Source of the DNA: an uncultured Actinomycetes bacterium
GTDB taxonomy: Bacteria; Actinomycetota; Thermoleophilia; UBA2241
Length of the DNA stretch: 64,000 nucleotides
Assembly (NCBI GenBank): GCA_963725665.1
Contig: CAVRZA010000001.1
Span: 192,001-256,000, forward strand
Reading direction: 5' to 3'
Part shown: one piece after another, positions 1 to 64,000 of the stretch
Numbering within the stretch: position 1 is the stretch's first letter
How the letters are laid out: each line of letters starts with the position of its first letter
The notes under the pieces: model-generated
Seen by the model: the letters and a program-made list of their open reading frames with translations, nothing else
Database searches by the model: none
Told to the model about the DNA's origin: nothing
Position numbers and translations under genes: made by a program

Positions 1-537
1 CATGTCGGTCACGGCCTCGAGTCCGGCGCGCACGTCGTCGGGGTGGCGCACGCAGTCCATAAGGAGCTGCTGCATGCCGCGCATCTCTCCGAGCGTGACG
101 AACGGCTCGATCGAGAGCGTGCGCGGCAGGATCTCGTCGCCGGCCAGCTCGGCGATGATCTCGGTCCCCTTGATCTGCTCGCGGAAGCGCGGCGCCTCCA
201 TCAGGTCGATGGGCTGCAGCTTGTGGTAGTCGTCCGGCGACTTGAGGATGTACTTCTCGGGGTCGGGGAAGGGCGGCTCTTCTTTGAGGTAGATGAGCGG
301 CTGGCCCCAGGCCTCGGCGAGGACGCACGTGTCGAAGTAGACACCCACGCCGTCGTCGCCGATCAGGTCGTGCCAGGCGAGGTCGGTGAGCGCGCAGAGC
401 TCGCCGTTGGTGACCATCTCCTGGTAGGTGATGCCGAGCGCGCGCCGGTTGATGCCGCCCTGCTCGCAGAAGACCGGCACGCGGTCGACCTCCTTGCACC
501 GGAAGGCGGCCTCCATCCGCTCTCGGGACGTCATCAT
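1..537 (-). CDS. Uroporphyrinogen decarboxylase-family methylcobamide methyltransferase (MtaA/CmuA-like), 5' part, runs off window edge
   Basis: Own translation (not in ORF track): MMTSRERMEAAFRCKEVDRVPVF...VLAEAWG...PFVTLGEMRGMQQLLMDCVRHPDDVRAGLEAVTD; open to position 1; GGAG RBS upstream. Confidence 0.8.
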   Translation of the reverse strand, partial: MMTSRERMEAAFRCKEVDRVPVFCEQGGINRRALGITYQEMVTNGELCALTDLAWHDLIGDDGVGVYFDTCVLAEAWGQPLIYLKEEPPFPDPEKYILKSPDDYHKLQPIDLMEAPRFREQIKGTEIIAELAGDEILPRTLSIEPFVTLGEMRGMQQLLMDCVRHPDDVRAGLEAVTDM

Positions 538-670
538 GAGGGCGCTCCTTTCTGGGACGCTGGACGTCCCTGATGCGTGTGGCTGTCACGTGCCCGCCGA
601 GGGTGTTTCTCCGCCCCCGGGGCGTTCCACGGTGTCGCGACGAGAGCGCCGTCACGGGGCGGCAGTTGAC

Positions 671-687
671 TGATTGTCAGACAATCA
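671..687. promoter_or_regulatory. Palindromic operator TGATTGTC-A-GACAATCA, likely site of the adjacent GntR
   Basis: Perfect 8-bp inverted repeat between divergent URO-D-like and GntR genes; fits TTGTC-N-GACAA GntR/FadR-type boxes. Confidence 0.7.
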
Positions 688-709
688 CGCGCGTGAGATA
701 GTGTCAAGC

Positions 710-1426
710 ATGACGACTCCCGACCAGATGCGGCAGGCGGGTCACCACGACAGCGGCATGCTGCCGCTGCGTGCCATCGACCGCCGGTCCCTCGCCGACG
801 AGGTCGCCGAGCGCGTGCGCGAAGCCGTGCTTGCCGGCGCCCTGCGCGCCGGTGAGCGAGTGTCGGACAGCCGTCTGGCGCAGGAGCTTGGCGTCGGGCG
901 CAGCACCATGCGCGAGGCCTTCCGCATCCTGCTCTCCGAGGGCCTGCTGGAATCGAGGGGTCACGGTGTGCGCATCGCCCAGCTCACCGTCGATGACGTG
1001 CAAGACACCTTCGAGTTGCGGCTGGCGGTCGAGTGCCGCGCGGCTCGCATGGTTGCCGAGCGGCGTGATCCCGAGGACATCGCCGAGCTGAGGGCGATCG
1101 TGGATGAGTACGCACGAGCCGTCGCGGAGGATGACGCGCCGACCGTCGTGCAACTCGACCTGCGCTTTCACGAGACTCTCTGCCGCCTGAGCGGGAGCCG
1201 TCGCCTGCACGAGGCGTTCACTCGCGACGTCGTCAAGATGCTCGTCCTGCTGCAGGTCGACCACGACATCTACCAGCCACTCTCAGACTGGACGGACGAG
1301 CTGCCGCGGATCTTCGCCGCCATCGAGAGCGGTGACGCCGACGCCGCGGGAGCGGCCATCGAGGCGCACATCGAGGGTTCGCGTCACGCACTGGTCGACT
1401 TGGCCAGACAGCAGCGGCTCGCCTAG
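710..1426 (+). CDS. GntR family transcriptional regulator (FCD domain)
   Basis: wHTH LAQELGVGRSTMREAFRIL; FCD motif DLRFHETL...HI. Confidence 0.93.
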   Translation: MTTPDQMRQAGHHDSGMLPLRAIDRRSLADEVAERVREAVLAGALRAGERVSDSRLAQELGVGRSTMREAFRILLSEGLLESRGHGVRIAQLTVDDVQDTFELRLAVECRAARMVAERRDPEDIAELRAIVDEYARAVAEDDAPTVVQLDLRFHETLCRLSGSRRLHEAFTRDVVKMLVLLQVDHDIYQPLSDWTDELPRIFAAIESGDADAAGAAIEAHIEGSRHALVDLARQQRLA

Positions 1427-1472
1427 CTTGCGGCGATCCGGCCGGCCGGCCGGGCTGCGGCGGTGAACTCGG

Positions 1473-2216
1473 TTAGCGTTGGCGGAAGCGGCAGCCGTCG
1501 AGGTCGCAGCTCTCGCAGAGGTGCAACCTGGGGTCGCCCGACGTCGCTTCTGAGACCAGCGGCAGCCAGCAGCTGAAGGTCTTGAGCGGGCGCATGGTGC
1601 CGGCTGCGTCGAGGCTCACGCCGATAGCGGCCGCATCGACGCAGGCGAACAGCTCGTGCTGGAGGGGCGGCGGCAGGGTGCCGACAGCCGGCACCAGAGG
1701 CGCGCCCACGTAAAGGCCTGAGCGGGCGGCGACACGAGCCACGTGCCGCCAGCCGAGCATCTCTAGCGATTCCAGCGCCGCCAGCACGACCGCGTCGAAC
1801 ACCCAGGCGTCGAGCGGCCCGGACGCCGCCGAGAGCTCCGCTCCGGCGGCGTCGGGGCCCGCGCCCATGGTGCAGACCAGGGCGGCCAGGGCGCGCGGTG
1901 TGGCACCGACGGCCTGGACGCCGAACGAGAGCGAGCGGCCGCCGGCCAGCGTGAGACGCTCGCCGGCGGCCGCATCGACGGCGTGCAGGGCGACGGCGTA
2001 ACGGGGCTGAGCGCTCGAGGGTAATAGCGGGGTCACGGCTGCGATACGATCGCGCAGCATGGCACGGGAGCGCGCGCTATCTCCGCCGGCCATCCGCACG
2101 ACGTCGGCGGCGTCAAACGATAACTCCACGACCGACACCTCGACGAGCGTCGTAGTGCCGTCGACGTCCAAGTGGGCGCCGAGCTCCGGCGCCTTCCCGG
2201 TCGGTCCGCTACTCAC
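1473..2216 (-). CDS. Vitamin B12-dependent methionine synthase activation-domain-like protein
   Basis: LVCTMG...QHELF...IGVSLD..GTMRPLKTFS and C-terminal CESCDLDGCRFR, typical of standalone activation-domain proteins; AAGGAGG RBS before GTG. Confidence 0.7.
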   Translation of the reverse strand: MSSGPTGKAPELGAHLDVDGTTTLVEVSVVELSFDAADVVRMAGGDSARSRAMLRDRIAAVTPLLPSSAQPRYAVALHAVDAAAGERLTLAGGRSLSFGVQAVGATPRALAALVCTMGAGPDAAGAELSAASGPLDAWVFDAVVLAALESLEMLGWRHVARVAARSGLYVGAPLVPAVGTLPPPLQHELFACVDAAAIGVSLDAAGTMRPLKTFSCWLPLVSEATSGDPRLHLCESCDLDGCRFRQR

Positions 2217-2507
2217 GCTGCCCTCCTTTGACGACAAGGTCAACGGCCTACGCGAAGCGTACGCCACGCGGCCCGCGCTCCGAAAGGACGCTCGTGCAGG
2301 CTCTGCTGCGGGCAGGAGCCGCCTCGCCGTAGTGCTCTCGGGGCTGCGCTGTTGCTGGGTCCCTGACCGCAGGGCGCGGGCCTCGCATCCGTTGCCCGTC
2401 GTGATATAGGCATTTCATATCTCGCTCTATATAGAGCCGGTTCCTGGTATGTCGCTTTGAACTAACTGGATCCTTGGTCACGTCGATCGTCGACGCCGAG
2501 AGGAGAG

Positions 2508-2780
2508 ATGACTATGACTGAAGTCATCGCCGACCCCTCAACGGGGACGAACGTCGTCACGGACCCCTCGACTGGGCTGCGGATGGTCGAGCTCAGTCAC
2601 GTCTGGGGTCACGGCGTTCCATCTCCGCCCGGAGAGACGGACGTCAGGATGGTCCGTGCCGTCAAGCACGTGCAGCACGGGTCCTATCGCGCCGGGCCCG
2701 ATCGAGTCGAGTTCCATGCGGGCACCCGCTCGTTCCTCCCTGCTCCGTGCAGAGTGTGGGGCGAGTCAGATCGAAGCTAA
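2508..2780 (+). pseudogene. Truncated cyclase (kynurenine formamidase-like) family N-terminus
   Basis: GAGGAG RBS; MVELSHVWGHGVPSPPG...RAVKHVQHG resembles cyclase N-termini, similarity lost after ~2680. Confidence 0.55.
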
Positions 2781-2993
2781 CCGTTGAGGCGGACGCCGGC
2801 CGTTGCGCGTTCGCCGAGTCCACCGGGCAGCGTCCGGGGTCGGCATGGGCCGCGACGAGCTCGCGTCGTGTTGCCGCCGCACGCTCCGGTGGCCGCTCCC
2901 GGCGTCCGGGGCGTACGATTCCACTGTCGGCGCGGCCGGGCGAACCACGAGAACGGCGGGCCGCGGCGATGAGGATCCTTCGAGAAGGAAGAG

Positions 2994-4409
2994 GTGAGGC
3001 AGGTGAGTGACGACGGTCTCGAGCAGATCATCGGCGAGCTCTACCCGTATGCGAAGGCGACGACGGCCTATCACTGCGTGCCGGCCGAGCCGGTCGACCG
3101 CGCGGCGATCCTGGCCGAGATCGCCGACATGGCGCACGCCGAGGACGCCCGGGGCGACAAGGGCACGGTGTCAGGGAGCCTCTACTGCGGCGACCACGAC
3201 CACTACCACTTCCTCGGCGAGGTCTTCGACCTCTACTCGCACGCCAACGTGCTGCAGCGCGACATGTACCCGAGCGCCACCAAGTTCGAGGGCGAGATCA
3301 TCGCCATGACCTCCGACCTGCTGCACGGGACGGGTATCGGCGTCGTCACGGGCGGCGGATCGGAGAGCCTCATCACCGCGCTGTACTCCTACCGCGAGGA
3401 TGCGCGCGAGACGCGCGACGTCACCCGCCCGAACGTCGTCATGCCGGTGACTGGCCACGTGGCACTCGACAAGGGCGCGCACTGGCTGGGCGTCGAGATG
3501 CGCCACGCGCCCCTCACCGACGGCTACGTCGCCGACGTCGCCGCGATGGCCGGGCTCATCGACGACCAGACCATCGCCCTCGTCGGCAGCGCGGCCAACT
3601 ACGCGCACGGCCTCATCGACCCCATCGAGGAGATCGCGTCGCTCGCCCAGTCGCACGACATCGGTCTGCACGTCGACGGCTGTCTCGGCGGCTGGCTGCT
3701 GCCGTGGGTCGAGCGTCTCGGGTACGACGTACCGCTCTGGGACTTCCGCGTGCCGGGCGTCACGTCGATCTCGGCCGACACGCACAAGTACGGCTACGCT
3801 CTCAAGGGCTCGAGCGTGCTGCTGTACCGGGACAAGGACCTGCGCAAGCACCAGTACTTCACCTACCCGGACTGGCCCGGCGGTCTCTACGTGTCGCCGG
3901 GCTTCGCCGGCTCGCGCAGCGGCGGCATCCTCTCCTCCACCTGGGCCGCCCTTGTGGCGACGGGGGAGTCGGGCTATCTCGCTGCGGCCGACGCCATCAT
4001 GCGCACCGCCGCGACTATCCGCGACGGCATCCGCGACGGCATCCCCGAGCTCGAGGTCATGGGCGACCCCACGTTCCTCATCGCGTTCAAGGCGGCCGGT
4101 GACCTCGACATCTACCTCGTCAACGACTCGCTCATCGCCCAGGGCTGGCGGATGATCGCCCTGCAGATGCCGCCGGCGCTGCACTTCTGCGTCACGCGGC
4201 CCAACACCGCGCCGGGCCTGGCCGAGTCGTTCCTCGAGGCGCTGCGCGTGGCGGTCGGGTACGCCGCGGAGCACAAGGGCCAGAAAGCCAAGTCGGGCGT
4301 GGTGTACGGCTTCGGCGGCACGCCCTTCGGCAATGAAATGGTGAAGTTCGCGATGGTGCGCTTCCTCGACGCGATGCACGAGGTCGCTCCCGACGCCCCG
4401 GCGTCCTGA
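2994..4409 (+). CDS. Sphingosine-1-phosphate lyase-like PLP-dependent enzyme (group II decarboxylase fold)
   Basis: VSGSLY, GGGSES, LHVDGCLGG, SISADTHKYG (PLP Lys), DWPGGLY.SP..AGSR. Confidence 0.88.
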   Translation: MRQVSDDGLEQIIGELYPYAKATTAYHCVPAEPVDRAAILAEIADMAHAEDARGDKGTVSGSLYCGDHDHYHFLGEVFDLYSHANVLQRDMYPSATKFEGEIIAMTSDLLHGTGIGVVTGGGSESLITALYSYREDARETRDVTRPNVVMPVTGHVALDKGAHWLGVEMRHAPLTDGYVADVAAMAGLIDDQTIALVGSAANYAHGLIDPIEEIASLAQSHDIGLHVDGCLGGWLLPWVERLGYDVPLWDFRVPGVTSISADTHKYGYALKGSSVLLYRDKDLRKHQYFTYPDWPGGLYVSPGFAGSRSGGILSSTWAALVATGESGYLAAADAIMRTAATIRDGIRDGIPELEVMGDPTFLIAFKAAGDLDIYLVNDSLIAQGWRMIALQMPPALHFCVTRPNTAPGLAESFLEALRVAVGYAAEHKGQKAKSGVVYGFGGTPFGNEMVKFAMVRFLDAMHEVAPDAPAS

Positions 4410-4410
4410 C

Positions 4411-6027
4411 ATGGGTGATCGCTGGATCCTGGCCATCGACCACGGCAACGGCAGCTCGAAGGTCGCCGTGTGCTCGCTCGAGGGCGAGGTGCTCGCGACC
4501 GGTCTGCGCCCCGTCCACGTGCACGTGGGGTTCGACGGTTCGGCGACGCAGGACGCCGTCGAATGGTGGGTCGCGCTGCGCGAAGCGGCGCGCGAGGCGA
4601 TTGAGCGCGCCGGAGCCGGCCGCGACGAGCTGCACGCGGTCGCGATCACAGGACAGTGGGCTTCGTCCGTGCCCGTCGGCGCCGACGGTCAGCCGGTGGG
4701 CGAGGTGTTGCTGTGGTCTGACACACGCGCGCGCGACCTCGCGCGCGAGGTCATCGGGGGGCCGGTCACCGTGGGCGGCTTCGCGCCGCACAAGGTGCTG
4801 CCGTTCGTTCGCATCACCGGCGGGGCGCCGTCGCCGAGCGGCGCCGACCCCACCGGCCACTCGCTGCTGCTGCGCGAGCGGCTCACCGAGGTCTACGCGA
4901 AGACCGCCCTGATCCTGGAGCCGGTCGACTACCTCGGGCTGAGGTTCACCGGCCGGTCAGCCGCGACGCCCGCGTCGATGATCGCCTCATGGATCACCGA
5001 CAACCGTCCCGGCGCACCGCTGGGCTACGTCGGCTCGCTCGTCGCGAAGACGCGGCGAGACCCGGCGCGCCTGCCCGAGCTCATCCCGACCGGCTCCGTG
5101 CTCGGCCCGCTGCTGCCCGAGGTCGCGTCAGAGCTCGGCGTCGCGCCGGGGGCGCCGGTCGTCTGCGGTATCCCCGACCTGCATGCCGCCGTTGTGGGCT
5201 CGGGAGCCGTCGCGCCGTTCGAGACTCACATCGCGGTGTCCACCACGTCGTGGATCGGCGCCCGCGTGCCGTTCAAGCGCACCGACATCCTGCATCAGAT
5301 CGCGACCGTCCCGGGTCTCGACCCCGCGCACCCTATCGTGGCGAACAACCAGGAGACCGGCGGGGCCTCGCTGCGCTGGCTGCGCGAGCAGATCGTCGCG
5401 CCCAACGACGACCTGCCCGGCGGCGGCAGCGGCATCGGGGCGAGTGGTGCGGCCGGGGAGACGCTCTCGCCGACGTTCGACGACCTTATCCGCCTTGCGG
5501 AGCGTGCCCCGGCGGGCTGCGAAGGGCTGCTGTTCATGCCGTGGCTCGACGGCGAACGATGCCCGGCAGAGGACAAGGTCGTGCGTGCGGGGTGGCTGAA
5601 CGCGTCGTTGCGCACCGATCGCGCGATGCTGGTGCGCTCGGTGCTCGAGGGCGTGGCCTACAACTCGCGGTGGCTGCTCGACGCCTATGAGAAGTACCTC
5701 AAGCAGCCCGTCCCCAAGCTGCGCATCCTCGGGGGCGGCGCGCAGAGCGATCTGTGGTGCCAGATCTACGCCGACATCCTCGGACGCCCGGTCCAGCAGG
5801 TGGCCGACCCCCGGCACGCGCAGTTGCGCGGCGTCGCCCTGTGGGCGCGAGTCTGCCTGGGCGAGCTCACCCTGGAGGACGTGCCCGCCTTCGTGCCCGT
5901 CCCCGCGACGTTCGCACCGTCAGCCGACACGCGGGCATACGCCGAGGGATACGCGGAGTACCGCAAGCTCTTCGGCAAGCTCAAAGGGCTCTACCACCGG
6001 CTGAACTCGAGGAAGGTGAGGTCGTGA
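4411..6027 (+). CDS. FGGY-family carbohydrate kinase (xylulokinase-like)
   Basis: ILAIDHGNGSSK, LLWSDTR, PWLDGERCP, LEGVAY, GGGAQSDLWCQ. Confidence 0.92.
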   Translation: MGDRWILAIDHGNGSSKVAVCSLEGEVLATGLRPVHVHVGFDGSATQDAVEWWVALREAAREAIERAGAGRDELHAVAITGQWASSVPVGADGQPVGEVLLWSDTRARDLAREVIGGPVTVGGFAPHKVLPFVRITGGAPSPSGADPTGHSLLLRERLTEVYAKTALILEPVDYLGLRFTGRSAATPASMIASWITDNRPGAPLGYVGSLVAKTRRDPARLPELIPTGSVLGPLLPEVASELGVAPGAPVVCGIPDLHAAVVGSGAVAPFETHIAVSTTSWIGARVPFKRTDILHQIATVPGLDPAHPIVANNQETGGASLRWLREQIVAPNDDLPGGGSGIGASGAAGETLSPTFDDLIRLAERAPAGCEGLLFMPWLDGERCPAEDKVVRAGWLNASLRTDRAMLVRSVLEGVAYNSRWLLDAYEKYLKQPVPKLRILGGGAQSDLWCQIYADILGRPVQQVADPRHAQLRGVALWARVCLGELTLEDVPAFVPVPATFAPSADTRAYAEGYAEYRKLFGKLKGLYHRLNSRKVRS

Positions 6028-7313
6028 ACGATCGCTACCGCGTCTACGGCTACCGCTGGGTGGTCCTGGCGGTCTTCATGCTCGTCAACCTCACGATCCA
6101 GGTGCTGTGGATCAGCTACGCGCCGATCAACAGCCTCGCCTCGAAGTACTACGGCGTCTCCGACCTGGCGATCGGCGCCCTGGCGATGTCGTTCATGGTC
6201 GTCTTCATCCCGATGGCGCTTCCGGCCGCCTGGGTGATCGACACGCGGGGCTTTCGCCGGGCCGTCGGCGTGGGCGTCGTGCTGATGTCCGTCTTCGGCG
6301 TCGCCCGCGGGCTGGCCGGGACGAGCTACACGCTGGTGCTGCTCAGCACCCTCGGCATCGCCGTCGCCCAGCCGTTCCTGCTGGACGCGTGGACCAAGGT
6401 ACCGGCCAACTGGTTCGCGCCGCGCGAGCGTGCGACGGCCGTAGGCCTGATCACGCTCGCCAGCATGCTCGGGATCGCGGTCGGCATGGTGCTCTCGCCG
6501 ATCCTCGCCGACGCGATGTCGATCGCCTCCCTGCAGCTCATCTACGGCGGGCTGGCGGCCGCCTCGGCGGTCGCGTTCCTCGCGCTGGCGCGCGAGCACC
6601 CGGCGACGCCGCCGTGCCCTCCCGAGATGGAGGAACGAGCGCTGATGCTCGACGGCCTGCGGCACGCGCTCAGGGTGAGGCCGTTCCTGGTCATGCTGGG
6701 TGTCGCCTTCATCGTCATGAGCGCCTTCAACGGCGTGACGACCTGGGTCGAGGAGATCATCCACCCTCGCGGCTTCAGCACCAACGACGCCGGCGTCATG
6801 GGCGCCCTGATGTTGCTGGCTGGGATCATCGGGGCGGTCGTCCTCTCGGCTCTCTCGGATCGCCGAGGCAAGCGCGTCCGCTTCATGGTGATCGCCCTGG
6901 TGGCCGCCATACCGGGGATCCTCGGTGTCGCGTTCGTATCGTCCGCGCTGCTTCTCTACGCCTTCGCCGCGCTCCTCGGCTTCTTCCTCGTCGCCGTGCT
7001 GCCGATCGGCATGCAGTACGCCGCGGAGATCACCAACCCCACGCCCGAGGGCACGTCCAATGGGCTCATCCAGCTCTGCGGGCAGGCTTCGGTGGTCTCC
7101 GTCTACATCATGGCCGCGTTGCGCACGTCGAACGGCTCGTTCACGGTGTCGCTCCTGTTGCTGGCGGGCCTGCTCGCCGCCTGCGCCCTGGCGCTGTCGC
7201 GCCTCAAGGATGCAGGGCTTGTGGTCGCGCCCGCCACCGTTGCGACTGTCGCCGCCGGAGGGCTGCGCGAGGAGCTTGCTGGGACGGTCCCGCCGGCGTC
7301 AGCCGGCGACTGA
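6024..7313 (+). CDS. MFS transporter
   Basis: YRVYGYRWVVL start, ~12 hydrophobic segments, WFAPRERATA; GTGA overlap with kinase stop. Confidence 0.92.
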   Translation: MNDRYRVYGYRWVVLAVFMLVNLTIQVLWISYAPINSLASKYYGVSDLAIGALAMSFMVVFIPMALPAAWVIDTRGFRRAVGVGVVLMSVFGVARGLAGTSYTLVLLSTLGIAVAQPFLLDAWTKVPANWFAPRERATAVGLITLASMLGIAVGMVLSPILADAMSIASLQLIYGGLAAASAVAFLALAREHPATPPCPPEMEERALMLDGLRHALRVRPFLVMLGVAFIVMSAFNGVTTWVEEIIHPRGFSTNDAGVMGALMLLAGIIGAVVLSALSDRRGKRVRFMVIALVAAIPGILGVAFVSSALLLYAFAALLGFFLVAVLPIGMQYAAEITNPTPEGTSNGLIQLCGQASVVSVYIMAALRTSNGSFTVSLLLLAGLLAACALALSRLKDAGLVVAPATVATVAAGGLREELAGTVPPASAGD

Positions 7314-7440
7314 CCCGCAAGGGAGTCGGTCTACCTCACCGGGGGTGTAGGCTGTAGGCGCCGGCTGGGCCGGCCTCGTGTGCTCACGACCCCGTCGCGT
7401 GCCGCGCGACGGTCGCAACACCGTTTGGGAGGAGATCCGG

Positions 7441-9033
7441 ATGGCGACGATCGTCGCGGACAGTGCGCTGCAGGAACGACAGTGGTCGTCGAGGGTGGGC
7501 TCGGCCATGCTCGCGCGCCTGGCGGCGCGCGCGGCCGTGGCCGAGCCCACCGAGACGATGCCCGTCGAGATGCCCTTCACCGGCGAGACGCTCGGCGAGG
7601 TGCCCGAGGGGCGGGCCGCCGACGTCGAGCAGGCCGCCGGCGCCGCGCGCGCGGCGCAGGCGGCCTGGGCGCAGCGGCCCGCCGCAGAGCGTGCCGCCAT
7701 CTTCCTGCGCTTCCACGACCTGCTCATCGACAACGCGCACGAGGTCCTCGATCTCATCCAGCTCGAGAACGGCAAGGCCCGCCGCCACGCCTTCGAGGAG
7801 GTCCTCGACGTCGCCATCCAGGCGCGCTACTACGCGCATACGGCCGAGGACTTCCTGCGCCCGCGCCGCCGCCAGGGCGCGCTACCGGTGCTCACCAAGA
7901 CCTTCGAGTTGCACCATCCCCGCGGCGTCATCGGGATGATCTCTCCGTGGAACTACCCTCTCATTCTGACCATCGGTGACGCCGTCCCCGCGCTGCTCGC
8001 CGGCAACGGGGTCATCCTCAAGCCCGACGCGCAGACGCCGTTCGTGGCACTCTGGGGAGTCGCGCTGCTCGTCGAGGCCGGCCTGCCGCGCGAGCTGCTG
8101 CAGGTGGTCACCGGTCGCGGCTCCGAGCTGGGCGGGCCGATCATTGAGGCGACCGACTACCTCATGTTCACGGGCTCGACGGACACCGGCAAGAGGGTGG
8201 CGGCAAAGGCGGCGTCACAGCTCAAGGACTACGCCATGGAGCTGGGCGGCAAGAACCCGCTCCTGGTCCTGCCCGACGCGGGCCTCGGCGCCGCCACAGC
8301 GGGCGCCGTGCGCGGCATCTGCTCGAACAGTGGCGAGCTCTGCGTCGGCATCGAGCGGCTCTACGTGCACGACGCCGTCTATGACGCCTTCGTCCCGAAG
8401 CTCGCTCAGGCCATGCGTGAGGTGCGCCTCGGCGCGGGACTCGACTTCAGCGCGGACATGGGCTCGCTGATCAGCGCCCAGCAGCTCGCCACGATCGAGG
8501 CGCACGTGGATGACGCCGTAGGAAAGGGGGCCGAGGTGCTGGCGGGCGGGCGCGCCCGCCCCGACCTCGGCCCCTACTTCTACGAGCCGACGTTGCTCGT
8601 CGGTGTCACCGAGGACATGGCCGTGTGCCGCGCCGAGACGTTCGGCCCTGTGGCCGCGGTCTACCGCTGCACGTCGGTCGACGAGATGGTGGCGCGCGCC
8701 AACGACACCGCGTATGGCCTCAACGCCAGCGTCTGGACGCGCGATGCGCGCACAGGCCTGGAGGTCGCCGAGCGTCTGCAGGCGGGCACCGTCAATGTCA
8801 ACGAGGCCTACGCGGCAAGCTGGGCCTCGGCCAGCCCGATGGGCGGCTTCAAGGAGTCGGGGATGGGGCGGCGTCACGGCGCTACCGGCATCCTGAAGTA
8901 CACCGAGGCGCAGACCGTGGCGACGCAGAGGCTGCTCGCCATCGACACGCCGCCGTTCCTCAAGCACGAGCAGTACGCGACCGTGATGAGTCTGGCGATG
9001 CGCGTGCTCAAGCGCACGCCCGGCATCCAGTGA
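7441..9033 (+). CDS. Aldehyde dehydrogenase (succinic semialdehyde dehydrogenase-like)
   Basis: ISPWNYP, FTGST, MELGGKN, catalytic Cys in SGELCVG, ETFGP. Confidence 0.93.
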   Translation: MATIVADSALQERQWSSRVGSAMLARLAARAAVAEPTETMPVEMPFTGETLGEVPEGRAADVEQAAGAARAAQAAWAQRPAAERAAIFLRFHDLLIDNAHEVLDLIQLENGKARRHAFEEVLDVAIQARYYAHTAEDFLRPRRRQGALPVLTKTFELHHPRGVIGMISPWNYPLILTIGDAVPALLAGNGVILKPDAQTPFVALWGVALLVEAGLPRELLQVVTGRGSELGGPIIEATDYLMFTGSTDTGKRVAAKAASQLKDYAMELGGKNPLLVLPDAGLGAATAGAVRGICSNSGELCVGIERLYVHDAVYDAFVPKLAQAMREVRLGAGLDFSADMGSLISAQQLATIEAHVDDAVGKGAEVLAGGRARPDLGPYFYEPTLLVGVTEDMAVCRAETFGPVAAVYRCTSVDEMVARANDTAYGLNASVWTRDARTGLEVAERLQAGTVNVNEAYAASWASASPMGGFKESGMGRRHGATGILKYTEAQTVATQRLLAIDTPPFLKHEQYATVMSLAMRVLKRTPGIQ

Positions 9034-9099
9034 GCGGGGGCATCCGATGAGGACTGGAAAGGCAGGGAGGACACCGAGACCGACGGGGCGGGTGGCGCC

Positions 9100-9957
9100 A
9101 TGACCCTCGTTGCGACCAAGCACGTGCTCGTCACCGGCGGAGCCTCGGGCATCGGGCGCGGCCTCGTGCTGCGCTGCGCCGCGCTGGGTGCGGCGGTGAG
9201 CATCCTCGACCTCGACGAGGGCGGCGCCGAGCGGGCGGCCGCCGAGGCGGCCGCCCTCGGCGCCGCCCAGGCCGCCGGCTACGCCTGCGACGTGAGCGAC
9301 CGCGGCCAGGTGGCCGCAGTCGCCGAGCGGGTGCGAGCCGAGCTCGGGCCGGTCGACATCCTGGTCAACAACGCCGGTGTCGTCAGTGGCCAGTCGCTCC
9401 TCGACCTGAGCGACGAGCGCATCGAGAAGACGTTTGGCGTCAACACCCTGGCCCTGTTCTGGGTGACGCGCGCCTTCTTGCCGGCCATGGTCGCTCGCGA
9501 CAGCGGCCACGTCGTCGTGGTGGCGTCGGCGGCGGGCCTCATCGGCTCGCCTCGCGAGACCGACTACGCGGCCAGCAAGCACGCCGCCGTCGGCTTCACT
9601 GAGGCGCTGCGCTTCGAGCTGCGGCGCAGCGCCCCGCACGTGCGCACCACCGTCGTCTGCCCCTTCTACATCGACACGGGCATGTTCGCCGGCGTCAAGA
9701 CGCGCTTCCCGCTGCTGCTGCCGATCCTGCGCGAGGACGACGTCGTCGAAGCGGTCTTGCACGCCATCCAGCGCGACCGGCCCGTGGTGCAGATGCCGTT
9801 CATGGTGCGCACGCTGCCGGCGATGCGCCTGCTGCCGACCTGGGCCTTCGACCGCTTGGCCGACTTCTTCGGCGTCACCGCTGCCATGGACGAGTTCACC
9901 GGGCGCGGGCCGGCGGCGCCGGCGACGTCGCCCGAGCCGGCCGGGCAGGTGGAGTAG
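9100..9957 (+). CDS. SDR family oxidoreductase (retinol/17-beta-HSD-like)
   Basis: TGGASGIG, NNAG, YAASK. Confidence 0.93.
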   Translation: MTLVATKHVLVTGGASGIGRGLVLRCAALGAAVSILDLDEGGAERAAAEAAALGAAQAAGYACDVSDRGQVAAVAERVRAELGPVDILVNNAGVVSGQSLLDLSDERIEKTFGVNTLALFWVTRAFLPAMVARDSGHVVVVASAAGLIGSPRETDYAASKHAAVGFTEALRFELRRSAPHVRTTVVCPFYIDTGMFAGVKTRFPLLLPILREDDVVEAVLHAIQRDRPVVQMPFMVRTLPAMRLLPTWAFDRLADFFGVTAAMDEFTGRGPAAPATSPEPAGQVE

Positions 9958-10168
9958 GGCCTCTGGCTACACCACACGCTGACTGCGCCTGAGCGGCCCC
10001 TCGCCGGAGGTAGAGACCGTCCGGTCGCTACCCCCACGGAGGCTCGCTGGCGGGGCGCAGAATCCTCCTGCAGACGACCGTGAGTTCCTACGTCCGGTGG
10101 ACGCGCTGAGCCTCGCGCCTCCCCTAAGCTGTGTCACAGGTCACGGAGACACGCACGAGGAGGACATC

Positions 10169-10766
10169 ATGAGCTCGATCGCGACCACGCAGGGAGAGGC
10201 CGGTCGCAGCCTCGACATCGGCCTGGCCTTCAAGCGGGCCTGGGGATTGTTCGTCAAGGACATCGCCCCGCTGCTCATCGGGGCGCTCATCGCCGGAGTG
10301 CTCAGCATCCTGACAGTCGGCATCCTGGCCGGCCCGCTGTTCGCCGGCCTGTACGGCATGGTGATCGGCCGCGTCAGGGACGGACGGCCGGCGCACGTGG
10401 GCGACGTCTTCGCCGGCCTGGGGCGCTTCTGGTCGTACTTCGCCGCCGCGCTCGTGCTGGTGATCCTCATCGGCCTGGCGTCGCTGACCATCGTCGGCGG
10501 CTTCTTGCTGGCCACCATCTGGATCTACGTGTTCCCGCTCATGGTGGACCGCCGCATGGGCCTGGGCGAGGCCATGAGCACCAGCAAGGACATGGTCATG
10601 AAGTCGGGCTTCTGGGAGCACCTGGCGCTCGTCCTCGATCGGTTTCGTCATCGCCGCCGTGGCCAACGGCGCGCTGGCGATCGTCGCCACGCCGTTCCTG
10701 GTCGTGCTCGTCTCGGCGGCCTACTTCGTGGCCGACGACAACGAGGCGACGCTCGCGAAAGCCTGA
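10169..10766 (+). CDS. Integral membrane protein, frameshift near 10638
   Basis: GAGGAGG RBS; hydrophobic helices continue in another frame (IGFVIAAVANGALAIVATPFLVVLVSAAYF) to TGA 10766. Confidence 0.7.
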
Positions 10767-10789
10767 CACCGACGAGGTGACATCGGATG

Positions 10790-10828
10790 ACGACGCGCGG
10801 GCCGCTAAAGCGGCCCGCGCGTCGTTTC
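10790..10828 (+). terminator. 16-bp GC hairpin, probable intrinsic terminator
   Basis: ACGACGCGCGGGCCGC-TAAA-GCGGCCCGCGCGTCGT followed by TT. Confidence 0.7.
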
Positions 10829-10879
10829 CGCTACCTCATGCTAGGCTGGGCGCGACTCTGGCAAGGCAGGAGGTCCCAC

Positions 10880-11826
<947 letters not shown>

Positions 11827-11830
<4 letters not shown>

Positions 11831-13429
11831 GCGCCTTCGCCGGCATCGGCCCCCTCGTACGGCTTGCCCTGCGCCGCGACCGCATCATGGTGGCCGCGTG
11901 GATCGCGGCCTTCGCGGTGGTCGCGGCGTTCTCGGCCTCGGCCACGGTCGACCTCTACCCGTCGTTGGCTTCGCGGATCGAAGCGGCCTACGCGATCAAC
12001 CGCTCCCAGGCGTTGGTAGCCCTGTACGGACGGGTCTACGACCCGTCCTCCACGGGCGCTCTCGCCATGATCAAGACCGGGGGGCTGGGGGCGGTGTTCG
12101 TCGCGATGCTGACGGTCGTCCTCGTGGTGCGCCACACTCGCGCCGACGAGGAATCGGGGCGGCTCGAGCTCGCCGGCGGCACGGCCATGGGCCGCCGTGC
12201 CCCGCTGGGCGCCGCCCTCGTCGCCGCCGTGATCACGAACCTCGTGCTGGCTGTGGTAACCGCGGGCGCTCTGGCTGCCACCGGGCTCCCCGTCGACGGC
12301 TCGCTTGCGTTCGGCCTCGCCTGGGCCGGCGTGGGGCTCGCGTTCGCCGCGATCGCTGCCGTCGCCGCCCAGGTGACCACCAGCGCACGGACCGCCACCG
12401 CGCTCTCGGCCGCGATCCTGGCCATCGTGTACGTTCTGCGCGCCGGGGGCGACACCGCGAGCGAGGGCGGCCCCCGCTGGCTGAGCTGGCTGTCGCCGAT
12501 CGGCTGGGCCCAGCAGTTCCGGCCCTACGCGGGGAACCGCTGGTGGGTGCTGCTCATCACCCTCGGCTTCGCCGTCGCGGTCGCGGGCATCGCGTTCGCA
12601 CTGGCGGCGCGGCGCGACCTCGGCGCCGGCCTGCTGGCCACGCGAAGCGGACCGGCGAGCGCGAGCGGGCTGCTGCGCAGCCCGCTCGCGCTCGCCTGGC
12701 GGCTCCACCGCGGCGCACTCCTCGGCTGGGCCGTCGCCTTCGGTCTGGTCGGCGTGCTGCTCGGCGGCCTGGCGTCGAACGTGGGGGAGTTCCTCAACAA
12801 CCCCAACGCGCGCGACTTCATCACGAAGCTCGGCGGCGAGAAGGCACTCAGCGACGCCTTCCTGGCGGTGGAGCTCGGCTTCGCCGGCGTGATCGCGTCG
12901 GCCTACGGCATCCAGGTCGTGATGCGCTTGCGGTCCGAGGAGACGGGCCTACATGCCGAGCCCGTGCTCGCCACGGCTGTCGGCCGCGTCCGCTGGGCGC
13001 TGAGCCACATCCTCGTCGCGATCGTCGGCACCACGCTGCTGCTGGCGCTCGTCGGCACCGGTGCCGGCCTCGCCCGCGGCGCCCAGGCGGGCGACATGAG
13101 CCAAGCCGGTCCCGTGTTCACGGCGGCCCTCGTGCAGCTACCCGCGGTGTGGGTCCTCGCAGCCATCGTCGTGGCCGCCTTCGGTCTGGCTCCCCGGTTG
13201 ATCGCGGTCGGCTGGGTGGCGCTGGCCGGCTTCGTCGTGCTCGGTGAGCTGGGACCCTTGCTGGACCTCGACCAGTGGGTCCTGGACCTCTCTCCCTTCG
13301 CCCACGTGCCCAAGCTCCCCGGCGGGACGTTCAGCGCCACGCCGATTGCTCGCGCTGACCGCGGTCGCCGCGCTGCTCGGAGCCGCCGGTCTCGCCGGGC
13401 TCCGCCGCCGCGACATCGCAAGCTCCTAG
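11827..13429 (+). CDS. ABC-2 exporter permease (polyketide antibiotic exporter type), frameshift near 13346
   Basis: [32 protein letters not shown]; last helix [11 protein letters not shown]...RRRDIASS lies in another frame. Confidence 0.88.
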
Positions 13430-13465
13430 GGTCTGGACGGCGTCAAGAGGTCTGACTCAGAACAG

Positions 13466-14257
13466 CTAGAGTGGCAAACGCGCCGCTGCCGGATGCAGCA
13501 GGCTTTGGACCTGCGGCGCGTAGAGACGCTCGACCGCGGTCCTGCGCATGCCCAGGGCCCGCAGCTCCTCGGCGATCGGGTGGTCTCCCAGGTCGCAGGA
13601 CGCGCCTCCTCTGAAGCGGGCGATGCTCAGCTCGCCCTCTGCCTGGATCCGTGTGCGCAGAAGCTGACCGTCCTTGACCGTGTAGCTGAACAGGTCCAAG
13701 GATCTCGCTCTGGTCGCCGACTTGGCGACTTCCAGGGTGGCGATGGCCTTGCCGTCGGCCCGGAGCCGGCAGCGGCGTGCCCGGCCTGTCTCCTCGAAGC
13801 TGATCTCGGCGACGAACTTGGGATATCCCCAGATCTCGACCCCGAAGACATAGGCCTCCTGCGTCGTCACGGGCAGATGATGGACGTAGAGACCGAAGCG
13901 CTCGAACCTGTCCGGGGCAAGCAGGGGCAGCGCTGGGATGTTGCGAGCGGGTTCGTAGAGAACCGGCACCATGATCCCGAACTCGTTGTAGGGCTCCACA
14001 TCCGCGATGCGGCGGTACTCCATGGCCGCCATCGATACGATGCCTGTTCCCGGTACGAGCTCGGCTGGCTTGAGCCTGTCGCTGGGCAGCAGCTTGCGGA
14101 GCGCCGCGGCAGGTGCGGGGAAGTGGGCCATCATCGCAGACCACTCGTAGTAGCGGACAGGAAGCCCGATACGAGCTCCAGTGGAGAGCTCCATCTCTTC
14201 GACCCTCACACCGGCAAAGTCCTCGAGTGTGGCGAGGCCGGCAGCAGCGATGCTCAT
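13466..14257 (-). CDS. Acetoacetate decarboxylase-like superfamily protein
   Basis: EPYNEFGI, HLPVT, GVEIWGYPK (Schiff-base Lys). Confidence 0.85.
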   Translation of the reverse strand: MSIAAAGLATLEDFAGVRVEEMELSTGARIGLPVRYYEWSAMMAHFPAPAAALRKLLPSDRLKPAELVPGTGIVSMAAMEYRRIADVEPYNEFGIMVPVLYEPARNIPALPLLAPDRFERFGLYVHHLPVTTQEAYVFGVEIWGYPKFVAEISFEETGRARRCRLRADGKAIATLEVAKSATRARSLDLFSYTVKDGQLLRTRIQAEGELSIARFRGGASCDLGDHPIAEELRALGMRRTAVERLYAPQVQSLLHPAAARLPL

Positions 14258-14434
14258 GGCCCTCCCTCCGTGACGCTTCCAGGAAGCCGTCAGCGTGTCC
14301 GCCGGCTTCCGCGGTTATACGCACCTCCAACTGTACAGCGACACTGACGGCTTTCCACTTCTGGCCCCGTCTCGAGCCGGTGTAGCATGCCTCACCGACG
14401 GCAGCCGCCGGCCACGCAGGGTCGAGGAGGTCAC

Positions 14435-15229
14435 ATGGCACCCACCAACGAGACCATCGCGCTCATGGGCAAGCGCTGTTCCACGCGCTCGTATGCGCCG
14501 ACGCCGATCAGCGACGACGAGAAGCGCACGATTCTGCACACGGCGATGCGCGCCCCCACGGCCGGCAACCTGATGCTGTACTCGATCATCGAGATCGACG
14601 ACCAAGCGCTCAGGGACCGCTTGGCCGAGACGTGCGACCACCAGCCGTTCATCGCCAGGGCGCCCTGGCTGCTGCTCTTCGCCGCCGACGCGCAGAAGTG
14701 GATGGACCTGTTCGGCGTCGCCGGTGTGGAGCGCCTCGAGGGCGTGCGTCGGGAGGTCACTCCGGGTCTCGGCTGGCTCATCCTCGCCTGCTGTGACGCG
14801 CTGATCGCGGCGCAAAACGCGGTCATCGCGGCCGAGTCGCTCGGCATCGGCTCGTGCTACATCGGCGATATCCTGGAGCTGGGCGAGACGCACGCCGAGC
14901 TGCTGGACCTGCCGCGGTACACGTTCCCCGTCACGATGCTGTGCTTCGGCAGGCCGAAGGGCCGGCGACACGTCGTCGAGCGCTACGAGAAGCACATGGT
15001 CCACAGGAACGCGTACCGTCGCTTGAACGCCGCCGAGCTGCGCGAGGTCTCGGACGACCTCGACCGGCTCTACGGCGCGCACGGCTTTGGTGGCTTTGAG
15101 AACTACGCCCAGGAGGCCTACGCGGGCAAGGTTGCAGCTGACTTCGCCCTTGAGGCCGACCGCTCGGTGGCCTGGTGGCTCGAGCGTTGGATGGGAGGGC
15201 GCAGCGCCATTCGCCCCGAGCGGTCCTAG
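14435..15229 (+). CDS. Nitroreductase family protein (NfrA-like)
   Basis: RCSTRSY, APTAGN, DALIAAQN, SLGIGSCYIG. Confidence 0.92.
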   Translation: MAPTNETIALMGKRCSTRSYAPTPISDDEKRTILHTAMRAPTAGNLMLYSIIEIDDQALRDRLAETCDHQPFIARAPWLLLFAADAQKWMDLFGVAGVERLEGVRREVTPGLGWLILACCDALIAAQNAVIAAESLGIGSCYIGDILELGETHAELLDLPRYTFPVTMLCFGRPKGRRHVVERYEKHMVHRNAYRRLNAAELREVSDDLDRLYGAHGFGGFENYAQEAYAGKVAADFALEADRSVAWWLERWMGGRSAIRPERS

Positions 15230-15639
15230 GCGCGCCCGATAGCGAGGGGCACCCCGGTGAGCCCTAGGTGGTAATCGGTCGACCAGATCGTCCGTACATG
15301 ATGCGCTGTGCTGACGTAGAGGCCAACGGCGTCGGTCATGGTGAGGTCCCGGTCTGAGAAGCGCCGCAGCAGGCGGACGCCTGCGGCCTGCTCCTCGGGG
15401 CCGACGGCGAGCACTTGCAGCGGTGTCATGGCCTCGATCATTGCCAGGAACTGCAACGCCCGGGTCCGGTCGTAGCGTCGGAGGAACCAGCCGTGACCCT
15501 CAGCGACCACGAGGGTCGTCGTGAGCAGAACGGGCGGCTGGCCGAACAACCGCCGAAAGAGCGGATGATACGAATCCGAGCCGTCGGTGAACGCGATCAG
15601 CGCCGAGGTGTCGACGTAGGCGTCAGCCCTTGTGGCCAT
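15226..15639 (-). CDS. VapC-like PIN domain toxin
   Basis: YVDTSALIA, VVAE, LTMTDA, STDYHL acidic PIN residues. Confidence 0.88.
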   Translation of the reverse strand: MATRADAYVDTSALIAFTDGSDSYHPLFRRLFGQPPVLLTTTLVVAEGHGWFLRRYDRTRALQFLAMIEAMTPLQVLAVGPEEQAAGVRLLRRFSDRDLTMTDAVGLYVSTAHHVRTIWSTDYHLGLTGVPLAIGRA

Positions 15640-15847
15640 ACACCACGTCGTCGATGCCGTGACTCGAGGCCGTGTCGCCGCTCTCGACCATGCCGGCGTA
15701 GTGCATCCACGGCTGCGAGCCGTCGGCGGGCAGCGCGGTGCGCAGAGCTCGCCTCATGAACTCCGCGAGGGAGATGCCGAGGCGCGCCGCCTCAGCCTTC
15801 GCGGCGTCGTAGTCGTTTCTAGAGAGGCTGATCTGGGTGCGAATCAT
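15623..15847 (-). CDS. CopG/RHH-type antitoxin
   Basis: MIRTQISLS...AARLGISLAEFMRRAL...IDDVVYG; overlaps toxin start. Confidence 0.85.
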   Translation of the reverse strand: MIRTQISLSRNDYDAAKAEAARLGISLAEFMRRALRTALPADGSQPWMHYAGMVESGDTASSHGIDDVVYGHKG

Positions 15848-15875
15848 GATAACAGTGTACGGGAATCTGTTATCA
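15847..15875. promoter_or_regulatory. TA operator inverted repeat TGATAACAG-N11-CTGTTATCA over a leaderless promoter
   Basis: Perfect 9-bp IR flanking minus-strand -10 TACACT, 6 nt before the antitoxin ATG. Confidence 0.7.
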
Positions 15876-16038
15876 GTGCAACGTTTCTCAGTCATGACGT
15901 GATGGTAGGCGGGTCTGATGCGGCGGCCAAGACGCCCGCAGGCCGAGCAGGGGTCACAAATGTCGGGCGGCTCGTAGCGGCGCCATCGTTGAGGCCTGGT
16001 GGCGCTTACAGGAGAGTGGCGCCGACTGTGGTCGCGGT

Positions 16039-18291
16039 CTAGGTTCCCTCCACGTTCGACAGCACGCGCTCGAAGCGCGCCAGCGCGTCGTCTATGACCT
16101 CGTCGGTGTCGGCCATGGAGGTGTACATCCGCGAGCCGGCAAGGGTGATGATGCCGCTCGCCGTGTAGGCCGCGCCCATCTCCTCCAGCATGTGCTTGCG
16201 CGTGCTGAGCTCCTTGAGCAGTCGCACCGGATGGTGCAGGTCGAGGAGCATGACGCCCGAGGTCTCGAGGTGCACGATCGAGCCTTGGTTGTAGGCGACG
16301 TAGGGCAGGCCGAGGCGGTCGATGATCGCCTGAAGACCCTTGGTCAGGCGGTCGCCGGCGCGGCCGGCTATGACCGGTGCATTGGTGCGTTCCATCTCCA
16401 GCAACGCGAAGTAGCCGGCCGCGCACGAGAGAGGGTTCGCCGACAGCGTCCCACCGATGTAGGCGCGCTCGCCGCTCTTGCCGCCGATGCCCGAGGCGAA
16501 GGTCATCATCACGTCGGTGCGACCTCCTACACCGCCGGCCATCGGGTAGCCGCCGCTGATGCACTTGCCGAACACGGTGAGGTCGGGCTTGACGCCGAAG
16601 TAGCCCTGAGCGCCGCCGAGCCCCAGTCTGAAACCGGTGACGACCTCGTCGAAGACGAGCAGCGCGCCGAACTCGTCGCAGAGCTCGCGCACGCGCGCGT
16701 TGCAGTCGAAGGGCACCGGCCGCGTGCCGCTCTCGGGACCGACCGGCTCGACGATGACTGCGGCGGTGCCGCCCAGCATCCGGTTCTCGATGAGCTTGCG
16801 GCGCAGCGCCTTGAGGTCGTTGGGGTAGACCTCGCGGGTACGCAAGGTCGCGCCCAGCGGGATGCCTTTGGCCTCGAAGCGCCACGTGCCCGGGACGTGC
16901 AGCCCGTAGACCATCTGGTCGCTCCAGCCGTGGTAGGCGCCGCCCATCTTGATGACGTACTTCCTCTTCGTGAACGTGCGCGCCGCGCGGATGGCGGCCA
17001 TCGCGGCCTCGGTGCCCGAGCCCAGCATACGGAACATCTCGATCGAGGGCATGAAACGGCCGACCAGCTCGGCGAGCTTGAGCTCGTACTCGTGGAACAG
17101 GCCGGTCACCGGCCCGCACTGCTGGAGGAGCTCGATGACCCGGTCTCGCACGGGCGCGTAGTTGCTGCCCAGCACGGTCGCTCCGCCGGCTTGCAGGAAG
17201 TCGATGTAGCGGTTGCCGTCGACGTCCCAGAGGAAGGCGCCGTCGGCCCTTTCGACGGCGAGCGGGAACGGGTGGTTGAAGGCGAGGTTGTGCTGCACCC
17301 CCCCAGGGATGAGCTCCCTCGCCTCGTCTGTGAGCTGCTTGCTGCGCGCACACTTCGTCTCGAAGTAGTCGAGGTACTCCTCCATGGCCGCCGGCCGTAT
17401 GCGGCGCAGCGGCCGGCTCACCAGCGCGTCCAGCTTGGCGTAGACCGCGTCGACATCGAGGTACTCGCTGATCGCATACTGCCGGGTGGTGGGCGCGTCC
17501 TGCGGAGGCTGGTCGGCGACAGCGGCGGCGGGCGCGCTCCGCGCGCCCGCCGCCGCCTCATCGGCCGGCGGCTTCGCATGGGCGACCTCGCCTGCCGCTG
17601 CGGCCTCGGCCGCCTCTTCGACCTGCGTCGCGAGCTTGCGCTCGTCGGCGCGTAGCATGCTGAAGACGATCTCGCGGATGGGCAGCGGGATCACTTCGGT
17701 CTTCTGTCCGGCCATGAGCGTGAGGAGGTAGTCGAGCGCCACCTTCTCGAGCAACGCCATGTTGCGCACCGCATGCTCGGCGTCGGTGCCGAGCACGAGC
17801 ACCCCGTGGCTGCCCAGCAGAAAGGCGTTGTCGCCGCCACGGATCGCGCGCTTGACCCTGTTCTTGAGGAACGACGTCCCCGACGGCGCGTACGGCACGA
17901 TGCGCACGCCGCGGCCAAGGTAGCGGACCTGCTCGTCGAAGAGCGCCGGGATGGGCTTGCCCATGAGTCCCAGGGCGCTCGCGTAGGGCTGGTGGGTGTG
18001 GATGATGGCGTTCACGTCGGCCCGCTGCTCGTACACGGCCGCGTGCATGCCGGCCTCGATAGAGGCCTTCTTGGTGCCCAGCAGCTGATGCAGCCGGTAA
18101 TCGAGGACGCAGATGTCGTCGGGCTGCATCTTGTCGTAGTCGTAGCTGCTCGGCGTTATGGCGAGCAGCTCGCGGCCGAGCACGCGCGCGGAGACGTTAC
18201 CTTCGGTCGCCTTGAGGTAGCCGCGCTCGAGCAGGGTCCGGCACATCGAAACGACGAGTTCCCGTGTGTTGTCGAACTGGCCCATGACCAT
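16039..18291 (-). CDS. Fusion: class II aldolase/adducin domain + class III (GSA-aminomutase-like) aminotransferase
   Basis: N-term EGNVS, ITPS, IIHTHQ, GSHG; Ala/Pro linker; C-term DVDGNRYID, SGTEA, FDEVVTGFR, FGK. Confidence 0.9.
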   Translation of the reverse strand: MVMGQFDNTRELVVSMCRTLLERGYLKATEGNVSARVLGRELLAITPSSYDYDKMQPDDICVLDYRLHQLLGTKKASIEAGMHAAVYEQRADVNAIIHTHQPYASALGLMGKPIPALFDEQVRYLGRGVRIVPYAPSGTSFLKNRVKRAIRGGDNAFLLGSHGVLVLGTDAEHAVRNMALLEKVALDYLLTLMAGQKTEVIPLPIREIVFSMLRADERKLATQVEEAAEAAAAGEVAHAKPPADEAAAGARSAPAAAVADQPPQDAPTTRQYAISEYLDVDAVYAKLDALVSRPLRRIRPAAMEEYLDYFETKCARSKQLTDEARELIPGGVQHNLAFNHPFPLAVERADGAFLWDVDGNRYIDFLQAGGATVLGSNYAPVRDRVIELLQQCGPVTGLFHEYELKLAELVGRFMPSIEMFRMLGSGTEAAMAAIRAARTFTKRKYVIKMGGAYHGWSDQMVYGLHVPGTWRFEAKGIPLGATLRTREVYPNDLKALRRKLIENRMLGGTAAVIVEPVGPESGTRPVPFDCNARVRELCDEFGALLVFDEVVTGFRLGLGGAQGYFGVKPDLTVFGKCISGGYPMAGGVGGRTDVMMTFASGIGGKSGERAYIGGTLSANPLSCAAGYFALLEMERTNAPVIAGRAGDRLTKGLQAIIDRLGLPYVAYNQGSIVHLETSGVMLLDLHHPVRLLKELSTRKHMLEEMGAAYTASGIITLAGSRMYTSMADTDEVIDDALARFERVLSNVEGT

Positions 18292-18342
18292 CGATTCTAT
18301 CTTCGTCGCAAGGCGTTTGCCGTCAGGGGTGCACCCAACTGC

Positions 18343-18600
18343 TCAGCTGCTGACCCGAGCCCAGAGCTGTCCCCACGTGGTGTTGAAGGTGTCGCCGTGG
18401 GAGAGGTCCCCGGTCTCGTAGCCGAGCTTGAACCAGCGCATCCGCTGCTGCGAGGTACCGTGCGTGAAGGAGTCGGGCACCACGTAGCCTTGCGCCTCCA
18501 TCTGCAGGCGGTCATCGCCGATGGCGTTGGCCGCTCGTAGAGCCTCCTCCACGTCGCCGGGCTCAACGAACCGCGATGCCCGCGCCACTGCATCGCTCAT
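18343..18600 (-). pseudogene. C-terminal remnant of a YpfJ-type neutral zinc metallopeptidase
   Basis: [21 protein letters not shown]...[19 protein letters not shown]; HEXXH-bearing N-terminal part absent. Confidence 0.75.
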
Positions 18601-18765
18601 CCCTTCGCTACGGCCTCTCGAATGTCGGTCCCGGATTCTAGCCAGGGCACAGCGGCGGGGGTACCGTGGCTCTTCCGGCCCCGACGGGCGTAAGCTGGCC
18701 CGGTTCGGGAAAGCGTGGGGTGGACGGCGTGTGATCGGCACAGCGGCGATCGGCAGTGTGGCGCG

Positions 18766-19419
18766 GTGAGCTTCGAGGCGGTGATCTTCGATCTCGACGG
18801 CACGCTGGCGGACACCCTCGAGGACATCGCCGACGCGATGAACCGTGTGCTGCGCCGCGAGCGGCGTGTGGGGCACGATTACGCCGCCTACAGGTACCTG
18901 GTCGGCAAGGGGATGCGCAATCTGGTGACCCAGGCGCTGCCCGCGGACGACCGGACCGACGAGACGATCGAACGCTGCCTGGTCGAACTGCTCGCCGACT
19001 ACTCCGAGCACGTCCTCGACAAGACGCGTCTCTACGACGGCGTCGCGGAGCTGCTGGCCGGCCTGCGCGGCGCCGGCGTCAGACTGGCCGTCCTCTCCAA
19101 CAAGGTCGACGGGCTCACCCGGCGCATCGTCGCTGGCCTGACCGAGCCCGGCACCTTCGCTGTCGTCGTGGGCGCTCAGCCCGATCTGCCGCTGAAGCCA
19201 GATCCAACCGCGGCCCTGCTGGTGAGCGCCAACCTGGGCACGCCGCCGGAGGCCATCGCCTACGTTGGGGACTCGGGCGTCGACATGCGCACCGCCACGG
19301 CGGCGGGCATGCTGCCCGTGGGCGCGTCGTGGGGCTTCCGCACCAAGGACGAGCTGGTCGAGAACGGCGCGCGCGCCGTTCTCGACCAGCCTCTGGAACT
19401 GCTCACCCTCAGGCTGTGA
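18766..19419 (+). CDS. HAD family hydrolase (phosphoglycolate phosphatase-like)
   Basis: [25 protein letters not shown]. Confidence 0.92.
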
Positions 19420-19434
19420 GGCCTGTGCCGGTGG

Positions 19435-19698
19435 TTACTCTGCGAACGCCTCGTCGGCGTAGCAGAAGCGCCAGTCCTCGTCGGGCTGGAACGAGCGGAT
19501 AACGGGGTGTCCGGTCGCGCGCGCGTGCTTGGTCGCGTGCTTGCCGATCGACTGGTCGCAACAGCCGACGTGGCCGCAGGTCAGGCACTTGCGCAGGTGG
19601 AACCACGCTTGCCCCATGGCCAGACACTCCTCGCACCCGGTCGTCGCCGCCTCGGGCTCGGGCACGGGTACGGAGCGCATGTGCTCGCACTCGCTCAT
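19435..19698 (-). CDS. UBP-type zinc finger protein
   Basis: CEEC..W.HLRKCLTCGHVGCCD....HATKH. Confidence 0.92.
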   Translation of the reverse strand: MSECEHMRSVPVPEPEAATTGCEECLAMGQAWFHLRKCLTCGHVGCCDQSIGKHATKHARATGHPVIRSFQPDEDWRFCYADEAFAE

Positions 19699-20657
19699 GT
19701 TCGCTCCTCTCCGCTCCGTCTGGTCACCTGTTCATCGCCGCGCGGGGCAGGTGCGGGCAGCTCGTACTCGTGCGCCGGCGCGTCCCAGCCCCCGAGGTCG
19801 AGGGCCAGGGCGTAGACGCTGTTGAGGAAGTCCAGGAGGGTGCGGCGCGGATCTGGGCTCTCGCGCACCGCGTCGTATGGCAGCAGCCACATGCCCATCT
19901 CCTCGACCCACCCTGCGCGGGCGGGCTCAATGGGCGCCGTCTCGCAGCCCGCAGGACGCGGGACCAGGTAGCCATAGAGGGCGGGCTGTGGCGCGTTGTC
20001 GTCGCCCGGCCAGAAGCCGGCGTTGAGGTGCTCCGCGTCGAGGTCGTAGCGCATGATGTAACCGCGGTCTTGCGGCGGTTCCACCTTGCGGCCGTTGAAC
20101 AGCAGCACGGTGAGGTCGAACGAGCCCCACCAGAACTGCACGCCGCTGCGTCCGAAGAACGGTGCGCGGAACTCCTCGAGCACGCCCTGGACGGAGGCGA
20201 GCACGCTGAGGAACCGATGCGCTTGCGCGGTGTCGAAGGCGCAGTCGTGACGGTTGCGCGAGAAGTGAGTCGTGTCGGCAGACTCCTGCGGCTTCTCCCA
20301 GATGTCGAGGGCGAGGCCGAGGTCGCTGAGCGCTTGCCCCAGGTCGTCCCAGACATCGGCCACGCAGCGGCCGTCATGCAACGGAACGCTTCGCTCCCGT
20401 CCGTCGCTGACGCGCACGCGCAGGGCAGCGTCGTGGACGTCGATGGCCATATCGACGAGCCCGTCATGCCAGGGCATGGCGCCCGTGGTGAGACCTCGGG
20501 CGTCGACGCGGAGGCTCGCGTTCAGCCATTCAGGCTGCGACGGCGCCAGCGCAAGCCGCGCCTTGCCCAGCATCTGCGCGTACATGTGCAGCGTCTTCTT
20601 GGTGGCCGCCCACTCCGGGTAGGGAAGTGCCGGCCACGCGGTGGTGTCAGTGCCCAT
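19695..20657 (-). CDS. DUF5996 family protein
   Basis: WPALPY.EW..T..TLH..QMLGK, FWWGSFDL, AGFWPG. Confidence 0.82.
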   Translation of the reverse strand: MGTDTTAWPALPYPEWAATKKTLHMYAQMLGKARLALAPSQPEWLNASLRVDARGLTTGAMPWHDGLVDMAIDVHDAALRVRVSDGRERSVPLHDGRCVADVWDDLGQALSDLGLALDIWEKPQESADTTHFSRNRHDCAFDTAQAHRFLSVLASVQGVLEEFRAPFFGRSGVQFWWGSFDLTVLLFNGRKVEPPQDRGYIMRYDLDAEHLNAGFWPGDDNAPQPALYGYLVPRPAGCETAPIEPARAGWVEEMGMWLLPYDAVRESPDPRRTLLDFLNSVYALALDLGGWDAPAHEYELPAPAPRGDEQVTRRSGEERT

Positions 20658-20676
20658 GATCGTCCTTCCAGCTGCT

Positions 20677-21486
20677 TCAGGCGAGCGCGCCGGCCTCGCG
20701 CAGCAGTCCGAGGAACGCCGGCATGAGGGCGGGGTGCGCGGCGACCACCGCGGGACCCCGCCCGTGCGCCGGCTGCGGAAACGCGACCTCAGCGCCGGCC
20801 TCGCGCGCGATGACGCCGCCGGCCGCGTAGTCCCACGGCGAGAGGTCGAGCTCCCAGTAGGCGTCGAGATGACCGGCGGCGATGTGGCAGAGATCGAGCG
20901 CGGCCGACCCGCCGCGACGCATGTCGCGCACGCGGCCGAGGACCGTCGCCGTGGCGAGGCCCTGCAGCTCGCGCTGCGACGCGTCGTAGGAGAAGCCGGT
21001 GGCGACCAGAGCCTGCGAGAGGTCGGTCTGTTCTCGCGCCCTGATCGGCCGACCGTCGCAGCGCGCGCCGAGACCGCTGATCGCCTGGTAGAGGTGTCCC
21101 GCGCTCGAGTCGTAGACGACGCCGACGCGCGGCTGCCCGTCGATCTCGACGCCGATCGACACGGCGAAGGCCGGGTAGCCGTACACGTAGTTGGTGGTGC
21201 CGTCCAGTGGGTCGATGACCCAACGCACACCGGTCGAGCTCTCGCTCCGCGAGCCCTCCTCGGCAAAGACGGCATCGCCTGGTCGCAGATCGGCCAGCCG
21301 CCCCACGATCAGGCGTTCCGCCTCGTGGTCGATGTGGCTGACCATGTCGGTGGGCGACGACTTCGTCTCGACGCGGAGGGTGGACTCCAGGCCCTCCGTA
21401 TGGAGCCGCCCCGCGTCCTCGGCCAGGTCGGTCGCCAGCGCGAGCAGCTCACCAAGTTCAGGCGGCGCGTCGCCCCAGCGAGCCAT
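20677..21486 (-). CDS. Inositol monophosphatase family protein
   Basis: WVIDPLDGTTNY, GSAALD, WDYAAG. Confidence 0.93.
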   Translation of the reverse strand: MARWGDAPPELGELLALATDLAEDAGRLHTEGLESTLRVETKSSPTDMVSHIDHEAERLIVGRLADLRPGDAVFAEEGSRSESSTGVRWVIDPLDGTTNYVYGYPAFAVSIGVEIDGQPRVGVVYDSSAGHLYQAISGLGARCDGRPIRAREQTDLSQALVATGFSYDASQRELQGLATATVLGRVRDMRRGGSAALDLCHIAAGHLDAYWELDLSPWDYAAGGVIAREAGAEVAFPQPAHGRGPAVVAAHPALMPAFLGLLREAGALA

Positions 21487-21530
21487 GCTCTCGTTGCGAG
21501 CGGCCCGCCGATCGCCGCCTTCTCGTTCTA

Positions 21531-22985
21531 TCACAGGAACCCGCGCAGCTTCTGCGCCGCCAGGTTCGCCAGCCGGAGCTCGATGGGAAACCCGAAGGAG
21601 CGGTTCTTCCAGCGATAGCGTGCGGCCTTGTTCATGACGCCGTAGGCGGCCTTGAACGCGGCGCCGTGCTCGTCGACGCGCGACTGAGGGTAGAACGCGT
21701 ACCTGGTCACGGCCGAGATCGTGCGCAGCTTCTCGACATAGGCCCTGGTATGCCAGGGCGGCTCGAAATGGAACACCTCGATCTCGCCCCACTCCTCCAG
21801 TGACCGCGGCGGCGTGAACTCGGGAGGGAGCGTCTCGAGCAGAGGGCTTGGGAAAGGCGTGTAGAGGAAGATGCCGTAGTGCTGCGTGCGCGGGTTGGTC
21901 TCGCCCATCCGGTCCATCAAGTCGAACGTCTTCTCCATGTCCTCATACGTCTCTCCGGGAAGACCGCTGAGCCACGAGACGAAGGGATCGATCGACGGTG
22001 CCCAGTCGTGCAGCTTTCTCACCGACGTGAGGATCTGCTCCGCCGTGACGTCTTTGCACACGAGCTCCTGCAGGCGCTCGGCGCCGCTCTCGCCGCCGAA
22101 ATCGAGCTCTCTGCAGCCTGCTCGCTCCAGCAGGCTCACGAACTCCTCGTCGTACCGGGCGAGGTAGTCGAAGCGGCAGTTCGCCCGCCAGGCGACTTTG
22201 ACGTCGCGATGCAGGATCTCTTTGCAGATCGCCTCGACGCGCTTGCGATCGACGAAGAAGTTGTCGTCGACAGGGTCGATGATCTTCACGTGCGGGAAGC
22301 GCTCCAGCACGTACGCCATCTCGTCGACGACGCGCTGCGGGCTCTTGCCCCGCCAGCGGCGCTTGTTGAAGCCGGTGTTGTAGCAGAAGCCGCATCTGCT
22401 GGGGCAGCCGCGACTCGTCTGGAGGTGGGCGCGACCGGCCTGCAGGGTCGGGTAGCTCTCCAGCCGCAGCAATTCGTAGGGCAGCTCGATCGGGATGCCG
22501 TCGAGGTCGATTAGGTCGGCGTCGGGAGTGCTCGAGATCGCCCCGTCGTTCTTGAAGGTCACACCGTTCACGTCGTCGAGCGGCTCACCGGCGGCGAGCC
22601 TGTCGGCCAGGGGGCCGACGACAGGCTCGCCCTCACCGCGGACCACGACGTCGACGAGCTCGCTGGCGGCGGTCTGCTCGGGAAGCAGCGTGGGATGCAC
22701 GCCGCCCCAGACGATGGGAACGCGGGGCCGCTCGGCGCGCACCTTCTTCGCGAACTCGCGCCCGTAGCGGATCTGTGGGCCGCTCATACAGGTCACGCCG
22801 ACGAACACGGGATCGCCGAGGTCGAGGCCGCGGGAGTCTTCGAGCCGCATGTCGACGATGCGTACCGCGTAGCCGGCGTGCCGGAGCGCGCTCGCCACGT
22901 AGAGTAGCTGGAGAGGGACCTGCGGGTCCGGGGCTCTGTGTCTGCCCGGGAAGACGAGCAGGACTTCGTTGCGCGGACTTCTCAC
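21531..22985 (-). CDS. B12-binding radical SAM protein (1)
   Basis: WGGVHPT, GEGE B12 domain; SRGCPSRCGFC; DDNFF. Confidence 0.92.
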   Translation of the reverse strand: MRSPRNEVLLVFPGRHRAPDPQVPLQLLYVASALRHAGYAVRIVDMRLEDSRGLDLGDPVFVGVTCMSGPQIRYGREFAKKVRAERPRVPIVWGGVHPTLLPEQTAASELVDVVVRGEGEPVVGPLADRLAAGEPLDDVNGVTFKNDGAISSTPDADLIDLDGIPIELPYELLRLESYPTLQAGRAHLQTSRGCPSRCGFCYNTGFNKRRWRGKSPQRVVDEMAYVLERFPHVKIIDPVDDNFFVDRKRVEAICKEILHRDVKVAWRANCRFDYLARYDEEFVSLLERAGCRELDFGGESGAERLQELVCKDVTAEQILTSVRKLHDWAPSIDPFVSWLSGLPGETYEDMEKTFDLMDRMGETNPRTQHYGIFLYTPFPSPLLETLPPEFTPPRSLEEWGEIEVFHFEPPWHTRAYVEKLRTISAVTRYAFYPQSRVDEHGAAFKAAYGVMNKAARYRWKNRSFGFPIELRLANLAAQKLRGFL

Positions 22986-23132
22986 GACGAGACGCTCTCC
23001 CGACCGTTCGCTTTCGAGTAGTCTATGACACGTAATCACCGTGTGGACGTCGCGATGTCAGCGACGGGTGTCGAGAGTCGACACTCGGCCGTCTCGAGTC
23101 AAACGGTCCGGCCGGTCGAGGAGAGGAACATC

Positions 23133-24461
23133 TTGCCCAGGGTAGCCTTGGTGTTTCCCTATTTCCGCACCAGAGCGCCGACCGAGGTGCTGTTCCCTCC
23201 GCTCGGCGTGGCCACTCTCGCCGCCCAGCTGCGCAAGCTCGCGATCGAGACGCGGGTCTTCGACTGCACGTTCGGCACGTTTGAACGCCTCCGCGCCGAC
23301 CTGCTCGGCTACGAGCCCGACATCGTGGGCGTCTCAACGATGGTCAGCCTGACGCGCAACACGCTGCGCGTCGCCGAGATGGTCAGGGAGAGCCTCCCGC
23401 GCAGCCTGCTCGTCGCCGGCGGCCCCCTGCCCACCGTGTTCCCCCGCCGCTACACGGGACGGTTCGACGCGGTCTTTCGCGGAGAGGCCGACGTGAGCTT
23501 CCCCCGCTTCTGCTGGGACTATTTGGGGCAGCGCGCCGAGCGCGGGGCGCTCGGCGCGCTGCCCCTCGACGTCTATGACGGCCTGTTCGTGCCGAATCAT
23601 GGCCTGATGGTCGACAACCCGACCGTGCACCACGGCGAGGGTGAGCTGGAGTCGTTTCCGTTGCCCGACCGCAGCGACTTCGACCACGCCGCCTATCAGG
23701 AGGCGTGGCTGCGGGCGACGGGGTCGAAGGTCACGTCGATCATCGTCACTCTCGGTTGTCCTTTCGGCTGCGACTTCTGCTCGAAGCCCGTCTTCGGCAG
23801 TCTCGTCCGTCGCCGGAGTCTCGACGCCGTCTTCGCCGAGATCGAGCAGCTCCACGACCTCGGCTACGACGGCCTGTGGATCGCCGACGACACCTTCACG
23901 TTGAGTCGGCCCCATCTCGAGGAGTTCTGCCGGCGCATGGTCGAGCGGCAGGCGGTGCACCGGGGGATGAGCTGGAGCTGCCTTTCGCGTGTGGACGGGA
24001 TCGACGCTGCGACGGCGCGCGACATGAAAGAGGCGGGTTGCCGGAGAGTCTATCTCGGCCTCGAGTCGGGCAGCCAGGCGACGCTCGACTTGATGAAGAA
24101 GCAGGTCGCGGTCGAAGAGGGGATCCGGGCGGTCCACCTCTACCGCGAGGCGGGCATCGAGGTCGCCGGCTTCTTCATCGTCGGCTACCCGGGGGAGTCC
24201 GTCTCTTCGATCGAGGAGACCCTCAGGCTCGCGTTGACGCTGCCGCTCGACGAGATCTCGTTCAACGTCCCCTATCCGTTGCCGGGCTCGCGGCTGTTCG
24301 AGCGGCTCGGGAGCCCCGACGAGGGCCGGGACTGGGAAAGCGAGAACGAGGTCACCTTCGTCTATCCCTCGGAGATCGACGAAGCGTGGCTGCGCCGCCG
24401 CATCGAGGAGACCGTGGAGGCTTTCGCGCAGAAGCGGCAGCCGGCGGCGGTCCGCGGTTGA
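23133..24461 (+). CDS. B12-binding radical SAM protein (2)
   Basis: FPPLG, GGPLPT, GCPFGCDFC, DDTF, GLESGS. Confidence 0.92.
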   Translation: MPRVALVFPYFRTRAPTEVLFPPLGVATLAAQLRKLAIETRVFDCTFGTFERLRADLLGYEPDIVGVSTMVSLTRNTLRVAEMVRESLPRSLLVAGGPLPTVFPRRYTGRFDAVFRGEADVSFPRFCWDYLGQRAERGALGALPLDVYDGLFVPNHGLMVDNPTVHHGEGELESFPLPDRSDFDHAAYQEAWLRATGSKVTSIIVTLGCPFGCDFCSKPVFGSLVRRRSLDAVFAEIEQLHDLGYDGLWIADDTFTLSRPHLEEFCRRMVERQAVHRGMSWSCLSRVDGIDAATARDMKEAGCRRVYLGLESGSQATLDLMKKQVAVEEGIRAVHLYREAGIEVAGFFIVGYPGESVSSIEETLRLALTLPLDEISFNVPYPLPGSRLFERLGSPDEGRDWESENEVTFVYPSEIDEAWLRRRIEETVEAFAQKRQPAAVRG

Positions 24462-24470
24462 TCGCTGCTC

Positions 24471-25859
24471 CTACCGTAGGCGCCTGAGCAGCCTGTCGGT
24501 GGGTCTCTCGAAGGCTCTGAGCACGGCGGGAGCGGCTCTGCCGCAGCGCCGCTTGATCTCGAACTGCGCGCGACCCTTCAGCATCGCGAAGCGCATCTTC
24601 GTCGCCGAGACGTCGGCGTCGAAGGTGAGCGTGTGATCCAGGAGAAGCCCGCCGTGCTGCCGCCAGGCGCGCGTGCGCCGGGGGCCGATCCTGTCGAGGA
24701 GCGGTGTTCCGGGGAGCGGATAGGGCATGGTGAGGCCCAGGTAGTCCAGCGGCAGCGACCCGGCGAAGCGCAGGGTGTCGAGCACGGTGTCGTCGCTGTC
24801 GCCGGGGTAGAAGAGGATGAAGAACGCCCCTACCTGCAGGCCCGCGCGATGGGCCGCCTCGACGGCGCTCCTCGCCTGATCCGTCGTGATCTGCTTCTTC
24901 ATGAGCCTCAGGACCTCATCGTTGCCGGACTCGATCCCGAAGAAGATCCTGAAGCAGCCCGCGTCTCTCATCGCGCGGGCCGTCTCATCGTCGAGCGAGT
25001 CGACGCGGCCGAGGCATTCCCATGAGAAGCGCAGCCGGCGGCGGGTGATCTCGTCGCAGATCGAGATCACCCGCCGCCGGTTCAGCGTGAACACGTCGTC
25101 GGCGAACGAGATGCGGTCGTAGCCGAGAGCGAGGGCCTCCTCGATCTCGTCGACCACGTTCCCCGGCGACCGTTCGCGGTAGGAATCGCCGAAGACGACG
25201 TTGCTGCAGAACTCGCACTCGTACGGGCAGCCGCGCGTGCTCATGAGCGTGGTGATCGCGTAGCTGTCTCTGCGTCTGCCGTGGTCGATGTAGCGCTGGT
25301 TGGGGAGGAGCTCGCGGGCGGGGAAGGGGATGCGGTCGAGGTCGCGCGCGAGCGGGCGCGGGGGGGCGGGCACGCCCGCCGCGTCGGGCGCGGAGGTTCC
25401 CTGCTCGCCGGCGTCGTCTCTCCGCTGGCGGCAGACGACGCCGGGTATCTCTTTCATGTCGCCGCCGCTCGCGAATGCGGCGACGATCTCACGTATCGTC
25501 TCCTCCCCCTCGCCGCGAACGACGACGTCGAAGTGATCCCTGAAGGCCTCGGGGTCGCACGTCGGCAGCGGACCGCCTGCCACCAGCAGCCGGCAGTGGC
25601 CGCGCAGGCGGTCGGCGAACCAGAGGCAGTCGTCCAGTAGCGTGACCATGCAGGAGATGCCGACGATCTCCGCCCGCGCCGTCAGGGCCTCGGCAAGGGC
25701 CTCGTCCCTGCGCATGAACGTGCAGTCGAGCACCTGCACGGTGTGCCCGGCCTCCTTGAGGCTCGCCGCGAGGTAGGCCACGCCGAGCGGGGGGAACCGG
25801 AACCGTGAGCGGTCTCGCCGCGGGCGAAAGAACGGGTAGATGAGCAGGACGGAGGTCAT
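24471..25859 (-). CDS. B12-binding radical SAM protein (3)
   Basis: FPPLG, GGPLPT, RGEGE, RGCPYECEFC, DDVF, GIESG. Confidence 0.92.
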   Translation of the reverse strand: MTSVLLIYPFFRPRRDRSRFRFPPLGVAYLAASLKEAGHTVQVLDCTFMRRDEALAEALTARAEIVGISCMVTLLDDCLWFADRLRGHCRLLVAGGPLPTCDPEAFRDHFDVVVRGEGEETIREIVAAFASGGDMKEIPGVVCRQRRDDAGEQGTSAPDAAGVPAPPRPLARDLDRIPFPARELLPNQRYIDHGRRRDSYAITTLMSTRGCPYECEFCSNVVFGDSYRERSPGNVVDEIEEALALGYDRISFADDVFTLNRRRVISICDEITRRRLRFSWECLGRVDSLDDETARAMRDAGCFRIFFGIESGNDEVLRLMKKQITTDQARSAVEAAHRAGLQVGAFFILFYPGDSDDTVLDTLRFAGSLPLDYLGLTMPYPLPGTPLLDRIGPRRTRAWRQHGGLLLDHTLTFDADVSATKMRFAMLKGRAQFEIKRRCGRAAPAVLRAFERPTDRLLRRLR

Positions 25860-25927
25860 CGGCTCGCTGCGGTCATCGGGCCCGCGCGAAGACCATCCCT
25901 CTCGTTCATGCGCATCCCCTCGTTCAT
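25856..25927 (-). CDS. Possible 23-aa translationally coupled mini-ORF MNEGMRMNERDGLRAGPMTAASR
   Basis: ATG overlaps upstream TGA (ATGA) and its TGA overlaps the rSAM(3) ATG (ATGA); fills the gap exactly. Confidence 0.35.
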   Translation of the reverse strand: MNEGMRMNERDGLRAGPMTAASR

Positions 25928-26760
25928 CCCGTCCTCTCGATCCGCATGTCGTAGCCGAACCGCTCTAGGGTCGGCGCGAAGGAGTAGCCGAAGCCCGACC
26001 ACGCCACGCGAGAGCCGATGAGCTCTCTACCCCGGTCGAGTCGCGCGCCGTCGACCTGCCCGAGCGAGAAGGCGACGCCGCGTGTGGCGCTGACGAACGA
26101 AGCCCGCGCGGCCGTGACCTGGTTCCAGGTGCCGATCTCGTCACCTTGAAGCGCGACTCCGTCGGCATCCTCGTAGCGGTCGAAGTGCCGCGCCCCCTGC
26201 TCGTTCATCACGATCACCTCGGTGACGCCGTGGAGGGGCGCGTCGGGTGGCCGAAGCGAGACGCCGACGCGCCTCTCGTCGGCATGCACGACGTAGACCA
26301 TCGTCAGCGTAGCGACCCTCTCGGCCTCCTCGAAGGTCGTCGCCCAGCCGAACGTGCGGCGCAGGGCGTTGGACGTCGCGGTCAGCGGGCCCCGCAGCAC
26401 CGGCGAGCGGCGGTGCAGCGCCGCTAGAGCGTTCTTGGCCGCGTAGAGCGACCGGGGACTCAAGGGTGTGCCGCCGGGCCCGGCCAGACGTTCGACGAGG
26501 TTCATGTCGAAGGCGGCCGTCACGACGCGGTCTCCGTCCACGAGTTGTGAGGTCAGTTCGACCGCTCCCGGAAAGATCGTCTGGATGCCACGCTTGAGGA
26601 CGGGGACGCCGAACCCGACGCCCTCTTCCGCCAGCTCCTCTGCCCGGTCGAGCAGCAGGAGCCCCTTCTGCAGTCGTCGCGTCGGGTAGCCCCCGCCTCC
26701 ACCAGATCGGTCGCCGATCGTCAGCGCGAGGCCGTCGCGCAGAGGGATGTTCAGCTCCAC
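25924..26760 (-). CDS. Hypothetical soluble protein in radical SAM cassette
   Basis: VELNIPLRDG...EEGVGFGVPV...MNEQGA.HF...GRE..GSR.AWSGF; GAGGAG RBS, overlaps upstream gene. Confidence 0.75.
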   Translation of the reverse strand: MELNIPLRDGLALTIGDRSGGGGGYPTRRLQKGLLLLDRAEELAEEGVGFGVPVLKRGIQTIFPGAVELTSQLVDGDRVVTAAFDMNLVERLAGPGGTPLSPRSLYAAKNALAALHRRSPVLRGPLTATSNALRRTFGWATTFEEAERVATLTMVYVVHADERRVGVSLRPPDAPLHGVTEVIVMNEQGARHFDRYEDADGVALQGDEIGTWNQVTAARASFVSATRGVAFSLGQVDGARLDRGRELIGSRVAWSGFGYSFAPTLERFGYDMRIERTG

Positions 26761-28187
26761 CGCATTGTCTCCTCGCGCGCATCCCCCGCTGGAACCGGAT
26801 GCTCGACGGCTCGGGGCGTCCATCTCCTCAGGCAGGTGAAGACGATCCACCACCCGACGACCTGCCAGGCGACTACGACAGCCGCCTTGGCAAGCAGGAG
26901 GCCGTGGCTGTGGCGCACGGCGAACGGCAGCGTCTGCTGCATGACATCGGGAAACGCGACCCACAGGAGGTGCAGTGGTGAGGTGTTGAAGAGGGTGAAC
27001 ACGAGAGGCAGCACCCAGAGGGCGGTCAGGGCGCGACGGTCGAGGGCGCCCATCGAGGTCAGTATGACGGCCATTGGCAGCACCAGGACGACGTTCGTCT
27101 CGGCGAGCCAGGTCCGCGTGAGAAAGACGATCAGGGTGAACGCAAGGCTCATTCTCAGCAGGTCCTCGAGGCCGCCGTCGCCGCGCTTGAGCGCCAGGAT
27201 GCCCAACGCCAGGGCGGCGATCCAGACGAGGCCCAGGAGCCACCATCTGCCCTGCATGAGGAGCGGGTCGCGGAAGACCCTGATGACCGTCGTGTACGAC
27301 ATCGCCCCGCGCAGGACGAAGTGGGCGTTGAGATCCTGCGAGAACGGGGCCCGGCTCCATCCGAAGACGAAGAACGGGGCCACGTAGAACGCGAACACCC
27401 CGCCGATGAACAGCGCCGAGTAGCGGATCGCGCTGCGCCAGGATACGCCGACGAGACGGATGAGCGCGGCGGGCAGAAGCGATAGAGCGGTAGGCTTGAA
27501 GCATACGGCCAGGGCCAGCACGAGGGCCGAGCCGTCTCGTCGCCGCGCTGAGAGAAGAGCGAGAGCCGCAAGGGAGAACAGCGCGACGACGGCGTCGATC
27601 TGACCCCAGGCGGCGCCGAAGTAGAGAAGGCACGGGTTCAAGAGCATGAGCGTCCACGCCTTGCGTGACGCCGCGCGTGGGGCGCCGAGGTTCTCGAGGA
27701 TCGCCCCGACCAGGTAGGCGAGGCCGATGGTGGCCGCGATCACGGGGATCTTGATGGCGAGGTTGTAGACGAGGAGGTTGTGGGCGAGCGCGTAGGAGCC
27801 CCGATACACGAGGCCCAAGGCCAGCGGCCATGGGGGTGGGTACCCCACCGCCGACGGCACGTCGAAGAACATGTGGTGGAACACCCGGTTGAGGTTGTGG
27901 GCCACGTACGGGTCGTGTCCGGTGCCGACCAGGTAGCCCGTGGCCATGAAGACGCGCGTGTCGGTGGAGTGCCCGAAGAAGACCCCGAGCGCGAGCTGTA
28001 GCGCGATGCTGAGGATGAGGATCCGGCGGTCGGGCGTCGCGAAGCGCTTCCAGCCGCCGGCGCCAGCGTGAACGACGGGCGCGACGGCCGCCCCATCCGC
28101 GGCGGCTGCTTGAGGCCTGGTCTGCCCCTGGGTGCCCACCGTCACATCCCCGAGGCTGGACCAGGACAGCCCATCATCCCGCGACAC
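26751..28187 (-). CDS. GT-C-type (GT87/PIG-M-like) multi-TM membrane glycosyltransferase-like protein
   Basis: Luminal acidic loop GHSTD, GYPPPWP, LLNP...WGQIDA, VCFKP; ~11 hydrophobic segments; start uncertain. Confidence 0.7.
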   Translation of the reverse strand: MSRDDGLSWSSLGDVTVGTQGQTRPQAAAADGAAVAPVVHAGAGGWKRFATPDRRILILSIALQLALGVFFGHSTDTRVFMATGYLVGTGHDPYVAHNLNRVFHHMFFDVPSAVGYPPPWPLALGLVYRGSYALAHNLLVYNLAIKIPVIAATIGLAYLVGAILENLGAPRAASRKAWTLMLLNPCLLYFGAAWGQIDAVVALFSLAALALLSARRRDGSALVLALAVCFKPTALSLLPAALIRLVGVSWRSAIRYSALFIGGVFAFYVAPFFVFGWSRAPFSQDLNAHFVLRGAMSYTTVIRVFRDPLLMQGRWWLLGLVWIAALALGILALKRGDGGLEDLLRMSLAFTLIVFLTRTWLAETNVVLVLPMAVILTSMGALDRRALTALWVLPLVFTLFNTSPLHLLWVAFPDVMQQTLPFAVRHSHGLLLAKAAVVVAWQVVGWWIVFTCLRRWTPRAVEHPVPAGDAREETMRWS

Positions 28188-28200
28188 ATGCTCGCGCTGA

Positions 28201-28677
28201 CTAGGTACGCACGTAGACGACGAAGTAGACGGCCACGCCCAGGGCTGTGCCGAGCATGTAGAGCAGATAGGCGAGGCGCATGAAGGTCTTGTACCGGGTC
28301 AGGCTTTGACCCTTCGCCTCGAGCTGGTTGGCGCGGATCACGATGAACACTCCCAGCGCGACGCCGATCGCCCCGACGACGGCGTGGATCGTCGTGAGGG
28401 CGTACGTCTCCTTGCCCAGAGCGGCGGGGATCTCGGGGAGCACGTAGAGGACGAAGAACCTGATCATCCAGACGACCACGGGGATGAGGTTCAGACACAC
28501 GGCCGCCGTCTGTACCCAGCGATGCGCGCCATAGCGGCGGGCGACAGCGAGGCGCCAGCCGACCGTGAGCGCCGCCGCCGCCACCAGCGTGATGACGAGC
28601 GACAGGTCGGAGCCCAGGGTGCCGTGCGCCCCCAGAAACCCGGAACCTTCCAGGAATGCGATCATCGATGCCCCCAT
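28201..28677 (-). CDS. DUF420-like membrane protein
   Basis: 4 TM helices with conserved His (AHRWVQ, IHAVVG). Confidence 0.65.
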   Translation of the reverse strand: MGASMIAFLEGSGFLGAHGTLGSDLSLVITLVAAAALTVGWRLAVARRYGAHRWVQTAAVCLNLIPVVVWMIRFFVLYVLPEIPAALGKETYALTTIHAVVGAIGVALGVFIVIRANQLEAKGQSLTRYKTFMRLAYLLYMLGTALGVAVYFVVYVRT

Positions 28678-28843
28678 TCACTGCGCTGTTGGGTTGCCGA
28701 CGCCCGCCTCTGCACTACGCGCGTGCGGCGAGCCTAGCTGGACCGTCCGGTCCAAGCAATGTCATGGGGACCACCCGATGGGACTGTCCCGGTCGGTAGA
28801 ATGACTGGACACACCTCACTTCGTGACACCAAGGGAGTCGGAC

Positions 28844-29830
28844 ATGGTCGCTCGCAGGTTGGGACGCACGGAGATCGAGGTCTCGCCCATCGGCCTCGGC
28901 TGCTGGCAGTTCTCGCAGGGCAAGGGCTTCACGGGGGCCATGTGGTCGGTCCTCGACCAGGCGACCATGGACTCGATCGTGGGGGCGGCGATCCAGGGAG
29001 GCGTCACCTGGTTCGACACGGCGCAGGCATACGGGAACGGACGGTCGGAGCGCGCCCTGGGCACGGCGCTCCATGATCTGGGTGTGCGGCCGGGGGAGGT
29101 CGTGATCGCCACCAAGTGGCTGCCGATCCTCAAGACTGCAGCCAACATCACGCGCACCATCGACACGAGACTCAGTTGCCTGGGCGGGTACCCCATCGAC
29201 CTCTTTCAGATCCACATCCCATGGAGCATCTCGTCGATCGGGGCGCAGATCGGAGAGATGGCGAAGCTGGCGCGTGCCGGCAAGATCCGCGCCTTCGGTG
29301 TGAGCAACTTCTCGGTCGCCCAGATGACGAAGGCGAGCGCGGCTGCGGCGGCGGAGGGCATGACGCTCGCCTCGAACCAGGTGCCCATCAGCGCCCTGGA
29401 CAGGCGGATCGAACGGAACGGAGTGCTCGACATGGCGAGGAGGTCGGGGGTGACGCTCATCGCCTACTCGCCGCTGGCTCAAGGACTCCTCACGGGGAAG
29501 TTCCACGAGGATCCGCGGCTCGTGAGCTTCCTTCCGACTGGGCGCAGATCGCGCCTGAGCCCGGCGAGCCGAGCGTTCACGACAGAGAACCTTCGTCGCA
29601 CGGCGCCGCTGATCGAGGCGCTGCGTGCCATCGCGGCGTCGCATGGCGTCACTCCTTCTCAGGTGGCCCTGTCCTGGCTGATCCGCTTCTACGGGGATAC
29701 TGTCGTGGCTATCCCCGGCGCGTCGCGACCGAACCACGCCAGCGAGAGCGCGGCCGCAATGGATCTCGAGCTCACTGAGAACGAGATGGCGCGCATCGAC
29801 GAGGTCTCGGCGCGCGTGGCCAGGTTCTAG
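28844..29830 (+). CDS. Aldo/keto reductase
   Basis: GLGCWQ, FDTAQAYG, IATK, GVSNF, AYSPLAQG. Confidence 0.93.
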   Translation: MVARRLGRTEIEVSPIGLGCWQFSQGKGFTGAMWSVLDQATMDSIVGAAIQGGVTWFDTAQAYGNGRSERALGTALHDLGVRPGEVVIATKWLPILKTAANITRTIDTRLSCLGGYPIDLFQIHIPWSISSIGAQIGEMAKLARAGKIRAFGVSNFSVAQMTKASAAAAAEGMTLASNQVPISALDRRIERNGVLDMARRSGVTLIAYSPLAQGLLTGKFHEDPRLVSFLPTGRRSRLSPASRAFTTENLRRTAPLIEALRAIAASHGVTPSQVALSWLIRFYGDTVVAIPGASRPNHASESAAAMDLELTENEMARIDEVSARVARF

Positions 29831-29832
29831 TC

Positions 29833-29873
29833 GGTCGCGGCGGGCGGCGCTCAAGGCGCCGCCCGCCGCGACC
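29833..29873 (+). terminator. 18-bp perfect hairpin after AKR
   Basis: GGTCGCGGCGGGCGGCGC-TCAAG-GCGCCGCCCGCCGCGACC. Confidence 0.7.
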
Positions 29874-29967
29874 CCAGCGACACGCCGCCGACGTGCGGGG
29901 CCGACGCCCCGCGTGACCCTGTATGCTGCGCACGACCTATCGGGGCCACGGGCTGGAGGGTGAGGAC

Positions 29968-30483
29968 ATGAAGGCCGTCGTCGTCTACGAGTCCCTGTGG
30001 GGGAACACCGCGGCCGTCGCGCGCGCCATCGCGCAGGGCCTCGGGCCCGACGCGAGGGCGCTCAACACGGCCGAGGCCGACGATGCCGCCCTTGCCGGCG
30101 TCGATCTCATCGTCGCCGGCGCGCCAGTGTTTGGCTTCAAGCTCTCGTCGGAGAAGATGCGCGCCGCGATCCGGGCCAACCCGGGCAAGGCGCCGGCCCC
30201 ACCCGACCTGTCGCACCCGCCGCTGCGAGCGTGGCTCGACGCCTTGCCCGCCGGGCGCGGCCGTTCTGCTGCCTTCGACACACAGGTGCGCGGCCCGTTC
30301 GGGAGCGGCGCGCCGGAGATCGCCCAGGCGCTCGAGCGAGCCGGCTACCGCACGCTGGCCGAGCCGGTCGGCTTCGTGCTGAAGGGCAGGTACGGGCCGC
30401 TGCGCAAGGGCGAGCTCGAGCGCGCGCGGCAGTGGGGGGCGGACCTGAGGGCGGCGATGGAGCGTGCGCCGACCGAAGGCTAG
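29968..30483 (+). CDS. Flavodoxin-like protein
   Basis: VVYESLWGNT, AAFDT, GELERARQWG. Confidence 0.9.
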   Translation: MKAVVVYESLWGNTAAVARAIAQGLGPDARALNTAEADDAALAGVDLIVAGAPVFGFKLSSEKMRAAIRANPGKAPAPPDLSHPPLRAWLDALPAGRGRSAAFDTQVRGPFGSGAPEIAQALERAGYRTLAEPVGFVLKGRYGPLRKGELERARQWGADLRAAMERAPTEG

Positions 30484-30589
30484 GCGCTGGCTCCAAGCCT
30501 TGCAGGCGCGAGCTCGGTCACCGGGTGGAGAAGACAAGCGCGCGCCCTGTGGGCTCGTCAGGAGGCTCGGGACGGCGCGTCTCTCGCGA

Positions 30590-31067
30590 TCAGACTGGTG
30601 CAGCCACCGGCGCGACCACTGTGGTCTCGGCCAGCAGCTTCAGGTTCTCGAGGCTGTCCTCGAAGTCCCGGCGGGTGCGCTTCTCGACGAAGCAGGCGGT
30701 CGGCCACCTTGCCGAGCACGCTTCCGGGAAGCGCGTAGTCGAACTCCGTCGTGATCTCCGTGCCCTCGTCGCGCGGCTCGTGATGGCAGGTCAGCCAGCC
30801 CCAGGTCGCTCCTTCGAACTGCCAGCGCCAGTCGGTGCTGCCGTCCGGGTTGTGCCGCTCCTCGACCGTGCGGTCGATGACGCGCAGCCGCACGCCCATC
30901 ATCAACTGAGTGAACTCCGCCTTCGTCCCCGGCCCTCCGTCGCCGAACACCCTCACGGGGTCGCTCATTCCCACCCAGAACTCGGACCAGCGGTGGGGGT
31001 CCCTCACGATGGTGTCGATGGCGTCGACGGGCGCGTGGATAAGGAGGGTGTGCTTGAGATGAGCCAT
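30590..31067 (-). CDS. SRPBCC/polyketide cyclase-like protein, frameshift near 30693
   Basis: YALPGSVLGKVAD then other frame FVEKRTRRDFEDSLENLKLLAE. Confidence 0.8.
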
Positions 31068-31260
31068 GAGCACCTCCTCTCGTGGCCGTTCCCTTGCAGG
31101 GTGCGCCGCCGCTCCCGAGCCTCCTGCACCCAACCTACTCCTCTCAGACTAGTAGTCAACGTTGGGGCGCCGACGCGGTCACGCCAAGGCTCCCTGCGCA
31201 GCGCCGCTCCGGCGCTCAGGCGGCGAGGGGTGGAGCCGGCCTGCGCATTCCTGAGCCGCT

Positions 31261-32061
31261 TCAGTCTTCATCGGTGCCAGATCGTTCCTTGTCGCCTGAC
31301 CCCTCCTCGTTGTCGCCGAACGGCGGGAGGGACGGCTTGCCGGCGATGAGGTCGTAGAACCAGAGCCTGAAGCGCTGGAACCGCGCGCGCCCACGCAGCT
31401 CCCGGGCCTGGGCGCGCGCCAGCTTCTCCGGCTTGCCGGCGTAGCGGGCGCGCGCCCAGGGCGAGCCCGGCCGCGCCAGGCGCACGGCGCCCACCAGTGC
31501 GACGACCGGCACCCAGATGCCGATGAAGCCGGTCCAGAGCTTGCCCTTGAAGACCGCTATCGCCGCGCAGACCAGGTTCAGCACCTCGAGGATCGTGCCC
31601 GGCAAGACGAAGAAGTCGCCGAGTTTGCTGCCCACGATGGGAGGCCCAACGAGCAGGAAGAGCAGGCCGGCCGCCGCGACGACGACCACGGCGTCGACGG
31701 AGAGCCGCCCCTGCTCCTCCCAGTAGACGTCCTCCAGGTGCAGGATGAGGGCGAACTCGTCGAGCGTCAGGGCGACGCCGGCGCCGAACGCGAAGGCGAG
31801 GAACTGCAGGACGAGGCCGGTCGGAGAGAGCGCGAACGTGAGCAGTCCCGTTGTGACCATGATGATCACACCGAAGACCATGTGGTGGATGTGCGTCCCG
31901 CCGGGCGTGATGTCGCGGAACCACCAGCTCACCTTGGCCCTGATGAGGCGGGTGTTGGCGCGGACGAGAAGGAAGGTGACGAGGAGGCCCAGGGTGAAGG
32001 CGAGAAGCACGGCACGATCCTCACCGACCAGGCCCTCCGCCAAGCCCACGACGACGAACAC
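31261..32061 (-). CDS. Actinobacterial integral membrane protein
   Basis: GTHIHHMVFG, LTLDEFALILHLEDVYW, RLARPGSPWAR. Confidence 0.8.
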   Translation of the reverse strand: MFVVVGLAEGLVGEDRAVLLAFTLGLLVTFLLVRANTRLIRAKVSWWFRDITPGGTHIHHMVFGVIIMVTTGLLTFALSPTGLVLQFLAFAFGAGVALTLDEFALILHLEDVYWEEQGRLSVDAVVVVAAAGLLFLLVGPPIVGSKLGDFFVLPGTILEVLNLVCAAIAVFKGKLWTGFIGIWVPVVALVGAVRLARPGSPWARARYAGKPEKLARAQARELRGRARFQRFRLWFYDLIAGKPSLPPFGDNEEGSGDKERSGTDED

Positions 32062-32368
32062 TAGGAGCGCTCCGCTGCGTCGTCTGGATGCGGACCCAGT
32101 GGCCGGTCGGTCTCAGGGTGTGGCTGCCGCTGAGCGACTGTTGGCACGAGGCCGAAGCGCCGCCGGCTCACGCCTGGCTTCGTCACGTCGTAGCTCCTGG
32201 GTCGGATGGCGGGAGCGCGATTATATCGGAGCGCGGCGGCCACGGGCCGCCGACCAAAGCGGCGCGATGGCTGGCCGCGGCGCTCGCTTGAGCGATAGGC
32301 TTGTGCCGCGTCGCCGGGCTGGTCGCCGACGATCGCACCGGCAGGCATGACATCGAAGGAGCCGATCC

Positions 32369-33586
32369 ATGGTCGACAACAGACAGTCCCCGCGCGATCC
32401 CGACCCCAGGGCAGATTCACTGTCGGCCGCGACGCTCGCCGTGTGGGGCGGCGAGGGCGGCTCCCTGGTGCAGGGGGCCACCCAGGTGCCGGTGGTCTAT
32501 AGCGCCGCCTACGGCTACCCCGACGTCGACTCGTGGCTCGACGTAGCCCTCGGCCGCAAGCCGGGCCACATCTACAGCCGCAACACCAACCCGACGGTGC
32601 GCGCCTTCGAGGAGAAGATACGCGTGCTCGAAGGCGCGCAAGCCGCCACGAGCTTTGCGACCGGCATGGCGGCGGTCAGCAACACACTCTTCGCGCTGCT
32701 TTCGCCGGGCGACCGTGTGGTCTCGGTGAAGGACACGTACGGTGGCACGAACAAGCTCTTCATCGACTTCCTGCCCCGTTTCGGGATCGAGGCGGAGCTG
32801 TGCGACACGACCGATCACGCACAGATCGAAGCCGCGATCGTCCAGGGTTGCACGCTCCTCTACCTGGAGACCCCGACGAACCCGACGCTCAAGGTCGTGG
32901 ACATCGCCCGGTTGGCCGCCGCCGCGCACGACGCGGGCGCACTCGTGGTCGCTGACAACACGTTCGCCACGCCGCTGAACCAGAACCCTCTGGCGCTCGG
33001 CGCCGACCTGGTGATCCACAGCGCGACCAAGTTCCTCGGCGGGCATGCCGACGCGCTGGGCGGCGCGCTGTGCGGCGGGCGGGAGCTGGTCGAGCGGGTG
33101 TTCCACTACCGGGAGATCACCGGCGCCACGCTCGACCCCATGGCGGCCTACCTGCTCGTCCGGGGCATGAAGACGCTGGCCCTGCGCATCGGCCGCCAGA
33201 ACGAGAGCGCCCTGCGCATCGCGGGCTGGCTGGAGGCGCAGCCCTCCGTCGCCGCCGTCTACTACCCCGGGCTCGAGACGCATCCCCAGCACGAGATCGC
33301 CGCCTCACAGATGCGTGGTTTCGGCGGTGTGCTCAGCTTCATGCTCGAGGGCGGCTTCGAAGCGGTCAAACGCGTGCTCCCGCGGCTCCGGCTGGCTCAC
33401 CGTGCCGCCAACCTGGGCGCGGTCGAGACCGTCGCGGGGCCGCCGGCAACGACGAGCCATGTGGAGTGCACGGCCGAGGAGCGCGAGGCGATGGGCATCC
33501 CCGAGGGGCTGATCCGCTACTCGGTGGGGATCGAGGACGCCGACGACCTGATCGCCGACCTGACGCGGGCCCTCGCGGTGGACTGA
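32369..33586 (+). CDS. Cystathionine gamma-synthase/lyase family PLP enzyme
   Basis: YSRNTNPT, ETPTNP, DNTFATP, HSATKFLGGH. Confidence 0.93.
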   Translation: MVDNRQSPRDPDPRADSLSAATLAVWGGEGGSLVQGATQVPVVYSAAYGYPDVDSWLDVALGRKPGHIYSRNTNPTVRAFEEKIRVLEGAQAATSFATGMAAVSNTLFALLSPGDRVVSVKDTYGGTNKLFIDFLPRFGIEAELCDTTDHAQIEAAIVQGCTLLYLETPTNPTLKVVDIARLAAAAHDAGALVVADNTFATPLNQNPLALGADLVIHSATKFLGGHADALGGALCGGRELVERVFHYREITGATLDPMAAYLLVRGMKTLALRIGRQNESALRIAGWLEAQPSVAAVYYPGLETHPQHEIAASQMRGFGGVLSFMLEGGFEAVKRVLPRLRLAHRAANLGAVETVAGPPATTSHVECTAEEREAMGIPEGLIRYSVGIEDADDLIADLTRALAVD

Positions 33587-33644
33587 GGGGCTAGGCCGCT
33601 TGCCGCGGCCCGCGCGATGACCGGCCGAGGTTCTCGCCGGATGC

Positions 33645-33685
33645 AAAAGGGGCGGGGCGGAATCGAGATTCCGCCCCGCCCCCTC
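33645..33685. terminator. Hairpin terminator between convergent genes (U-tract on minus strand)
   Basis: AAAAGGGGCGGGGCGGAATC-GA-GATTCCGCCCCGCCCCT. Confidence 0.8.
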
Positions 33686-33735
33686 TCGTTCACCCGACAC
33701 GCACGCCGGGCGGCCGAGTTGTTCGTTTGCGCCGC

Positions 33736-36351
33736 CTACTTCACCGTCACCTTGACCGTCGGCGACGTAGAGCTCGCAACGGTTGTGTTGCCGGCGTAGA
33801 GCGTCCTGAAGTACCAGGCGCCCTTCGCTGACGGCCTGTAGGTCTTGCTGTAGCCACTGCTCGCGTTGAGCGCGAACGTGTTCACAGCGGTCTTCCAGGT
33901 CCCACTCGTCGTGCGGCGGTACTGGATCTTGACGTTTCCGGTCGTGGCTGGCGTGACCTTGCCCGACAGCTTGACCGTCTTGCCGAGCAGGATCGTGCTG
34001 GCCGATTTAGCCAGCGTCGTCTTCGACGCCATCTTGGCGACGGCGACCTTCATCGATGCGCTGGCGAGGTCGGTCCCCGAGTCGCCGGAGCGAGCCCACA
34101 CGACCTTGTAGGTCGTGGCGGCGGCCGGGGTGACCATGAAGGCGAAGTTGCCCTGTGCGTCGGCAGTCGTCTTCATGCCCGTGTCGACGCCGTTCGCCCA
34201 GAGGGCGAGCGACGCGCCGGCGGCGCCGGTGGCATCACCGTTCACGACCTTGCCGGTCACGAAGCCGGTGCCACCCGGGACGACGGACTTCGAGGCGAAG
34301 AGCTGAGCGAACGCGCCGCCCACCGACTTCGCCTCCTGCACGGCCTTCGTGAGACCGGCCTGGATGTAGGCGGGGTTGTGAGCGCCGTCGGATGAATCGG
34401 CCTCCCACGCCTTGTAGTTCCAGGTCGCCCGACCGATGAGGATGTATCCGGGCTTCGTGCTGTCGGTCAGGGAGTACTCGGCCGGCGGTGTGGCGGCGTC
34501 GGTGACGGCGAGGATCGCGGCCTTGGCATTGTCGGCCAGGGTCGTGGCATCACCCTGCCACGTGTTGATGTACACCTGCAGATCGTCACGCGACTCGGTC
34601 GCGTGGCACTTCGAGCAGGAGTCCTCGCCGATGTACTGCGTGGTGCCCGCCGCGGTGGCCGCCGACATCCAGTCGTCGGCCTTCTCGGGGAGCATGATCT
34701 TCATGCCGTGCGAGAAGCGGTTGGCAGCCCTGTTGGTCTTGGGCATGTGGCAGTCTTCGCACTTGACGCCCGGCATGACCTGGGTGGTGTCGGGCACGTC
34801 GACCATCACGCTGCGGCCGTGGTACATCTCGCGCTGCGGATGGCTGACCAGATGCTCCGTGAGGTCCGGAAGTCCGGTGGTGGGGTCGGCCAGCGGCTTG
34901 TAGGTGGGTGTCGTGCCGAGGACCTCCATCTGCCAGTTGTGGCAGTCCTCGCAGATGCTCTGGTTGTCGACCGTGAGACCCTTCGCACTGCGCGAGGCGT
35001 CGGTGTCGCCTGCCTTGTCGGGCTGGCGGATGACGTCGGGCGCGTTGGGGCCCGAGGGGTGCGCGGCGTGGCAGGTGACGCACTCCTGGCCCATCTTGCC
35101 GGTGTCGGTGGCGTCGAGTGTCACGTTCGCGGCGAGGGGGTCGCCCTTGCTGTTGAGGTACCCCTCACCCGTGTGGCACTTCAGGCAGCCGGGTGCCGCC
35201 GTGGCCAGGGTGAAGTGAGTCGAGGTATCGGCCCTGGCCTGGTAGGCGAGGGCGTCCGGATCGGTCTTGGCCAGGGCCTGACGCCACGAGTGCGCCGAAG
35301 CCGACCACTCGTTGTAGTAGTAGTGGCTGCCCTTAGCGTTGCTCCCGTTGGGGAACATGAAGTACGCCGTCGGGTTCGCGAGGAACTCGGTCTCGGTTGG
35401 GATGTAGGTGTACGATTGACCGCCCGACACGCCGTTGATGTCGACGAAGTTGCGCATCGGCTGGTTGGTCGTGTAGCCGTAGATGCCCAGCGTGCCGGTC
35501 ACGGTGGTGTAGCTGCCGTGGCACTGGCCGCACACCTGGGACTGGCCGAGGACGTCCAGCGTCTTGGAGACGTCAACGCCCGTGAGATGGTGCTGGGTCG
35601 CTGTCGCATCGGCGACGCCGGTGCCGTGGCAGTTCTCGCACTGGATGCTCATGCCGGGGTACGACACGGTCGGATCGGCCATGAAGTCGGCCGCCGTCTT
35701 GGTGTCGTCGCGGGCCCACTGCCTCGCCGTCGTGGCGCTGGCGGCGATGGTCGCGGCCGGGTTCGGCACCGCCTGGCCCGCCGCCGTCGTCGGCACCGTG
35801 GAGCCGAGCTGGTGGCAGCGCTGGCAGCCGTACTGGACGTCGTATAGGCCCGTGTCCGGAGCCTCCAGACCGACGGTGTAGTCACCTTCGTCGATCGGCA
35901 CAGGGTGGCCCGCCTTGGGCTCGGCCGTGAGACCTTCGACGAGGTTCCAGGGGTTGATGTTGGGATCGGTGCTGCCCATCCAGAAGTTGTACTCGGTCGC
36001 CGCGCCGCCGGCGAAGTCGCCTAGGGTCATCCAGGGCTGGCCGGCGATCGAATAGGTACCGCCGCCGTCGAACAAGGCCGGCGGGGTGCCGGCGACCACC
36101 GGCGGAGTCCCTGCGGCCCTGAAGTCGGTCCAGCTTGCCGGAGGCGTTGGCACCAGGCCTTGCTTGGCGAAGCGGCTGTGTACCGTATCGAGGGTGGTGT
36201 TGCCGAACCCACTGTGGCAACCGACGCACGCAGCCTGGCCCGCGTAGTGCATACCGTACTCGTTGACGAGACCGGCAGCCAGCGCCGTCGCCGGGACCAT
36301 CACCATGGCGACGATGGCTACGGCGAACAACAACAGTATCTTTTTCCCCAT
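33736..36351 (-). CDS. Secreted multiheme cytochrome c (9 CxxCH) with C-terminal Ig-like domains
   Basis: Signal peptide MGKKILLL...ATALA; CVGCH, CQRCH, CENCH, CGQCH, CLKCH, CVTCH, CEDCH x2, CSKCH; DSSDGAHNP tail; beta-rich C-terminus. Confidence 0.92.
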   Translation of the reverse strand: MGKKILLLFAVAIVAMVMVPATALAAGLVNEYGMHYAGQAACVGCHSGFGNTTLDTVHSRFAKQGLVPTPPASWTDFRAAGTPPVVAGTPPALFDGGGTYSIAGQPWMTLGDFAGGAATEYNFWMGSTDPNINPWNLVEGLTAEPKAGHPVPIDEGDYTVGLEAPDTGLYDVQYGCQRCHQLGSTVPTTAAGQAVPNPAATIAASATTARQWARDDTKTAADFMADPTVSYPGMSIQCENCHGTGVADATATQHHLTGVDVSKTLDVLGQSQVCGQCHGSYTTVTGTLGIYGYTTNQPMRNFVDINGVSGGQSYTYIPTETEFLANPTAYFMFPNGSNAKGSHYYYNEWSASAHSWRQALAKTDPDALAYQARADTSTHFTLATAAPGCLKCHTGEGYLNSKGDPLAANVTLDATDTGKMGQECVTCHAAHPSGPNAPDVIRQPDKAGDTDASRSAKGLTVDNQSICEDCHNWQMEVLGTTPTYKPLADPTTGLPDLTEHLVSHPQREMYHGRSVMVDVPDTTQVMPGVKCEDCHMPKTNRAANRFSHGMKIMLPEKADDWMSAATAAGTTQYIGEDSCSKCHATESRDDLQVYINTWQGDATTLADNAKAAILAVTDAATPPAEYSLTDSTKPGYILIGRATWNYKAWEADSSDGAHNPAYIQAGLTKAVQEAKSVGGAFAQLFASKSVVPGGTGFVTGKVVNGDATGAAGASLALWANGVDTGMKTTADAQGNFAFMVTPAAATTYKVVWARSGDSGTDLASASMKVAVAKMASKTTLAKSASTILLGKTVKLSGKVTPATTGNVKIQYRRTTSGTWKTAVNTFALNASSGYSKTYRPSAKGAWYFRTLYAGNTTVASSTSPTVKVTVK

Positions 36352-36505
36352 GCTCCCTCCGTTCGAGGATTACCCTATCACTCAGATCAGGTAAATCAGG
36401 TCCGTGCGCGCCCCCTTTCGTGCGGCCGCTCGGCTACCCGGTCGGTTTGACGCGGGCGCCCTCGGCGTCTAGTCGTCGAACGTGTCAGGCAGCGTCACGG
36501 AGGTT

Positions 36506-36521
36506 TGTGAAGGCCGACACA
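36506..36521. promoter_or_regulatory. CRP/FNR-family-like site TGTGA-N6-ACACA
   Basis: One mismatch to TGTGA-N6-TCACA, upstream of the cytochrome. Confidence 0.4.
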
Positions 36522-36548
36522 TGCGTACCACACTTACCTTAAGTCATT

Positions 36549-36566
36549 TTGTGCAAGTAGTCACGC
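36549..36566. promoter_or_regulatory. Rex-like operator TTGTG-N8-CACGC
   Basis: Partial match to TTGTG-N8-CACAA in the AT-rich region upstream of the cytochrome. Confidence 0.4.
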
Positions 36567-36817
36567 AATACTGGGGCGCTCGCGACGAAGAAATAGTGCT
36601 GATACCCGAGGGAGTCCCGAGCGCCCCAGGACTTGGCTGTAGTGTCTACACCAGACGGGGCCCCTCTGTCCACCCGGAGGTGCGAGGCTGTAGGGACCGG
36701 GTCGGGGTGAGGAGATCAGGCGCGCGACGAGGTGGAAGTGCGGCGATGGCGGTGTCCTCCCAGGGCCCTCCAGAGCAGCCGACGCGGGACGCGCTCGCGA
36801 CCCCCTGCGCCGCCCGG

Positions 36818-37436
36818 TCAATACCGCGCGACGAGGAGCTGGCCGCGCACGCCGGCCGGCTCGCAGCGTTCCACGCTGAAGCCGGCCGAGGCGGCCAGCT
36901 CAGACAGCTCTCTGCCCCGTGTAGATGCGCACATCACCGCCCGGCAGGCGCGGCAGCAGCGCGTTCATGAGCTGGCGCAACGGCGCCGCGACGCGCCACT
37001 CGCCGATCACCAGGCCGCCTCCGGGCCGCGCGACGCGCGCCATCTCGCGCAGCGCGGCTCGTGGATCGGGGTAGTGGTGGACCGAGTCGACGCAGACGAC
37101 GAGGTCGATGCTGTCGTCAGGGAGAGGGAGATGCTCGGCGTCGCCGACGTGCATCTCCGCCGCGTCGCCCAGCTTCTCGCCGGCGACGCCGAGCATCTCC
37201 GGCGAGAGGTCGACGCCGACGGCGTGCACCTCGGGATGCGCGCTGAGGATGGCCTGGAGGATGGCTCCCGTGCCGCAGCCGACGTCGAGGACGGCGGCGA
37301 ACGTGAAGGTCTCGACGGCGGCCAGGACGTCCGCCTGCAGCCGCCGGGCGTGTCGACCGTAGGCGGCGCTGTCGTAGTCGCGCGCCTGGCGGCCGAAGGC
37401 GGTCCGGGAGCGCTGTTTGAAGTCTCGCTCGGGCAC
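36818..37436 (-). CDS. Class I SAM-dependent methyltransferase, frameshift near 36915
   Basis: VLDVGCGTG, GDAEHLP, RVARPGG; tail AELSELAASAGF in another frame. Confidence 0.87.
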
Positions 37437-37473
37437 CGTCAGCCGCGGGGCTTGGTCACCGGCGGCTCAGTCG

Positions 37474-38289
37474 TCAGCGACCGTTGGCGGAGAAGTGCTG
37501 GTAGTCGCGCGCGGGGCGCCAGTAGCCGCCCCACTCCCAGCCGACGGCGGCGAAGGCTTGCACGACCTTCCCGCCGGCGTGGATCATGCCGCGGCGGCGC
37601 AGGGAGCGGTCGGCGTAGGCTCGCCCCTGAGGCGGTGAGACGTAGCTGCCGGAGACGTATGGGTTCTCGACCGGGTCGAGGTCGATGGCGATCCCGTAGG
37701 CGTGCATGGACCAGCGGTGCGTGCCCGAGACGTAGCGGCCGTTGAACGCCGAGGTGTTGTCGGCCGCCATCGACTTGTGGTCGTCGGCGGCGAAGTTCTC
37801 GATGAGGCGCATCCTGCGTATGGGGAAGCGCTTGTCGAAGAGGGCGTGGAAGACGCGCACGACCCGCCACGCCACGCCGCGCGCGACCACCAGGTTGCCC
37901 CTGTGCGTCTCGCCGTCGAAGCCCCAGTACCTCAAGGTGAGGAGCCTCAGGCGGCTGATCGGCACCGGGCAGCCGCGCCGCCAGGAGCCCACACTGATCA
38001 TGCGCGTGCGAAGGGCGTCGGGGATCGGCTCGACCTTGGCGCGGAACGTGGGCGTCGGTGAGGGAGTCGGTGTCGGCGTGGGTGAGGCCGTCGGCGTGGC
38101 TGTGACCGCGGCGGAGACGCTCGGCGACGGGGAGGCGGGTGCGCTGCTCGCCGCCGCGCTCGTCAGCGCCGACGCCGCGGCGTCGAGGCCGCAGCCGGCG
38201 ACGAGCGCACACGCGGCGAGCAGCGCACCCGCCGTCAGAGCGAGTGCCACCGCGCGCCCGGCTCTTGTCCCTCTCGATCCTGCTCTCAT
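37474..38289 (-). CDS. M15 family D-Ala-D-Ala carboxypeptidase, probable lipoprotein
   Basis: Lipobox LVAGC, Thr/Pro linker, DNTSAFNGR, SMHAYGIAID, DYQHF. Confidence 0.9.
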   Translation of the reverse strand: MRAGSRGTRAGRAVALALTAGALLAACALVAGCGLDAAASALTSAAASSAPASPSPSVSAAVTATPTASPTPTPTPSPTPTFRAKVEPIPDALRTRMISVGSWRRGCPVPISRLRLLTLRYWGFDGETHRGNLVVARGVAWRVVRVFHALFDKRFPIRRMRLIENFAADDHKSMAADNTSAFNGRYVSGTHRWSMHAYGIAIDLDPVENPYVSGSYVSPPQGRAYADRSLRRRGMIHAGGKVVQAFAAVGWEWGGYWRPARDYQHFSANGR

Positions 38290-38446
38290 CTCGTGCTCTC
38301 GGTTCTCGGCGCCGGCCGCGTTTCCTTGAAGGTGCGGCTTCAGCGCCTAACAGCCGACGATACCGTACCGCGCCGCGGCGTGCAGATGCGGCCTGCGGGG
38401 CAGTGTGTTCTGGCCGCCGCCGCCGCGCGGGGCTAGGATTCGCGCC

Positions 38447-39619
38447 ATGTCGTTCGGCGTCGAAGCACAGGCCGTCATGCGGCCGGGGATCATCGAGCTG
38501 CGCTGGGGTGACCCGGACCCGCGACTGATCCCCGTCGAGACGATCGCCGAGGCGACGCACCGTGTGTTCGCCGAAGTCGGACCGGCGGCGTTGAACTACG
38601 GCGCCAACCAGGGACCGTCCGCGTTGTTGGCGGCGCTCGCGGAGCGCATCGCGCTCCGCGAGCGCCGCCCGTTGTCTCTGGGCGAGATCGCCGCGACCAA
38701 CGGCAACTTGCCCGCCCTGCACCAGCTTGTCGCGCTGCTCGTGCGTCCCGGAGACGTCGTGTTCGTCGAAGACCCCGGCTTCAGCCTGGCGCTGCGCATC
38801 TTCCGCGACCTGGGCGTCGAGCTCGTCGGTGTGCCCTTCGACGAGGGAGGCCTCGACGTGGAGGCGCTCGCCGAGGCGATCGTCGACGTACGTCACCGGG
38901 GCCGGACACCGCGCCTGCTGTACACCGTTGCCACGTTCCACAACCCCACGGGGCTGTCGTTGGCCGACGAGCGCCGCCGGCGGCTGCTCGAGGTTGCCGC
39001 CGGCGCCGACCTGCTCGTGGTCGAGGACGACGTCTACCGGGAGCTCGTCTACGAGGGCGCGGCGCCGCCGTCGCTGTGGAGCCTTGCCGCCGGCGTCGAC
39101 GGCGCGCCGGCGCTCGTCGTGCGCTTGGGCAGCTTCTCGAAGTCGCTCTCGCCCGGCTTGCGCTGCGGTTTCCTCACCGGCCCGGCTGCCGTGGTCGACC
39201 GTTTCGCCCAGTCGGGCCTGCTCGACGGCGCCGGCTGCTTGAGCCAGTTCACCTCGTGCATCGTGGCGGAGACGATCCGCAGCGGGGCTTACGACGAGAA
39301 CGTGGCTCGCCTGCGGCAAGCGTATGGGGCGCGACGCGACGCCCTCGTCGAGGGCCTGCGCCGCGCCCTGCCGGTCTCGTGCGGCCTCACAGAGCCGCGG
39401 GGTGGCTTCTTCCTCTGGGTGACGTTGCCCGAGGGCAGGCGCGCCGCCGATCTGCTGCCGCTGGCCGAGGCAAGCGGGGTCTCGTTTTTCGGCGGCGCCC
39501 GCTTCTCACTGCACGGCGACGACCGGGGCATGCGGCTGGGTTTCAGCATGTTCGAACCGGCCGAGCTCGCGGCCGGCGCCGAACGGCTCGGGCGCGCCGT
39601 CGGGGAGCTCCTTCACTAG
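38447..39619 (+). CDS. Class I/II PLP aminotransferase (2-aminoadipate/MocR-like), leaderless
   Basis: FHNPTG, EDDVY, GSFSKSLSPGLRCG; TAGGAT 7 nt before ATG. Confidence 0.9.
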   Translation: MSFGVEAQAVMRPGIIELRWGDPDPRLIPVETIAEATHRVFAEVGPAALNYGANQGPSALLAALAERIALRERRPLSLGEIAATNGNLPALHQLVALLVRPGDVVFVEDPGFSLALRIFRDLGVELVGVPFDEGGLDVEALAEAIVDVRHRGRTPRLLYTVATFHNPTGLSLADERRRRLLEVAAGADLLVVEDDVYRELVYEGAAPPSLWSLAAGVDGAPALVVRLGSFSKSLSPGLRCGFLTGPAAVVDRFAQSGLLDGAGCLSQFTSCIVAETIRSGAYDENVARLRQAYGARRDALVEGLRRALPVSCGLTEPRGGFFLWVTLPEGRRAADLLPLAEASGVSFFGGARFSLHGDDRGMRLGFSMFEPAELAAGAERLGRAVGELLH

Positions 39620-39721
39620 GAGTCCCCACCGCACCGTTGCGCAGCGCGGGCGTGGTCGGTCTTGCCAAAGGGAGCGCGGGTGGGTCGTGGGACGGCGTCG
39701 CGGCGACCCCGCCGATGGCGG

Positions 39722-40588
39722 CTACGCGAGCTGGACCGACCGCTTGGAGAGGCCCAACCAGAAGCCGCTGATGACGGTGACGGGTGCCGCCGCTCCTCCG
39801 GCGCCGAGCGTCACGAACAACGGCGCGAGGTGCTCCGTCGAGGGGTGAGCCTGGTCGGCGCCGGGGGCCTCGTCGAACCCGATCAGCGTGTCGACGTCTC
39901 CGGCGTCGAGCGCCTCCCCGGCCCAGCGATCGAAGTCGGCCGACCAGCCGGGAGGCGGAGCGTCGATGCGGAAGTCGCGCAGGTAGGGAAGACCGTGCGT
40001 GAGGAATCCGCTGCCTATCAGGATCACGCCCTCGTCTCGCAGGGGACGGAGCCGCTCGCCCAAGGCCAGCAGTCGCCGCGGGTCGAGGTTCGGCATCGAG
40101 ATCTGCAGCACCGGCACGTCGGCCTCGGGATACATGACCAGCAGCGGCACGTAGGCGCCGTGGTCGAGGCCGCGAGTGGGCTGCTCGGCGACCGTCTCGG
40201 CCCCGGCGAGCAGCTCGCGCACCCTGTCTGCGAGCCCAGGAGCTCCCGGCGCCAGGTACTGGGCTCGGTAGTAGCGCTCCGGAAAGCCGTAGAAGTCGTA
40301 GACGAGCGGTACGCCGTCGTCGGTGGCACCGAGCGTGAGCGGCGCTCGCTCCCAGTGCGCGGAGACCATCAGGATCGCTTGCGGCCGGGGCATGGCCTTC
40401 GCCCAAGCGCCCAGCTCTGCGACCCAGAGCGGGTCGTCGAGGAGCGGCGGCGCGCCGTGTCCGAGGTAGATGGCCGGCATGCGGCCCTCGATGAGGGCGG
40501 CGGCGGCGCGCTCCGCGACCGCCGCCGCCGCCGCTTCGACTTCGGCTGCCGAAGTGGCTGCCGGCTTCCAGAACAGGTCCTCGTCCAT
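39722..40588 (-). CDS. DODA/LigB-type extradiol dioxygenase
   Basis: YLGHGAP, SAHW, YDFYGFP, GLDHG, AHPSTEH. Confidence 0.92.
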   Translation of the reverse strand: MDEDLFWKPAATSAAEVEAAAAAVAERAAAALIEGRMPAIYLGHGAPPLLDDPLWVAELGAWAKAMPRPQAILMVSAHWERAPLTLGATDDGVPLVYDFYGFPERYYRAQYLAPGAPGLADRVRELLAGAETVAEQPTRGLDHGAYVPLLVMYPEADVPVLQISMPNLDPRRLLALGERLRPLRDEGVILIGSGFLTHGLPYLRDFRIDAPPPGWSADFDRWAGEALDAGDVDTLIGFDEAPGADQAHPSTEHLAPLFVTLGAGGAAAPVTVISGFWLGLSKRSVQLA

Positions 40589-40747
40589 GCCTGACGCTCT
40601 CCAAGGTCTCGAGCGGGGATCGCGCCGGAGGCACACGCTTGCGCCCTGCACGGCCATTTCGCCTCGCTGGGGTCTGGGCTCAGTCTACAGACGCCTGAGG
40701 TGAGCGGCCACGGCCGGTCTTCTCGATGCCAGCCTAGCTGGTCTCGT

Positions 40748-42955
40748 TCAGATGGTGCCGCTCGGGCTCGTGAGGCCGTCGACGGAGTTGCCGGTCGGGC
40801 TCGTGAGGTCGTAGACGGTGATCCCGCCCACGGACGTGGACGCGAAGTTCGACTCTACCCACGAGGCGATCTCGCTCATCGACGAGCCGCCTCCCCCGAA
40901 GCCTCCGCCGCCCATGCCACCGGCGATGAAGTAGTGCACGCGCCCGGCGTTCACCAGGGCCTGGAACTGGGCGAGGCTCGGGTAGGGGTCGCTGCCGTTG
41001 AAGCCGCCGAGGCTCATGACGGGCAGGTCGGTGGCGAGCTGGTAGCCGGCCGCCGACTGCGCGCCGACGGTGGCTGCGATCCAGGTGTAGTTGTCGGCGT
41101 CCGTCTTGAGGAGCGCGACCAGCTCGGCGCTGGGCGTGCTCGCGTCGAGGAGGCCTCCGGCGTTGCCGCCGCCGAAGCCGCCCTGGCCGCCGAAGCCGTT
41201 GCCGGTCCCGCCGAAGCCCTGACCGCCCATGCCGCCGGTGCTGCCGCCTTGCCTGCCGCCCGGCATGCCCGGCCCTGCGAAGCCGCCTTGGGTGCTGTTT
41301 CCGGCCTGGGGGGGAGCTTGACCGCCGAATCCTCCGAACCCGCCGTTTCTGCCGCCACCGCGCCCGAACCCGCCGCCGCGCGCGCCCGCGACCGTCGGTC
41401 CGGCGGTCGGCAGCGAACCGGCGTGCGCGGTGCTCGCCGTCTGCAGCGAGTACGCCGCCGGACCGGCCAGCGCCACCAGGATGCCGGCGACGGCCAGCGC
41501 CGGCGTCGTGCGGCGGCCCAGCCGGCCGCCCGCGGCCAACAGCGCCGCCGCGGTCAGCCCGGCGACGAGGACGAGCGGGCGCAGCCACGGTTGCCAGTCG
41601 GCCGAGCGGGAGAGGAGGACGTAGGACCAAACGGACGTCGCGGCGAGCACGGCGGCCAGAGTGACGCGCCAGGCGAGGTGCGCGCGGCGCTGCCAGAGTG
41701 CGACCGCTCCCGTGCCGACCAGGGCGCCGATGGCCGGGCCCAAGGCGACTGCGTAGTACTCGTGGATGATGCCCTGGGCGAAGCTGAAGACCCCGGCCGT
41801 GACGATCAGCCAGCCGCCCCAGAGGAGGGTGGAGGCGCGCAGGCGATCGGTGCGCGGGGCGCTCCGCGTCAGCCACAGCAGCGCGACCGTGAAGGCCAGC
41901 GCCGCCGGCAGCAGCCATGCCACCTGGCCGCCCCAGGAGGCGGTGAACATGCGGTCCCACCCGGTCGCGCCCCACATGCCGGCGCGACCGGTACCGCCGG
42001 GGACCACGCTGCCGACCTCGTTGCCCGTGATACGCCCGAGGCCGTTGTAACCGAAGATTAGCTCCAGCACGCTGTTGGCCTGCGAGCCGCCGATGTAGGG
42101 CCTGCTCGACGCCGGCCAGAGCTCGACGATCGCGACCCACCAGCCGCCCGAGACGAGCAGCGCGACGCCGGCGAGCACGAGGTGCCAGAGCCGGCGTCGC
42201 AGCCCGATCGGTGCGGCCACCATATAGACGAGAGCGAACACGGGCACGACGAAGAACGCCTGCAGCATCTTGGTGAGGAAGGCGAAGCCTACGAACGTCG
42301 CGGCGAGCATCAGCCAGCGGGCGCCGCCGCGCTCGACGGCGCGCACGGTGGCCCACGCCGACAGCACCAGGAGCAGCACCAGGAGCGCGTCGGGGTTGTT
42401 GAAGCGGAACATCAGCGCGGCGGCCGGTGTGAAGGCCAGGATCGCCCCGGCTATCAGGCCGGCGACGGGCCCGAACCAGCGGCGCAGGGTCGCGTAGAGG
42501 ACGGCGACCGCCGCGACGCCCATGAGCGCCTGCGGCACCAGGATGCTCCACGAGTTGACGCCGAACAGGCGCGCCGAGAGGCCCATCACCCAAAGCGACG
42601 CCGGCGGCTTGTCGACGGTGATGAAGCTGGCCGCGTCGGAGGAGCCGAAGAGGAAAGCCTTCCAGCTCTGCGTGCCGGCTTGCACCGCGGCGGAGTAGAA
42701 AGCGTTGGCCCAGCCGGACTTGCCCAGGCCGACGAGGTAGAGCAGCGCCGTGCCGACGAGCAACGCGAGGAGGGCGGGCTGGACCCAGGCGGGGTCATCC
42801 GGTCGGCCGCGCCAGAGCCGTCCCACAAAGGAGGGCCGGGACGGCTCCGGCGCGGCGGTGTCCTGGCCGGCCCGATCGGCGCGGCCGGTCTGATCGGGCC
42901 GATCCAGGTCGAGAGGGGTGGGGCTGGCTGGTCCGGTCTCGAAGGTCATGGTCAT
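40748..42955 (-). CDS. ArnT/PMT family (GT39/GT83-like) glycosyltransferase
   Basis: ANAFYSAAV, VDKPP, FRFNNPD, FLTKMLQA; Gly-rich C-terminal stretch. Confidence 0.92.
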   Translation of the reverse strand: MTMTFETGPASPTPLDLDRPDQTGRADRAGQDTAAPEPSRPSFVGRLWRGRPDDPAWVQPALLALLVGTALLYLVGLGKSGWANAFYSAAVQAGTQSWKAFLFGSSDAASFITVDKPPASLWVMGLSARLFGVNSWSILVPQALMGVAAVAVLYATLRRWFGPVAGLIAGAILAFTPAAALMFRFNNPDALLVLLLVLSAWATVRAVERGGARWLMLAATFVGFAFLTKMLQAFFVVPVFALVYMVAAPIGLRRRLWHLVLAGVALLVSGGWWVAIVELWPASSRPYIGGSQANSVLELIFGYNGLGRITGNEVGSVVPGGTGRAGMWGATGWDRMFTASWGGQVAWLLPAALAFTVALLWLTRSAPRTDRLRASTLLWGGWLIVTAGVFSFAQGIIHEYYAVALGPAIGALVGTGAVALWQRRAHLAWRVTLAAVLAATSVWSYVLLSRSADWQPWLRPLVLVAGLTAAALLAAGGRLGRRTTPALAVAGILVALAGPAAYSLQTASTAHAGSLPTAGPTVAGARGGGFGRGGGRNGGFGGFGGQAPPQAGNSTQGGFAGPGMPGGRQGGSTGGMGGQGFGGTGNGFGGQGGFGGGNAGGLLDASTPSAELVALLKTDADNYTWIAATVGAQSAAGYQLATDLPVMSLGGFNGSDPYPSLAQFQALVNAGRVHYFIAGGMGGGGFGGGGSSMSEIASWVESNFASTSVGGITVYDLTSPTGNSVDGLTSPSGTI

Positions 42956-44190
42956 CAGGTCCTTGACGTCGTTGTGTCTGTTTGTTGCGGGAACAGCCAG
43001 CCCCGGAAGAGGACGAAGCGTAGAAGGGTGGCGGTGACGCTGGCCGCGATGAGAACAGCCAGCTCCAGGCGGTGGCTCGCACTCGGGTCGAGGCCGTGGA
43101 GGAGCACGAGGCTGCCGCTCGTCACCGTCAGGCCGAGCGCGAAGACCACGAGGCCCTGCGTCTGATGCCGCAGCCAGCCCTTTGAGCCGCGCACGCCGAA
43201 GGTGAGGCGCCGGTTCGCCGCCGTGTTGGCGATGGCGGTCGCCGCCAGCGCCAGCGCGTTGGCAAGCTGAGCCGGCAGGGCGGCGCGGAACACAAGGTAG
43301 AGTGCGGCATAGGCCAGCGTGCTGGCGGCGCCGATCAGGCAGAAGCTCGCGAGCTGCCACGCGAAACGGGGGCGCGCCGCGCCCTCCAGCGGGTCCGCCT
43401 GCCCGTCGCCGCGCAGCGCGGCGAGCGGCAGGCGGCCCGCGGTCAGGGCGCGGCGCAGCCGCCAGACGCCCTTCAGATCGGCGAGCGCCGTCGCCGCGAT
43501 GTCGACGCGAGAATCGGGGTCGTCTACCCAATCGACGGGGACCTCGTGGATGCGCATCCCGGCGCGTTCGGCCAGCACGAGGAGCTCCGTGTCGAAGAAC
43601 CAGCCCGTGTCCTCGATCAGGGGCAGCAGCCGCTGCGCCTGATCGGCGCGGATGGCTTTGAAGCCGCACTGCGCGTCGGAGAACCTCGACCTGAGCACGA
43701 CGCGCAGCAGCAAATTGTAGCAGCGCGATGTGAGCTCGCGCTTGGCGCCGCGCACGACGCGCGAGCTCCGCGCGAGCCTGGTGCCGATGGCCACGTCGGA
43801 GTGGCCCGAGAGTAGGGGCGCGACCAGCGGCAACAGCGCGGCCAACCCGGTCGAGAGGTCGACGTCCATGTAGACCAGCACGTCGGCGTCGCTGGAGCCC
43901 CAGACAGAGTGCAGCGCCCGGCCTCGTCCCTTGGCGTCGAGGTGGACGGCGCGCACCGCCGGCAGCGACCTCTCGAGCCGCCGCGCGATCGACCAGGTGT
44001 CGTCGGCGCTGGCGTTATCGGCGATGGTGAGGCGGAAGGTGAAGGGCAGGTGCGTCGTGAGGTAGGCGTACAGGCGGCGCACGTTGGGCTCGAGGTCGGC
44101 CTTCTCGTTGTAGACGGGCACGACGATGTCGAGCTCTGGCGCCGCGACCTCGGTCAGGGGAGCGACTCGATGTGCCAGCGCAGTCGTCAT
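42955..44190 (-). CDS. GT2 glycosyltransferase-GtrA fusion (polyprenyl-phosphate sugar synthase)
   Basis: VPVYNE, ADNAS, YMDVD, DAQCGFK, WFFDTELL; C-terminal GtrA helices. Confidence 0.92.
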   Translation of the reverse strand: MTTALAHRVAPLTEVAAPELDIVVPVYNEKADLEPNVRRLYAYLTTHLPFTFRLTIADNASADDTWSIARRLERSLPAVRAVHLDAKGRGRALHSVWGSSDADVLVYMDVDLSTGLAALLPLVAPLLSGHSDVAIGTRLARSSRVVRGAKRELTSRCYNLLLRVVLRSRFSDAQCGFKAIRADQAQRLLPLIEDTGWFFDTELLVLAERAGMRIHEVPVDWVDDPDSRVDIAATALADLKGVWRLRRALTAGRLPLAALRGDGQADPLEGAARPRFAWQLASFCLIGAASTLAYAALYLVFRAALPAQLANALALAATAIANTAANRRLTFGVRGSKGWLRHQTQGLVVFALGLTVTSGSLVLLHGLDPSASHRLELAVLIAASVTATLLRFVLFRGWLFPQQTDTTTSRT

Positions 44191-44213
44191 GCGAGGCATC
44201 GTACGTGCCTCTG

Positions 44214-44241
44214 CTGAAGCGGACCTGAGCCTCACCTGAGA
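44214..44241 (-). promoter_or_regulatory. Three 11-bp-spaced TCTCAG-like direct repeats (MprA/OmpR-type box)
   Basis: Minus strand TCTCAG, GCTCAG, CTTCAG at 11-bp period upstream of -10 TACGAT and leaderless ATG 44190. Confidence 0.55.
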
Positions 44242-44362
44242 GCCTGCTATGAATGCCTACGAGGATCTCAGGCCGCGGTCGGGTCCTCGTGAGAGCGGGG
44301 CCGGTCCGTTAGGCTAAGCCAGCGTGCAATCGGTCGGCCCAGTTGGCGCGGGCGGAGGTGTC

Positions 44363-45124
44363 GTGGACGGTGAGGTGACGGCAGGGCCCCTGGCGGCGCG
44401 CAAGGTCTTGCGCGTGACCGCGCACGCCTACCGCCGTTGGTTCTGGCGCCTGGCCTTCACGGCTGCAGTCGTCTTCGGCGCGACCGCGATCCTCGGTGCG
44501 ACCGTCGACGCTGCCCTCGAGCACATAAAGCACAGCGGTCCCAGCCTGGTGGAGGCGGCGCTCACCGTCTACGTCTTCGTCGGACGCTTCTTCGGTACCT
44601 TGGCGCTCGTCTTCTACGCCGGGTTCCTCGACCTCTACGTGGGAGACGCCCTCTACGAGGGTAGGGAGGTCACGCTGGGTCGCGTGCTGCGCACGTTGCC
44701 GTACGGGCGACTCATCGTCGCCGACGTGATCCTCGCCGCTATCGCTCAGGTCGGGTGGCTGCTGTTCGTCGTGCCCGGGCTGTTCGTCTTCACGGCGTTC
44801 GCGCTCGTCGGACCGCTCATCATCGTGGAGGGGCACGGCATCAGGCCTGCCTTCCTCCGCTCGCGGGCGCTGGTCATGCGCCACTTCTGGCTTGTCTTCG
44901 GCGTCGTGACGCTCCCGGTTCTGGGTGAGAGCTTCGTCGTGCACGGGGTCCAGAGTCTCCTCGGCCTCGAGCACTTCTGGGGCCTTCTGCTCGTCTCGGC
45001 CCTGATCGGCATCGTGGTGGGCTCCTACTGCGGCCTCATGGAGGTCATCATCACGCGCGAGCTCATCGGCGCTCATCCCCTTGAGGTCGAGCCCGCGACG
45101 ACGCTGGGCGGGTCTGGGCGGTAG
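44363..45124 (+). CDS. Integral membrane protein
   Basis: ~6 hydrophobic segments, LFVVPGL..F...IIVEG...RSRALV; start uncertain. Confidence 0.7.
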   Translation: MDGEVTAGPLAARKVLRVTAHAYRRWFWRLAFTAAVVFGATAILGATVDAALEHIKHSGPSLVEAALTVYVFVGRFFGTLALVFYAGFLDLYVGDALYEGREVTLGRVLRTLPYGRLIVADVILAAIAQVGWLLFVVPGLFVFTAFALVGPLIIVEGHGIRPAFLRSRALVMRHFWLVFGVVTLPVLGESFVVHGVQSLLGLEHFWGLLLVSALIGIVVGSYCGLMEVIITRELIGAHPLEVEPATTLGGSGR

Positions 45125-45175
45125 CCCGTCTCCGAGAGCAGGGGCCTCACGCCCCTGGAGTGGGGCGTCACACCC

Positions 45176-45502
45176 CTAGCGCTTGTGGTGCTTGCGGCCG
45201 CCCTTGCGCTCGCGGTGAGTGCCGTCTGCGGCGAGGCGCCGGCTGCTTTCGGGGCGCCTGCGGGGAGTGGTGATCCAGAGGAGCAGACAAGCGACGGCGA
45301 TCGAGCCGATCACGCCTCCGGGTCGCAGATGGAACCCGTAGCCGAGGATGAGGTTGATGACGATGCCGGCGATGAGCGAGCCGGCCACACCGATGAGGAA
45401 CAGCCTTCCCCAGTCCGTGGGACGCATCTCGCCGCGCACCAACAGGCTTGCTGCCCAGCCGGCCACCAGGCCGATGACGATGAAGGCCATGATGCTCCAC
45501 AT
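45176..45502 (-). CDS. GlsB/YeaQ/YmgE family stress-response membrane protein
   Basis: IVIGLVAGWAA...GVAGSLIAG...IGSIAVA. Confidence 0.82.
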   Translation of the reverse strand: MWSIMAFIVIGLVAGWAASLLVRGEMRPTDWGRLFLIGVAGSLIAGIVINLILGYGFHLRPGGVIGSIAVACLLLWITTPRRRPESSRRLAADGTHRERKGGRKHHKR

Positions 45503-45681
45503 GTGGCTGCTCCTTGGGGGGCCTCTGGTCGCTGCGGGGTGCATCATATCCGAGGGGCGTCCTCTGCGGGATGACCAAGAGGACGGGCGTCCCTCTGAAG
45601 GCTCTCCCTTGACCACGCTCCGCGTGTTTTGGGAGCCCCCTTACGGGAGACACGGACCCTATCGGATGAAAGGGGACCATT

Positions 45682-45876
45682 ATGGCCCGCTATTGCGTAG
45701 ACTGCCGTGAGTTGCCCAGCGAGACCAACTGTGACCTCTTGATGTGTGGCAGCGAGGAGCATCTCGTCGAGGCCGCTGCGGTGCACATGATCACAGCGCA
45801 CAAGCACGAGGACTCGCCGGAGCTGCGCGAGTGGGCACGCCGGGACATGAAGCCGGACAAGACGGCTGCCGCGTAG
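45682..45876 (+). CDS. DUF1059-like small metal-binding protein
   Basis: DCRE.PS..NC....G..E......A.H....H. Confidence 0.75.
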   Translation: MARYCVDCRELPSETNCDLLMCGSEEHLVEAAAVHMITAHKHEDSPELREWARRDMKPDKTAAA

Positions 45877-45989
45877 ACCGGCAGCCCACCATGAAGGTTC
45901 TTGGCGACGGCCGCCGAGAGGCGGCCGTCGCTCGTTCGGCCTGCGTCACCCCGCGAACGTGGCCACGCGAGGGGACCGCGCGCTTCTGT

Positions 45990-46036
45990 TGAGGACCGTT
46001 TGAAGACCACCACGCTGAAGACCGTTTGAAGACCAC
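45990..46036 (+). repeat. Tandem 21-bp direct repeat TGA(G/A)GACCGTTTGAAGACCAC with four TGARGACC half-sites
   Basis: Copies at 45990-46010 and 46016-46036. Confidence 0.85.
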
Positions 46037-46082
46037 TAGAATCGACCGGCGTCACGCCACTAGGAGAGGGCCGAGGAGTCCG

Positions 46083-48176
46083 TTGGAGAGCAGCAGCTTC
46101 ACGCGGGCCGCTGTCACGCAGCTCAGCTTCAGCCTGCCTCCCGAGCCGTCGCGGCTCCTGCGCGCCCGCGACCGTATCCGAGACTTCCTGCAGCAGCACT
46201 GCGCCGACCAAAGCGCGATCGACGAGGTCGTCCTCTGCATCGAGGAGGCGTGCACGAACGTCATCCGCCACAGCGGCTCGCGCGAGCAGATGCGGATTGC
46301 CCTGCGGTTCGCCGCGAACGACCTCGTCGCGGAGGTCACAGACCACGGCAAGGGGTTCGACACCGGCGCGTTCGACCCCAAGGTCATCCCCGATGTGGGC
46401 GCGCCCGGCGGACGCGGGCTCTTCCTCATGGCGCACCTCATGGACGAAGTGGCGCTGACTCGGGACGACGGGCTCGATGTGCGTATGGTCAAGAGGTCCG
46501 TAGCCCGCTGCCCGGCGGCTCGAGTCGAGAGCGGGCTCGGCGATCTGAGCTCCGCCGGGCCGAGCCTGCACCGCGAGACCAGGCTGCGCGCCCTCCTCGA
46601 GGAGATCGACGAGGCCTTCCTCGCACTCGATTGGGACTACCGCTACGTGCACGCGAACGCGCGCGCCGTGCGACTGACCGGCAAGTCACGTGCGGAGCTG
46701 CTCGGCCACAGCCCCTGGGAGCTCTTCCCTCAGCTGGTAGGGAGCGCGCTCGACCGTGCTTACCGCGACGCGATGGAGCTGGGCACGCCCTCCGTGCTCG
46801 AGTATCGCTCCGTCCTCACGGACGACTGGCTCGAGGCGCGCGTCTATCCCACGGCCGCCGGCATCAGCGCCTACTTCCGCGACATCAACGCGCGCATGAG
46901 CATCGAGGCCGACCGTGAGCGCCTGCTCCGCGACCTCGAGGCGCGAGAGCGCATGAGCGTCGCCCTGAACGACATCGCCGCCTCCATCACGTCGCTGGTC
47001 GACTACGACGAGATACTCACGCGTGTCGTCGCCCAGGCCGGCGCCGCCCTGACCGCAGAGTCCTCCTCGATCTGCACCCTCGAGGGCGACGCCTGGGTCC
47101 CGCGCTACCTCTGGCAACTGTCGGCTGAGGTGCTCGGCGCGCCCATCCCCCGCGAGAGGGTGTCGTACGCCAACATCGGTGTCGAGTCGCGCCGGGTCGT
47201 GGCCGTCGACGACTGCGAGACCGACCCGCGGGTCGACCGCGAGCTGCAGCGCTCCTGGAACGTGCGCTCCGTGGCCATGGCTCCCCTTCTCATGCGCGAC
47301 ACGGCGGTCGCGGCCATCTTCTTCAACTACCACAGCCGGCCCCACGCCTTCACGACGCACGAGATCGACTTCATCGGCAAAGCGGCGGCGATCATCTCGG
47401 GAGCGCTCGAGAACGCGCGCCTCCTTGAGCGCCTCGACAGGATCGCCACGACGCTACAGGAGAACCTCATCCATCCTCTGCCCATTATCCCTGGGCTCGA
47501 TCTCGGCCGCGTGAGCGAGACGGCCTTCGCCCCCGACCTCGTGGGCGGGGATTTCAGCGACGTGTTCGCCATCGACGAGTTCCGCGTCGCGGCACTGATC
47601 GGCGACGTGGGCGGCAAGGGGATCAGAGCGGCGGGCCTGACCGAGACGGTGCACACCGCCGTTCAGAGCTACGCACTCATCGACACCTCGCCGACTTTCA
47701 TCCTGCGCAAGGCGAACGAGCTCCTGCTGAGGAGCTCCGGCGACGAGCCGTTCGTGACCGCCTTCCTGCTTATCGTCGATCTGCGGACCGGGGAGGCGAG
47801 CTACGCGAGCGCCGGGCATCCGCCGCCCGTGATCGCCGGCCGGTCGTCCTGTGCTGTGATCGACTCGCCGTTCGGCTTGCCGTTGGGCACTTTTCCGTAC
47901 GACTACGCCGTCGGCCGGCTGACAGTGGGCGCGGGCGAGACCCTCGTCATGTACACGGACGGCGTCGTCGAGGCGCGGCGGGACGGCGAGCTGTTCGGCG
48001 AACAACGCCTGCTCGACACGGTGGCGGCGGCGCGCGCCAGCGCGCCGCAAGAGGTCGCCGAGCGGGTACGCGCCGCGGCCGTCGAGTTCGCCGGCCGGCT
48101 AAAGGACGACCTGCATGTCTTGACAATGAAGCGGACCGCGGCGGCCGCCGCGGTTCGCGAGACGACGACCGAGTGA
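46083..48176 (+). CDS. Anti-sigma kinase (HATPase_c_2)-PAS-GAF-SpoIIE/PP2C signalling protein
   Basis: EACTNVIRH, DHGKGF, GGRGL; PAS; GAF; VGGDF, GDVGGKG, SAGHPP, YTDG, DD. Confidence 0.92.
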   Translation: MESSSFTRAAVTQLSFSLPPEPSRLLRARDRIRDFLQQHCADQSAIDEVVLCIEEACTNVIRHSGSREQMRIALRFAANDLVAEVTDHGKGFDTGAFDPKVIPDVGAPGGRGLFLMAHLMDEVALTRDDGLDVRMVKRSVARCPAARVESGLGDLSSAGPSLHRETRLRALLEEIDEAFLALDWDYRYVHANARAVRLTGKSRAELLGHSPWELFPQLVGSALDRAYRDAMELGTPSVLEYRSVLTDDWLEARVYPTAAGISAYFRDINARMSIEADRERLLRDLEARERMSVALNDIAASITSLVDYDEILTRVVAQAGAALTAESSSICTLEGDAWVPRYLWQLSAEVLGAPIPRERVSYANIGVESRRVVAVDDCETDPRVDRELQRSWNVRSVAMAPLLMRDTAVAAIFFNYHSRPHAFTTHEIDFIGKAAAIISGALENARLLERLDRIATTLQENLIHPLPIIPGLDLGRVSETAFAPDLVGGDFSDVFAIDEFRVAALIGDVGGKGIRAAGLTETVHTAVQSYALIDTSPTFILRKANELLLRSSGDEPFVTAFLLIVDLRTGEASYASAGHPPPVIAGRSSCAVIDSPFGLPLGTFPYDYAVGRLTVGAGETLVMYTDGVVEARRDGELFGEQRLLDTVAAARASAPQEVAERVRAAAVEFAGRLKDDLHVLTMKRTAAAAAVRETTTE

Positions 48177-48186
48177 GGTGAGACGC

Positions 48187-49137
48187 GTGGCGGACGCGAA
48201 CCAGAAGCGCATGATCGGCGAGGTCGAGGTCTCGCTCGCCGGGCTGGGGTGCAACAACTTCGGGCGCCGCATCGATGCCGCGCGCACGCGCGCCGTCGTC
48301 GACGCGGCGCTCGACGCCGGCGTGACGCTGTTCGACACGGCCGATCGCTACGGCGACGGCGCCTCGGAGGAGTTGCTCGGTCAGGCATTGCGCGGCCGCC
48401 GCGACGAGGCCCTCATCCTCACCAAGTTCGGCATGCTCAAGCCGCCCGACGGGCTGAGCGGCGGCGACCCGCGATGGGTGGCGAGGGCGTGTGACGACAG
48501 CTTGCGTCGGCTGGACACCGACCGCATCGACGTCCTCATGCTGCACGAGCCCGACCTCTCCACGCCGATCGCCGACACGCTCGCCGCCATGGGCCGCCTC
48601 GTGGAGCAGGGCAAGGTGCGTGAGATCGGCTGCTCCAACTTCTCCGTCGCGCAGCTCACCGAGGCCGCGGCCGCCGCCGCCGACGGCGGCCTGCGACCGT
48701 TCGCGTGCGTCGAGAACGAGTACAGTCTGCTGGTGCGCGAGCCGGAGCGGGGGATGCTCGACGCCTGCGATCGCCTCGGCATGAGCTTCATCCCCTACTT
48801 CCCGCTGGCCAGCGGTCTGCTCACGGGCAAGTACCGCCGCGGCCGGCCGGTGCCGGCCGGCACGCGGCTCGGCGGCGAGGGGGGCCAGCCCGCCGAGCTC
48901 GTCATCGCCGAGGCGCGACTCGCGGTAACCGAGCGCCTGGCGGGCTTCGCCGAGGCGCGCGGGCACAGCCTGCTCGAGCTCGCCCTGTCGTGGCTGGCCC
49001 AGCGCCCGCGCGTCGCGTCGGTCATCGCCGGGGCGACCTCGCCGGAGCAGGTGAGAGCCAACGTGGCGGCGACCGCCGCCTGGGTCCTCAGCGCCGGGGA
49101 GCTTGCGGAGATCGACGAGCTGACCGGCGTCGACTGA
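48187..49137 (+). CDS. Aldo/keto reductase
   Basis: GLGCNNFG, FDTADRYG, TKFG, GCSNF, PYFPLASG. Confidence 0.93.
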   Translation: MADANQKRMIGEVEVSLAGLGCNNFGRRIDAARTRAVVDAALDAGVTLFDTADRYGDGASEELLGQALRGRRDEALILTKFGMLKPPDGLSGGDPRWVARACDDSLRRLDTDRIDVLMLHEPDLSTPIADTLAAMGRLVEQGKVREIGCSNFSVAQLTEAAAAAADGGLRPFACVENEYSLLVREPERGMLDACDRLGMSFIPYFPLASGLLTGKYRRGRPVPAGTRLGGEGGQPAELVIAEARLAVTERLAGFAEARGHSLLELALSWLAQRPRVASVIAGATSPEQVRANVAATAAWVLSAGELAEIDELTGVD

Positions 49138-49189
49138 CGGAGCTCAGGCCAGGCCGCTGGAGCTCTTGTCGCGCAGCCCGTGAACTGGG

Positions 49190-50596
49190 TCAGGCTGGGC
49201 CGACGGAGCTCTTCTCGCGCAGCCGCTCGACGCTGTTGACACGCACGTTGAGCAGCCGGGCGATGCGCACCTTGGCCTCGATGCCCTTGGCGGCTCCCGG
49301 CACGCCCGTGACGACGCCGATGTCGAGCCGCTCGCGCAGCTCGCGCATGACCGTCGAGTCGCTCAGCTCCCCCAGCCCGACACCCAGCTTGTCAGCCACG
49401 TAGCGCTTCGCCTGCGGCAGCCTCATCTTCTTGAGCTGCATGCGCGCCACCAGATCTCCGGCGGTGCGGATGCCGCCCATGCCCGAGGCCAGCGAGTGGC
49501 AGACGGACATCCCCATGGGATCTCCGCCGCCCACCTACAAGCCGTCGGCTCGGCCGATCTCGACCAGGGCGACGCCGGCGCGGGTGACGACGTCCGACGG
49601 CTGTACCTCGACGGTGGGGACCCCACCCACGCCCATGCCGACGTTGGCGTGGATGGGGATCTCGGCCACCCGCGAGCACTCCTTGACGAAGGTCACCGCG
49701 CGCGCCACGTTCCAGGGCGCGGACTTGCCGGTGTTGGTCGTGCTCACCGGTCCGAAGATGTGCGCCCCCGCCCGCTCGGCGGCCTTGACTTGCTGGTGTG
49801 GCCACAGCCCTGCCAGCCGCGTGCCCTTGTACTCGAGCTCGCCGTGGAAGCCGAGGACGAGCTCGGTCGCCATGCCCACCTCGATGGCGAGGTCGGTCGT
49901 GGCGGCGAGCTCCTCGATCGCCTGTAGCGTGGCGAGGAACTCGGCGTCGCCTGCCGACCCGGTCGTGTCGAAGTCGATGCCGTCGGCGCCCATTGCCGCC
50001 ATCGCCCTGCCCATGGTCACCATGTCGCGGCGCAGGGTCTCGGCCGCCTCGAGCTGAGTCTCGCGGGCCTCCTCGATGCGTCCCTTGGGCAGCAGGTCGG
50101 CTGGGTTCGGGAAGGGGCCGTCGGGCTGAAAGTAGAGGCCCATGTTGGGCATCGCGCCGTAGAAGAGGGGCACGATGCAATCGAGGAGCGCCTGCTCCAT
50201 GCAGAGCTGCTCGAGGGCTACGAGCGCCTTGGCCGGCTTGAACGAGTAGTCGGGGTGCCCGACCTCCATGGTGTCAAAGCCCAGCGCGCGCTCCATCACG
50301 CGTATGCCCTGCTCGCGGCCGAGGGGCACGCCCACCCCGCTCGACATCTGCCCACTGTAGAGGGTGTTGGCGCAGCCGTCCTTGGTGAGGACGACCTCGT
50401 GACCGGGCGGCACGCCGGCGATGCGCCCCGGGTAGGCGAAGAGGTCGTGCAGGTAGTCGATCTCGTTGGCTTCGAGAGCGGGAATCTTCGCCTTGGCGGC
50501 CGCCGCCTCCGAGCCCTCTACGAGCTCACGCCGCAACCCGTCGGGCGTGAGCTCGACGGCGTATCCGTCACCCATGCGGGTCGTGATCGTAGTCAT
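49190..50596 (-). CDS. mtbB: Dimethylamine:corrinoid methyltransferase with in-frame TAG (pyrrolysine) at 49535-49537
   Basis: TRMGDG N-term, [57 protein letters not shown]...[17 protein letters not shown]...AKG; ORF-track pieces 49535..50602 and 49190..49534 are the same frame; 468 codons, TAG is codon 354. Confidence 0.93.
49496..49534 (-). other. PYLIS-like RNA hairpin immediately 3' of the amber codon
   Basis: GUGG..CGG.CGGA.AUCCC-AUG-GGGAU.UCCG.CUG.CCAC pairs by eye into a ~16-bp interrupted stem. Confidence 0.45.
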
Positions 50597-50671
50597 GGAC
50601 ACTCCCCCTCGCTTCGCGGTCGCTGCCGCTCGGTCAGTCGACAGGCTCGCCGATGATGGCGAGCCATCCTC

Positions 50672-51976
50672 TTAGTCGATCACCGGCTCGCCCGTCAGGG
50701 CGAGCCGCTCGATGAGGTCGGCGCCCTTGACGTTGCCCGGCTCGGCCTGTACCTGGGCGGCGATCCCCTTCATGCGCTCCCGCAGCTCCTCGTCGCCCAG
50801 CAGGCGCTCTAACGCAGCGATGAGCTCGTCCTGCTCCCAGTCGTAGGTGGGCAGGCGGGCGCCGAAGCCGGCCTCCTGGAGCCGCTGCGCGTTGTCGTAC
50901 TGGTCCCAAAAGAGCGGCAGCCCGATCATCGGCAGGCCGAAGTGGAAGCCCTCGCAGATGGTGTTGTTGCCGCCGTGCGTGATCAGCAGGTCGCACTGCG
51001 GCAGGATCGAGGGCTGGGGCAGAAACTCGTCGCCGTACATGCGCGGCCCGAGCCTCATCTGGTCCTTCAGGGCTCCCATCGAGACGACGGCCCTGTGCTC
51101 GGTCTCGGCCAGCGCGTCGATCAGGCGTTGCATGAGAGCGAGGTCCATGCAGCCCAGAGAGCCCAGCGACAGGTACACGACCCTGCCCTCGCCGGGCACG
51201 CGCTCCTCCACGGAAAAGGGCGCCTCGGTGGTGCGCACCGAGGATTCCATGCGGTGCCAGGTGGGCCCCAGCGGCTGCGCGCGCTCGTAGTCGGCCGCCG
51301 CGGGGAACTCGTACAGGTTGAGCCAGGGTGAGGTGGTGTTGAACTCGTCGCGCGGACAGGGGTTCACGCCGGCCGCGGCGCGGAACTCGTTGTGCTCGCG
51401 CAGCAGGCCCTCGTGCGCGCGACGGTACTCGTCCTTGAACGCCTGCCACTCGCTGCGGTCGCTCACCGGCAGCCCCGACAAGGGGGGCGGCAGGCAGGGG
51501 TCGCGCATCTCGAGGGGGTTGCAGGAGACGACGCGCACCCACGGCACCCCGGCCAGCTCGACGGCGGCGTAGCCGGTCACGTTGTCGGTGACGACCACGT
51601 CGGGACGGATCTCGTCCCAGATCGCCATGACGCGCTCGTGGGAGTACTTCTCGGCCGCCACGAGCGTCTCCCAGATGGGTCTCGTCACCGTGGCGATCTG
51701 CTCGATGGTGGGCGTGCGGAACTCCGGCGCCGTGACGCGGATGAACTCCGACCAGGGGTCGGCGCTCGGGTCGGGGTTCTCCTCGGGCGGGGCCGTGCGG
51801 AAGAGCCGCTCCTCGAAGCCCCTCGCCGCGAGCACGCCGGCGAACGACTCGTCGACCACGAAGACGGGTCGGTGGCCTCGCCAGCGCAGCACGTCGGCGA
51901 TGGCGGCGCAGTCGTTGGTCGGGCCCCAGGCGCCGGGCTCGGGAAAGAAGGCGACGGTCTTGGCGGCGTGGCTCAA
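50672..51976 (-). CDS. UDP-glycosyltransferase (GT1/MGT-like)
   Basis: FFPEPGAWGPTN, VYLSLGS, FLPQ, ITHGGNNT, PLFWDQYDNA; TTG start overlaps upstream TGA. Confidence 0.9.
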   Translation of the reverse strand: MSHAAKTVAFFPEPGAWGPTNDCAAIADVLRWRGHRPVFVVDESFAGVLAARGFEERLFRTAPPEENPDPSADPWSEFIRVTAPEFRTPTIEQIATVTRPIWETLVAAEKYSHERVMAIWDEIRPDVVVTDNVTGYAAVELAGVPWVRVVSCNPLEMRDPCLPPPLSGLPVSDRSEWQAFKDEYRRAHEGLLREHNEFRAAAGVNPCPRDEFNTTSPWLNLYEFPAAADYERAQPLGPTWHRMESSVRTTEAPFSVEERVPGEGRVVYLSLGSLGCMDLALMQRLIDALAETEHRAVVSMGALKDQMRLGPRMYGDEFLPQPSILPQCDLLITHGGNNTICEGFHFGLPMIGLPLFWDQYDNAQRLQEAGFGARLPTYDWEQDELIAALERLLGDEELRERMKGIAAQVQAEPGNVKGADLIERLALTGEPVID

Positions 51977-52632
51977 CGCTCGACCCGCGACCGCGCGCGC
52001 ACCTCCTCCCACTGCCGGCCCGTCTTGCGCAGGTTGAGCGCCCCGACGATCATCATGGCGCCCCAAACGAGAGCGATCAGGCCGATCAGGATGCCCACGA
52101 GCGTGACGGTGGCGCCGGGCCAGGCCATCACGAGGATGCCAAGGACGATGAGCGCGATGCCAACGGCCAACTCGCGAGCGCGGCTGTCGCCGAGCTCCCT
52201 GAACGCGGACAGGGTGCGCACGACGCCCCAGAACACGAACGTGAGGCCGGCGACGAAAGCGACGACCTTGAGCGTCTCGCCGGGCCAGGCCAGCAGGACG
52301 ATGCCGCCGATGATGGCGATCAAGGCGCCGATCGCCTGGGCTCGTCTCTCTTCTCCGCGCCGCAGAGTGATGAGCTGGACGATGCCCATGAAGACAAGGA
52401 AGAGGCCGGTGAGCCACGTAAGCGTGGCGACGCTGCCGAAGGCGTTGCTCAGCACCACGATGCCGAAGATGACGCCGACGATCCCCAGCCCGAGCACGAT
52501 CGGCCAGTTGTGCAGGGCCCAGCTCGCACGCCTGTCCAGCGCGTGTGCGTGCCGAGGACTGATGGCCACCTCCTCCTGGATGATGACCCTCTCGTCGTCC
52601 GAAGGCTCTGGCCCCCTCGGTGTGTCGTCCAT
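51973..52632 (-). CDS. HdeD/DUF308 family membrane protein
   Basis: Repeated GIV.LAWPG.T hydrophobic units. Confidence 0.85.
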   Translation of the reverse strand: MDDTPRGPEPSDDERVIIQEEVAISPRHAHALDRRASWALHNWPIVLGLGIVGVIFGIVVLSNAFGSVATLTWLTGLFLVFMGIVQLITLRRGEERRAQAIGALIAIIGGIVLLAWPGETLKVVAFVAGLTFVFWGVVRTLSAFRELGDSRARELAVGIALIVLGILVMAWPGATVTLVGILIGLIALVWGAMMIVGALNLRKTGRQWEEVRARSRVER

Positions 52633-52937
52633 CTCCGACCTCCCCTGCTCGATGCGCCCGGCGGCCGCGGCCGCCTCTGCTCCTCTCGGCTCCGGTCCGC
52701 GACCGTGACCCGCTCCTATTATCTCTTACGAATGTGCAATTGACTGCTACCGACCTGCCCTCCTGCAAGGTCGGCCAAACGCGCGCAGCGCCGCAGTGTG
52801 CCGGGTTTGGCGGCGTGGCGGGGCAGAGGAGCCGCGGGTTTAGCGCCGGGCGGAGCCACGGAACATCACAGTAGCACTGACGGTACGCGAGCTCGGGGCG
52901 GCGCAACCGACCCGTTTTCGTTCGAGGAGGACTTCCC

Positions 52938-55024
52938 ATGCTCAGTGACCTGCGCCAGCGCAAGGTGGCCCGCGTTCTGTTCGACGAGTTCCACGGTGAG
53001 GCCTGGACCATCCGCCCCGACGTCGCGCGCAAGATGCACCCCGAGCATCCCGAGGACGCCTCATACGCGGACGCGGCCGGGCACCTCGCCGAGCGCGACT
53101 TCGAGGTAGCCACCAGCACCGACGGACCCCTGACCGACGAGGTGTTGAGCGACACCGACGTACTCGTGATCGCCCAGCCCTCCGAACCGAAGTGGGAGCG
53201 CACGGTCAACGACAACTCGCCCGTCTTCTCGGACGCCGAGATCCGGGCCGTCGAGTCGTTCGTGTCGCGCGGGGGCGGCCTCCTCGTACTCGGCGAGGCC
53301 GAAGAGGACAAGTACGGCAGCAACCTCAACGAGCTGTTGGCGTCGTTCGGCATCCGCATCGAGAACGCGACCGTGCTCGACTACCGGGGCAACGGCAGCG
53401 GCCCGACCTGGATCGTCGGCGAGCCCGCGCCCGGCGCCGGCTCGCCGACCCTGCTGCACCTGGTGCGGCGGGTGCGTTTCTACCGCGCCGGGTCGCTCGT
53501 CGCCGACGAGCCCGGCGCGGTCGTGCTGCGCTCGGGCGACGAGGCGCAGCCGGCCCAGGCCGGGCTCCTGGCGGCGACCAGCCACGGCGTGGGTCGCGTG
53601 GTGGTCGTCGCCGACTCGGACCTCTTCGGCGACGACCACGTCGACGACCTCGACCACCTGCAGCTCTGGCACAACCTGATCTACTGGGCGGCGCTGCCGG
53701 CGTTCCGTTCCGACCCGCAGCCGATCGTCTCGGAGGCGGCGCGCGACCCCGCCTGGGAGCGCCTGCGCGACGAGACCAACGCACTGCGCCGCCTGCAGGA
53801 GCCCAAGGGTGAGGTCGACCTCGAGCGGCACGACATCGCGGAGGTGCGCGCCCGCGTGGCGGCGATGATCGAGTCGATCGGCGCTCTGACGCCGCGCTTC
53901 CCGCACGAGAAGGAGCACCTGGAGCGCGTGATCGACGACCTGCAGGCCTGGGTCGAGGGCGGTTGCGGCAAGCCCGACTTCACCGCTTCGCTGGCGCTCT
54001 TCAGGCCCGAGCAGCACCGCGCGACGGCATCGAGCACCTGGTCGTCTTTCCCATGTACACGCCCAACGGCTCGCCCGACACGCGCTTCGAGGCTCTCATC
54101 GTGCGTACGCCCTGGCCGTCGTTCATCGACGAGCTCGAGCGCACGCGCTACGACAACGACAAGTTCGTGCCGGTGCAGCTCGTCGACTACACCGACGGCT
54201 ACGCCAGCGAGTGCGCCGTTCTCTTCCCCGAGACTGTCAGCGTTGTCGGCCGGCCGACCAACTACTTCGGCGGCATCTTCTGCGACCGCGAGTCGGCGCG
54301 CTACCGGCGCTCGACCGACAAGGCCACCGACGTGCTGCGCGTCGACCTGCCGCCCGACGCCGAGGCGCTGGTGAGCTCGGGCGACCTCGCCCTCGAGACC
54401 TACATCCTCTGGGACCTGATCCACGACAGCTGGCACAGCCACGGCGATCTGCCCTTCGACCCGTTCATGATCCGCCAGCGGCTGCCCTACTGGATGTACT
54501 CGCTCGAGGAGCTGCGCGTCGACCTGGCAGCCTTCGTCGACGCCGGCAAGCTGGCCGACGAGGGGTTCGCCTTCGCGCGCTACGTGCAGTACGCGATGCT
54601 CTTCGACCGCATCGTGCGCTTCCCCATCACCGGCAACCGCGTGCGCAACTACGACGGGCTCGGCGGGCAGCTCCTGTTCGCCTACCTGCACAAGAGCGGC
54701 GTCGCGCGCTGGACCGACAACAGCCTGCTGATCGACTGGGAGCGTGTCGAGGACACCGTGGGTGCGCTGCGCGAGCGGCTGGAGGTCCTGTACCGCGAGG
54801 GCATCGACCTGAGCAAGGTCTCCTACTGGATCGCGGCCCACGATCTGGTCGCCGAGTACGTGCACCCCAACGTAAACTCGCAGTGGCAGAAGGAGACGCG
54901 CGTCTACTCCGACGAGGCAGAGCCGCGCGCGTGGGTCGAACGCGTGCTCGACGACGAGTTCCCGCTGAGCATGTTCTACGAGTCGGTGAAGAAGAAGATG
55001 GTCGAAGAGCCGGCGCTGGTGTGA
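52938..55024 (+). CDS. DUF6421-family protein with extra N-terminal GATase-like domain, frameshift near 54020
   Basis: VLFDEFHGEAW, FVSRGGGLLV, GRVVVVADSDLF; then HLVVFPMYTPNGS, FCDRE, WDLIHDSWHSHGDLPFDPF, LEELRVD, RNYDGLGGQ. Confidence 0.8.
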
Positions 55025-55073
55025 GCGACCCGGCGCCCCACGTTCGCCGTGAGCCGGGGCTCGTGACGCCGGC

Positions 55074-56126
55074 ATGAGCGCCCCGCTCGAGACCAGGCTC
55101 GTCATGTTCGCGAGCGACAACTACGCGGGCGCCCACCCCGCGGCGCTCGAGGCGATCGTCGAGGCCAACGCGGGGTGGGCGCCCTCCTACGGCGACGACG
55201 CCTGGACCGCGGCGCTGCGCGAGCGTCTGCGCGAGCTCTTCGGCGACGTCGAGGCCTTCCCCGTCTTCAACGGCACCGGCGGCAACGTCACCGCGCTGGG
55301 CACGATCCTGCGGCCCTTCGACGCCGTCATCTGCCCAGAGACGGCGCACATCAACGTCGACGAGTGCGGCGCCCCCGAGCGCTTCGCGGGCTGCAAGCTC
55401 GTCGATCTGCCCACGCCCGACGGCAAGCTCACTCCGGAGCTCGTGCGCGGCGCGGTCAGGGGGATCGGCGACCAGCACCACGTGCAGCCACGGGCGGTGT
55501 CGATCAGCCAGTCGACCGAGCTCGGCACGGTCTACACGCCCGAGGAGACCGCGGCGCTGGCGGCCGTCGCGCACGAGCACGGCCTGCTGCTGCACGTCGA
55601 CGGGGCGCGACTGGCCAACGCCGCGGTCTCGCTGGGCACCGGCTTGCGCGAGATCACGACCGACTGCGGCGTCGACGTGCTGAGCTTCGGCGGCACCAAG
55701 AGCGGTCTGCTCGGGGCCGAGGCGGTCGTCTTCCTCAACCCGGGGCTCGCCGACGGCTACCCGTTCGCGCGCAAGCAGGGCACGCAGCTCGCCTCGAAGA
55801 TGCGCTTCGTCTCGGCGCAGCTCCTGCGCCTGCTGCGCGACGACCTCTGGCGCGAGACGGCGGGCCACGCCAACGGCATGGCCCGCCGTCTCGCGGACGG
55901 CCTGCGCGCGATACCGGGCGTGCGCATCGCCTACCCGGTGCAGGCCAACGCCGTGTTCCCCGCGCTCCCGGCCGCCGTGATCGAGCGCCTCCTCGAGCAG
56001 TACCGCTTCTACGCCTGGGACGAGTCGGCGGGCGTCGTCCGCTTCATGTGCTCCTGGCAGACGACGCCCGCCGAGGTCGACGACCTCATCGCCGCGGTGC
56101 GCGAGGCCGTTGCTGCCGTTCGCTGA
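55074..56126 (+). CDS. ltaE: Low-specificity L-threonine aldolase
   Basis: FASDN, NGTGGN, HINVDECGA, HVDGARLAN, FGGTK. Confidence 0.9.
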   Translation: MSAPLETRLVMFASDNYAGAHPAALEAIVEANAGWAPSYGDDAWTAALRERLRELFGDVEAFPVFNGTGGNVTALGTILRPFDAVICPETAHINVDECGAPERFAGCKLVDLPTPDGKLTPELVRGAVRGIGDQHHVQPRAVSISQSTELGTVYTPEETAALAAVAHEHGLLLHVDGARLANAAVSLGTGLREITTDCGVDVLSFGGTKSGLLGAEAVVFLNPGLADGYPFARKQGTQLASKMRFVSAQLLRLLRDDLWRETAGHANGMARRLADGLRAIPGVRIAYPVQANAVFPALPAAVIERLLEQYRFYAWDESAGVVRFMCSWQTTPAEVDDLIAAVREAVAAVR

Positions 56127-56146
56127 CCTCGCGGCGAAGGTCGTGT

Positions 56147-58525
56147 CTAGATCTCAGCCCGCAGGCGCGCGTCCAGGTAGGCCCTGATGGCACGATACTG
56201 GCTCTCGCCGTCGAGCCCGGCCTCGGCCAGCACCACCTCGCCCTGCCCGCTGCCGAGGAAGTGGCCCTTGCGGTAGGGGTGGAGGGTCGCGGCGAGGCCG
56301 GCGTCGGAGCGCACCCAGCGGTACATCGTCGGCAGCGTGAAGCCGGTGATGCCCATCGCCTCACGGGCGTGCTCCTCGGGGAAGAGCCGACGCTGCTCCT
56401 CCACGGGCAGCAGGTCGAAGAGCTCGGCGCTGGCGACGTAGAAGACCAGCGGGTCGATGCCCTCCTTCTGCGAGCAGCGGCAGCGCCTCCTCCACGAAGG
56501 CGTAGGTCACGGCGCTCTCCTGCAGCACGAGGGTCACGTCGGCCGCGTCCTGTGGCCGGCGCAGCACGTAGACGCCGGTGACGGCGGCTTCAGCGGGCGC
56601 CAGGCCGAGCGCGGCGCGGTCGAGCACGGTCTCGTTGGGCCGCGTCACGAAGGGCGCGATGAGCGCCGGCCGCTTGGCCAGGGCGGCCGCGACCAGCGGC
56701 CAGATCTCCTGCGGCTCCCAGGGCGTCAGCGAGATCATCGTGCCCAGGGGGAAGTTCTCCTGCAGGAGCTGCAGCGGCTGCGGGTCGGCGTGCGTGGGGC
56801 CGTCCTCGCCGGTCTTGAGGCCGGCGTGGGCGCACACCAGGAAGATCGGCTTGTAGGGCTCGCCGGTGACCGACTCGCGCGCCTGCGCGCCGATGGCGTG
56901 CAGGCGCGCCGCGATGTGGCCCAGCGGCGCCATGAAGGCGCCGTAGGAGGAGCCGACGCCGATGGCGTGCCCGTAGGCGGCGATGCCCGAGAGGACGCCG
57001 GTGATGGCGTCCTCGCAGATGCCGCCGATCGAGAGCAGGCGGGCGTCCGGGTTCGTCTTCGGCGTTCCAGTAGCCGTCGGCGAAGCCGCCGCCGATGGCG
57101 TTGACGCTGGTCGAGCCCAGGAGGTCGGCCGACGCGGTCAGGATCGCGCCGCCCGACGCCGCGTTGAGGTGGTGCAGGCAACGTCCGAGCTCGTTGCGCA
57201 GCGTCGTCGAGGCGCCGGGCTTGAGGCGCAGCTCCTCGGGGATCGACGCCGTCGAGCGGCCCGCGACCTCGTAGATCGTCTCGACGCGCGGCGCGCCCGG
57301 CGCGCGGCGCGCGCGCGAGCCGGTCGAGCCGCTCGCGGGCCGCCGCCAGCCGGTCGGCCAGCGCGCGGGCCATGTCCGCGTTCGCCTCGACCTGGCGCGC
57401 GGATCACCTGCAGCGACTCCCAGAAGCAGCCCTCCATGATCATGTCGCCGCCGGCCGCCCGGCAGCGCTGATCCTCGCCCTCGCAGACCGGCAGCGACGC
57501 TCTGGCGGTCGCCGGTCAGTTCGGCGAGCGCCTCGTAGAACCCGTCCGAGCAGAGCTTGTGGCCGGCGCCGTGCGACCCCTTGCCCTCGATGCCGTACTT
57601 CCAGCCCTTGTGCGTGCGGTAGATCGATGGCCGTCGGCTGTCCGTTGTCGATCGCCAGGGCGTGGCGCTGCGCGGCGGCGATCTGCTGGAAGTCGTGGCC
57701 CTCGGGCACGTAGACGACGTTCCAGTCGTGCAGGTAGAAGAGCTCCATGGGATCCCACTGCACGTAGTCGCCGGGTGTGCCTTCGTCGCGGCAGACGCGG
57801 TCGCAGTCGATCGAGGCCTGGTTCCAGTCGAGGTGCAGGATCGCGTTGCCCAGCGAGGCCGTGCCGGCCGCGGCCAGCGCTTCGGCCACGCGGCCGGGCG
57901 TGAGGCCGCCCTCGCCCTCGGAGATGTGCACGCGGGGGGCGGCCGCGCCGAAGTAGTCGGCCGCCCCGAAGGCCAGGCCGATCGAGCTGGCCACGCCGAC
58001 GCCGGAGGCGCCGGTCGAGAGCTTCACGAACGGCGTCGCCGGCGTCGGGTGCCCGTCGAGCGCTTTGGCGCGCAGCTTTGTGAAGAGCGGCGTCGAGGTG
58101 ATCGGGTTGCGGCGGAAGCCGAGCAGGTCCTCGAGGCGCAGGCGCTGCTTCTCGTCGGCCGGGCAGGAGCTCGGGACGCCCGACGCGGGTCACCTCGTCG
58201 CGCAGGGCCCACAGGGCGTAGAGGCCCATCGCCTTGTGGCCGGCCGCGTACGAGACGATGTCGGCGTCCACGCGGTCGGGGTCGCCGACGTCGTAGTCAG
58301 CGCACTCGAAGAGGATCTCGGTCATGAAACGCCCCGACGAGATCGACCCGCCGGGGTGGCCCGACATCGGCACGTAGTTGTAGAGGAGCGCGCAGAGCGC
58401 GCGGTAGATGCGGTCGAAGGTCTCGTAGCGGGCGAGGGCCTCGCGGACAGCGGGCCCTCGCCCGCCGTCATCGTCTCGCTGATGTCGATGTAGATCGCGC
58501 GCCTGGGTCCGAACGAGATCGTCAT
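56147..58525 (-). CDS. Single-chain transketolase-like ThDP enzyme, multiple frameshifts
   Basis: SGHPGGSISS, AAGHKA, DGHP, STGASGVG, EGEGG...DWNQASID, EGHDF, GLKTGEDGPTHA; pieces spread over three frames. Confidence 0.8.
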
Positions 58526-58766
58526 GATAGCGCTCCTCCTGGTGGTCACATCCCTGGCTGTGCCACACCGCCGATTGCACGCTGGGGCGCCCGCGCACCG
58601 TCGCCCTCCGGGCCGCGCCGCGCCGATGGTGGCGTCATGATGGCCACAGAACTCGCCGGCCCGCAACCGCCGCTCCGTCCTTGCTCGGCAGCGCGCGGCT
58701 GCCAGAATGGAATGTGACGCGACCCTCCGACGCCTCCACGGGCGGTGCCGTACGTCGAGTCCGCGC

Positions 58767-58796
58767 TTGACAGCGGTGGGGCTCGGACCGTAAAAG
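58767..58796 (+). promoter_or_regulatory. Sigma70-like promoter TTGACA-N18-TAAAAG for the gcvP operon
   Basis: Perfect -35 and 5/6 -10 match, ~310 nt upstream of gcvPA. Confidence 0.55.
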
Positions 58797-59107
58797 AAGC
58801 GATACCCGTCGACTGAGGCGACCCGCGTGGGAAGTGGCTGGATCGGGTCGCAGGAAGGGGGACATGCGCGAGAGGCACTCCGCGGGCGGCTCTGGCCCTC
58901 GGACGCCACCGCGCTCTCCGGGTCCCCCGGTGAGCTCCTTGAGCGATCCCTGCTCTTTTGAGCCTCCGTCGCGCTCTTTTCTGATCGATGCCCGGTCGCC
59001 TCCGCGAACGTGCTCGCTCAGACTCTGACCTGACTCGCACACCTCCGGCGCGGGTTCCAGCCCGCGGCCGGCACGACACGGTCGACACTCACGGGAGGGT
59101 GAGGCGT

Positions 59108-60502
59108 ATGGCAGACGGTACTGTGTATCCCTACATCCCGAACTCCGTGCCCGAAGTCAAGGAGGAGATGCTCAAGACGGTCGGCATCTCCAGCACGGAG
59201 GACATCTACGCGGAGATCCCCGCTCATCTGCGCTTCAAGCGCAAGCTTGAGACCCCCGGTCCGATCCCCTCGGAGTACGCCTTGCGGCGCCACGTCGAGG
59301 AGATCCTCGACAAGAACAAGGACTGCAAGCAGTACATCGGCTTCCTCGGCGGCGGCGTGTGGAACCACCACGTCCCGTCGGTCGTCACCACCATCATGGA
59401 ACGCGACGAGTTCCTCACCTCCTACGTCGGCGAGGCCTACGCCGACCACGGCAAGTGGCAGGCTCAGTTCGAGTTTGCCAGCTGCATCGCCGAGCTCGTC
59501 GAGATGGACATGGTCAACACGCCCACCTACGACTGGGGCATGGCCGCCGCCACCTCGATCCGCATGGCCTCGCGCATCACGGGACGCGGCGAGGCCCTCT
59601 ACGCCGCCAACATCGGCCCCGAGCGTCTCTCCTGCATGAAGAACTACGCTTGGTCGGCGGTGCCCACCTTCACCGAGGTGGCCATCGACCCCACAACGGG
59701 GCTCACTCGATCTGGCCGACCTGAAGGCGAGACTCACCGACAAGGTGGCCGTCTTCTACTTCGAGAACCCCGCCTTCCTGGGCATGGTCGAGACGCAGGC
59801 GGCCGAGATCGTCGAGCTCGTGCACGCCGCCGGCGCCCTCGTAGCTGTGGGCGTCGACCCGATCTCGCTCGGCGTCCTCGAGGCCCCCGGCGTCTACGGC
59901 GCCGACATCGCCTGCGGCGACGTGCAGCCGCTGGGCATCCCCATGCAGGCCGGTGGCGGCCAGGGCGGCTTCGTCGCCACCCAGGACGAGCCGCGGTTCA
60001 CCGGCGAGTTCCCCTCGCTGCTCTTCGGCGTCACGCCGACGGTCGTCGAAGGCGAGTACGGCTTCGGCGAGGTCTTCTTCGAGCGCACCTCCTACGCCTC
60101 GCGCGAGAAGGCCAAGGACTTCCTCGGCACGATGGCCCAGCTGCACGGCATCGGCGCCGGCGTGTACCTGTCGCTGATGGGTCCGCAAGGGCATGCAGGA
60201 GCTCGGCGAGGGCATCATGCAGCGCTCGGCGTACTGCGCGGCCCGGCTTGCCGCGCTGCCCGGCGTCAAGGCGCCCGCGTTCTCGGCGCCCTTCTTCAAG
60301 GAGTTCGTGGTCGACTTCAACGGTACCGGCAAGACGCGTGGCCGAGATCAACAAGGCCCTGCTCGCGCACAAGATCCACGGCGGCAAGGACCTCTCCTCG
60401 ATGTTCCCCAGCCTGGGTCAGAGCGCGCTCTACTGCGTCACCGAGGTCCACACCAAGGGCGACCTCGATGCGCTCGTCGGCGCGCTGAAGGAGATCCTCT
60501 GA
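59108..60502 (+). CDS. gcvPA: Glycine dehydrogenase P-protein subunit alpha-like, frameshifts near 59707, 60190, 60338
   Basis: PYIPN, FLGGG, EFLTSY, ENP..G, DPISLG, QPLGIP, REKA, FFKEFVV, CVTE. Confidence 0.85.
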   Translation: MADGTVYPYIPNSVPEVKEEMLKTVGISSTEDIYAEIPAHLRFKRKLETPGPIPSEYALRRHVEEILDKNKDCKQYIGFLGGGVWNHHVPSVVTTIMERDEFLTSYVGEAYADHGKWQAQFEFASCIAELVEMDMVNTPTYDWGMAAATSIRMASRITGRGEALYAANIGPERLSCMKNYAWSAVPTFTEVAIDPTTGLTRSGRPEGETHRQGGRLLLREPRLPGHGRDAGGRDRRARARRRRPRSCGRRPDLARRPRGPRRLRRRHRLRRRAAAGHPHAGRWRPGRLRRHPGRAAVHRRVPLAALRRHADGRRRRVRLRRGLLRAHLLRLAREGQGLPRHDGPAARHRRRRVPVADGSARACRSSARASCSARRTARPGLPRCPASRRPRSRRPSSRSSWSTSTVPARRVAEINKALLAHKIHGGKDLSSMFPSLGQSALYCVTEVHTKGDLDALVGALKEIL

Positions 60503-60533
60503 CCCCGGCCCGGCTCGAGAAAGGAGAGAGTCC

Positions 60534-62093
60534 ATGGGCATCGTGAAAGTGCGCAAGAACTACCATCAGGCTCGCTGGGACGAGCCGATGATCTTCGAGC
60601 TCTCCACGCCGGGCGTGCGTGGCATCCTCCCGCCGGAGCCGGAGAAGGAGATCGCCGACGCGGTCGGCGACGTCGCCGGCAAGCTGCCGACGGGCATCCG
60701 CCGCAAGAAGCCGCCGGCGCTGCCCGAGGTCGACCAGAAGCAGGTCCTCTCCCACTTCCTGCACCTCTCGCAGGAGACGCTGGGCTCGAACCTGAACGCC
60801 GACCTGAGCCAGGGCACCTGCACGATGAAGTACAACCCGCGGGTCAACGAGGACCTCGTCATGGACCCGCGCTTCGCCTACGTGCACCCCTGGCAGGACG
60901 ACGACACGATGCAGGGCGTGCTCGAGATCTACTACAAGTTCGAGCAGATCCTCAAAGAGGTCTCGGGCATGGACCGCTTCACCCTCCAGCCGGGGGGCGG
61001 AGCGCACGCGGTGTTCACTGCGGCCTCGATCATCCGTGCCTACCATCGCGACCGCGGCGAGCTCGAGCAGCGCGACGAGGTCGTCACGACCATGTTCTCG
61101 CACCCCTGCGACGCCGCTTCGCCGCACACGGCCGGCTTCAAGATCGTCACCCTGATGCCGAACGAGGACGGCTATCCCGACCTCGACGCGCTGAAGGCGG
61201 TCGTCGGTCCGCACACGGCGGCGGTGCACATCACCAACCCCGAGGACACCGGCATCTACAACCCGCTGATCGACAAGTTCGTCGATGTCGTGCACGACGC
61301 CGGCGGCGTGTGCTTCAACGACCAGGCCAACGGCAACGTGCTCATGGGCATCGCCCGCACGCGCGACGCCGGCTTCGACCTCTGCCACTACAACGTGCAC
61401 AAGACGTTCGCCTCGCCGCACGCCGGCTCGGGTCCCGGCACCGGCGCCATGGGCTGCCGCGAGGAGTTCGCCAAGTACCTGCCCTACCCGACGGTGGAGT
61501 ACGACGAGAAGAGCGGCCGCTACTACCTCGACTACGACCGCCCCGAGTCGGTGGGCAAGATCAAGGGCTTCCTGGGCTCCGCCGGCGTCGTGCTGCGCGC
61601 CTACGCCTGGTGCGTCATGATGGGCCCCGACGGCCTGCGCGAGACGGCCGAGATGTCGGCCCTCAACAACAACTACTTCCTGAAGATGCTCGAGAAGGTG
61701 CCCGACCTGTACTACCCGTACGCCAAGGGGCATCGCCGCCTCGAGGAGGCACGCTGCAGCTGGGAGAGGCTCACCGAGAAGACCGGCGTCGGCACCGACG
61801 ACATCCTGCGCCGCGTGGGCGACTTCGGCCTGCAGCACTACTGGTCGAGCCACCATCCCTGGGTGGTGCCCGAGCCGATGACCCTCGAGCCCTGCGAGAC
61901 CTTCTCCAAGGAGGACCTCGAGGAGTACGCGGCGGTGCTGGAGATCATCGCCAAAGAGGCCTACGAGGACCCCGAGATGGTCAAGGGAGCGCCGTACAAG
62001 TGCGCCACGCACAAGCGCGCCGCCGAGGAGGAGCTCGACGATCCCGACAAGTGGGCCACGACCTGGAAGGCCTACAAGCGCAAGCACGGCTAA
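60534..62093 (+). CDS. gcvPB: Glycine dehydrogenase P-protein subunit beta-like
   Basis: GTCTMKYNP, QPGGGAH, TNP, NVHKTF (PLP Lys), PHAGSGPG, EPCET. Confidence 0.9.
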   Translation: MGIVKVRKNYHQARWDEPMIFELSTPGVRGILPPEPEKEIADAVGDVAGKLPTGIRRKKPPALPEVDQKQVLSHFLHLSQETLGSNLNADLSQGTCTMKYNPRVNEDLVMDPRFAYVHPWQDDDTMQGVLEIYYKFEQILKEVSGMDRFTLQPGGGAHAVFTAASIIRAYHRDRGELEQRDEVVTTMFSHPCDAASPHTAGFKIVTLMPNEDGYPDLDALKAVVGPHTAAVHITNPEDTGIYNPLIDKFVDVVHDAGGVCFNDQANGNVLMGIARTRDAGFDLCHYNVHKTFASPHAGSGPGTGAMGCREEFAKYLPYPTVEYDEKSGRYYLDYDRPESVGKIKGFLGSAGVVLRAYAWCVMMGPDGLRETAEMSALNNNYFLKMLEKVPDLYYPYAKGHRRLEEARCSWERLTEKTGVGTDDILRRVGDFGLQHYWSSHHPWVVPEPMTLEPCETFSKEDLEEYAAVLEIIAKEAYEDPEMVKGAPYKCATHKRAAEEELDDPDKWATTWKAYKRKHG

Positions 62094-62150
62094 GCCTCGA
62101 TCTGTGACGGTCCAGTGAGAGGGAAGTGACGAGAGAGTAGGGATCAGACC

Positions 62151-62195
62151 CGTCCGCGCTGCGCGCCGCCGTCACGGCGGCGCGCAGCGCGGACG
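62151..62195 (+). terminator. 21-bp perfect hairpin between gcvPB and the kinase gene
   Basis: CGTCCGCGCTGCGCGCCGCCG-TCA-CGGCGGCGCGCAGCGCGGACG; no U-tract. Confidence 0.6.
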
Positions 62196-62273
62196 CGACG
62201 ATGACCGAAGCCCGAGGACGGCGGAGCACGACAGGCGCGCAAGCCTCTCGGGGATGACAGACCAGGAGGTCGT

Positions 62274-63409
62274 GTGCGGAAGGTGAAGCGACTGGGTCTC
62301 ATCGTCAATCCCGTCGCCGGCATGGGCGGCCGGGTCGGCCTCAAAGGGACCGACGGCGAGGAGATCCTCGCCAAGGCGCTGGCGCTGGGCGCCGAGCCGG
62401 AGGCACCCAGCCGGGTCGTCGAGGCCCTCAAGCAGCTCGGCGGCATAAGGGGCGACATCGAGATCCTGACCGTGTCGGGCGAGATGGGCGAGAACGAGCT
62501 GCGGGCCTGCGGCTTCGAGCCCACCGTGCTCTTCTCGACGAACGGCGACACGACGACCAGCGACGACACGCGGCGGGCGGCGCGCGAGCTCAAGGCCGCC
62601 GGCGTCGACCTGATCCTCTTCGCCGGCGGCGACGGCACTGCGCGCGACGTCTGCGCCGTGGTCGGCGACGACGTCGTCTGCCTCGGCGTGCCGGCGGGCT
62701 GCAAGATCCACTCTGGCGTGTACGGCATCAACCCGCGCAACGCCGGCGAGTTGGCGGCGCTCTACCTCGGGGGGCGCCGCTCGAAGGTCAGGCAGGGCGA
62801 GGTCATGGACATCGACGAGGACGCCTTCCGGCATGGTCGCGTCACGGCCGAGCTGTTCGGCTACCTCAGGGTGCCGGCCGACGAGAACCGGGTCCAGGGC
62901 GGCAAGGCCGGGCGCGCGCAGTCCGAGGAGAACGCCCTCGACGCCATCGCCTATCACGTCATGGACAACCTGATCTCCGGCTGCCTCTACATTCTCGGAA
63001 CAGGCAGTACCCTGTTCGGAATCAAACGGCGCCTCGGCATCGAGGGCACCCTGCTGGGGGTCGACGCCATGCGCGACGGCGAGTTGGTCGCAGCCGACGT
63101 CACCGAGCAGCAGCTCCTCGGTCTCCTCGGTCCCGAGGGCAGCATCGAGGCCCGCATCGTCGTCACGGTGATCGGGGGACAAGGCTACATCTTCGGCCGC
63201 GGCAACCAGCAGCTCAGCCCGCGTGTCATCGAGCGCGTCGGTCGCGAGAACATCATCGTCGTGGCCACCAAGAGGCAAGCTCGCCGCGCTTGCGCGGGCG
63301 GCCGCTCCTCGTCGACACGGGAAAGGAGGAGACAAACGAGATGCTGCGTGGCTACGTGCGCGTCATCGTGGGCTACCACGAGCAGATGGCCGTCAGGGTG
63401 AGTGCGTGA
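62274..63409 (+). CDS. ATP-NAD kinase-family protein, frameshifts near 63272-63300
   Basis: IVNPVAGMGG..GLKGTDG, GGDGTARD, GQGYIFGRGNQQLS, LLVDTG in shifted frame. Confidence 0.85.
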
Positions 63410-63496
63410 CGGTGCGGCGGGCACGTGCAGGGGGAAGGCGCCGGGGGGCGCCCACCTCGAATTCGAGTCTCGTCGTTCAAGAAAGGGGGAAATGCA

Positions 63497-64000
63497 ATGG
63501 CAGACGACTCTGGTAGACCGCCCAGGCCCGGACAGGACATGGAGCCGCCGGCGGCGCCCGGAGAAACCGCGGCCGAGCTCGCCGAGCGCGAGAAGTACTT
63601 CGCCGGTTCGGGGACGCTGAAGCGGTCCCTGCGCCTCTTCTACGTCTACGCCATCGCCACCGGCGCCATCTTCACGTTCATGGCGTACTGGGACGGATTC
63701 TTCTTGACGACGACCGGGCCCGTTCACCTTCATCGGCTTCGCCCTCATGATGGTCGCCGTCCTGCCCATCGGCTTCGTCTACGCCGAGTGGTCGGTGATG
63801 TGTCCCAGCGCTGGCGTCGAGCTGGTCTACGGCACCGTCGGCCTGAACAAGCACGCGGGCTTCTGGTCGACCTGGCTCATCCTGGCGGCCTGGCTAGCGG
63901 TGCCGCCGGCCGGTGTCTTGGGCATCGTGTCGTGGATCAACTACATGTTCGACCTGAACCTGTCGGTCGGGTGGATCGCGCTGATCAGCTGCGTCGTCCT
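63497..64000 (+). CDS. APC family amino acid/amine permease, 5' part, frameshift near 63720
   Basis: LKRSLRLFYVYAIATGAIF...YAEWSVMCPSAG; runs off window end. Confidence 0.82.
   Translation, partial: MADDSGRPPRPGQDMEPPAAPGETAAELAEREKYFAGSGTLKRSLRLFYVYAIATGAIFTFMAYWDGFFLTTTGPVHLHRLRPHDGRRPAHRLRLRRVVGDVSQRWRRAGLRHRRPEQARGLLVDLAHPGGLASGAAGRCLGHRVVDQLHVRPEPVGRVDRADQLRRP

Follow-up and report, generated by a model that had tools for sequence, protein, structure and literature searches.

Why three cobalamin-binding radical SAM genes should lie together with a membrane glycosyltransferase and a protein of no recognized family is the question raised by positions 21531 to 28187 of the window, which is the whole 64,000-nucleotide stretch of DNA analysed here. 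The first-pass annotation described five ORFs in this region and suggested a pathway that tailors a membrane lipid or glycolipid, possibly with an inositol head group. All five ORFs were confirmed in position and strand, and no NRPS/PKS or hopanoid family was matched among the 53 window ORFs scanned with Pfam, in agreement with that annotation. A tRNA search of the window found none, and a promoter/terminator scan gave no signal above shuffles.

The radical SAM proteins are rSAM1 (21531..23039, minus strand), rSAM2 (23025..24461, plus strand) and rSAM3 (24471..25859, minus strand). All three score above the Pfam gathering scores for the B12-binding (PF02310) and Radical_SAM (PF04055) domains, which bears out the earlier call of a B12 domain and a CxxxCxxC motif in each, and the motif is found in every full-length orthologue of rSAM1 (13/13), rSAM2 (50/50) and rSAM3 (65/65). 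These sequence features assign the proteins to the class B (cobalamin-binding) radical SAM superfamily. A class B methylase is defined by cobalamin binding and methyl transfer with formation of SAH and 5'-dA, and the accessible portion of the literature gives no sequence rule that splits class B methylases from non-methylases. The arginine that precedes GCxxxCxxC is kept in 65/65 rSAM3 and 13/13 rSAM1 proteins and replaced in 50/50 rSAM2 proteins. The motifs YPFF/FPYF-R..FPPLG and GGPLPT are indeed common to rSAM2 and rSAM3; the paralogy that had been read from them is less distinct, because the pair is just slightly closer to each other (35% identity) than to rSAM1 (27% and 32%). FastTree analysis of 131 rows gives three separate orthologous groups, with one supported clade each for archaeal and Actinomycetota rSAM3, in a tree that was rooted on rSAM1 by choice and is silent on the sisterhood of rSAM2 and rSAM3 and on the direction of transfer. 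The rSAM3 proteins are 449–462 amino acids long and 57–78% identical to the window protein, archaeal orthologues included (57–60% between archaea and bacteria), and rSAM1 is 70–79% identical to its orthologues. Longest-ORF calling accounts for the 15 nt by which rSAM1 and rSAM2 overlap head to head; sequence conservation sets in near residues 26 and 40. Plasmid searches returned matches of 26–32% identity for rSAM3 and rSAM1 (best 15 of 226 and best 15 of 120 records) and no match for protein X.

None of the genes maps to a characterized family, a point that had been put forward for checking. The three radical SAM proteins, and likewise two orthologues, fall below every NCBIfam family cut-off; their best scores are 143, 128 and 142 bits, whereas the B12-dependent radical SAM models, which include HpnR, BchE, PhpK, ApyD, AprD4, MgmA/QCMT, BzaD, TIGR04072 and others, have cut-offs of 251–775. 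The HpnJ model (TIGR03471, cut-off 577.6) scores rSAM1–3 at 133, 107 and 130 bits, a range that widens to 107–148 bits with orthologues, and the scores do not prefer HpnJ over BchE, PhpK or ApyD. Many rSAM3 orthologues carry the JGI name BchE. BchE has the same domain architecture as rSAM3, but these proteins reach 121–152 bits against a cut-off of 481 and their hosts include methanogens, and by sequence score the name is a misannotation.

Protein X (25924..26760, minus strand, 278 amino acids) belongs to a new family with 838 homologues in 520 clusters at 50% identity. No Pfam family is matched by more than one of 106 members, and its profile finds nothing significant among PDB sequences (best E 0.28). 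Structure prediction, which had been proposed as a check, gives a model (pLDDT 89.6) with galactose-mutarotase-like supersandwich topology. Structural matches have Z scores of 11–14.5 over ~200 residues at 3–13% identity with no clear best match, and the fold is one in which carbohydrate-active proteins prevail. Across 196 sequences E187 and E246 are invariant (196/196) and E46 (194), W254 (195) and W212 (189) nearly so, and no His is conserved. The catalytic residues of GalM are a His/Glu pair. Membership of the aldose 1-epimerase (GalM) family was rejected, as none of the 106 members matches Aldose_epim at E<=0.1 and the conserved His is missing. X thus has a fold in common with the supersandwich domains of galactose mutarotases, polysaccharide lyases and glycoside hydrolases, but differs from them in the lack of an invariant His and in an inserted cationic amphipathic helical hairpin (residues 102–137); it has no TM segment. 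In a scan for cationic amphipathic windows, run without external control, this hairpin ranks at the top together with the C-terminal ends of rSAM3 and rSAM1, although other helices within the rSAM barrels have similar scores.

Protein X, rSAM3 and their neighbours form a conserved gene module, not a chance cluster. Loci with protein X were retrieved from GTDB (the best 80 of 157), and the locus counts given here and below refer to this sample. rSAM3 lies directly after X in 78/80 loci, both exceptions being contig ends, and the two genes overlap by 4 nt in 57/62 intact pairs, including those of methanogen and ANME archaea. In the window GT-C shares 10 nt with X, and X is separated from rSAM3 by 64 nt, so that the translational linkage once claimed for the three genes stands for GT-C/X and takes the form of a direct overlap of X and rSAM3 only elsewhere. 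The gap holds a 23-codon mini-ORF (25856..25927, minus strand) that overlaps the end of X and the beginning of rSAM3, each by ATGA; a short direct repeat is visible there, and the mini-ORF may represent preserved translational coupling, a local duplication or a sequence error. The distances of X and rSAM3 correlate (Spearman 0.77), a result of shared ancestry that was not counted as co-evolution, and a predicted X–rSAM3 complex scored 0.00 in two runs and counts for neither side.

Co-occurrence of the genes, which had been proposed as a check, extends over Actinomycetota, Chloroflexota, single bins labelled Bacteroidota and Chitinivibrionales, and methanogenic/ANME archaea; the hosts are uncultured bacteria of soils and wetlands and archaea that cycle methane. 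The minimal core is DUF420, X and rSAM3, and GT-C, rSAM2, GT2 and rSAM1 are lineage-dependent additions. The unit first described, three rSAMs and GT-C, does co-occur, but it is not the core and it omitted DUF420. Among the best 80 loci GT-C is present in 71 and rSAM2 in 58 (52/55 of those untruncated), and a cellulose-synthase-like GT2 is found in 36, of which 35 are among the 42 Chloroflexota loci and none among the 30 Actinomycetota loci. rSAM1 is an accessory member found only in Actinomycetota (16/30, 0/50 elsewhere in this sample), where it takes any of four positions within the cluster or next to it. The archaeal loci lack GT-C (6/6), rSAM2 (6/6) and a linked GT2 (5/6); the glycosyltransferases are therefore not obligatory neighbours. 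The rSAM2 gene converges on rSAM3 in 58/58 loci (median gap 32 nt in 46 loci), and no flanking inverted repeats occur other than matches that derive from paralogy; an inversion artefact was therefore rejected as the source of its orientation. A fortuitous neighbourhood of unrelated, hitchhiking genes might be suspected from the mixed strands in the window and the absence of rSAM1 from 9/20 untruncated Actinomycetota loci in the sample. This explanation is already largely refuted and hardly credible, since gene order and the convergent junction persist across phyla while the flanks differ, and DUF420 and rSAM1 shift position yet remain within the cluster (best 80 of 157 loci). A description of the module was not found in the open-access PMC/bioRxiv literature; it is a previously undescribed module that links B12 radical enzymes with membrane glycosyltransferases and with X, a new protein of sugar-type fold.

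The GT-C gene (26751..28187, minus strand) probably starts about 50 codons downstream of 28187. Its model (pLDDT 83.7) places the protein in the GT-C superfamily, with structural Z scores of 26.3 for GPI-MT-I, 25.5 for ALG6, 25.0 for ALG3 and 22.5 for PimE. The full-length fold is common to PIG-M/Gpi14, ALG6, ALG3 and PimE (GT87), as is the conserved Asp after the first TM helix, which is invariant in a GHxxD motif in GT-C, although identity is 11–17%. Forty-seven orthologues match GT87 (34), Alg6_Alg8 (9) or PIG-M (4) at E<=0.01; against the GT87 gathering score of 25 (PF09594), the window protein scores 17 bits and three orthologues 26–28 bits, and structurally GT87 is level with PIG-M, ALG6 and ALG3. 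The presence of the inositol-lipid enzymes GPI-MT-I and PimE among the top structural matches would fit tailoring of a PI/PIM/GPI-like phospholipid with the adjacent inositol monophosphatase, from which the inositol head group had been proposed. The Z scores of ALG6 and ALG3 differ from that of GPI-MT-I by only ~1 unit, however, and no inositol synthase or CDP-alcohol transferase is among the recurring neighbour families listed. The monophosphatase gene (20677..21486, minus strand; Pfam Inositol_P, below all NCBIfam cut-offs) has an orthologue in 2/80 loci (best 80 of 157), at the opposite cluster end, divergent and with the same HAD gene. It is probably a flanking neighbour of an inverted cluster and outside the module, and the inositol idea, thus unsupported, is very improbable.

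The remaining core gene (28201..28677, minus strand) encodes a DUF420/CtaM-like protein with four hydrophobic segments, which scores 32 bits against the PF04238 gathering score of 30.5; archaeal members score under this cut-off. DUF420 is present in 63/80 loci (5/6 archaeal), and the His52, Met71, His98 and Met133 columns are invariant in 62/62 aligned sequences, from which a haem- or metal-binding redox partner is possible. CtaM, the only studied member, has been linked to heme-copper oxidase assembly and copper export and not to lipids (PMC13344008). The CtaM function would go with cta/qox oxidase genes, but oxidase subunits are not among the recurring neighbour families listed, and DUF420 also occurs in methanogens. 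The core might instead make or modify a small molecule or cofactor tied to metal/redox physiology, the glycosyltransferases being recruited later for another step. The invariant His/Met residues, the implication of CtaM in copper handling (PMC13344008) and the archaeal core without GT-C speak for this proposal. We regard it as quite improbable, as no transporter, ligase or other cofactor-pathway gene is among the recurring neighbour families listed and a second, distant X copy in one archaeal locus (L079) again lies behind GT2 and DUF420.

The preferred reading, which has about as good a chance of being right as wrong, is a membrane-associated pathway for radical remodelling of a sugar, either the sugar moiety of a membrane glycolipid or a lipid-linked sugar. 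It draws on the adjacency and overlap of X and rSAM3, the carbohydrate-type fold of X with its conserved Glu and Trp residues, the recurrence of two unrelated glycosyltransferase classes, the L079 copy of X, and two single database proteins in which X is fused to GT-C (P0133) or GT2 (P0144). The cationic amphipathic windows in X, rSAM3 and rSAM1 also fit, as the lipid-acting enzymes Cgm and Ted are predicted to sit peripherally on the membrane, with Cgm bound by its C-terminus, in the accessible text of 10.1101/2025.10.20.683597. The lipid or glycolipid pathway suggested at first thus gains from the X and GT-C folds, GT2 and the helices, its substrate and chemistry still being inferred. Against it, the supersandwich also occurs in non-catalytic or non-sugar settings (the YidC periplasmic domain, a viral capsid protein, hydrolase accessory domains), and the glycosyltransferases that are not obligatory neighbours, the similar scores of barrel helices, the lack of a lipid link for CtaM and the indifferent NCBIfam scores weigh in the same direction.

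From the observed genes, folds, motifs, co-occurrence and coupling we infer a substrate, a chemistry, an order of steps and a physical complex. A hexose would be placed on a lipid at the cytoplasmic side; in Chloroflexota this would be the task of the cluster GT2, in other hosts that of an enzyme encoded outside the cluster. X and rSAM3, produced in a 1:1 ratio through translational coupling, would be held at the inner membrane face by their cationic amphipathic helices; X would bind the sugar, and possibly open, epimerize or cleave it through a putative Glu/Trp site, and rSAM3 would take an H atom from it. The DUF420 His/Met membrane protein may donate or remove electrons. In bacteria rSAM2, with its atypical motif, and rSAM1 would contribute further radical steps, and GT-C would transfer or extend the glycan on the outer face with a polyprenyl-phosphate-sugar donor. 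Within this remodelling model, C-methylation from methylcobalamin has roughly an even chance, contraction of the ring to give a carbocyclic ether, of the HpnJ/calditol type, is possible and distinctly less probable, and other chemistry is doubtful.

Alternatively, the rSAMs could modify a soluble nucleotide sugar or sugar phosphate, which would be loaded on a polyprenyl carrier, from which GT-C would pass it to an S-layer, a glycoprotein or another glycan of the cell surface. Lipid-linked donors are the substrates of GT-C enzymes, rSAM1 and rSAM3 both have the sugar-acting AprD4 as their best sequence match in the PDB, rSAM2 resembles AprD4 in a hydrophobic residue replacing the Arg before GCxxxCxxC, and the GT2::X fusion is compatible. 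The AprD4 match is generic, however (E 1e-25 to 1e-30), no nucleotidyltransferase, epimerase/dehydratase or flippase is among the recurring neighbour families listed, and putative membrane-binding helices lie on X and rSAM3, which makes this route rather unlikely.

The lipid tails of archaea and bacteria differ. With rSAM3 57–60% identical across the domains, a shared head group would therefore be the easier target. The rSAMs could nevertheless methylate, cyclize or desaturate hydrocarbon tails or the glycerol backbone, as Gmm, Cgm, Grs and Ted do, with the glycosyltransferases merely decorating the lipid. As described in the accessible parts of 10.1101/2025.10.20.683597 and PMC13459092, most characterized lipid B12-rSAMs target tails. 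By those descriptions Gmm/Cgm/Pgm/Ted/GrsAB have B12-binding and rSAM domains like the module proteins and a membrane-binding C-terminus, to which the C-terminal amphipathic helices of rSAM3 and rSAM1 would correspond, and the Ted gene overlaps its partner hgs, which encodes a non-rSAM enzyme. They differ in acting on GDGT tails with an AttH-like partner, whereas the module is mostly bacterial (best 80 of 157 loci), includes glycosyltransferases and has an obligate partner, X, of carbohydrate-type fold. Ted homologues, as defined in the accessible text, have at least 500 amino acids, more than rSAM3, and rSAM3 orthologues are shared by archaea with isoprenoid lipids and bacteria with fatty-acyl lipids. 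Tail modification is accordingly judged unlikely, a little more so than the soluble-sugar route.

Precedents for remodelling of a lipid-bound sugar are Cds and HpnJ, as far as the accessible text describes them (PMC13459092). In the bacteriohopanetetrol cyclitol ether pathway (HpnI/HpnK/HpnJ) a GT2 attaches a sugar to the lipid and ring contraction by a radical SAM enzyme is proposed; that pathway has no counterpart of X, DUF420 or GT-C, and the cellulose-synthase-like module GT2 scores 38–41 bits against the HpnI cut-off of 310. Hopanoid genes (shc, hpnH, hpnI, hpnK) are not among the recurring neighbour families listed within 10 kb. The calditol synthase Cds of Sulfolobales remodels the hexose that forms the head group of an archaeal lipid (PMC13459092; PMC9385802). 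By the accessible descriptions Cds has no X-like partner and is reported from thermoacidophilic Crenarchaeota, Korarchaeota, Marsarchaeota and acidic metagenomes, unlike the module hosts. A more specific and speculative proposal, which is itself unlikely, is that X–rSAM3 is a two-component cobalamin radical enzyme, X being a new type of supersandwich subunit, that turns a glycosidic head group into a carbocyclic, ether-linked, hydrolysis-resistant one (calditol/cyclitol-ether-like) on archaeal ether lipids as well as bacterial lipids; in bacteria rSAM2/rSAM1 and GT-C would elaborate it further. If true, it would mean a lipid class of anoxic soils and peat, unrecognized and common to both domains, which standard lipid analysis by acid hydrolysis overlooks or assigns wrongly.

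The module provides a compact, testable biosynthetic unit for three uncharacterized orthologous groups of B12 radical SAM enzymes, to which the name BchE is often wrongly given, and a biosynthetic context for the X family, which has more than 800 members and no Pfam entry. Methanothrix and Methanoperedens contain the three-gene core, which should therefore be expressible in Methanosarcina acetivorans, the host behind archaeal lipid rSAM assignments. The cultured bacterium Longilinea arvoryzae has the full version (GT2-GT-C-X-rSAM3-rSAM2-DUF420) and is directly accessible to lipidomics. Should the module yield a modified head group of a glycolipid, this would represent new membrane chemistry common to the two domains and could serve as a candidate biomarker of lineages from wetlands and soils that are poorly represented in culture.

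The cluster contains genes for three B12-binding radical SAM proteins, rSAM1 (21531-23039, minus strand), rSAM2 (23025-24461, plus strand) and rSAM3 (24471-25859, minus strand), for X, a protein of 278 amino acids (25924-26760, minus strand), and for a GT-C-like membrane enzyme (26751-28187, minus strand), and all five positions in the first-pass annotation were confirmed. The B12-binding and Radical_SAM domains of the three enzymes were recovered by Pfam, all above the gathering score, and Pfam also places a gene for a DUF420 membrane protein (28201-28677, minus strand) immediately upstream of GT-C. GT-C, X and rSAM3 had been described as translationally linked; in the window GT-C and X overlap by 10 nt, and X and rSAM3 are separated by 64 nt. 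The X-rSAM3 interval is spanned by a 23-codon open reading frame that has an ATGA overlap with each neighbour. rSAM2 is 35% identical to rSAM3, and rSAM1 is 27% identical to rSAM2 and 32% identical to rSAM3. None of the three reaches the curated cut-offs of the NCBIfam B12 radical SAM models (251-775 bits), with top scores of 143, 128 and 142 bits for rSAM1, rSAM2 and rSAM3; these cut-offs also rule out BchE, a common label of rSAM3 orthologues. The closest relatives of all three come from Actinomycetota bins.

A single GTDB scan with the X alignment confirmed 157 loci, and the best 80 of these were counted (by record title, 30 Actinomycetota, 42 Chloroflexota, 6 archaea including Methanoperedens and Methanothrix/Methanotrichaceae, and 2 others); the loci were chosen by X, so the counts describe companions of X and cannot tell if rSAM3 occurs without it. 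Co-occurrence of the cluster genes in other genomes, raised in the first-pass annotation, is borne out by the best 80 of the 157 loci, and a chance grouping is vanishingly improbable. Among these best 80, rSAM3 is found in 78, with both misses ended by a contig edge, GT-C in 71 (70 where an overlap filter dropped locus L018), DUF420 in 63 and rSAM2 in 58 (52 of the 55 flanked by 5 kb or more on each side, and none of the 6 archaeal loci). rSAM2 is convergent on rSAM3 in 58/58 cases. The gap at this convergent junction is 9 nt in the window (23025-25859), with a median of 32 nt and at most 50 nt in 33 of 46 loci, and the short-gap junction is retained across phyla. X and rSAM3 are both intact in 62 loci, where they overlap by 4 nt in 57 and by 1 nt in 1 and are separated by a gap in 4. 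One of these gaps is an inserted ORF of transposon type in a Methanotrichaceae genome (L075, 10813-11934, minus strand), which resembles TnpB/IS200-IS605 by sequence reading and sits exactly between the two genes.

Other companions are restricted by lineage. Within the same best 80 of 157, rSAM1 occurs in 16 loci, all from Actinomycetota, and GT2, a multi-TM cellulose-synthase-like glycosyltransferase, occurs in 36, including 35/42 Chloroflexota and 0/30 Actinomycetota. DUF420 and rSAM1 vary in position (four positions for rSAM1) yet remain in the cluster, the flanks vary, and five of the six archaeal loci have the order DUF420-X-rSAM3. Single database proteins feature fusions of GT-C to X and of GT2 to X. 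The archaeal locus L079 has a second, distant X paralogue (29% identity) preceded by GT2 and a DUF420-like gene; this second operon (7751-11564, plus strand) begins with a weak nucleotidyltransferase-like gene and lies 0.4 kb from the contig end, beyond which an rSAM gene could follow. The distant X used as a query retrieved 105 relatives, with labels that include Methanoperedens and Thaumarchaeota. A pterin/folate-like block of FolB-, FolK- and GTP-cyclohydrolase-like genes, labelled from sequence starts, lies beside the cluster at ~14-19 kb in seven related Chloroflexota loci (L022, L031, L036, L040, L045, L059 and L076) and is probably lineage synteny.

Among 7,999 candidates scored, 838 X homologues were found, and the family forms 520 clusters at 50% identity. 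Atlas clusters resembling X, which have few labelled members, are most commonly from Methanobacteriota, Chloroflexota and Bathyarchaeota. A Pfam scan of 106 diverse members matched any one family to at most one of them, and no TM segment was found in X. AlphaFold2 predicts a beta-supersandwich (pLDDT 89.6) that matches polysaccharide lyases, glycoside hydrolase domains, galactose mutarotases and the YidC periplasmic domain with Z of 11-14.5 across ~200 residues, and none stands out as best. Carbohydrate sites typically feature carboxylates together with Trp. Across an alignment of 196 sequences, E187 and E246 never vary (196/196) and E46, W254 and W212 are conserved in 194, 195 and 189, a composition that would suit a carbohydrate site if these residues lie together. 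Residues 102-137 form a helical insert, the highest-ranked cationic amphipathic region, also in the diverse alignment.

The 47 GT-C orthologues match the Pfam families GT87 (34), Alg6/Alg8 (9), PIG-M (4) and PIG-U (2), and their invariant Asp is located in a GHxxD motif that follows the first helix. The GT-C model aligns over its full length with GPI mannosyltransferase I (Z 26.3, rmsd 4.2, 368 residues), ALG6 (Z 25.5), ALG3 (25.0), PIG-U (22.8) and PimE (22.5), and Foldseek gave an identical set, matches of a predicted fold that cannot specify donor or acceptor. A separate polyprenyl-phosphate-sugar system ~12 kb off, a YkcC/YkcB-like pair of a GT2+GtrA gene and a PMT_2+YkcB_C GT-C gene (40748-44235, minus strand), could supply a donor to the cluster. 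An inositol head group had been suggested from the adjacent inositol monophosphatase family gene (20677-21486, minus strand). This suggestion finds no support: the gene is present in 2 of the best 80 of 157 loci, at the far end of the cluster and oriented away, and in both its HAD neighbour is the same as in the window. It is most simply read as a fixed flank next to an inverted cluster, it lends nothing to an inositol head group, and tailoring of an inositol lipid is very improbable.

The Arg that precedes GCxxxCxxC is replaced in 50/50 rSAM2 and retained in 65/65 rSAM3 and 13/13 rSAM1; in PDB alignments it is absent from AprD4 and TsrM and present in OxsB and QCMT. Since rSAM2 lacks this residue, as AprD4 and TsrM do, its chemistry may differ, which is a lead only. 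The C-termini of rSAM3 and rSAM1 are cationic amphipathic helices. His52, Met71, His98 and Met133 of DUF420 are present in 62/62 aligned sequences. According to excerpts of PMC13344008, CtaM, a studied family member, is required for heme-copper oxidase assembly, and copper export or reduction has been proposed for it; an excerpt of PMC12808453 describes a dispute over whether it is homologous to heme A synthase. DUF420 may be a redox partner in the cluster, and a role of the cluster itself in a small-molecule or metal-related process is improbable.

The window features further genes of note. An MtbB-like dimethylamine methyltransferase gene (49190-50602, minus strand) has one in-frame TAG at codon 356 (49535-49537), and the Pfam Dimeth_Pyl match pairs profile positions 4-353 on one side of the TAG with 356-462 on the other. 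The in-frame TAG suggests that this host, with cluster genes nearest to those of Actinomycetota bins, recodes TAG as pyrrolysine; no tRNA genes were found within the 64-kb window. A DUF6421 domain lies across two overlapping frames (52938-55024, plus strand), which suggests a frameshift or sequence error. A multiheme cytochrome c of 871 amino acids (33736-36351, minus strand) has a signal-like N-terminal stretch and C-terminal Ig-like domains, and a class II aldolase is fused to a class III aminotransferase (16039-18291, minus strand).

Radical remodelling of a lipid-bound sugar is the most economical reading of the cluster, with about an even chance of being correct, because the fold of X, the obligate partner, is of the sugar type, glycosyltransferases of two classes turn up repeatedly, and the soluble proteins of the cluster look membrane-seeking. 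Modification of a soluble sugar destined for a surface glycan is unlikely. The same enzyme is kept (~57-60% identity) despite different lipid tails, which also argues for remodelling of the lipid-bound sugar; modification of the tail itself, as by Gmm/Cgm/Ted in excerpts of 10.1101/2025.10.20.683597, is unlikely. Counting against a lipid-bound sugar, glycosyltransferases are absent from some neighbourhoods and the predicted fold of X also occurs outside sugar proteins. The cluster enzymes would remodel the lipid-bound sugar by radical chemistry, through methylation or ring contraction. For methylation, a precedent is MoeK5, whose methylation target is a sugar in the phosphoglycolipid moenomycin. 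Radical remodelling of a lipid-bound sugar has precedents in Cds, which turns a hexose head group into calditol, and in HpnJ, for which ring contraction of BHT glucosamine is proposed (excerpts of PMC13459092; PMC9385802; 10.1101/2023.10.20.563219). The reaction most often catalysed by this class is methylation (PMC11659888, in excerpt), and the excerpts of reviews PMC13331322 and PMC12931638 contain no sequence rule that separates it from ring contraction.

A description of the module was not found in searches of the open-access PMC and bioRxiv literature. The module resembles in operation the known head-group pathways that combine a glycosyltransferase and radical SAM enzymes, and belongs to none of those tested. 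It contributes a new protein family, X, and a core that is common to bacteria and archaea.

Follow-up and report, generated by a model that had tools for sequence, protein, structure and literature searches.

A TAG-interrupted mtbB gene on the minus strand

The window analysed here, that is, the whole stretch of 64,000 nucleotides, has a GC content of about 0.70 throughout and carries at positions 49190 to 50596 a gene predicted to encode the dimethylamine:corrinoid methyltransferase MtbB. Read on the minus strand, this gene starts with ATG (50594-50596) and stops with TGA (49190-49192), and its frame contains exactly one internal stop, a TAG. The pieces before and after the TAG, once joined, give 468 residues (353, the pyrrolysine (Pyl) position and 114). 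The original prediction of two ORF pieces in one frame, split by TAG at 49535-49537 and jointly 468 codons long, agrees with the sequence in all these points. As for the strand, which had been left unstated, mtbB lies on the minus strand; translation of the plus strand over 49190-50596 yields no meaningful protein. The features of the locus are the following:

49190..50596, minus strand: mtbB, predicted dimethylamine:corrinoid methyltransferase, 468 codons with TAG readthrough, plus the TGA stop
49535..49537, minus strand: in-frame TAG, codon 354, predicted pyrrolysine codon
49193..49534, minus strand: mtbB 3' of the TAG, 114 codons, translated only upon readthrough
50602..50608, minus strand: Shine-Dalgarno-like GGGGGAG, 5 nt 5' of the ATG, found by sequence inspection
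49438..49537, minus strand: match to Rfam PYLIS_2 (RF02509, mtbB pyrrolysine insertion sequence) that begins with the UAG and scores 68.1 bits (gathering cutoff 36)

A promoter scan of 48900-52100 returned no promoter-like site, while a terminator scan of the same interval returned two terminator-like sites, both within coding sequence and consistent with noise.

Both pieces belong to one MtbB family model

The 468-residue readthrough product matches PF09505 with 631.5 bits (cutoff 25), residues 5-461 covering profile positions 4-462 of 463, and the equivalog model TIGR02368 with 529.7 bits (cutoff 369.1), residues 3-461 covering positions 4-464 of 466. Aligned separately to PF09505, residues 1-353 scored 453.4 bits over positions 4-353, and the tail of 114 residues scored 155.1 bits by itself over positions 356-462. 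The pieces thus follow each other along the model without overlap, which puts the TAG at profile position 354/355. The earlier identification as MtbB, with family motifs on both sides of the TAG, is thus borne out by full-length matches to TIGR02368 and PF09505 and by the match of each piece to PF09505, and judged by these profiles the locus would encode a full-length MtbB orthologue.

The MtbB of methylotrophic methanogens, on which Paul, Ferguson and Krzycki reportedly published a paper in 2000, provides the natural comparison. In Methanosarcina and other methylotrophic methanogens the protein is of like length (466-467 aa against 468 here) and its gene likewise has a single in-frame TAG, in the identical alignment column; the loci of Methanosarcinales and Methanomassiliicoccales encode proteins with 50-55% identity to the window MtbB, which, as the methanogen family does, passes the TIGR02368 equivalog cutoff and has the Rfam mtbB PYLIS match. 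The window copy differs from its methanogen counterparts in its bacterial host of about 70% GC, in having no corrinoid protein gene anywhere in the 64 kb, in its setting among genes for which TAG is a common terminator (12/39) and in belonging to a separate, well-supported bacterial clade.

Structures of MtmB and of the MttB family are TIM barrels. A sequence search of the PDB gave no MtbB relative, and an AlphaFold2 model built from a 21-sequence alignment (pLDDT 87.9, pTM 0.90) places residue 354 in a beta-strand, 352-356. Foldseek matched this model to generic (beta-alpha)8 barrels (HisF, PriA, homocitrate synthase, aldolases) with probabilities of 0.98-1.00 but query TM-scores of only 0.25-0.37, and no methylamine methyltransferase was among the matches listed. 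The model is therefore compatible with a barrel enzyme and adds little.

The in-frame TAG and the Pyl codon of methanogen MtbB share one alignment column

A profile scan of a genome collection found 207 relatives, from which 78 loci were kept, taking the best-scoring gene per locus and leaving out second copies in two of them (L011 and L044). In the alignment, 78/78 loci have TAG opposite window codon 354, cultured Methanosarcina, Methanolobus and Methanimicrococcus strains included, and it is the sole TAG of each aligned gene. The proposed check of the TAG against the Pyl column of methanogen MtbB hence gives alignment in every locus, those of Methanosarcina among them. In a full-length alignment column 354 is invariant (21/21 sequences), and the window protein retains all invariant columns of this alignment on both sides of the TAG; those kept after it comprise G356, G358, D359, G362, M363, H367, G380-R385 and others. 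On this alignment, the internal UAG is the homologue of the methanogen MtbB pyrrolysine codon. In methanogen methylamine methyltransferases the catalytic residue is Pyl at this position.

A search of protein databases (2650 significant matches among 8000 candidates scored) points to the same codon from the side of annotation. As many as 119 of the best 120 homologues cover 75% of the query or less, ending at or before the TAG column, and 90 of these best 120 are exactly 353 aa long. The exception among them, P0082, has 468 aa, 52% identity and Q at the TAG column. Because 119 of the best 120 end there, gene callers evidently cut the homologues at the mtbB TAG codon; the expectation that standard annotation would break up the gene was correct, these homologues being stored truncated.

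The 114 codons after the TAG are maintained as coding sequence

A window-wide scan for TAG readthrough gave GC1/2/3 values for mtbB of 0.70/0.51/0.93 before the TAG and 0.71/0.46/0.92 after it, and among all window TAGs scanned only that of mtbB has a genuine coding signal on both sides, much more than chance would produce. Immediately around the codon the values are 0.76/0.46/0.94 just before and 0.66/0.48/0.90 just after. Two further TAGs, at 33839 and 33851 on the plus strand, were considered as Pyl codons and rejected, as both lie opposite the gene of a multihaem cytochrome and resemble frame shadows; the readthrough scan found no TAG-interrupted Pyl gene in the 64 kb other than mtbB. GC3 is 0.91 in both pieces of mtbB and similar in the adjoining genes. 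Since this value matches the neighbours in a window of about 0.70 GC, mtbB has the composition of its host and does not look recently imported.

Substitution patterns were compared with the nearest relatives (introduced in the next section) by rough Nei-Gojobori estimates, which for this codon-biased gene of 70% GC gave against the closest relative, L001, a dN/dS of 0.118 upstream of the TAG (353 codons, with dS near saturation at 1.16) and 0.23 downstream (111 codons). The comparison with L012, the next-closest relative, gave higher estimates on both sides (0.46 upstream, 0.58 downstream), and against L002 the upstream comparison was saturated and the downstream value was 0.17. No further stop or frameshift was found in the 114 codons after the mtbB TAG. 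These estimates and the conserved residues argue that the 114 codons are kept under purifying selection as coding sequence, and nothing suggests relaxed constraint.

The nearest relatives point to an actinobacterial host

The genome loci nearest to the window gene, L001 with 79% and L012 with 64% identity, come from two contigs of one MAG, 'Actinomycetota bacterium isolate bog_752'. They are followed by an uncultured Eubacteriales locus (L002, 61%), by the archaeal copies (50-55%) and by three Thermoleophilia-labelled MAGs (48-49%). In a quick IQ-TREE tree (LG+G4, SH-aLRT support only, 79 rows, none left out), the window protein groups with L001 (SH-aLRT 99) and the pair then joins L012 (100); the program issued a long-branch warning at the Thermoleophilia-labelled clade and flagged the odd composition of L001. 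The best 21 protein-database clusters are 80-96% identical to the window MtbB, and all but P0017, an NCBI record, come from jgi, ena or lgn sources only; with 21 clusters at this identity, the MtbB clade occurs in many database records.

Both bog_752 copies have TAG at the same codon as the window gene. In L012, too, mtbB stands alone, its neighbours being genes for a TetR regulator and an aldehyde dehydrogenase, whereas L001, unlike the window copy, sits in an operon with the order mttB(TAG), corrinoid protein, mtbB(TAG), hemB. The bog_752 contigs have a GC content of 0.65-0.66 against about 0.70 in the window and no gene order in common with it, and because MtbB identity is 79% the window organism is probably a different species or genus from bog_752. 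The Thermoleophilia-labelled MAGs (L003, L004 and L005) resemble the window in their high GC (0.70-0.72) and TAG-interrupted mtbB, but their MtbBs are only 48-50% identical to it and fall in another clade, with Syntrophomonadaceae and Desulfobacterales rows. In the operons of these MAGs mtbB is directly followed by mttB(TAG) and a corrinoid protein gene, partners that the window does not have; in L003 and L004 the order is solute-binding protein, mtbB(TAG), mttB(TAG), corrinoid protein.

The rest of the window offers weaker hints of its origin. Comparison with the 78 loci gave no synteny, only paralogue-level matches of 24-40% identity, and the 64 kb contain no phylogenetic marker gene. The window DUF6421 protein matched 10 records of a plasmid collection, the best 5 of which are all from actinomycete genera (31-58% identity). 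For the succinic semialdehyde dehydrogenase the best record of that collection is from Streptomyces, with Halorussus records equally close.

Judged by its MtbB, the host most probably belongs to the Actinomycetota, as an uncultured high-GC organism related to the Thermoleophilia genus Bog-752, a genus given in the supplement of PMC10805028 as Actinobacteriota; Thermoleophilia; UBA2241. Actinomycetota is our best guess, and the placement rests mainly on the MtbB tree. The original prediction of a probably actinobacterial host accordingly stands as the likeliest reading, the window MtbB being sister to the bog_752 copies, and falls short of proof, the other genes giving weak hints. We think it rather unlikely, though worth weighing, that the host is instead a high-GC organism from another phylum that received MtbB by horizontal transfer, or that the bog_752 contigs are mis-binned. 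Such an origin is favoured because the placement depends on a single gene family, and one that is known to pass between lineages, and because the Actinomycetota-labelled MtbBs of the tree split into two clades that also include Bacillota and Desulfobacterales rows. The lack of synteny with related contigs speaks the same way, as do the short L001 contig (5.9 kb) and the semialdehyde dehydrogenase, which matches haloarchaeal plasmid records about as well as Streptomyces. Against it, the nearest copies lie on two independent bog_752 contigs, one of them 45.7 kb long, the best DUF6421 matches (5 of 10 in the plasmid collection) are from actinomycete genera, and the PMC10805028 supplement includes a Bog-752 MAG with two adjacent genes that divide the MtbB match at the same point as here.

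In the window, mtbB stands apart from Pyl and methylamine genes

The upstream neighbour of mtbB is a co-oriented family-1 (macrolide-type) glycosyltransferase gene that ends 75 nt before the ATG, and the downstream one a convergent aldo/keto reductase gene; these neighbours have no evident tie to methylamine use. In the 64-kb window ARAGORN predicted no tRNA and a permissive Rfam scan gave no tRNA-like match. PylS, PylB, PylC, PylD, MtbC/MttC and RamA were absent from the NCBIfam matches of 60 window ORF translations, and a Pfam scan of 51 window ORFs likewise gave no pyl, corrinoid protein or RamA gene. No pylTSBCD, RamA or tRNA genes were found in the flanks of the two bog_752 loci or of L003 and L004 either.

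Separately, a truncated gene of the URO-D family at 1-585 (minus strand), 48 kb from mtbB and adjoining a GntR regulator, shows weak similarity to MtaA/CmuA (45.6 bits against a cutoff of 235.4), and is the sole hint of methylotrophy elsewhere in the window.

As pylTSBCD and genes for tRNAs, a corrinoid protein and RamA are all missing from the 64-kb window, we infer, rather than observe, that the host decodes UAG as Pyl and has an expanded genetic code. The same absences are what a silent or decaying gene would lead one to expect, in a host that never had the Pyl machinery or has lost it and where UAG terminates, leaving only an inactive 353-residue fragment; mtbB standing alone among unrelated genes, and TAG being a frequent and effective terminator in the window, add to this case. 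Nevertheless, we judge it unlikely. The tail bears no mark of decay, with neither stop nor frameshift, a profile match of its own (155.1 bits), the low downstream dN/dS against L001 (0.23), the invariant residues in place and a native codon composition. Moreover, bog_752 too has a lone copy, L012, beside its operon copy L001, and given that stand-alone copy a lone mtbB is normal in this lineage. The sequence evidence argues instead that this Pyl-type mtbB is genuine and very probably functional.

A PYLIS_2 match starts at the UAG and a local hairpin follows it

The PYLIS_2 match that starts at the UAG spans model positions 1-100 of 100. Its 100 nt have a minimum free energy of -57.2 kcal/mol (z = -3.07, with 2/200 shuffles as stable), and a stable hairpin begins two bases after the UAG; in the cmscan alignment, several pairs in hairpin 1 are non-canonical. 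When RNAalifold was applied to 10 bacterial sequences, covariation in the PYLIS region received no support (term +0.19, double changes at 4/27 pairs). Only 2/9 folded sequences were clearly stable, the window (z = -3.07) and a Methanosarcina locus, L035 (z = -2.78), the other 7 ranging from -0.33 to -1.70; the two closest relatives, with z = -0.60 and -1.07, are not unusually stable in this region. In addition, the coding sequence that forms the conserved 3' helix hardly varies. We therefore rejected PYLIS as a conserved RNA structure, given that covariation is missing and the closest relatives are not especially stable, and read the PYLIS_2 hit as mainly coding-sequence conservation plus a local hairpin, for which a role is possible but unsupported.

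It is doubtful, and we hold it to be quite improbable, that the stable hairpin after the UAG makes Pyl insertion site-specific and so acts in a high-GC actinobacterium as a functional recoding signal of the PYLIS kind. If it did, such a signal would permit decoding of a stand-alone mtbB paralogue far from pyl and corrinoid genes, with no general stop readthrough.

TAG is a working terminator elsewhere in the window

The stops of 39 family-supported genes in the window comprise 24 TGA, 12 TAG (about 31%) and 3 TAA, which shows no avoidance of TAG. The next in-frame stop follows at a median of 43.5 codons after TAG and 47.5 after TGA, so that back-up stops are no closer. For genes with at least 30 in-frame codons past the stop, we scored coding continuation as GC3 of at least 0.82 with GC2 of at most 0.62. 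By this measure the coding signature extended past the terminal TAG in 0/8 genes and past TGA in 1/13 controls, the next gene being in the same frame in that one case. Past the mtbB TAG, unlike these gene-ending TAGs, the coding signature continues. TAG is thus a working terminator in the window, and the mtbB TAG is a special site, at which recoding would be site-specific.

Stop usage also bears on whether the two pieces could be separate chains, with UAG terminating, translation restarting at the adjoining GTG and chains of 353 and 114 aa forming a Pyl-free enzyme. A GTG does stand directly after the TAG, and a 114-aa ORF can be called from it. However, this GTG is the codon for a conserved Val/Ile of a family motif, and a mere boundary stop should drift, TGA being the commonest stop here (24/39), yet TAG occupies the site in 78/78 archaeal and bacterial loci. 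The Pyl at this position, moreover, is the catalytic residue of methanogen methylamine methyltransferases, and we regard a split enzyme as very unlikely.

TAG-to-Pyl reassignment has lately been reported for some archaea (Kivenson et al. 2025, as cited in a passage of PMC13695967). For a genome-wide change of this kind in the present host there is nothing to set forth but the presence of a Pyl-type gene, while 12/39 family-supported genes end in TAG and coding past it is seen in 0/8 genes, matching the TGA controls (1/13). Since the other window TAGs behave as true stops, we rejected genome-wide reassignment, which stop usage and the loss of coding signature past TAGs contradict and which we rate as extremely improbable. 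Lastly, a sequencing or assembly error can practically be dismissed, with TAG at the same column in 78/78 independent loci and 119 of the best 120 homologues truncated there.

A model for decoding of the window mtbB

Weighing these observations together, we consider it probable that the locus is an intact mtbB whose UAG is decoded as Pyl by machinery encoded elsewhere in a Bog-752-related host of the Actinomycetota. Under this model, mtbB is an intact, vertically maintained gene. PylBCD would synthesise pyrrolysine and PylRS would load it onto an amber-suppressing tRNA-Pyl, which would read the UAG, the genes for tRNA-Pyl, PylRS and PylBCD lying in other parts of the genome. Translation would yield an enzyme of 468 residues whose residue 354 is pyrrolysine. 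This enzyme would transfer a single methyl group of dimethylamine onto the cobalt of a corrinoid protein, likewise encoded at another locus, and monomethylamine would be set free; a methylcorrinoid methyltransferase would relay the methyl group onward.

Since TAG ends about a third of ordinary genes in the window and terminates there, Pyl insertion must be partial or conditional, and the model would have it so, as in other Pyl-using bacteria. For Firmicutes, a passage of PMC8318568, citing Prat et al. 2012, describes transcriptional feedback loops that control code expansion. A TAG kept as stop beside a Pyl site would by analogy fit the description of Pyl-using bacteria in that passage.

Pyl-type methylamine genes in Actinomycetota

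Pyl-dependent methylamine methyltransferases are also used by bacterial non-methanogens such as Acetohalobium arabaticum, Bilophila wadsworthia and marine Deltaproteobacteria. The Pyl bacteria outside Actinomycetota centre on MttB, whereas the window gene is mtbB; Bilophila genomes, according to an excerpt of PMC7593587, have no dimethylamine methyltransferase gene.

The original prediction had held Pyl in an actinobacterial host to be unusual, and this proved overstated, as Pyl was already on record for Actinobacteria in passages of PMC9630628 and PMC10805028. Guo et al. 2022 state in the former that PylRS genes occur in two Actinobacteria, its supplement lists PylSc in Actinobacteria_bacterium_ADurb.BinA094 and Thermoleophilia_bacterium, and a section of a 2025 review gives the same count of two Actinobacteria with PylRS (PMC11764691). 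In the latter, Ellenbogen et al. 2023 describe Actinobacteriota MAGs that express Pyl-encoding mttB and mtbB, and Bog-752 is named there among the most active methylotrophs. A literature search for pyrrolysine or mtbB with Actinobacteria, Actinobacteriota or Actinomycetota gave nothing more specific than these two papers, and in the literature searched no paper demonstrated by experiment that an actinobacterium inserts Pyl. Pyl-type methylamine genes are hence already in print for Actinomycetota, and the window mtbB adds another member.

If its UAG is decoded, an uncultured high-GC actinobacterium would demethylate dimethylamine using the 22nd amino acid and would compete with methylotrophic methanogens for a methane precursor. 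And because gene callers split mtbB, with 119 of the best 120 relatives stored truncated, bacterial methylamine metabolism is under-counted.

mttB genes and neighbours in related loci

Among the related loci carrying mtbB, L003, from a Thermoleophilia-labelled MAG, has a TAG-interrupted mttB and, within the same 21 kb, an MttB-family gene of 542 aa that is uninterrupted (without TAG), and the contig of the Actinomycetota MAG bog_752 (L001) also carries a TAG-interrupted mttB:

L003, 2451-4076 and 11433-12899: two mttB-type genes, one uninterrupted and one with TAG
L001, 3-1514: TAG-interrupted mttB, directly upstream of the corrinoid protein and mtbB

The mtbB-mttB-corrinoid operon of L003 and that of L004, a second Thermoleophilia-labelled locus, are each followed, about 8-10 kb further downstream, by a DUF1786 gene and a member of the ornithine cyclodeaminase/mu-crystallin family (region L003 20642-21373; L004 20359-21372, minus strand).

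In the MtbB tree, the protein of L007, a locus from a Tissierellaceae MAG, fell within the Methanomethylovorans clade at a very short distance, a placement that, on a 2 kb contig, may reflect a binning artefact rather than transfer.

Other genes of the window

The left edge of the window cuts a URO-D family gene that scored 45.6 bits against the MtaA/CmuA-type (methylcorrinoid methyltransferase) model, whose cutoff is 235.4; a corrinoid methyltransferase cluster situated beyond the window may have its edge here:

1-585, minus strand: URO-D family gene with weak MtaA/CmuA-type similarity
674-1423, plus strand: GntR/FCD regulator, divergent from it

Three B12-binding radical SAM genes stand side by side at 21534-25964, with matches to methyltransferases of the BchE, HpnJ, PhpK and ApyD type, all below cutoff:

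21534-23057, minus strand
23022-24458, plus strand
24474-25964, minus strand

Fused and split metabolic enzymes are also encoded. The 767-residue product of 16042-18342 (minus strand) is a two-domain aldolase-aminotransferase fusion, in which residues 29-202 form a class II aldolase/epimerase domain and residues 331-762 a class-III, GSA aminomutase-like aminotransferase. A split transketolase, with separate ORFs for its N-terminal and pyrimidine-binding halves, adjoins a glycine dehydrogenase that is likewise split, into gcvPA and gcvPB, at 56364-58189 (minus strand) and 58988-62090 (plus strand).

The DUF6421 domain at 52881-55021 (plus strand) is spread across two overlapping reading frames:

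52881-54371, plus strand: profile positions 1-103, C-terminal to a GIFT/DUF4350-like N-terminal part
53813-55021, plus strand: profile positions 85-425, in the second frame

Since the profile match changes frame near 54000-54060, a frameshift is suggested, whether real or an assembly error.

Finally, one gene encodes a multihaem cytochrome:

33739-36369, minus strand: c-type, 877 residues, with cytochrome c7, c552 and MtrC/MtrF-like segments

For a putative actinobacterium such a protein is unusual, and it hints at electron transfer that is extracellular or anaerobic.
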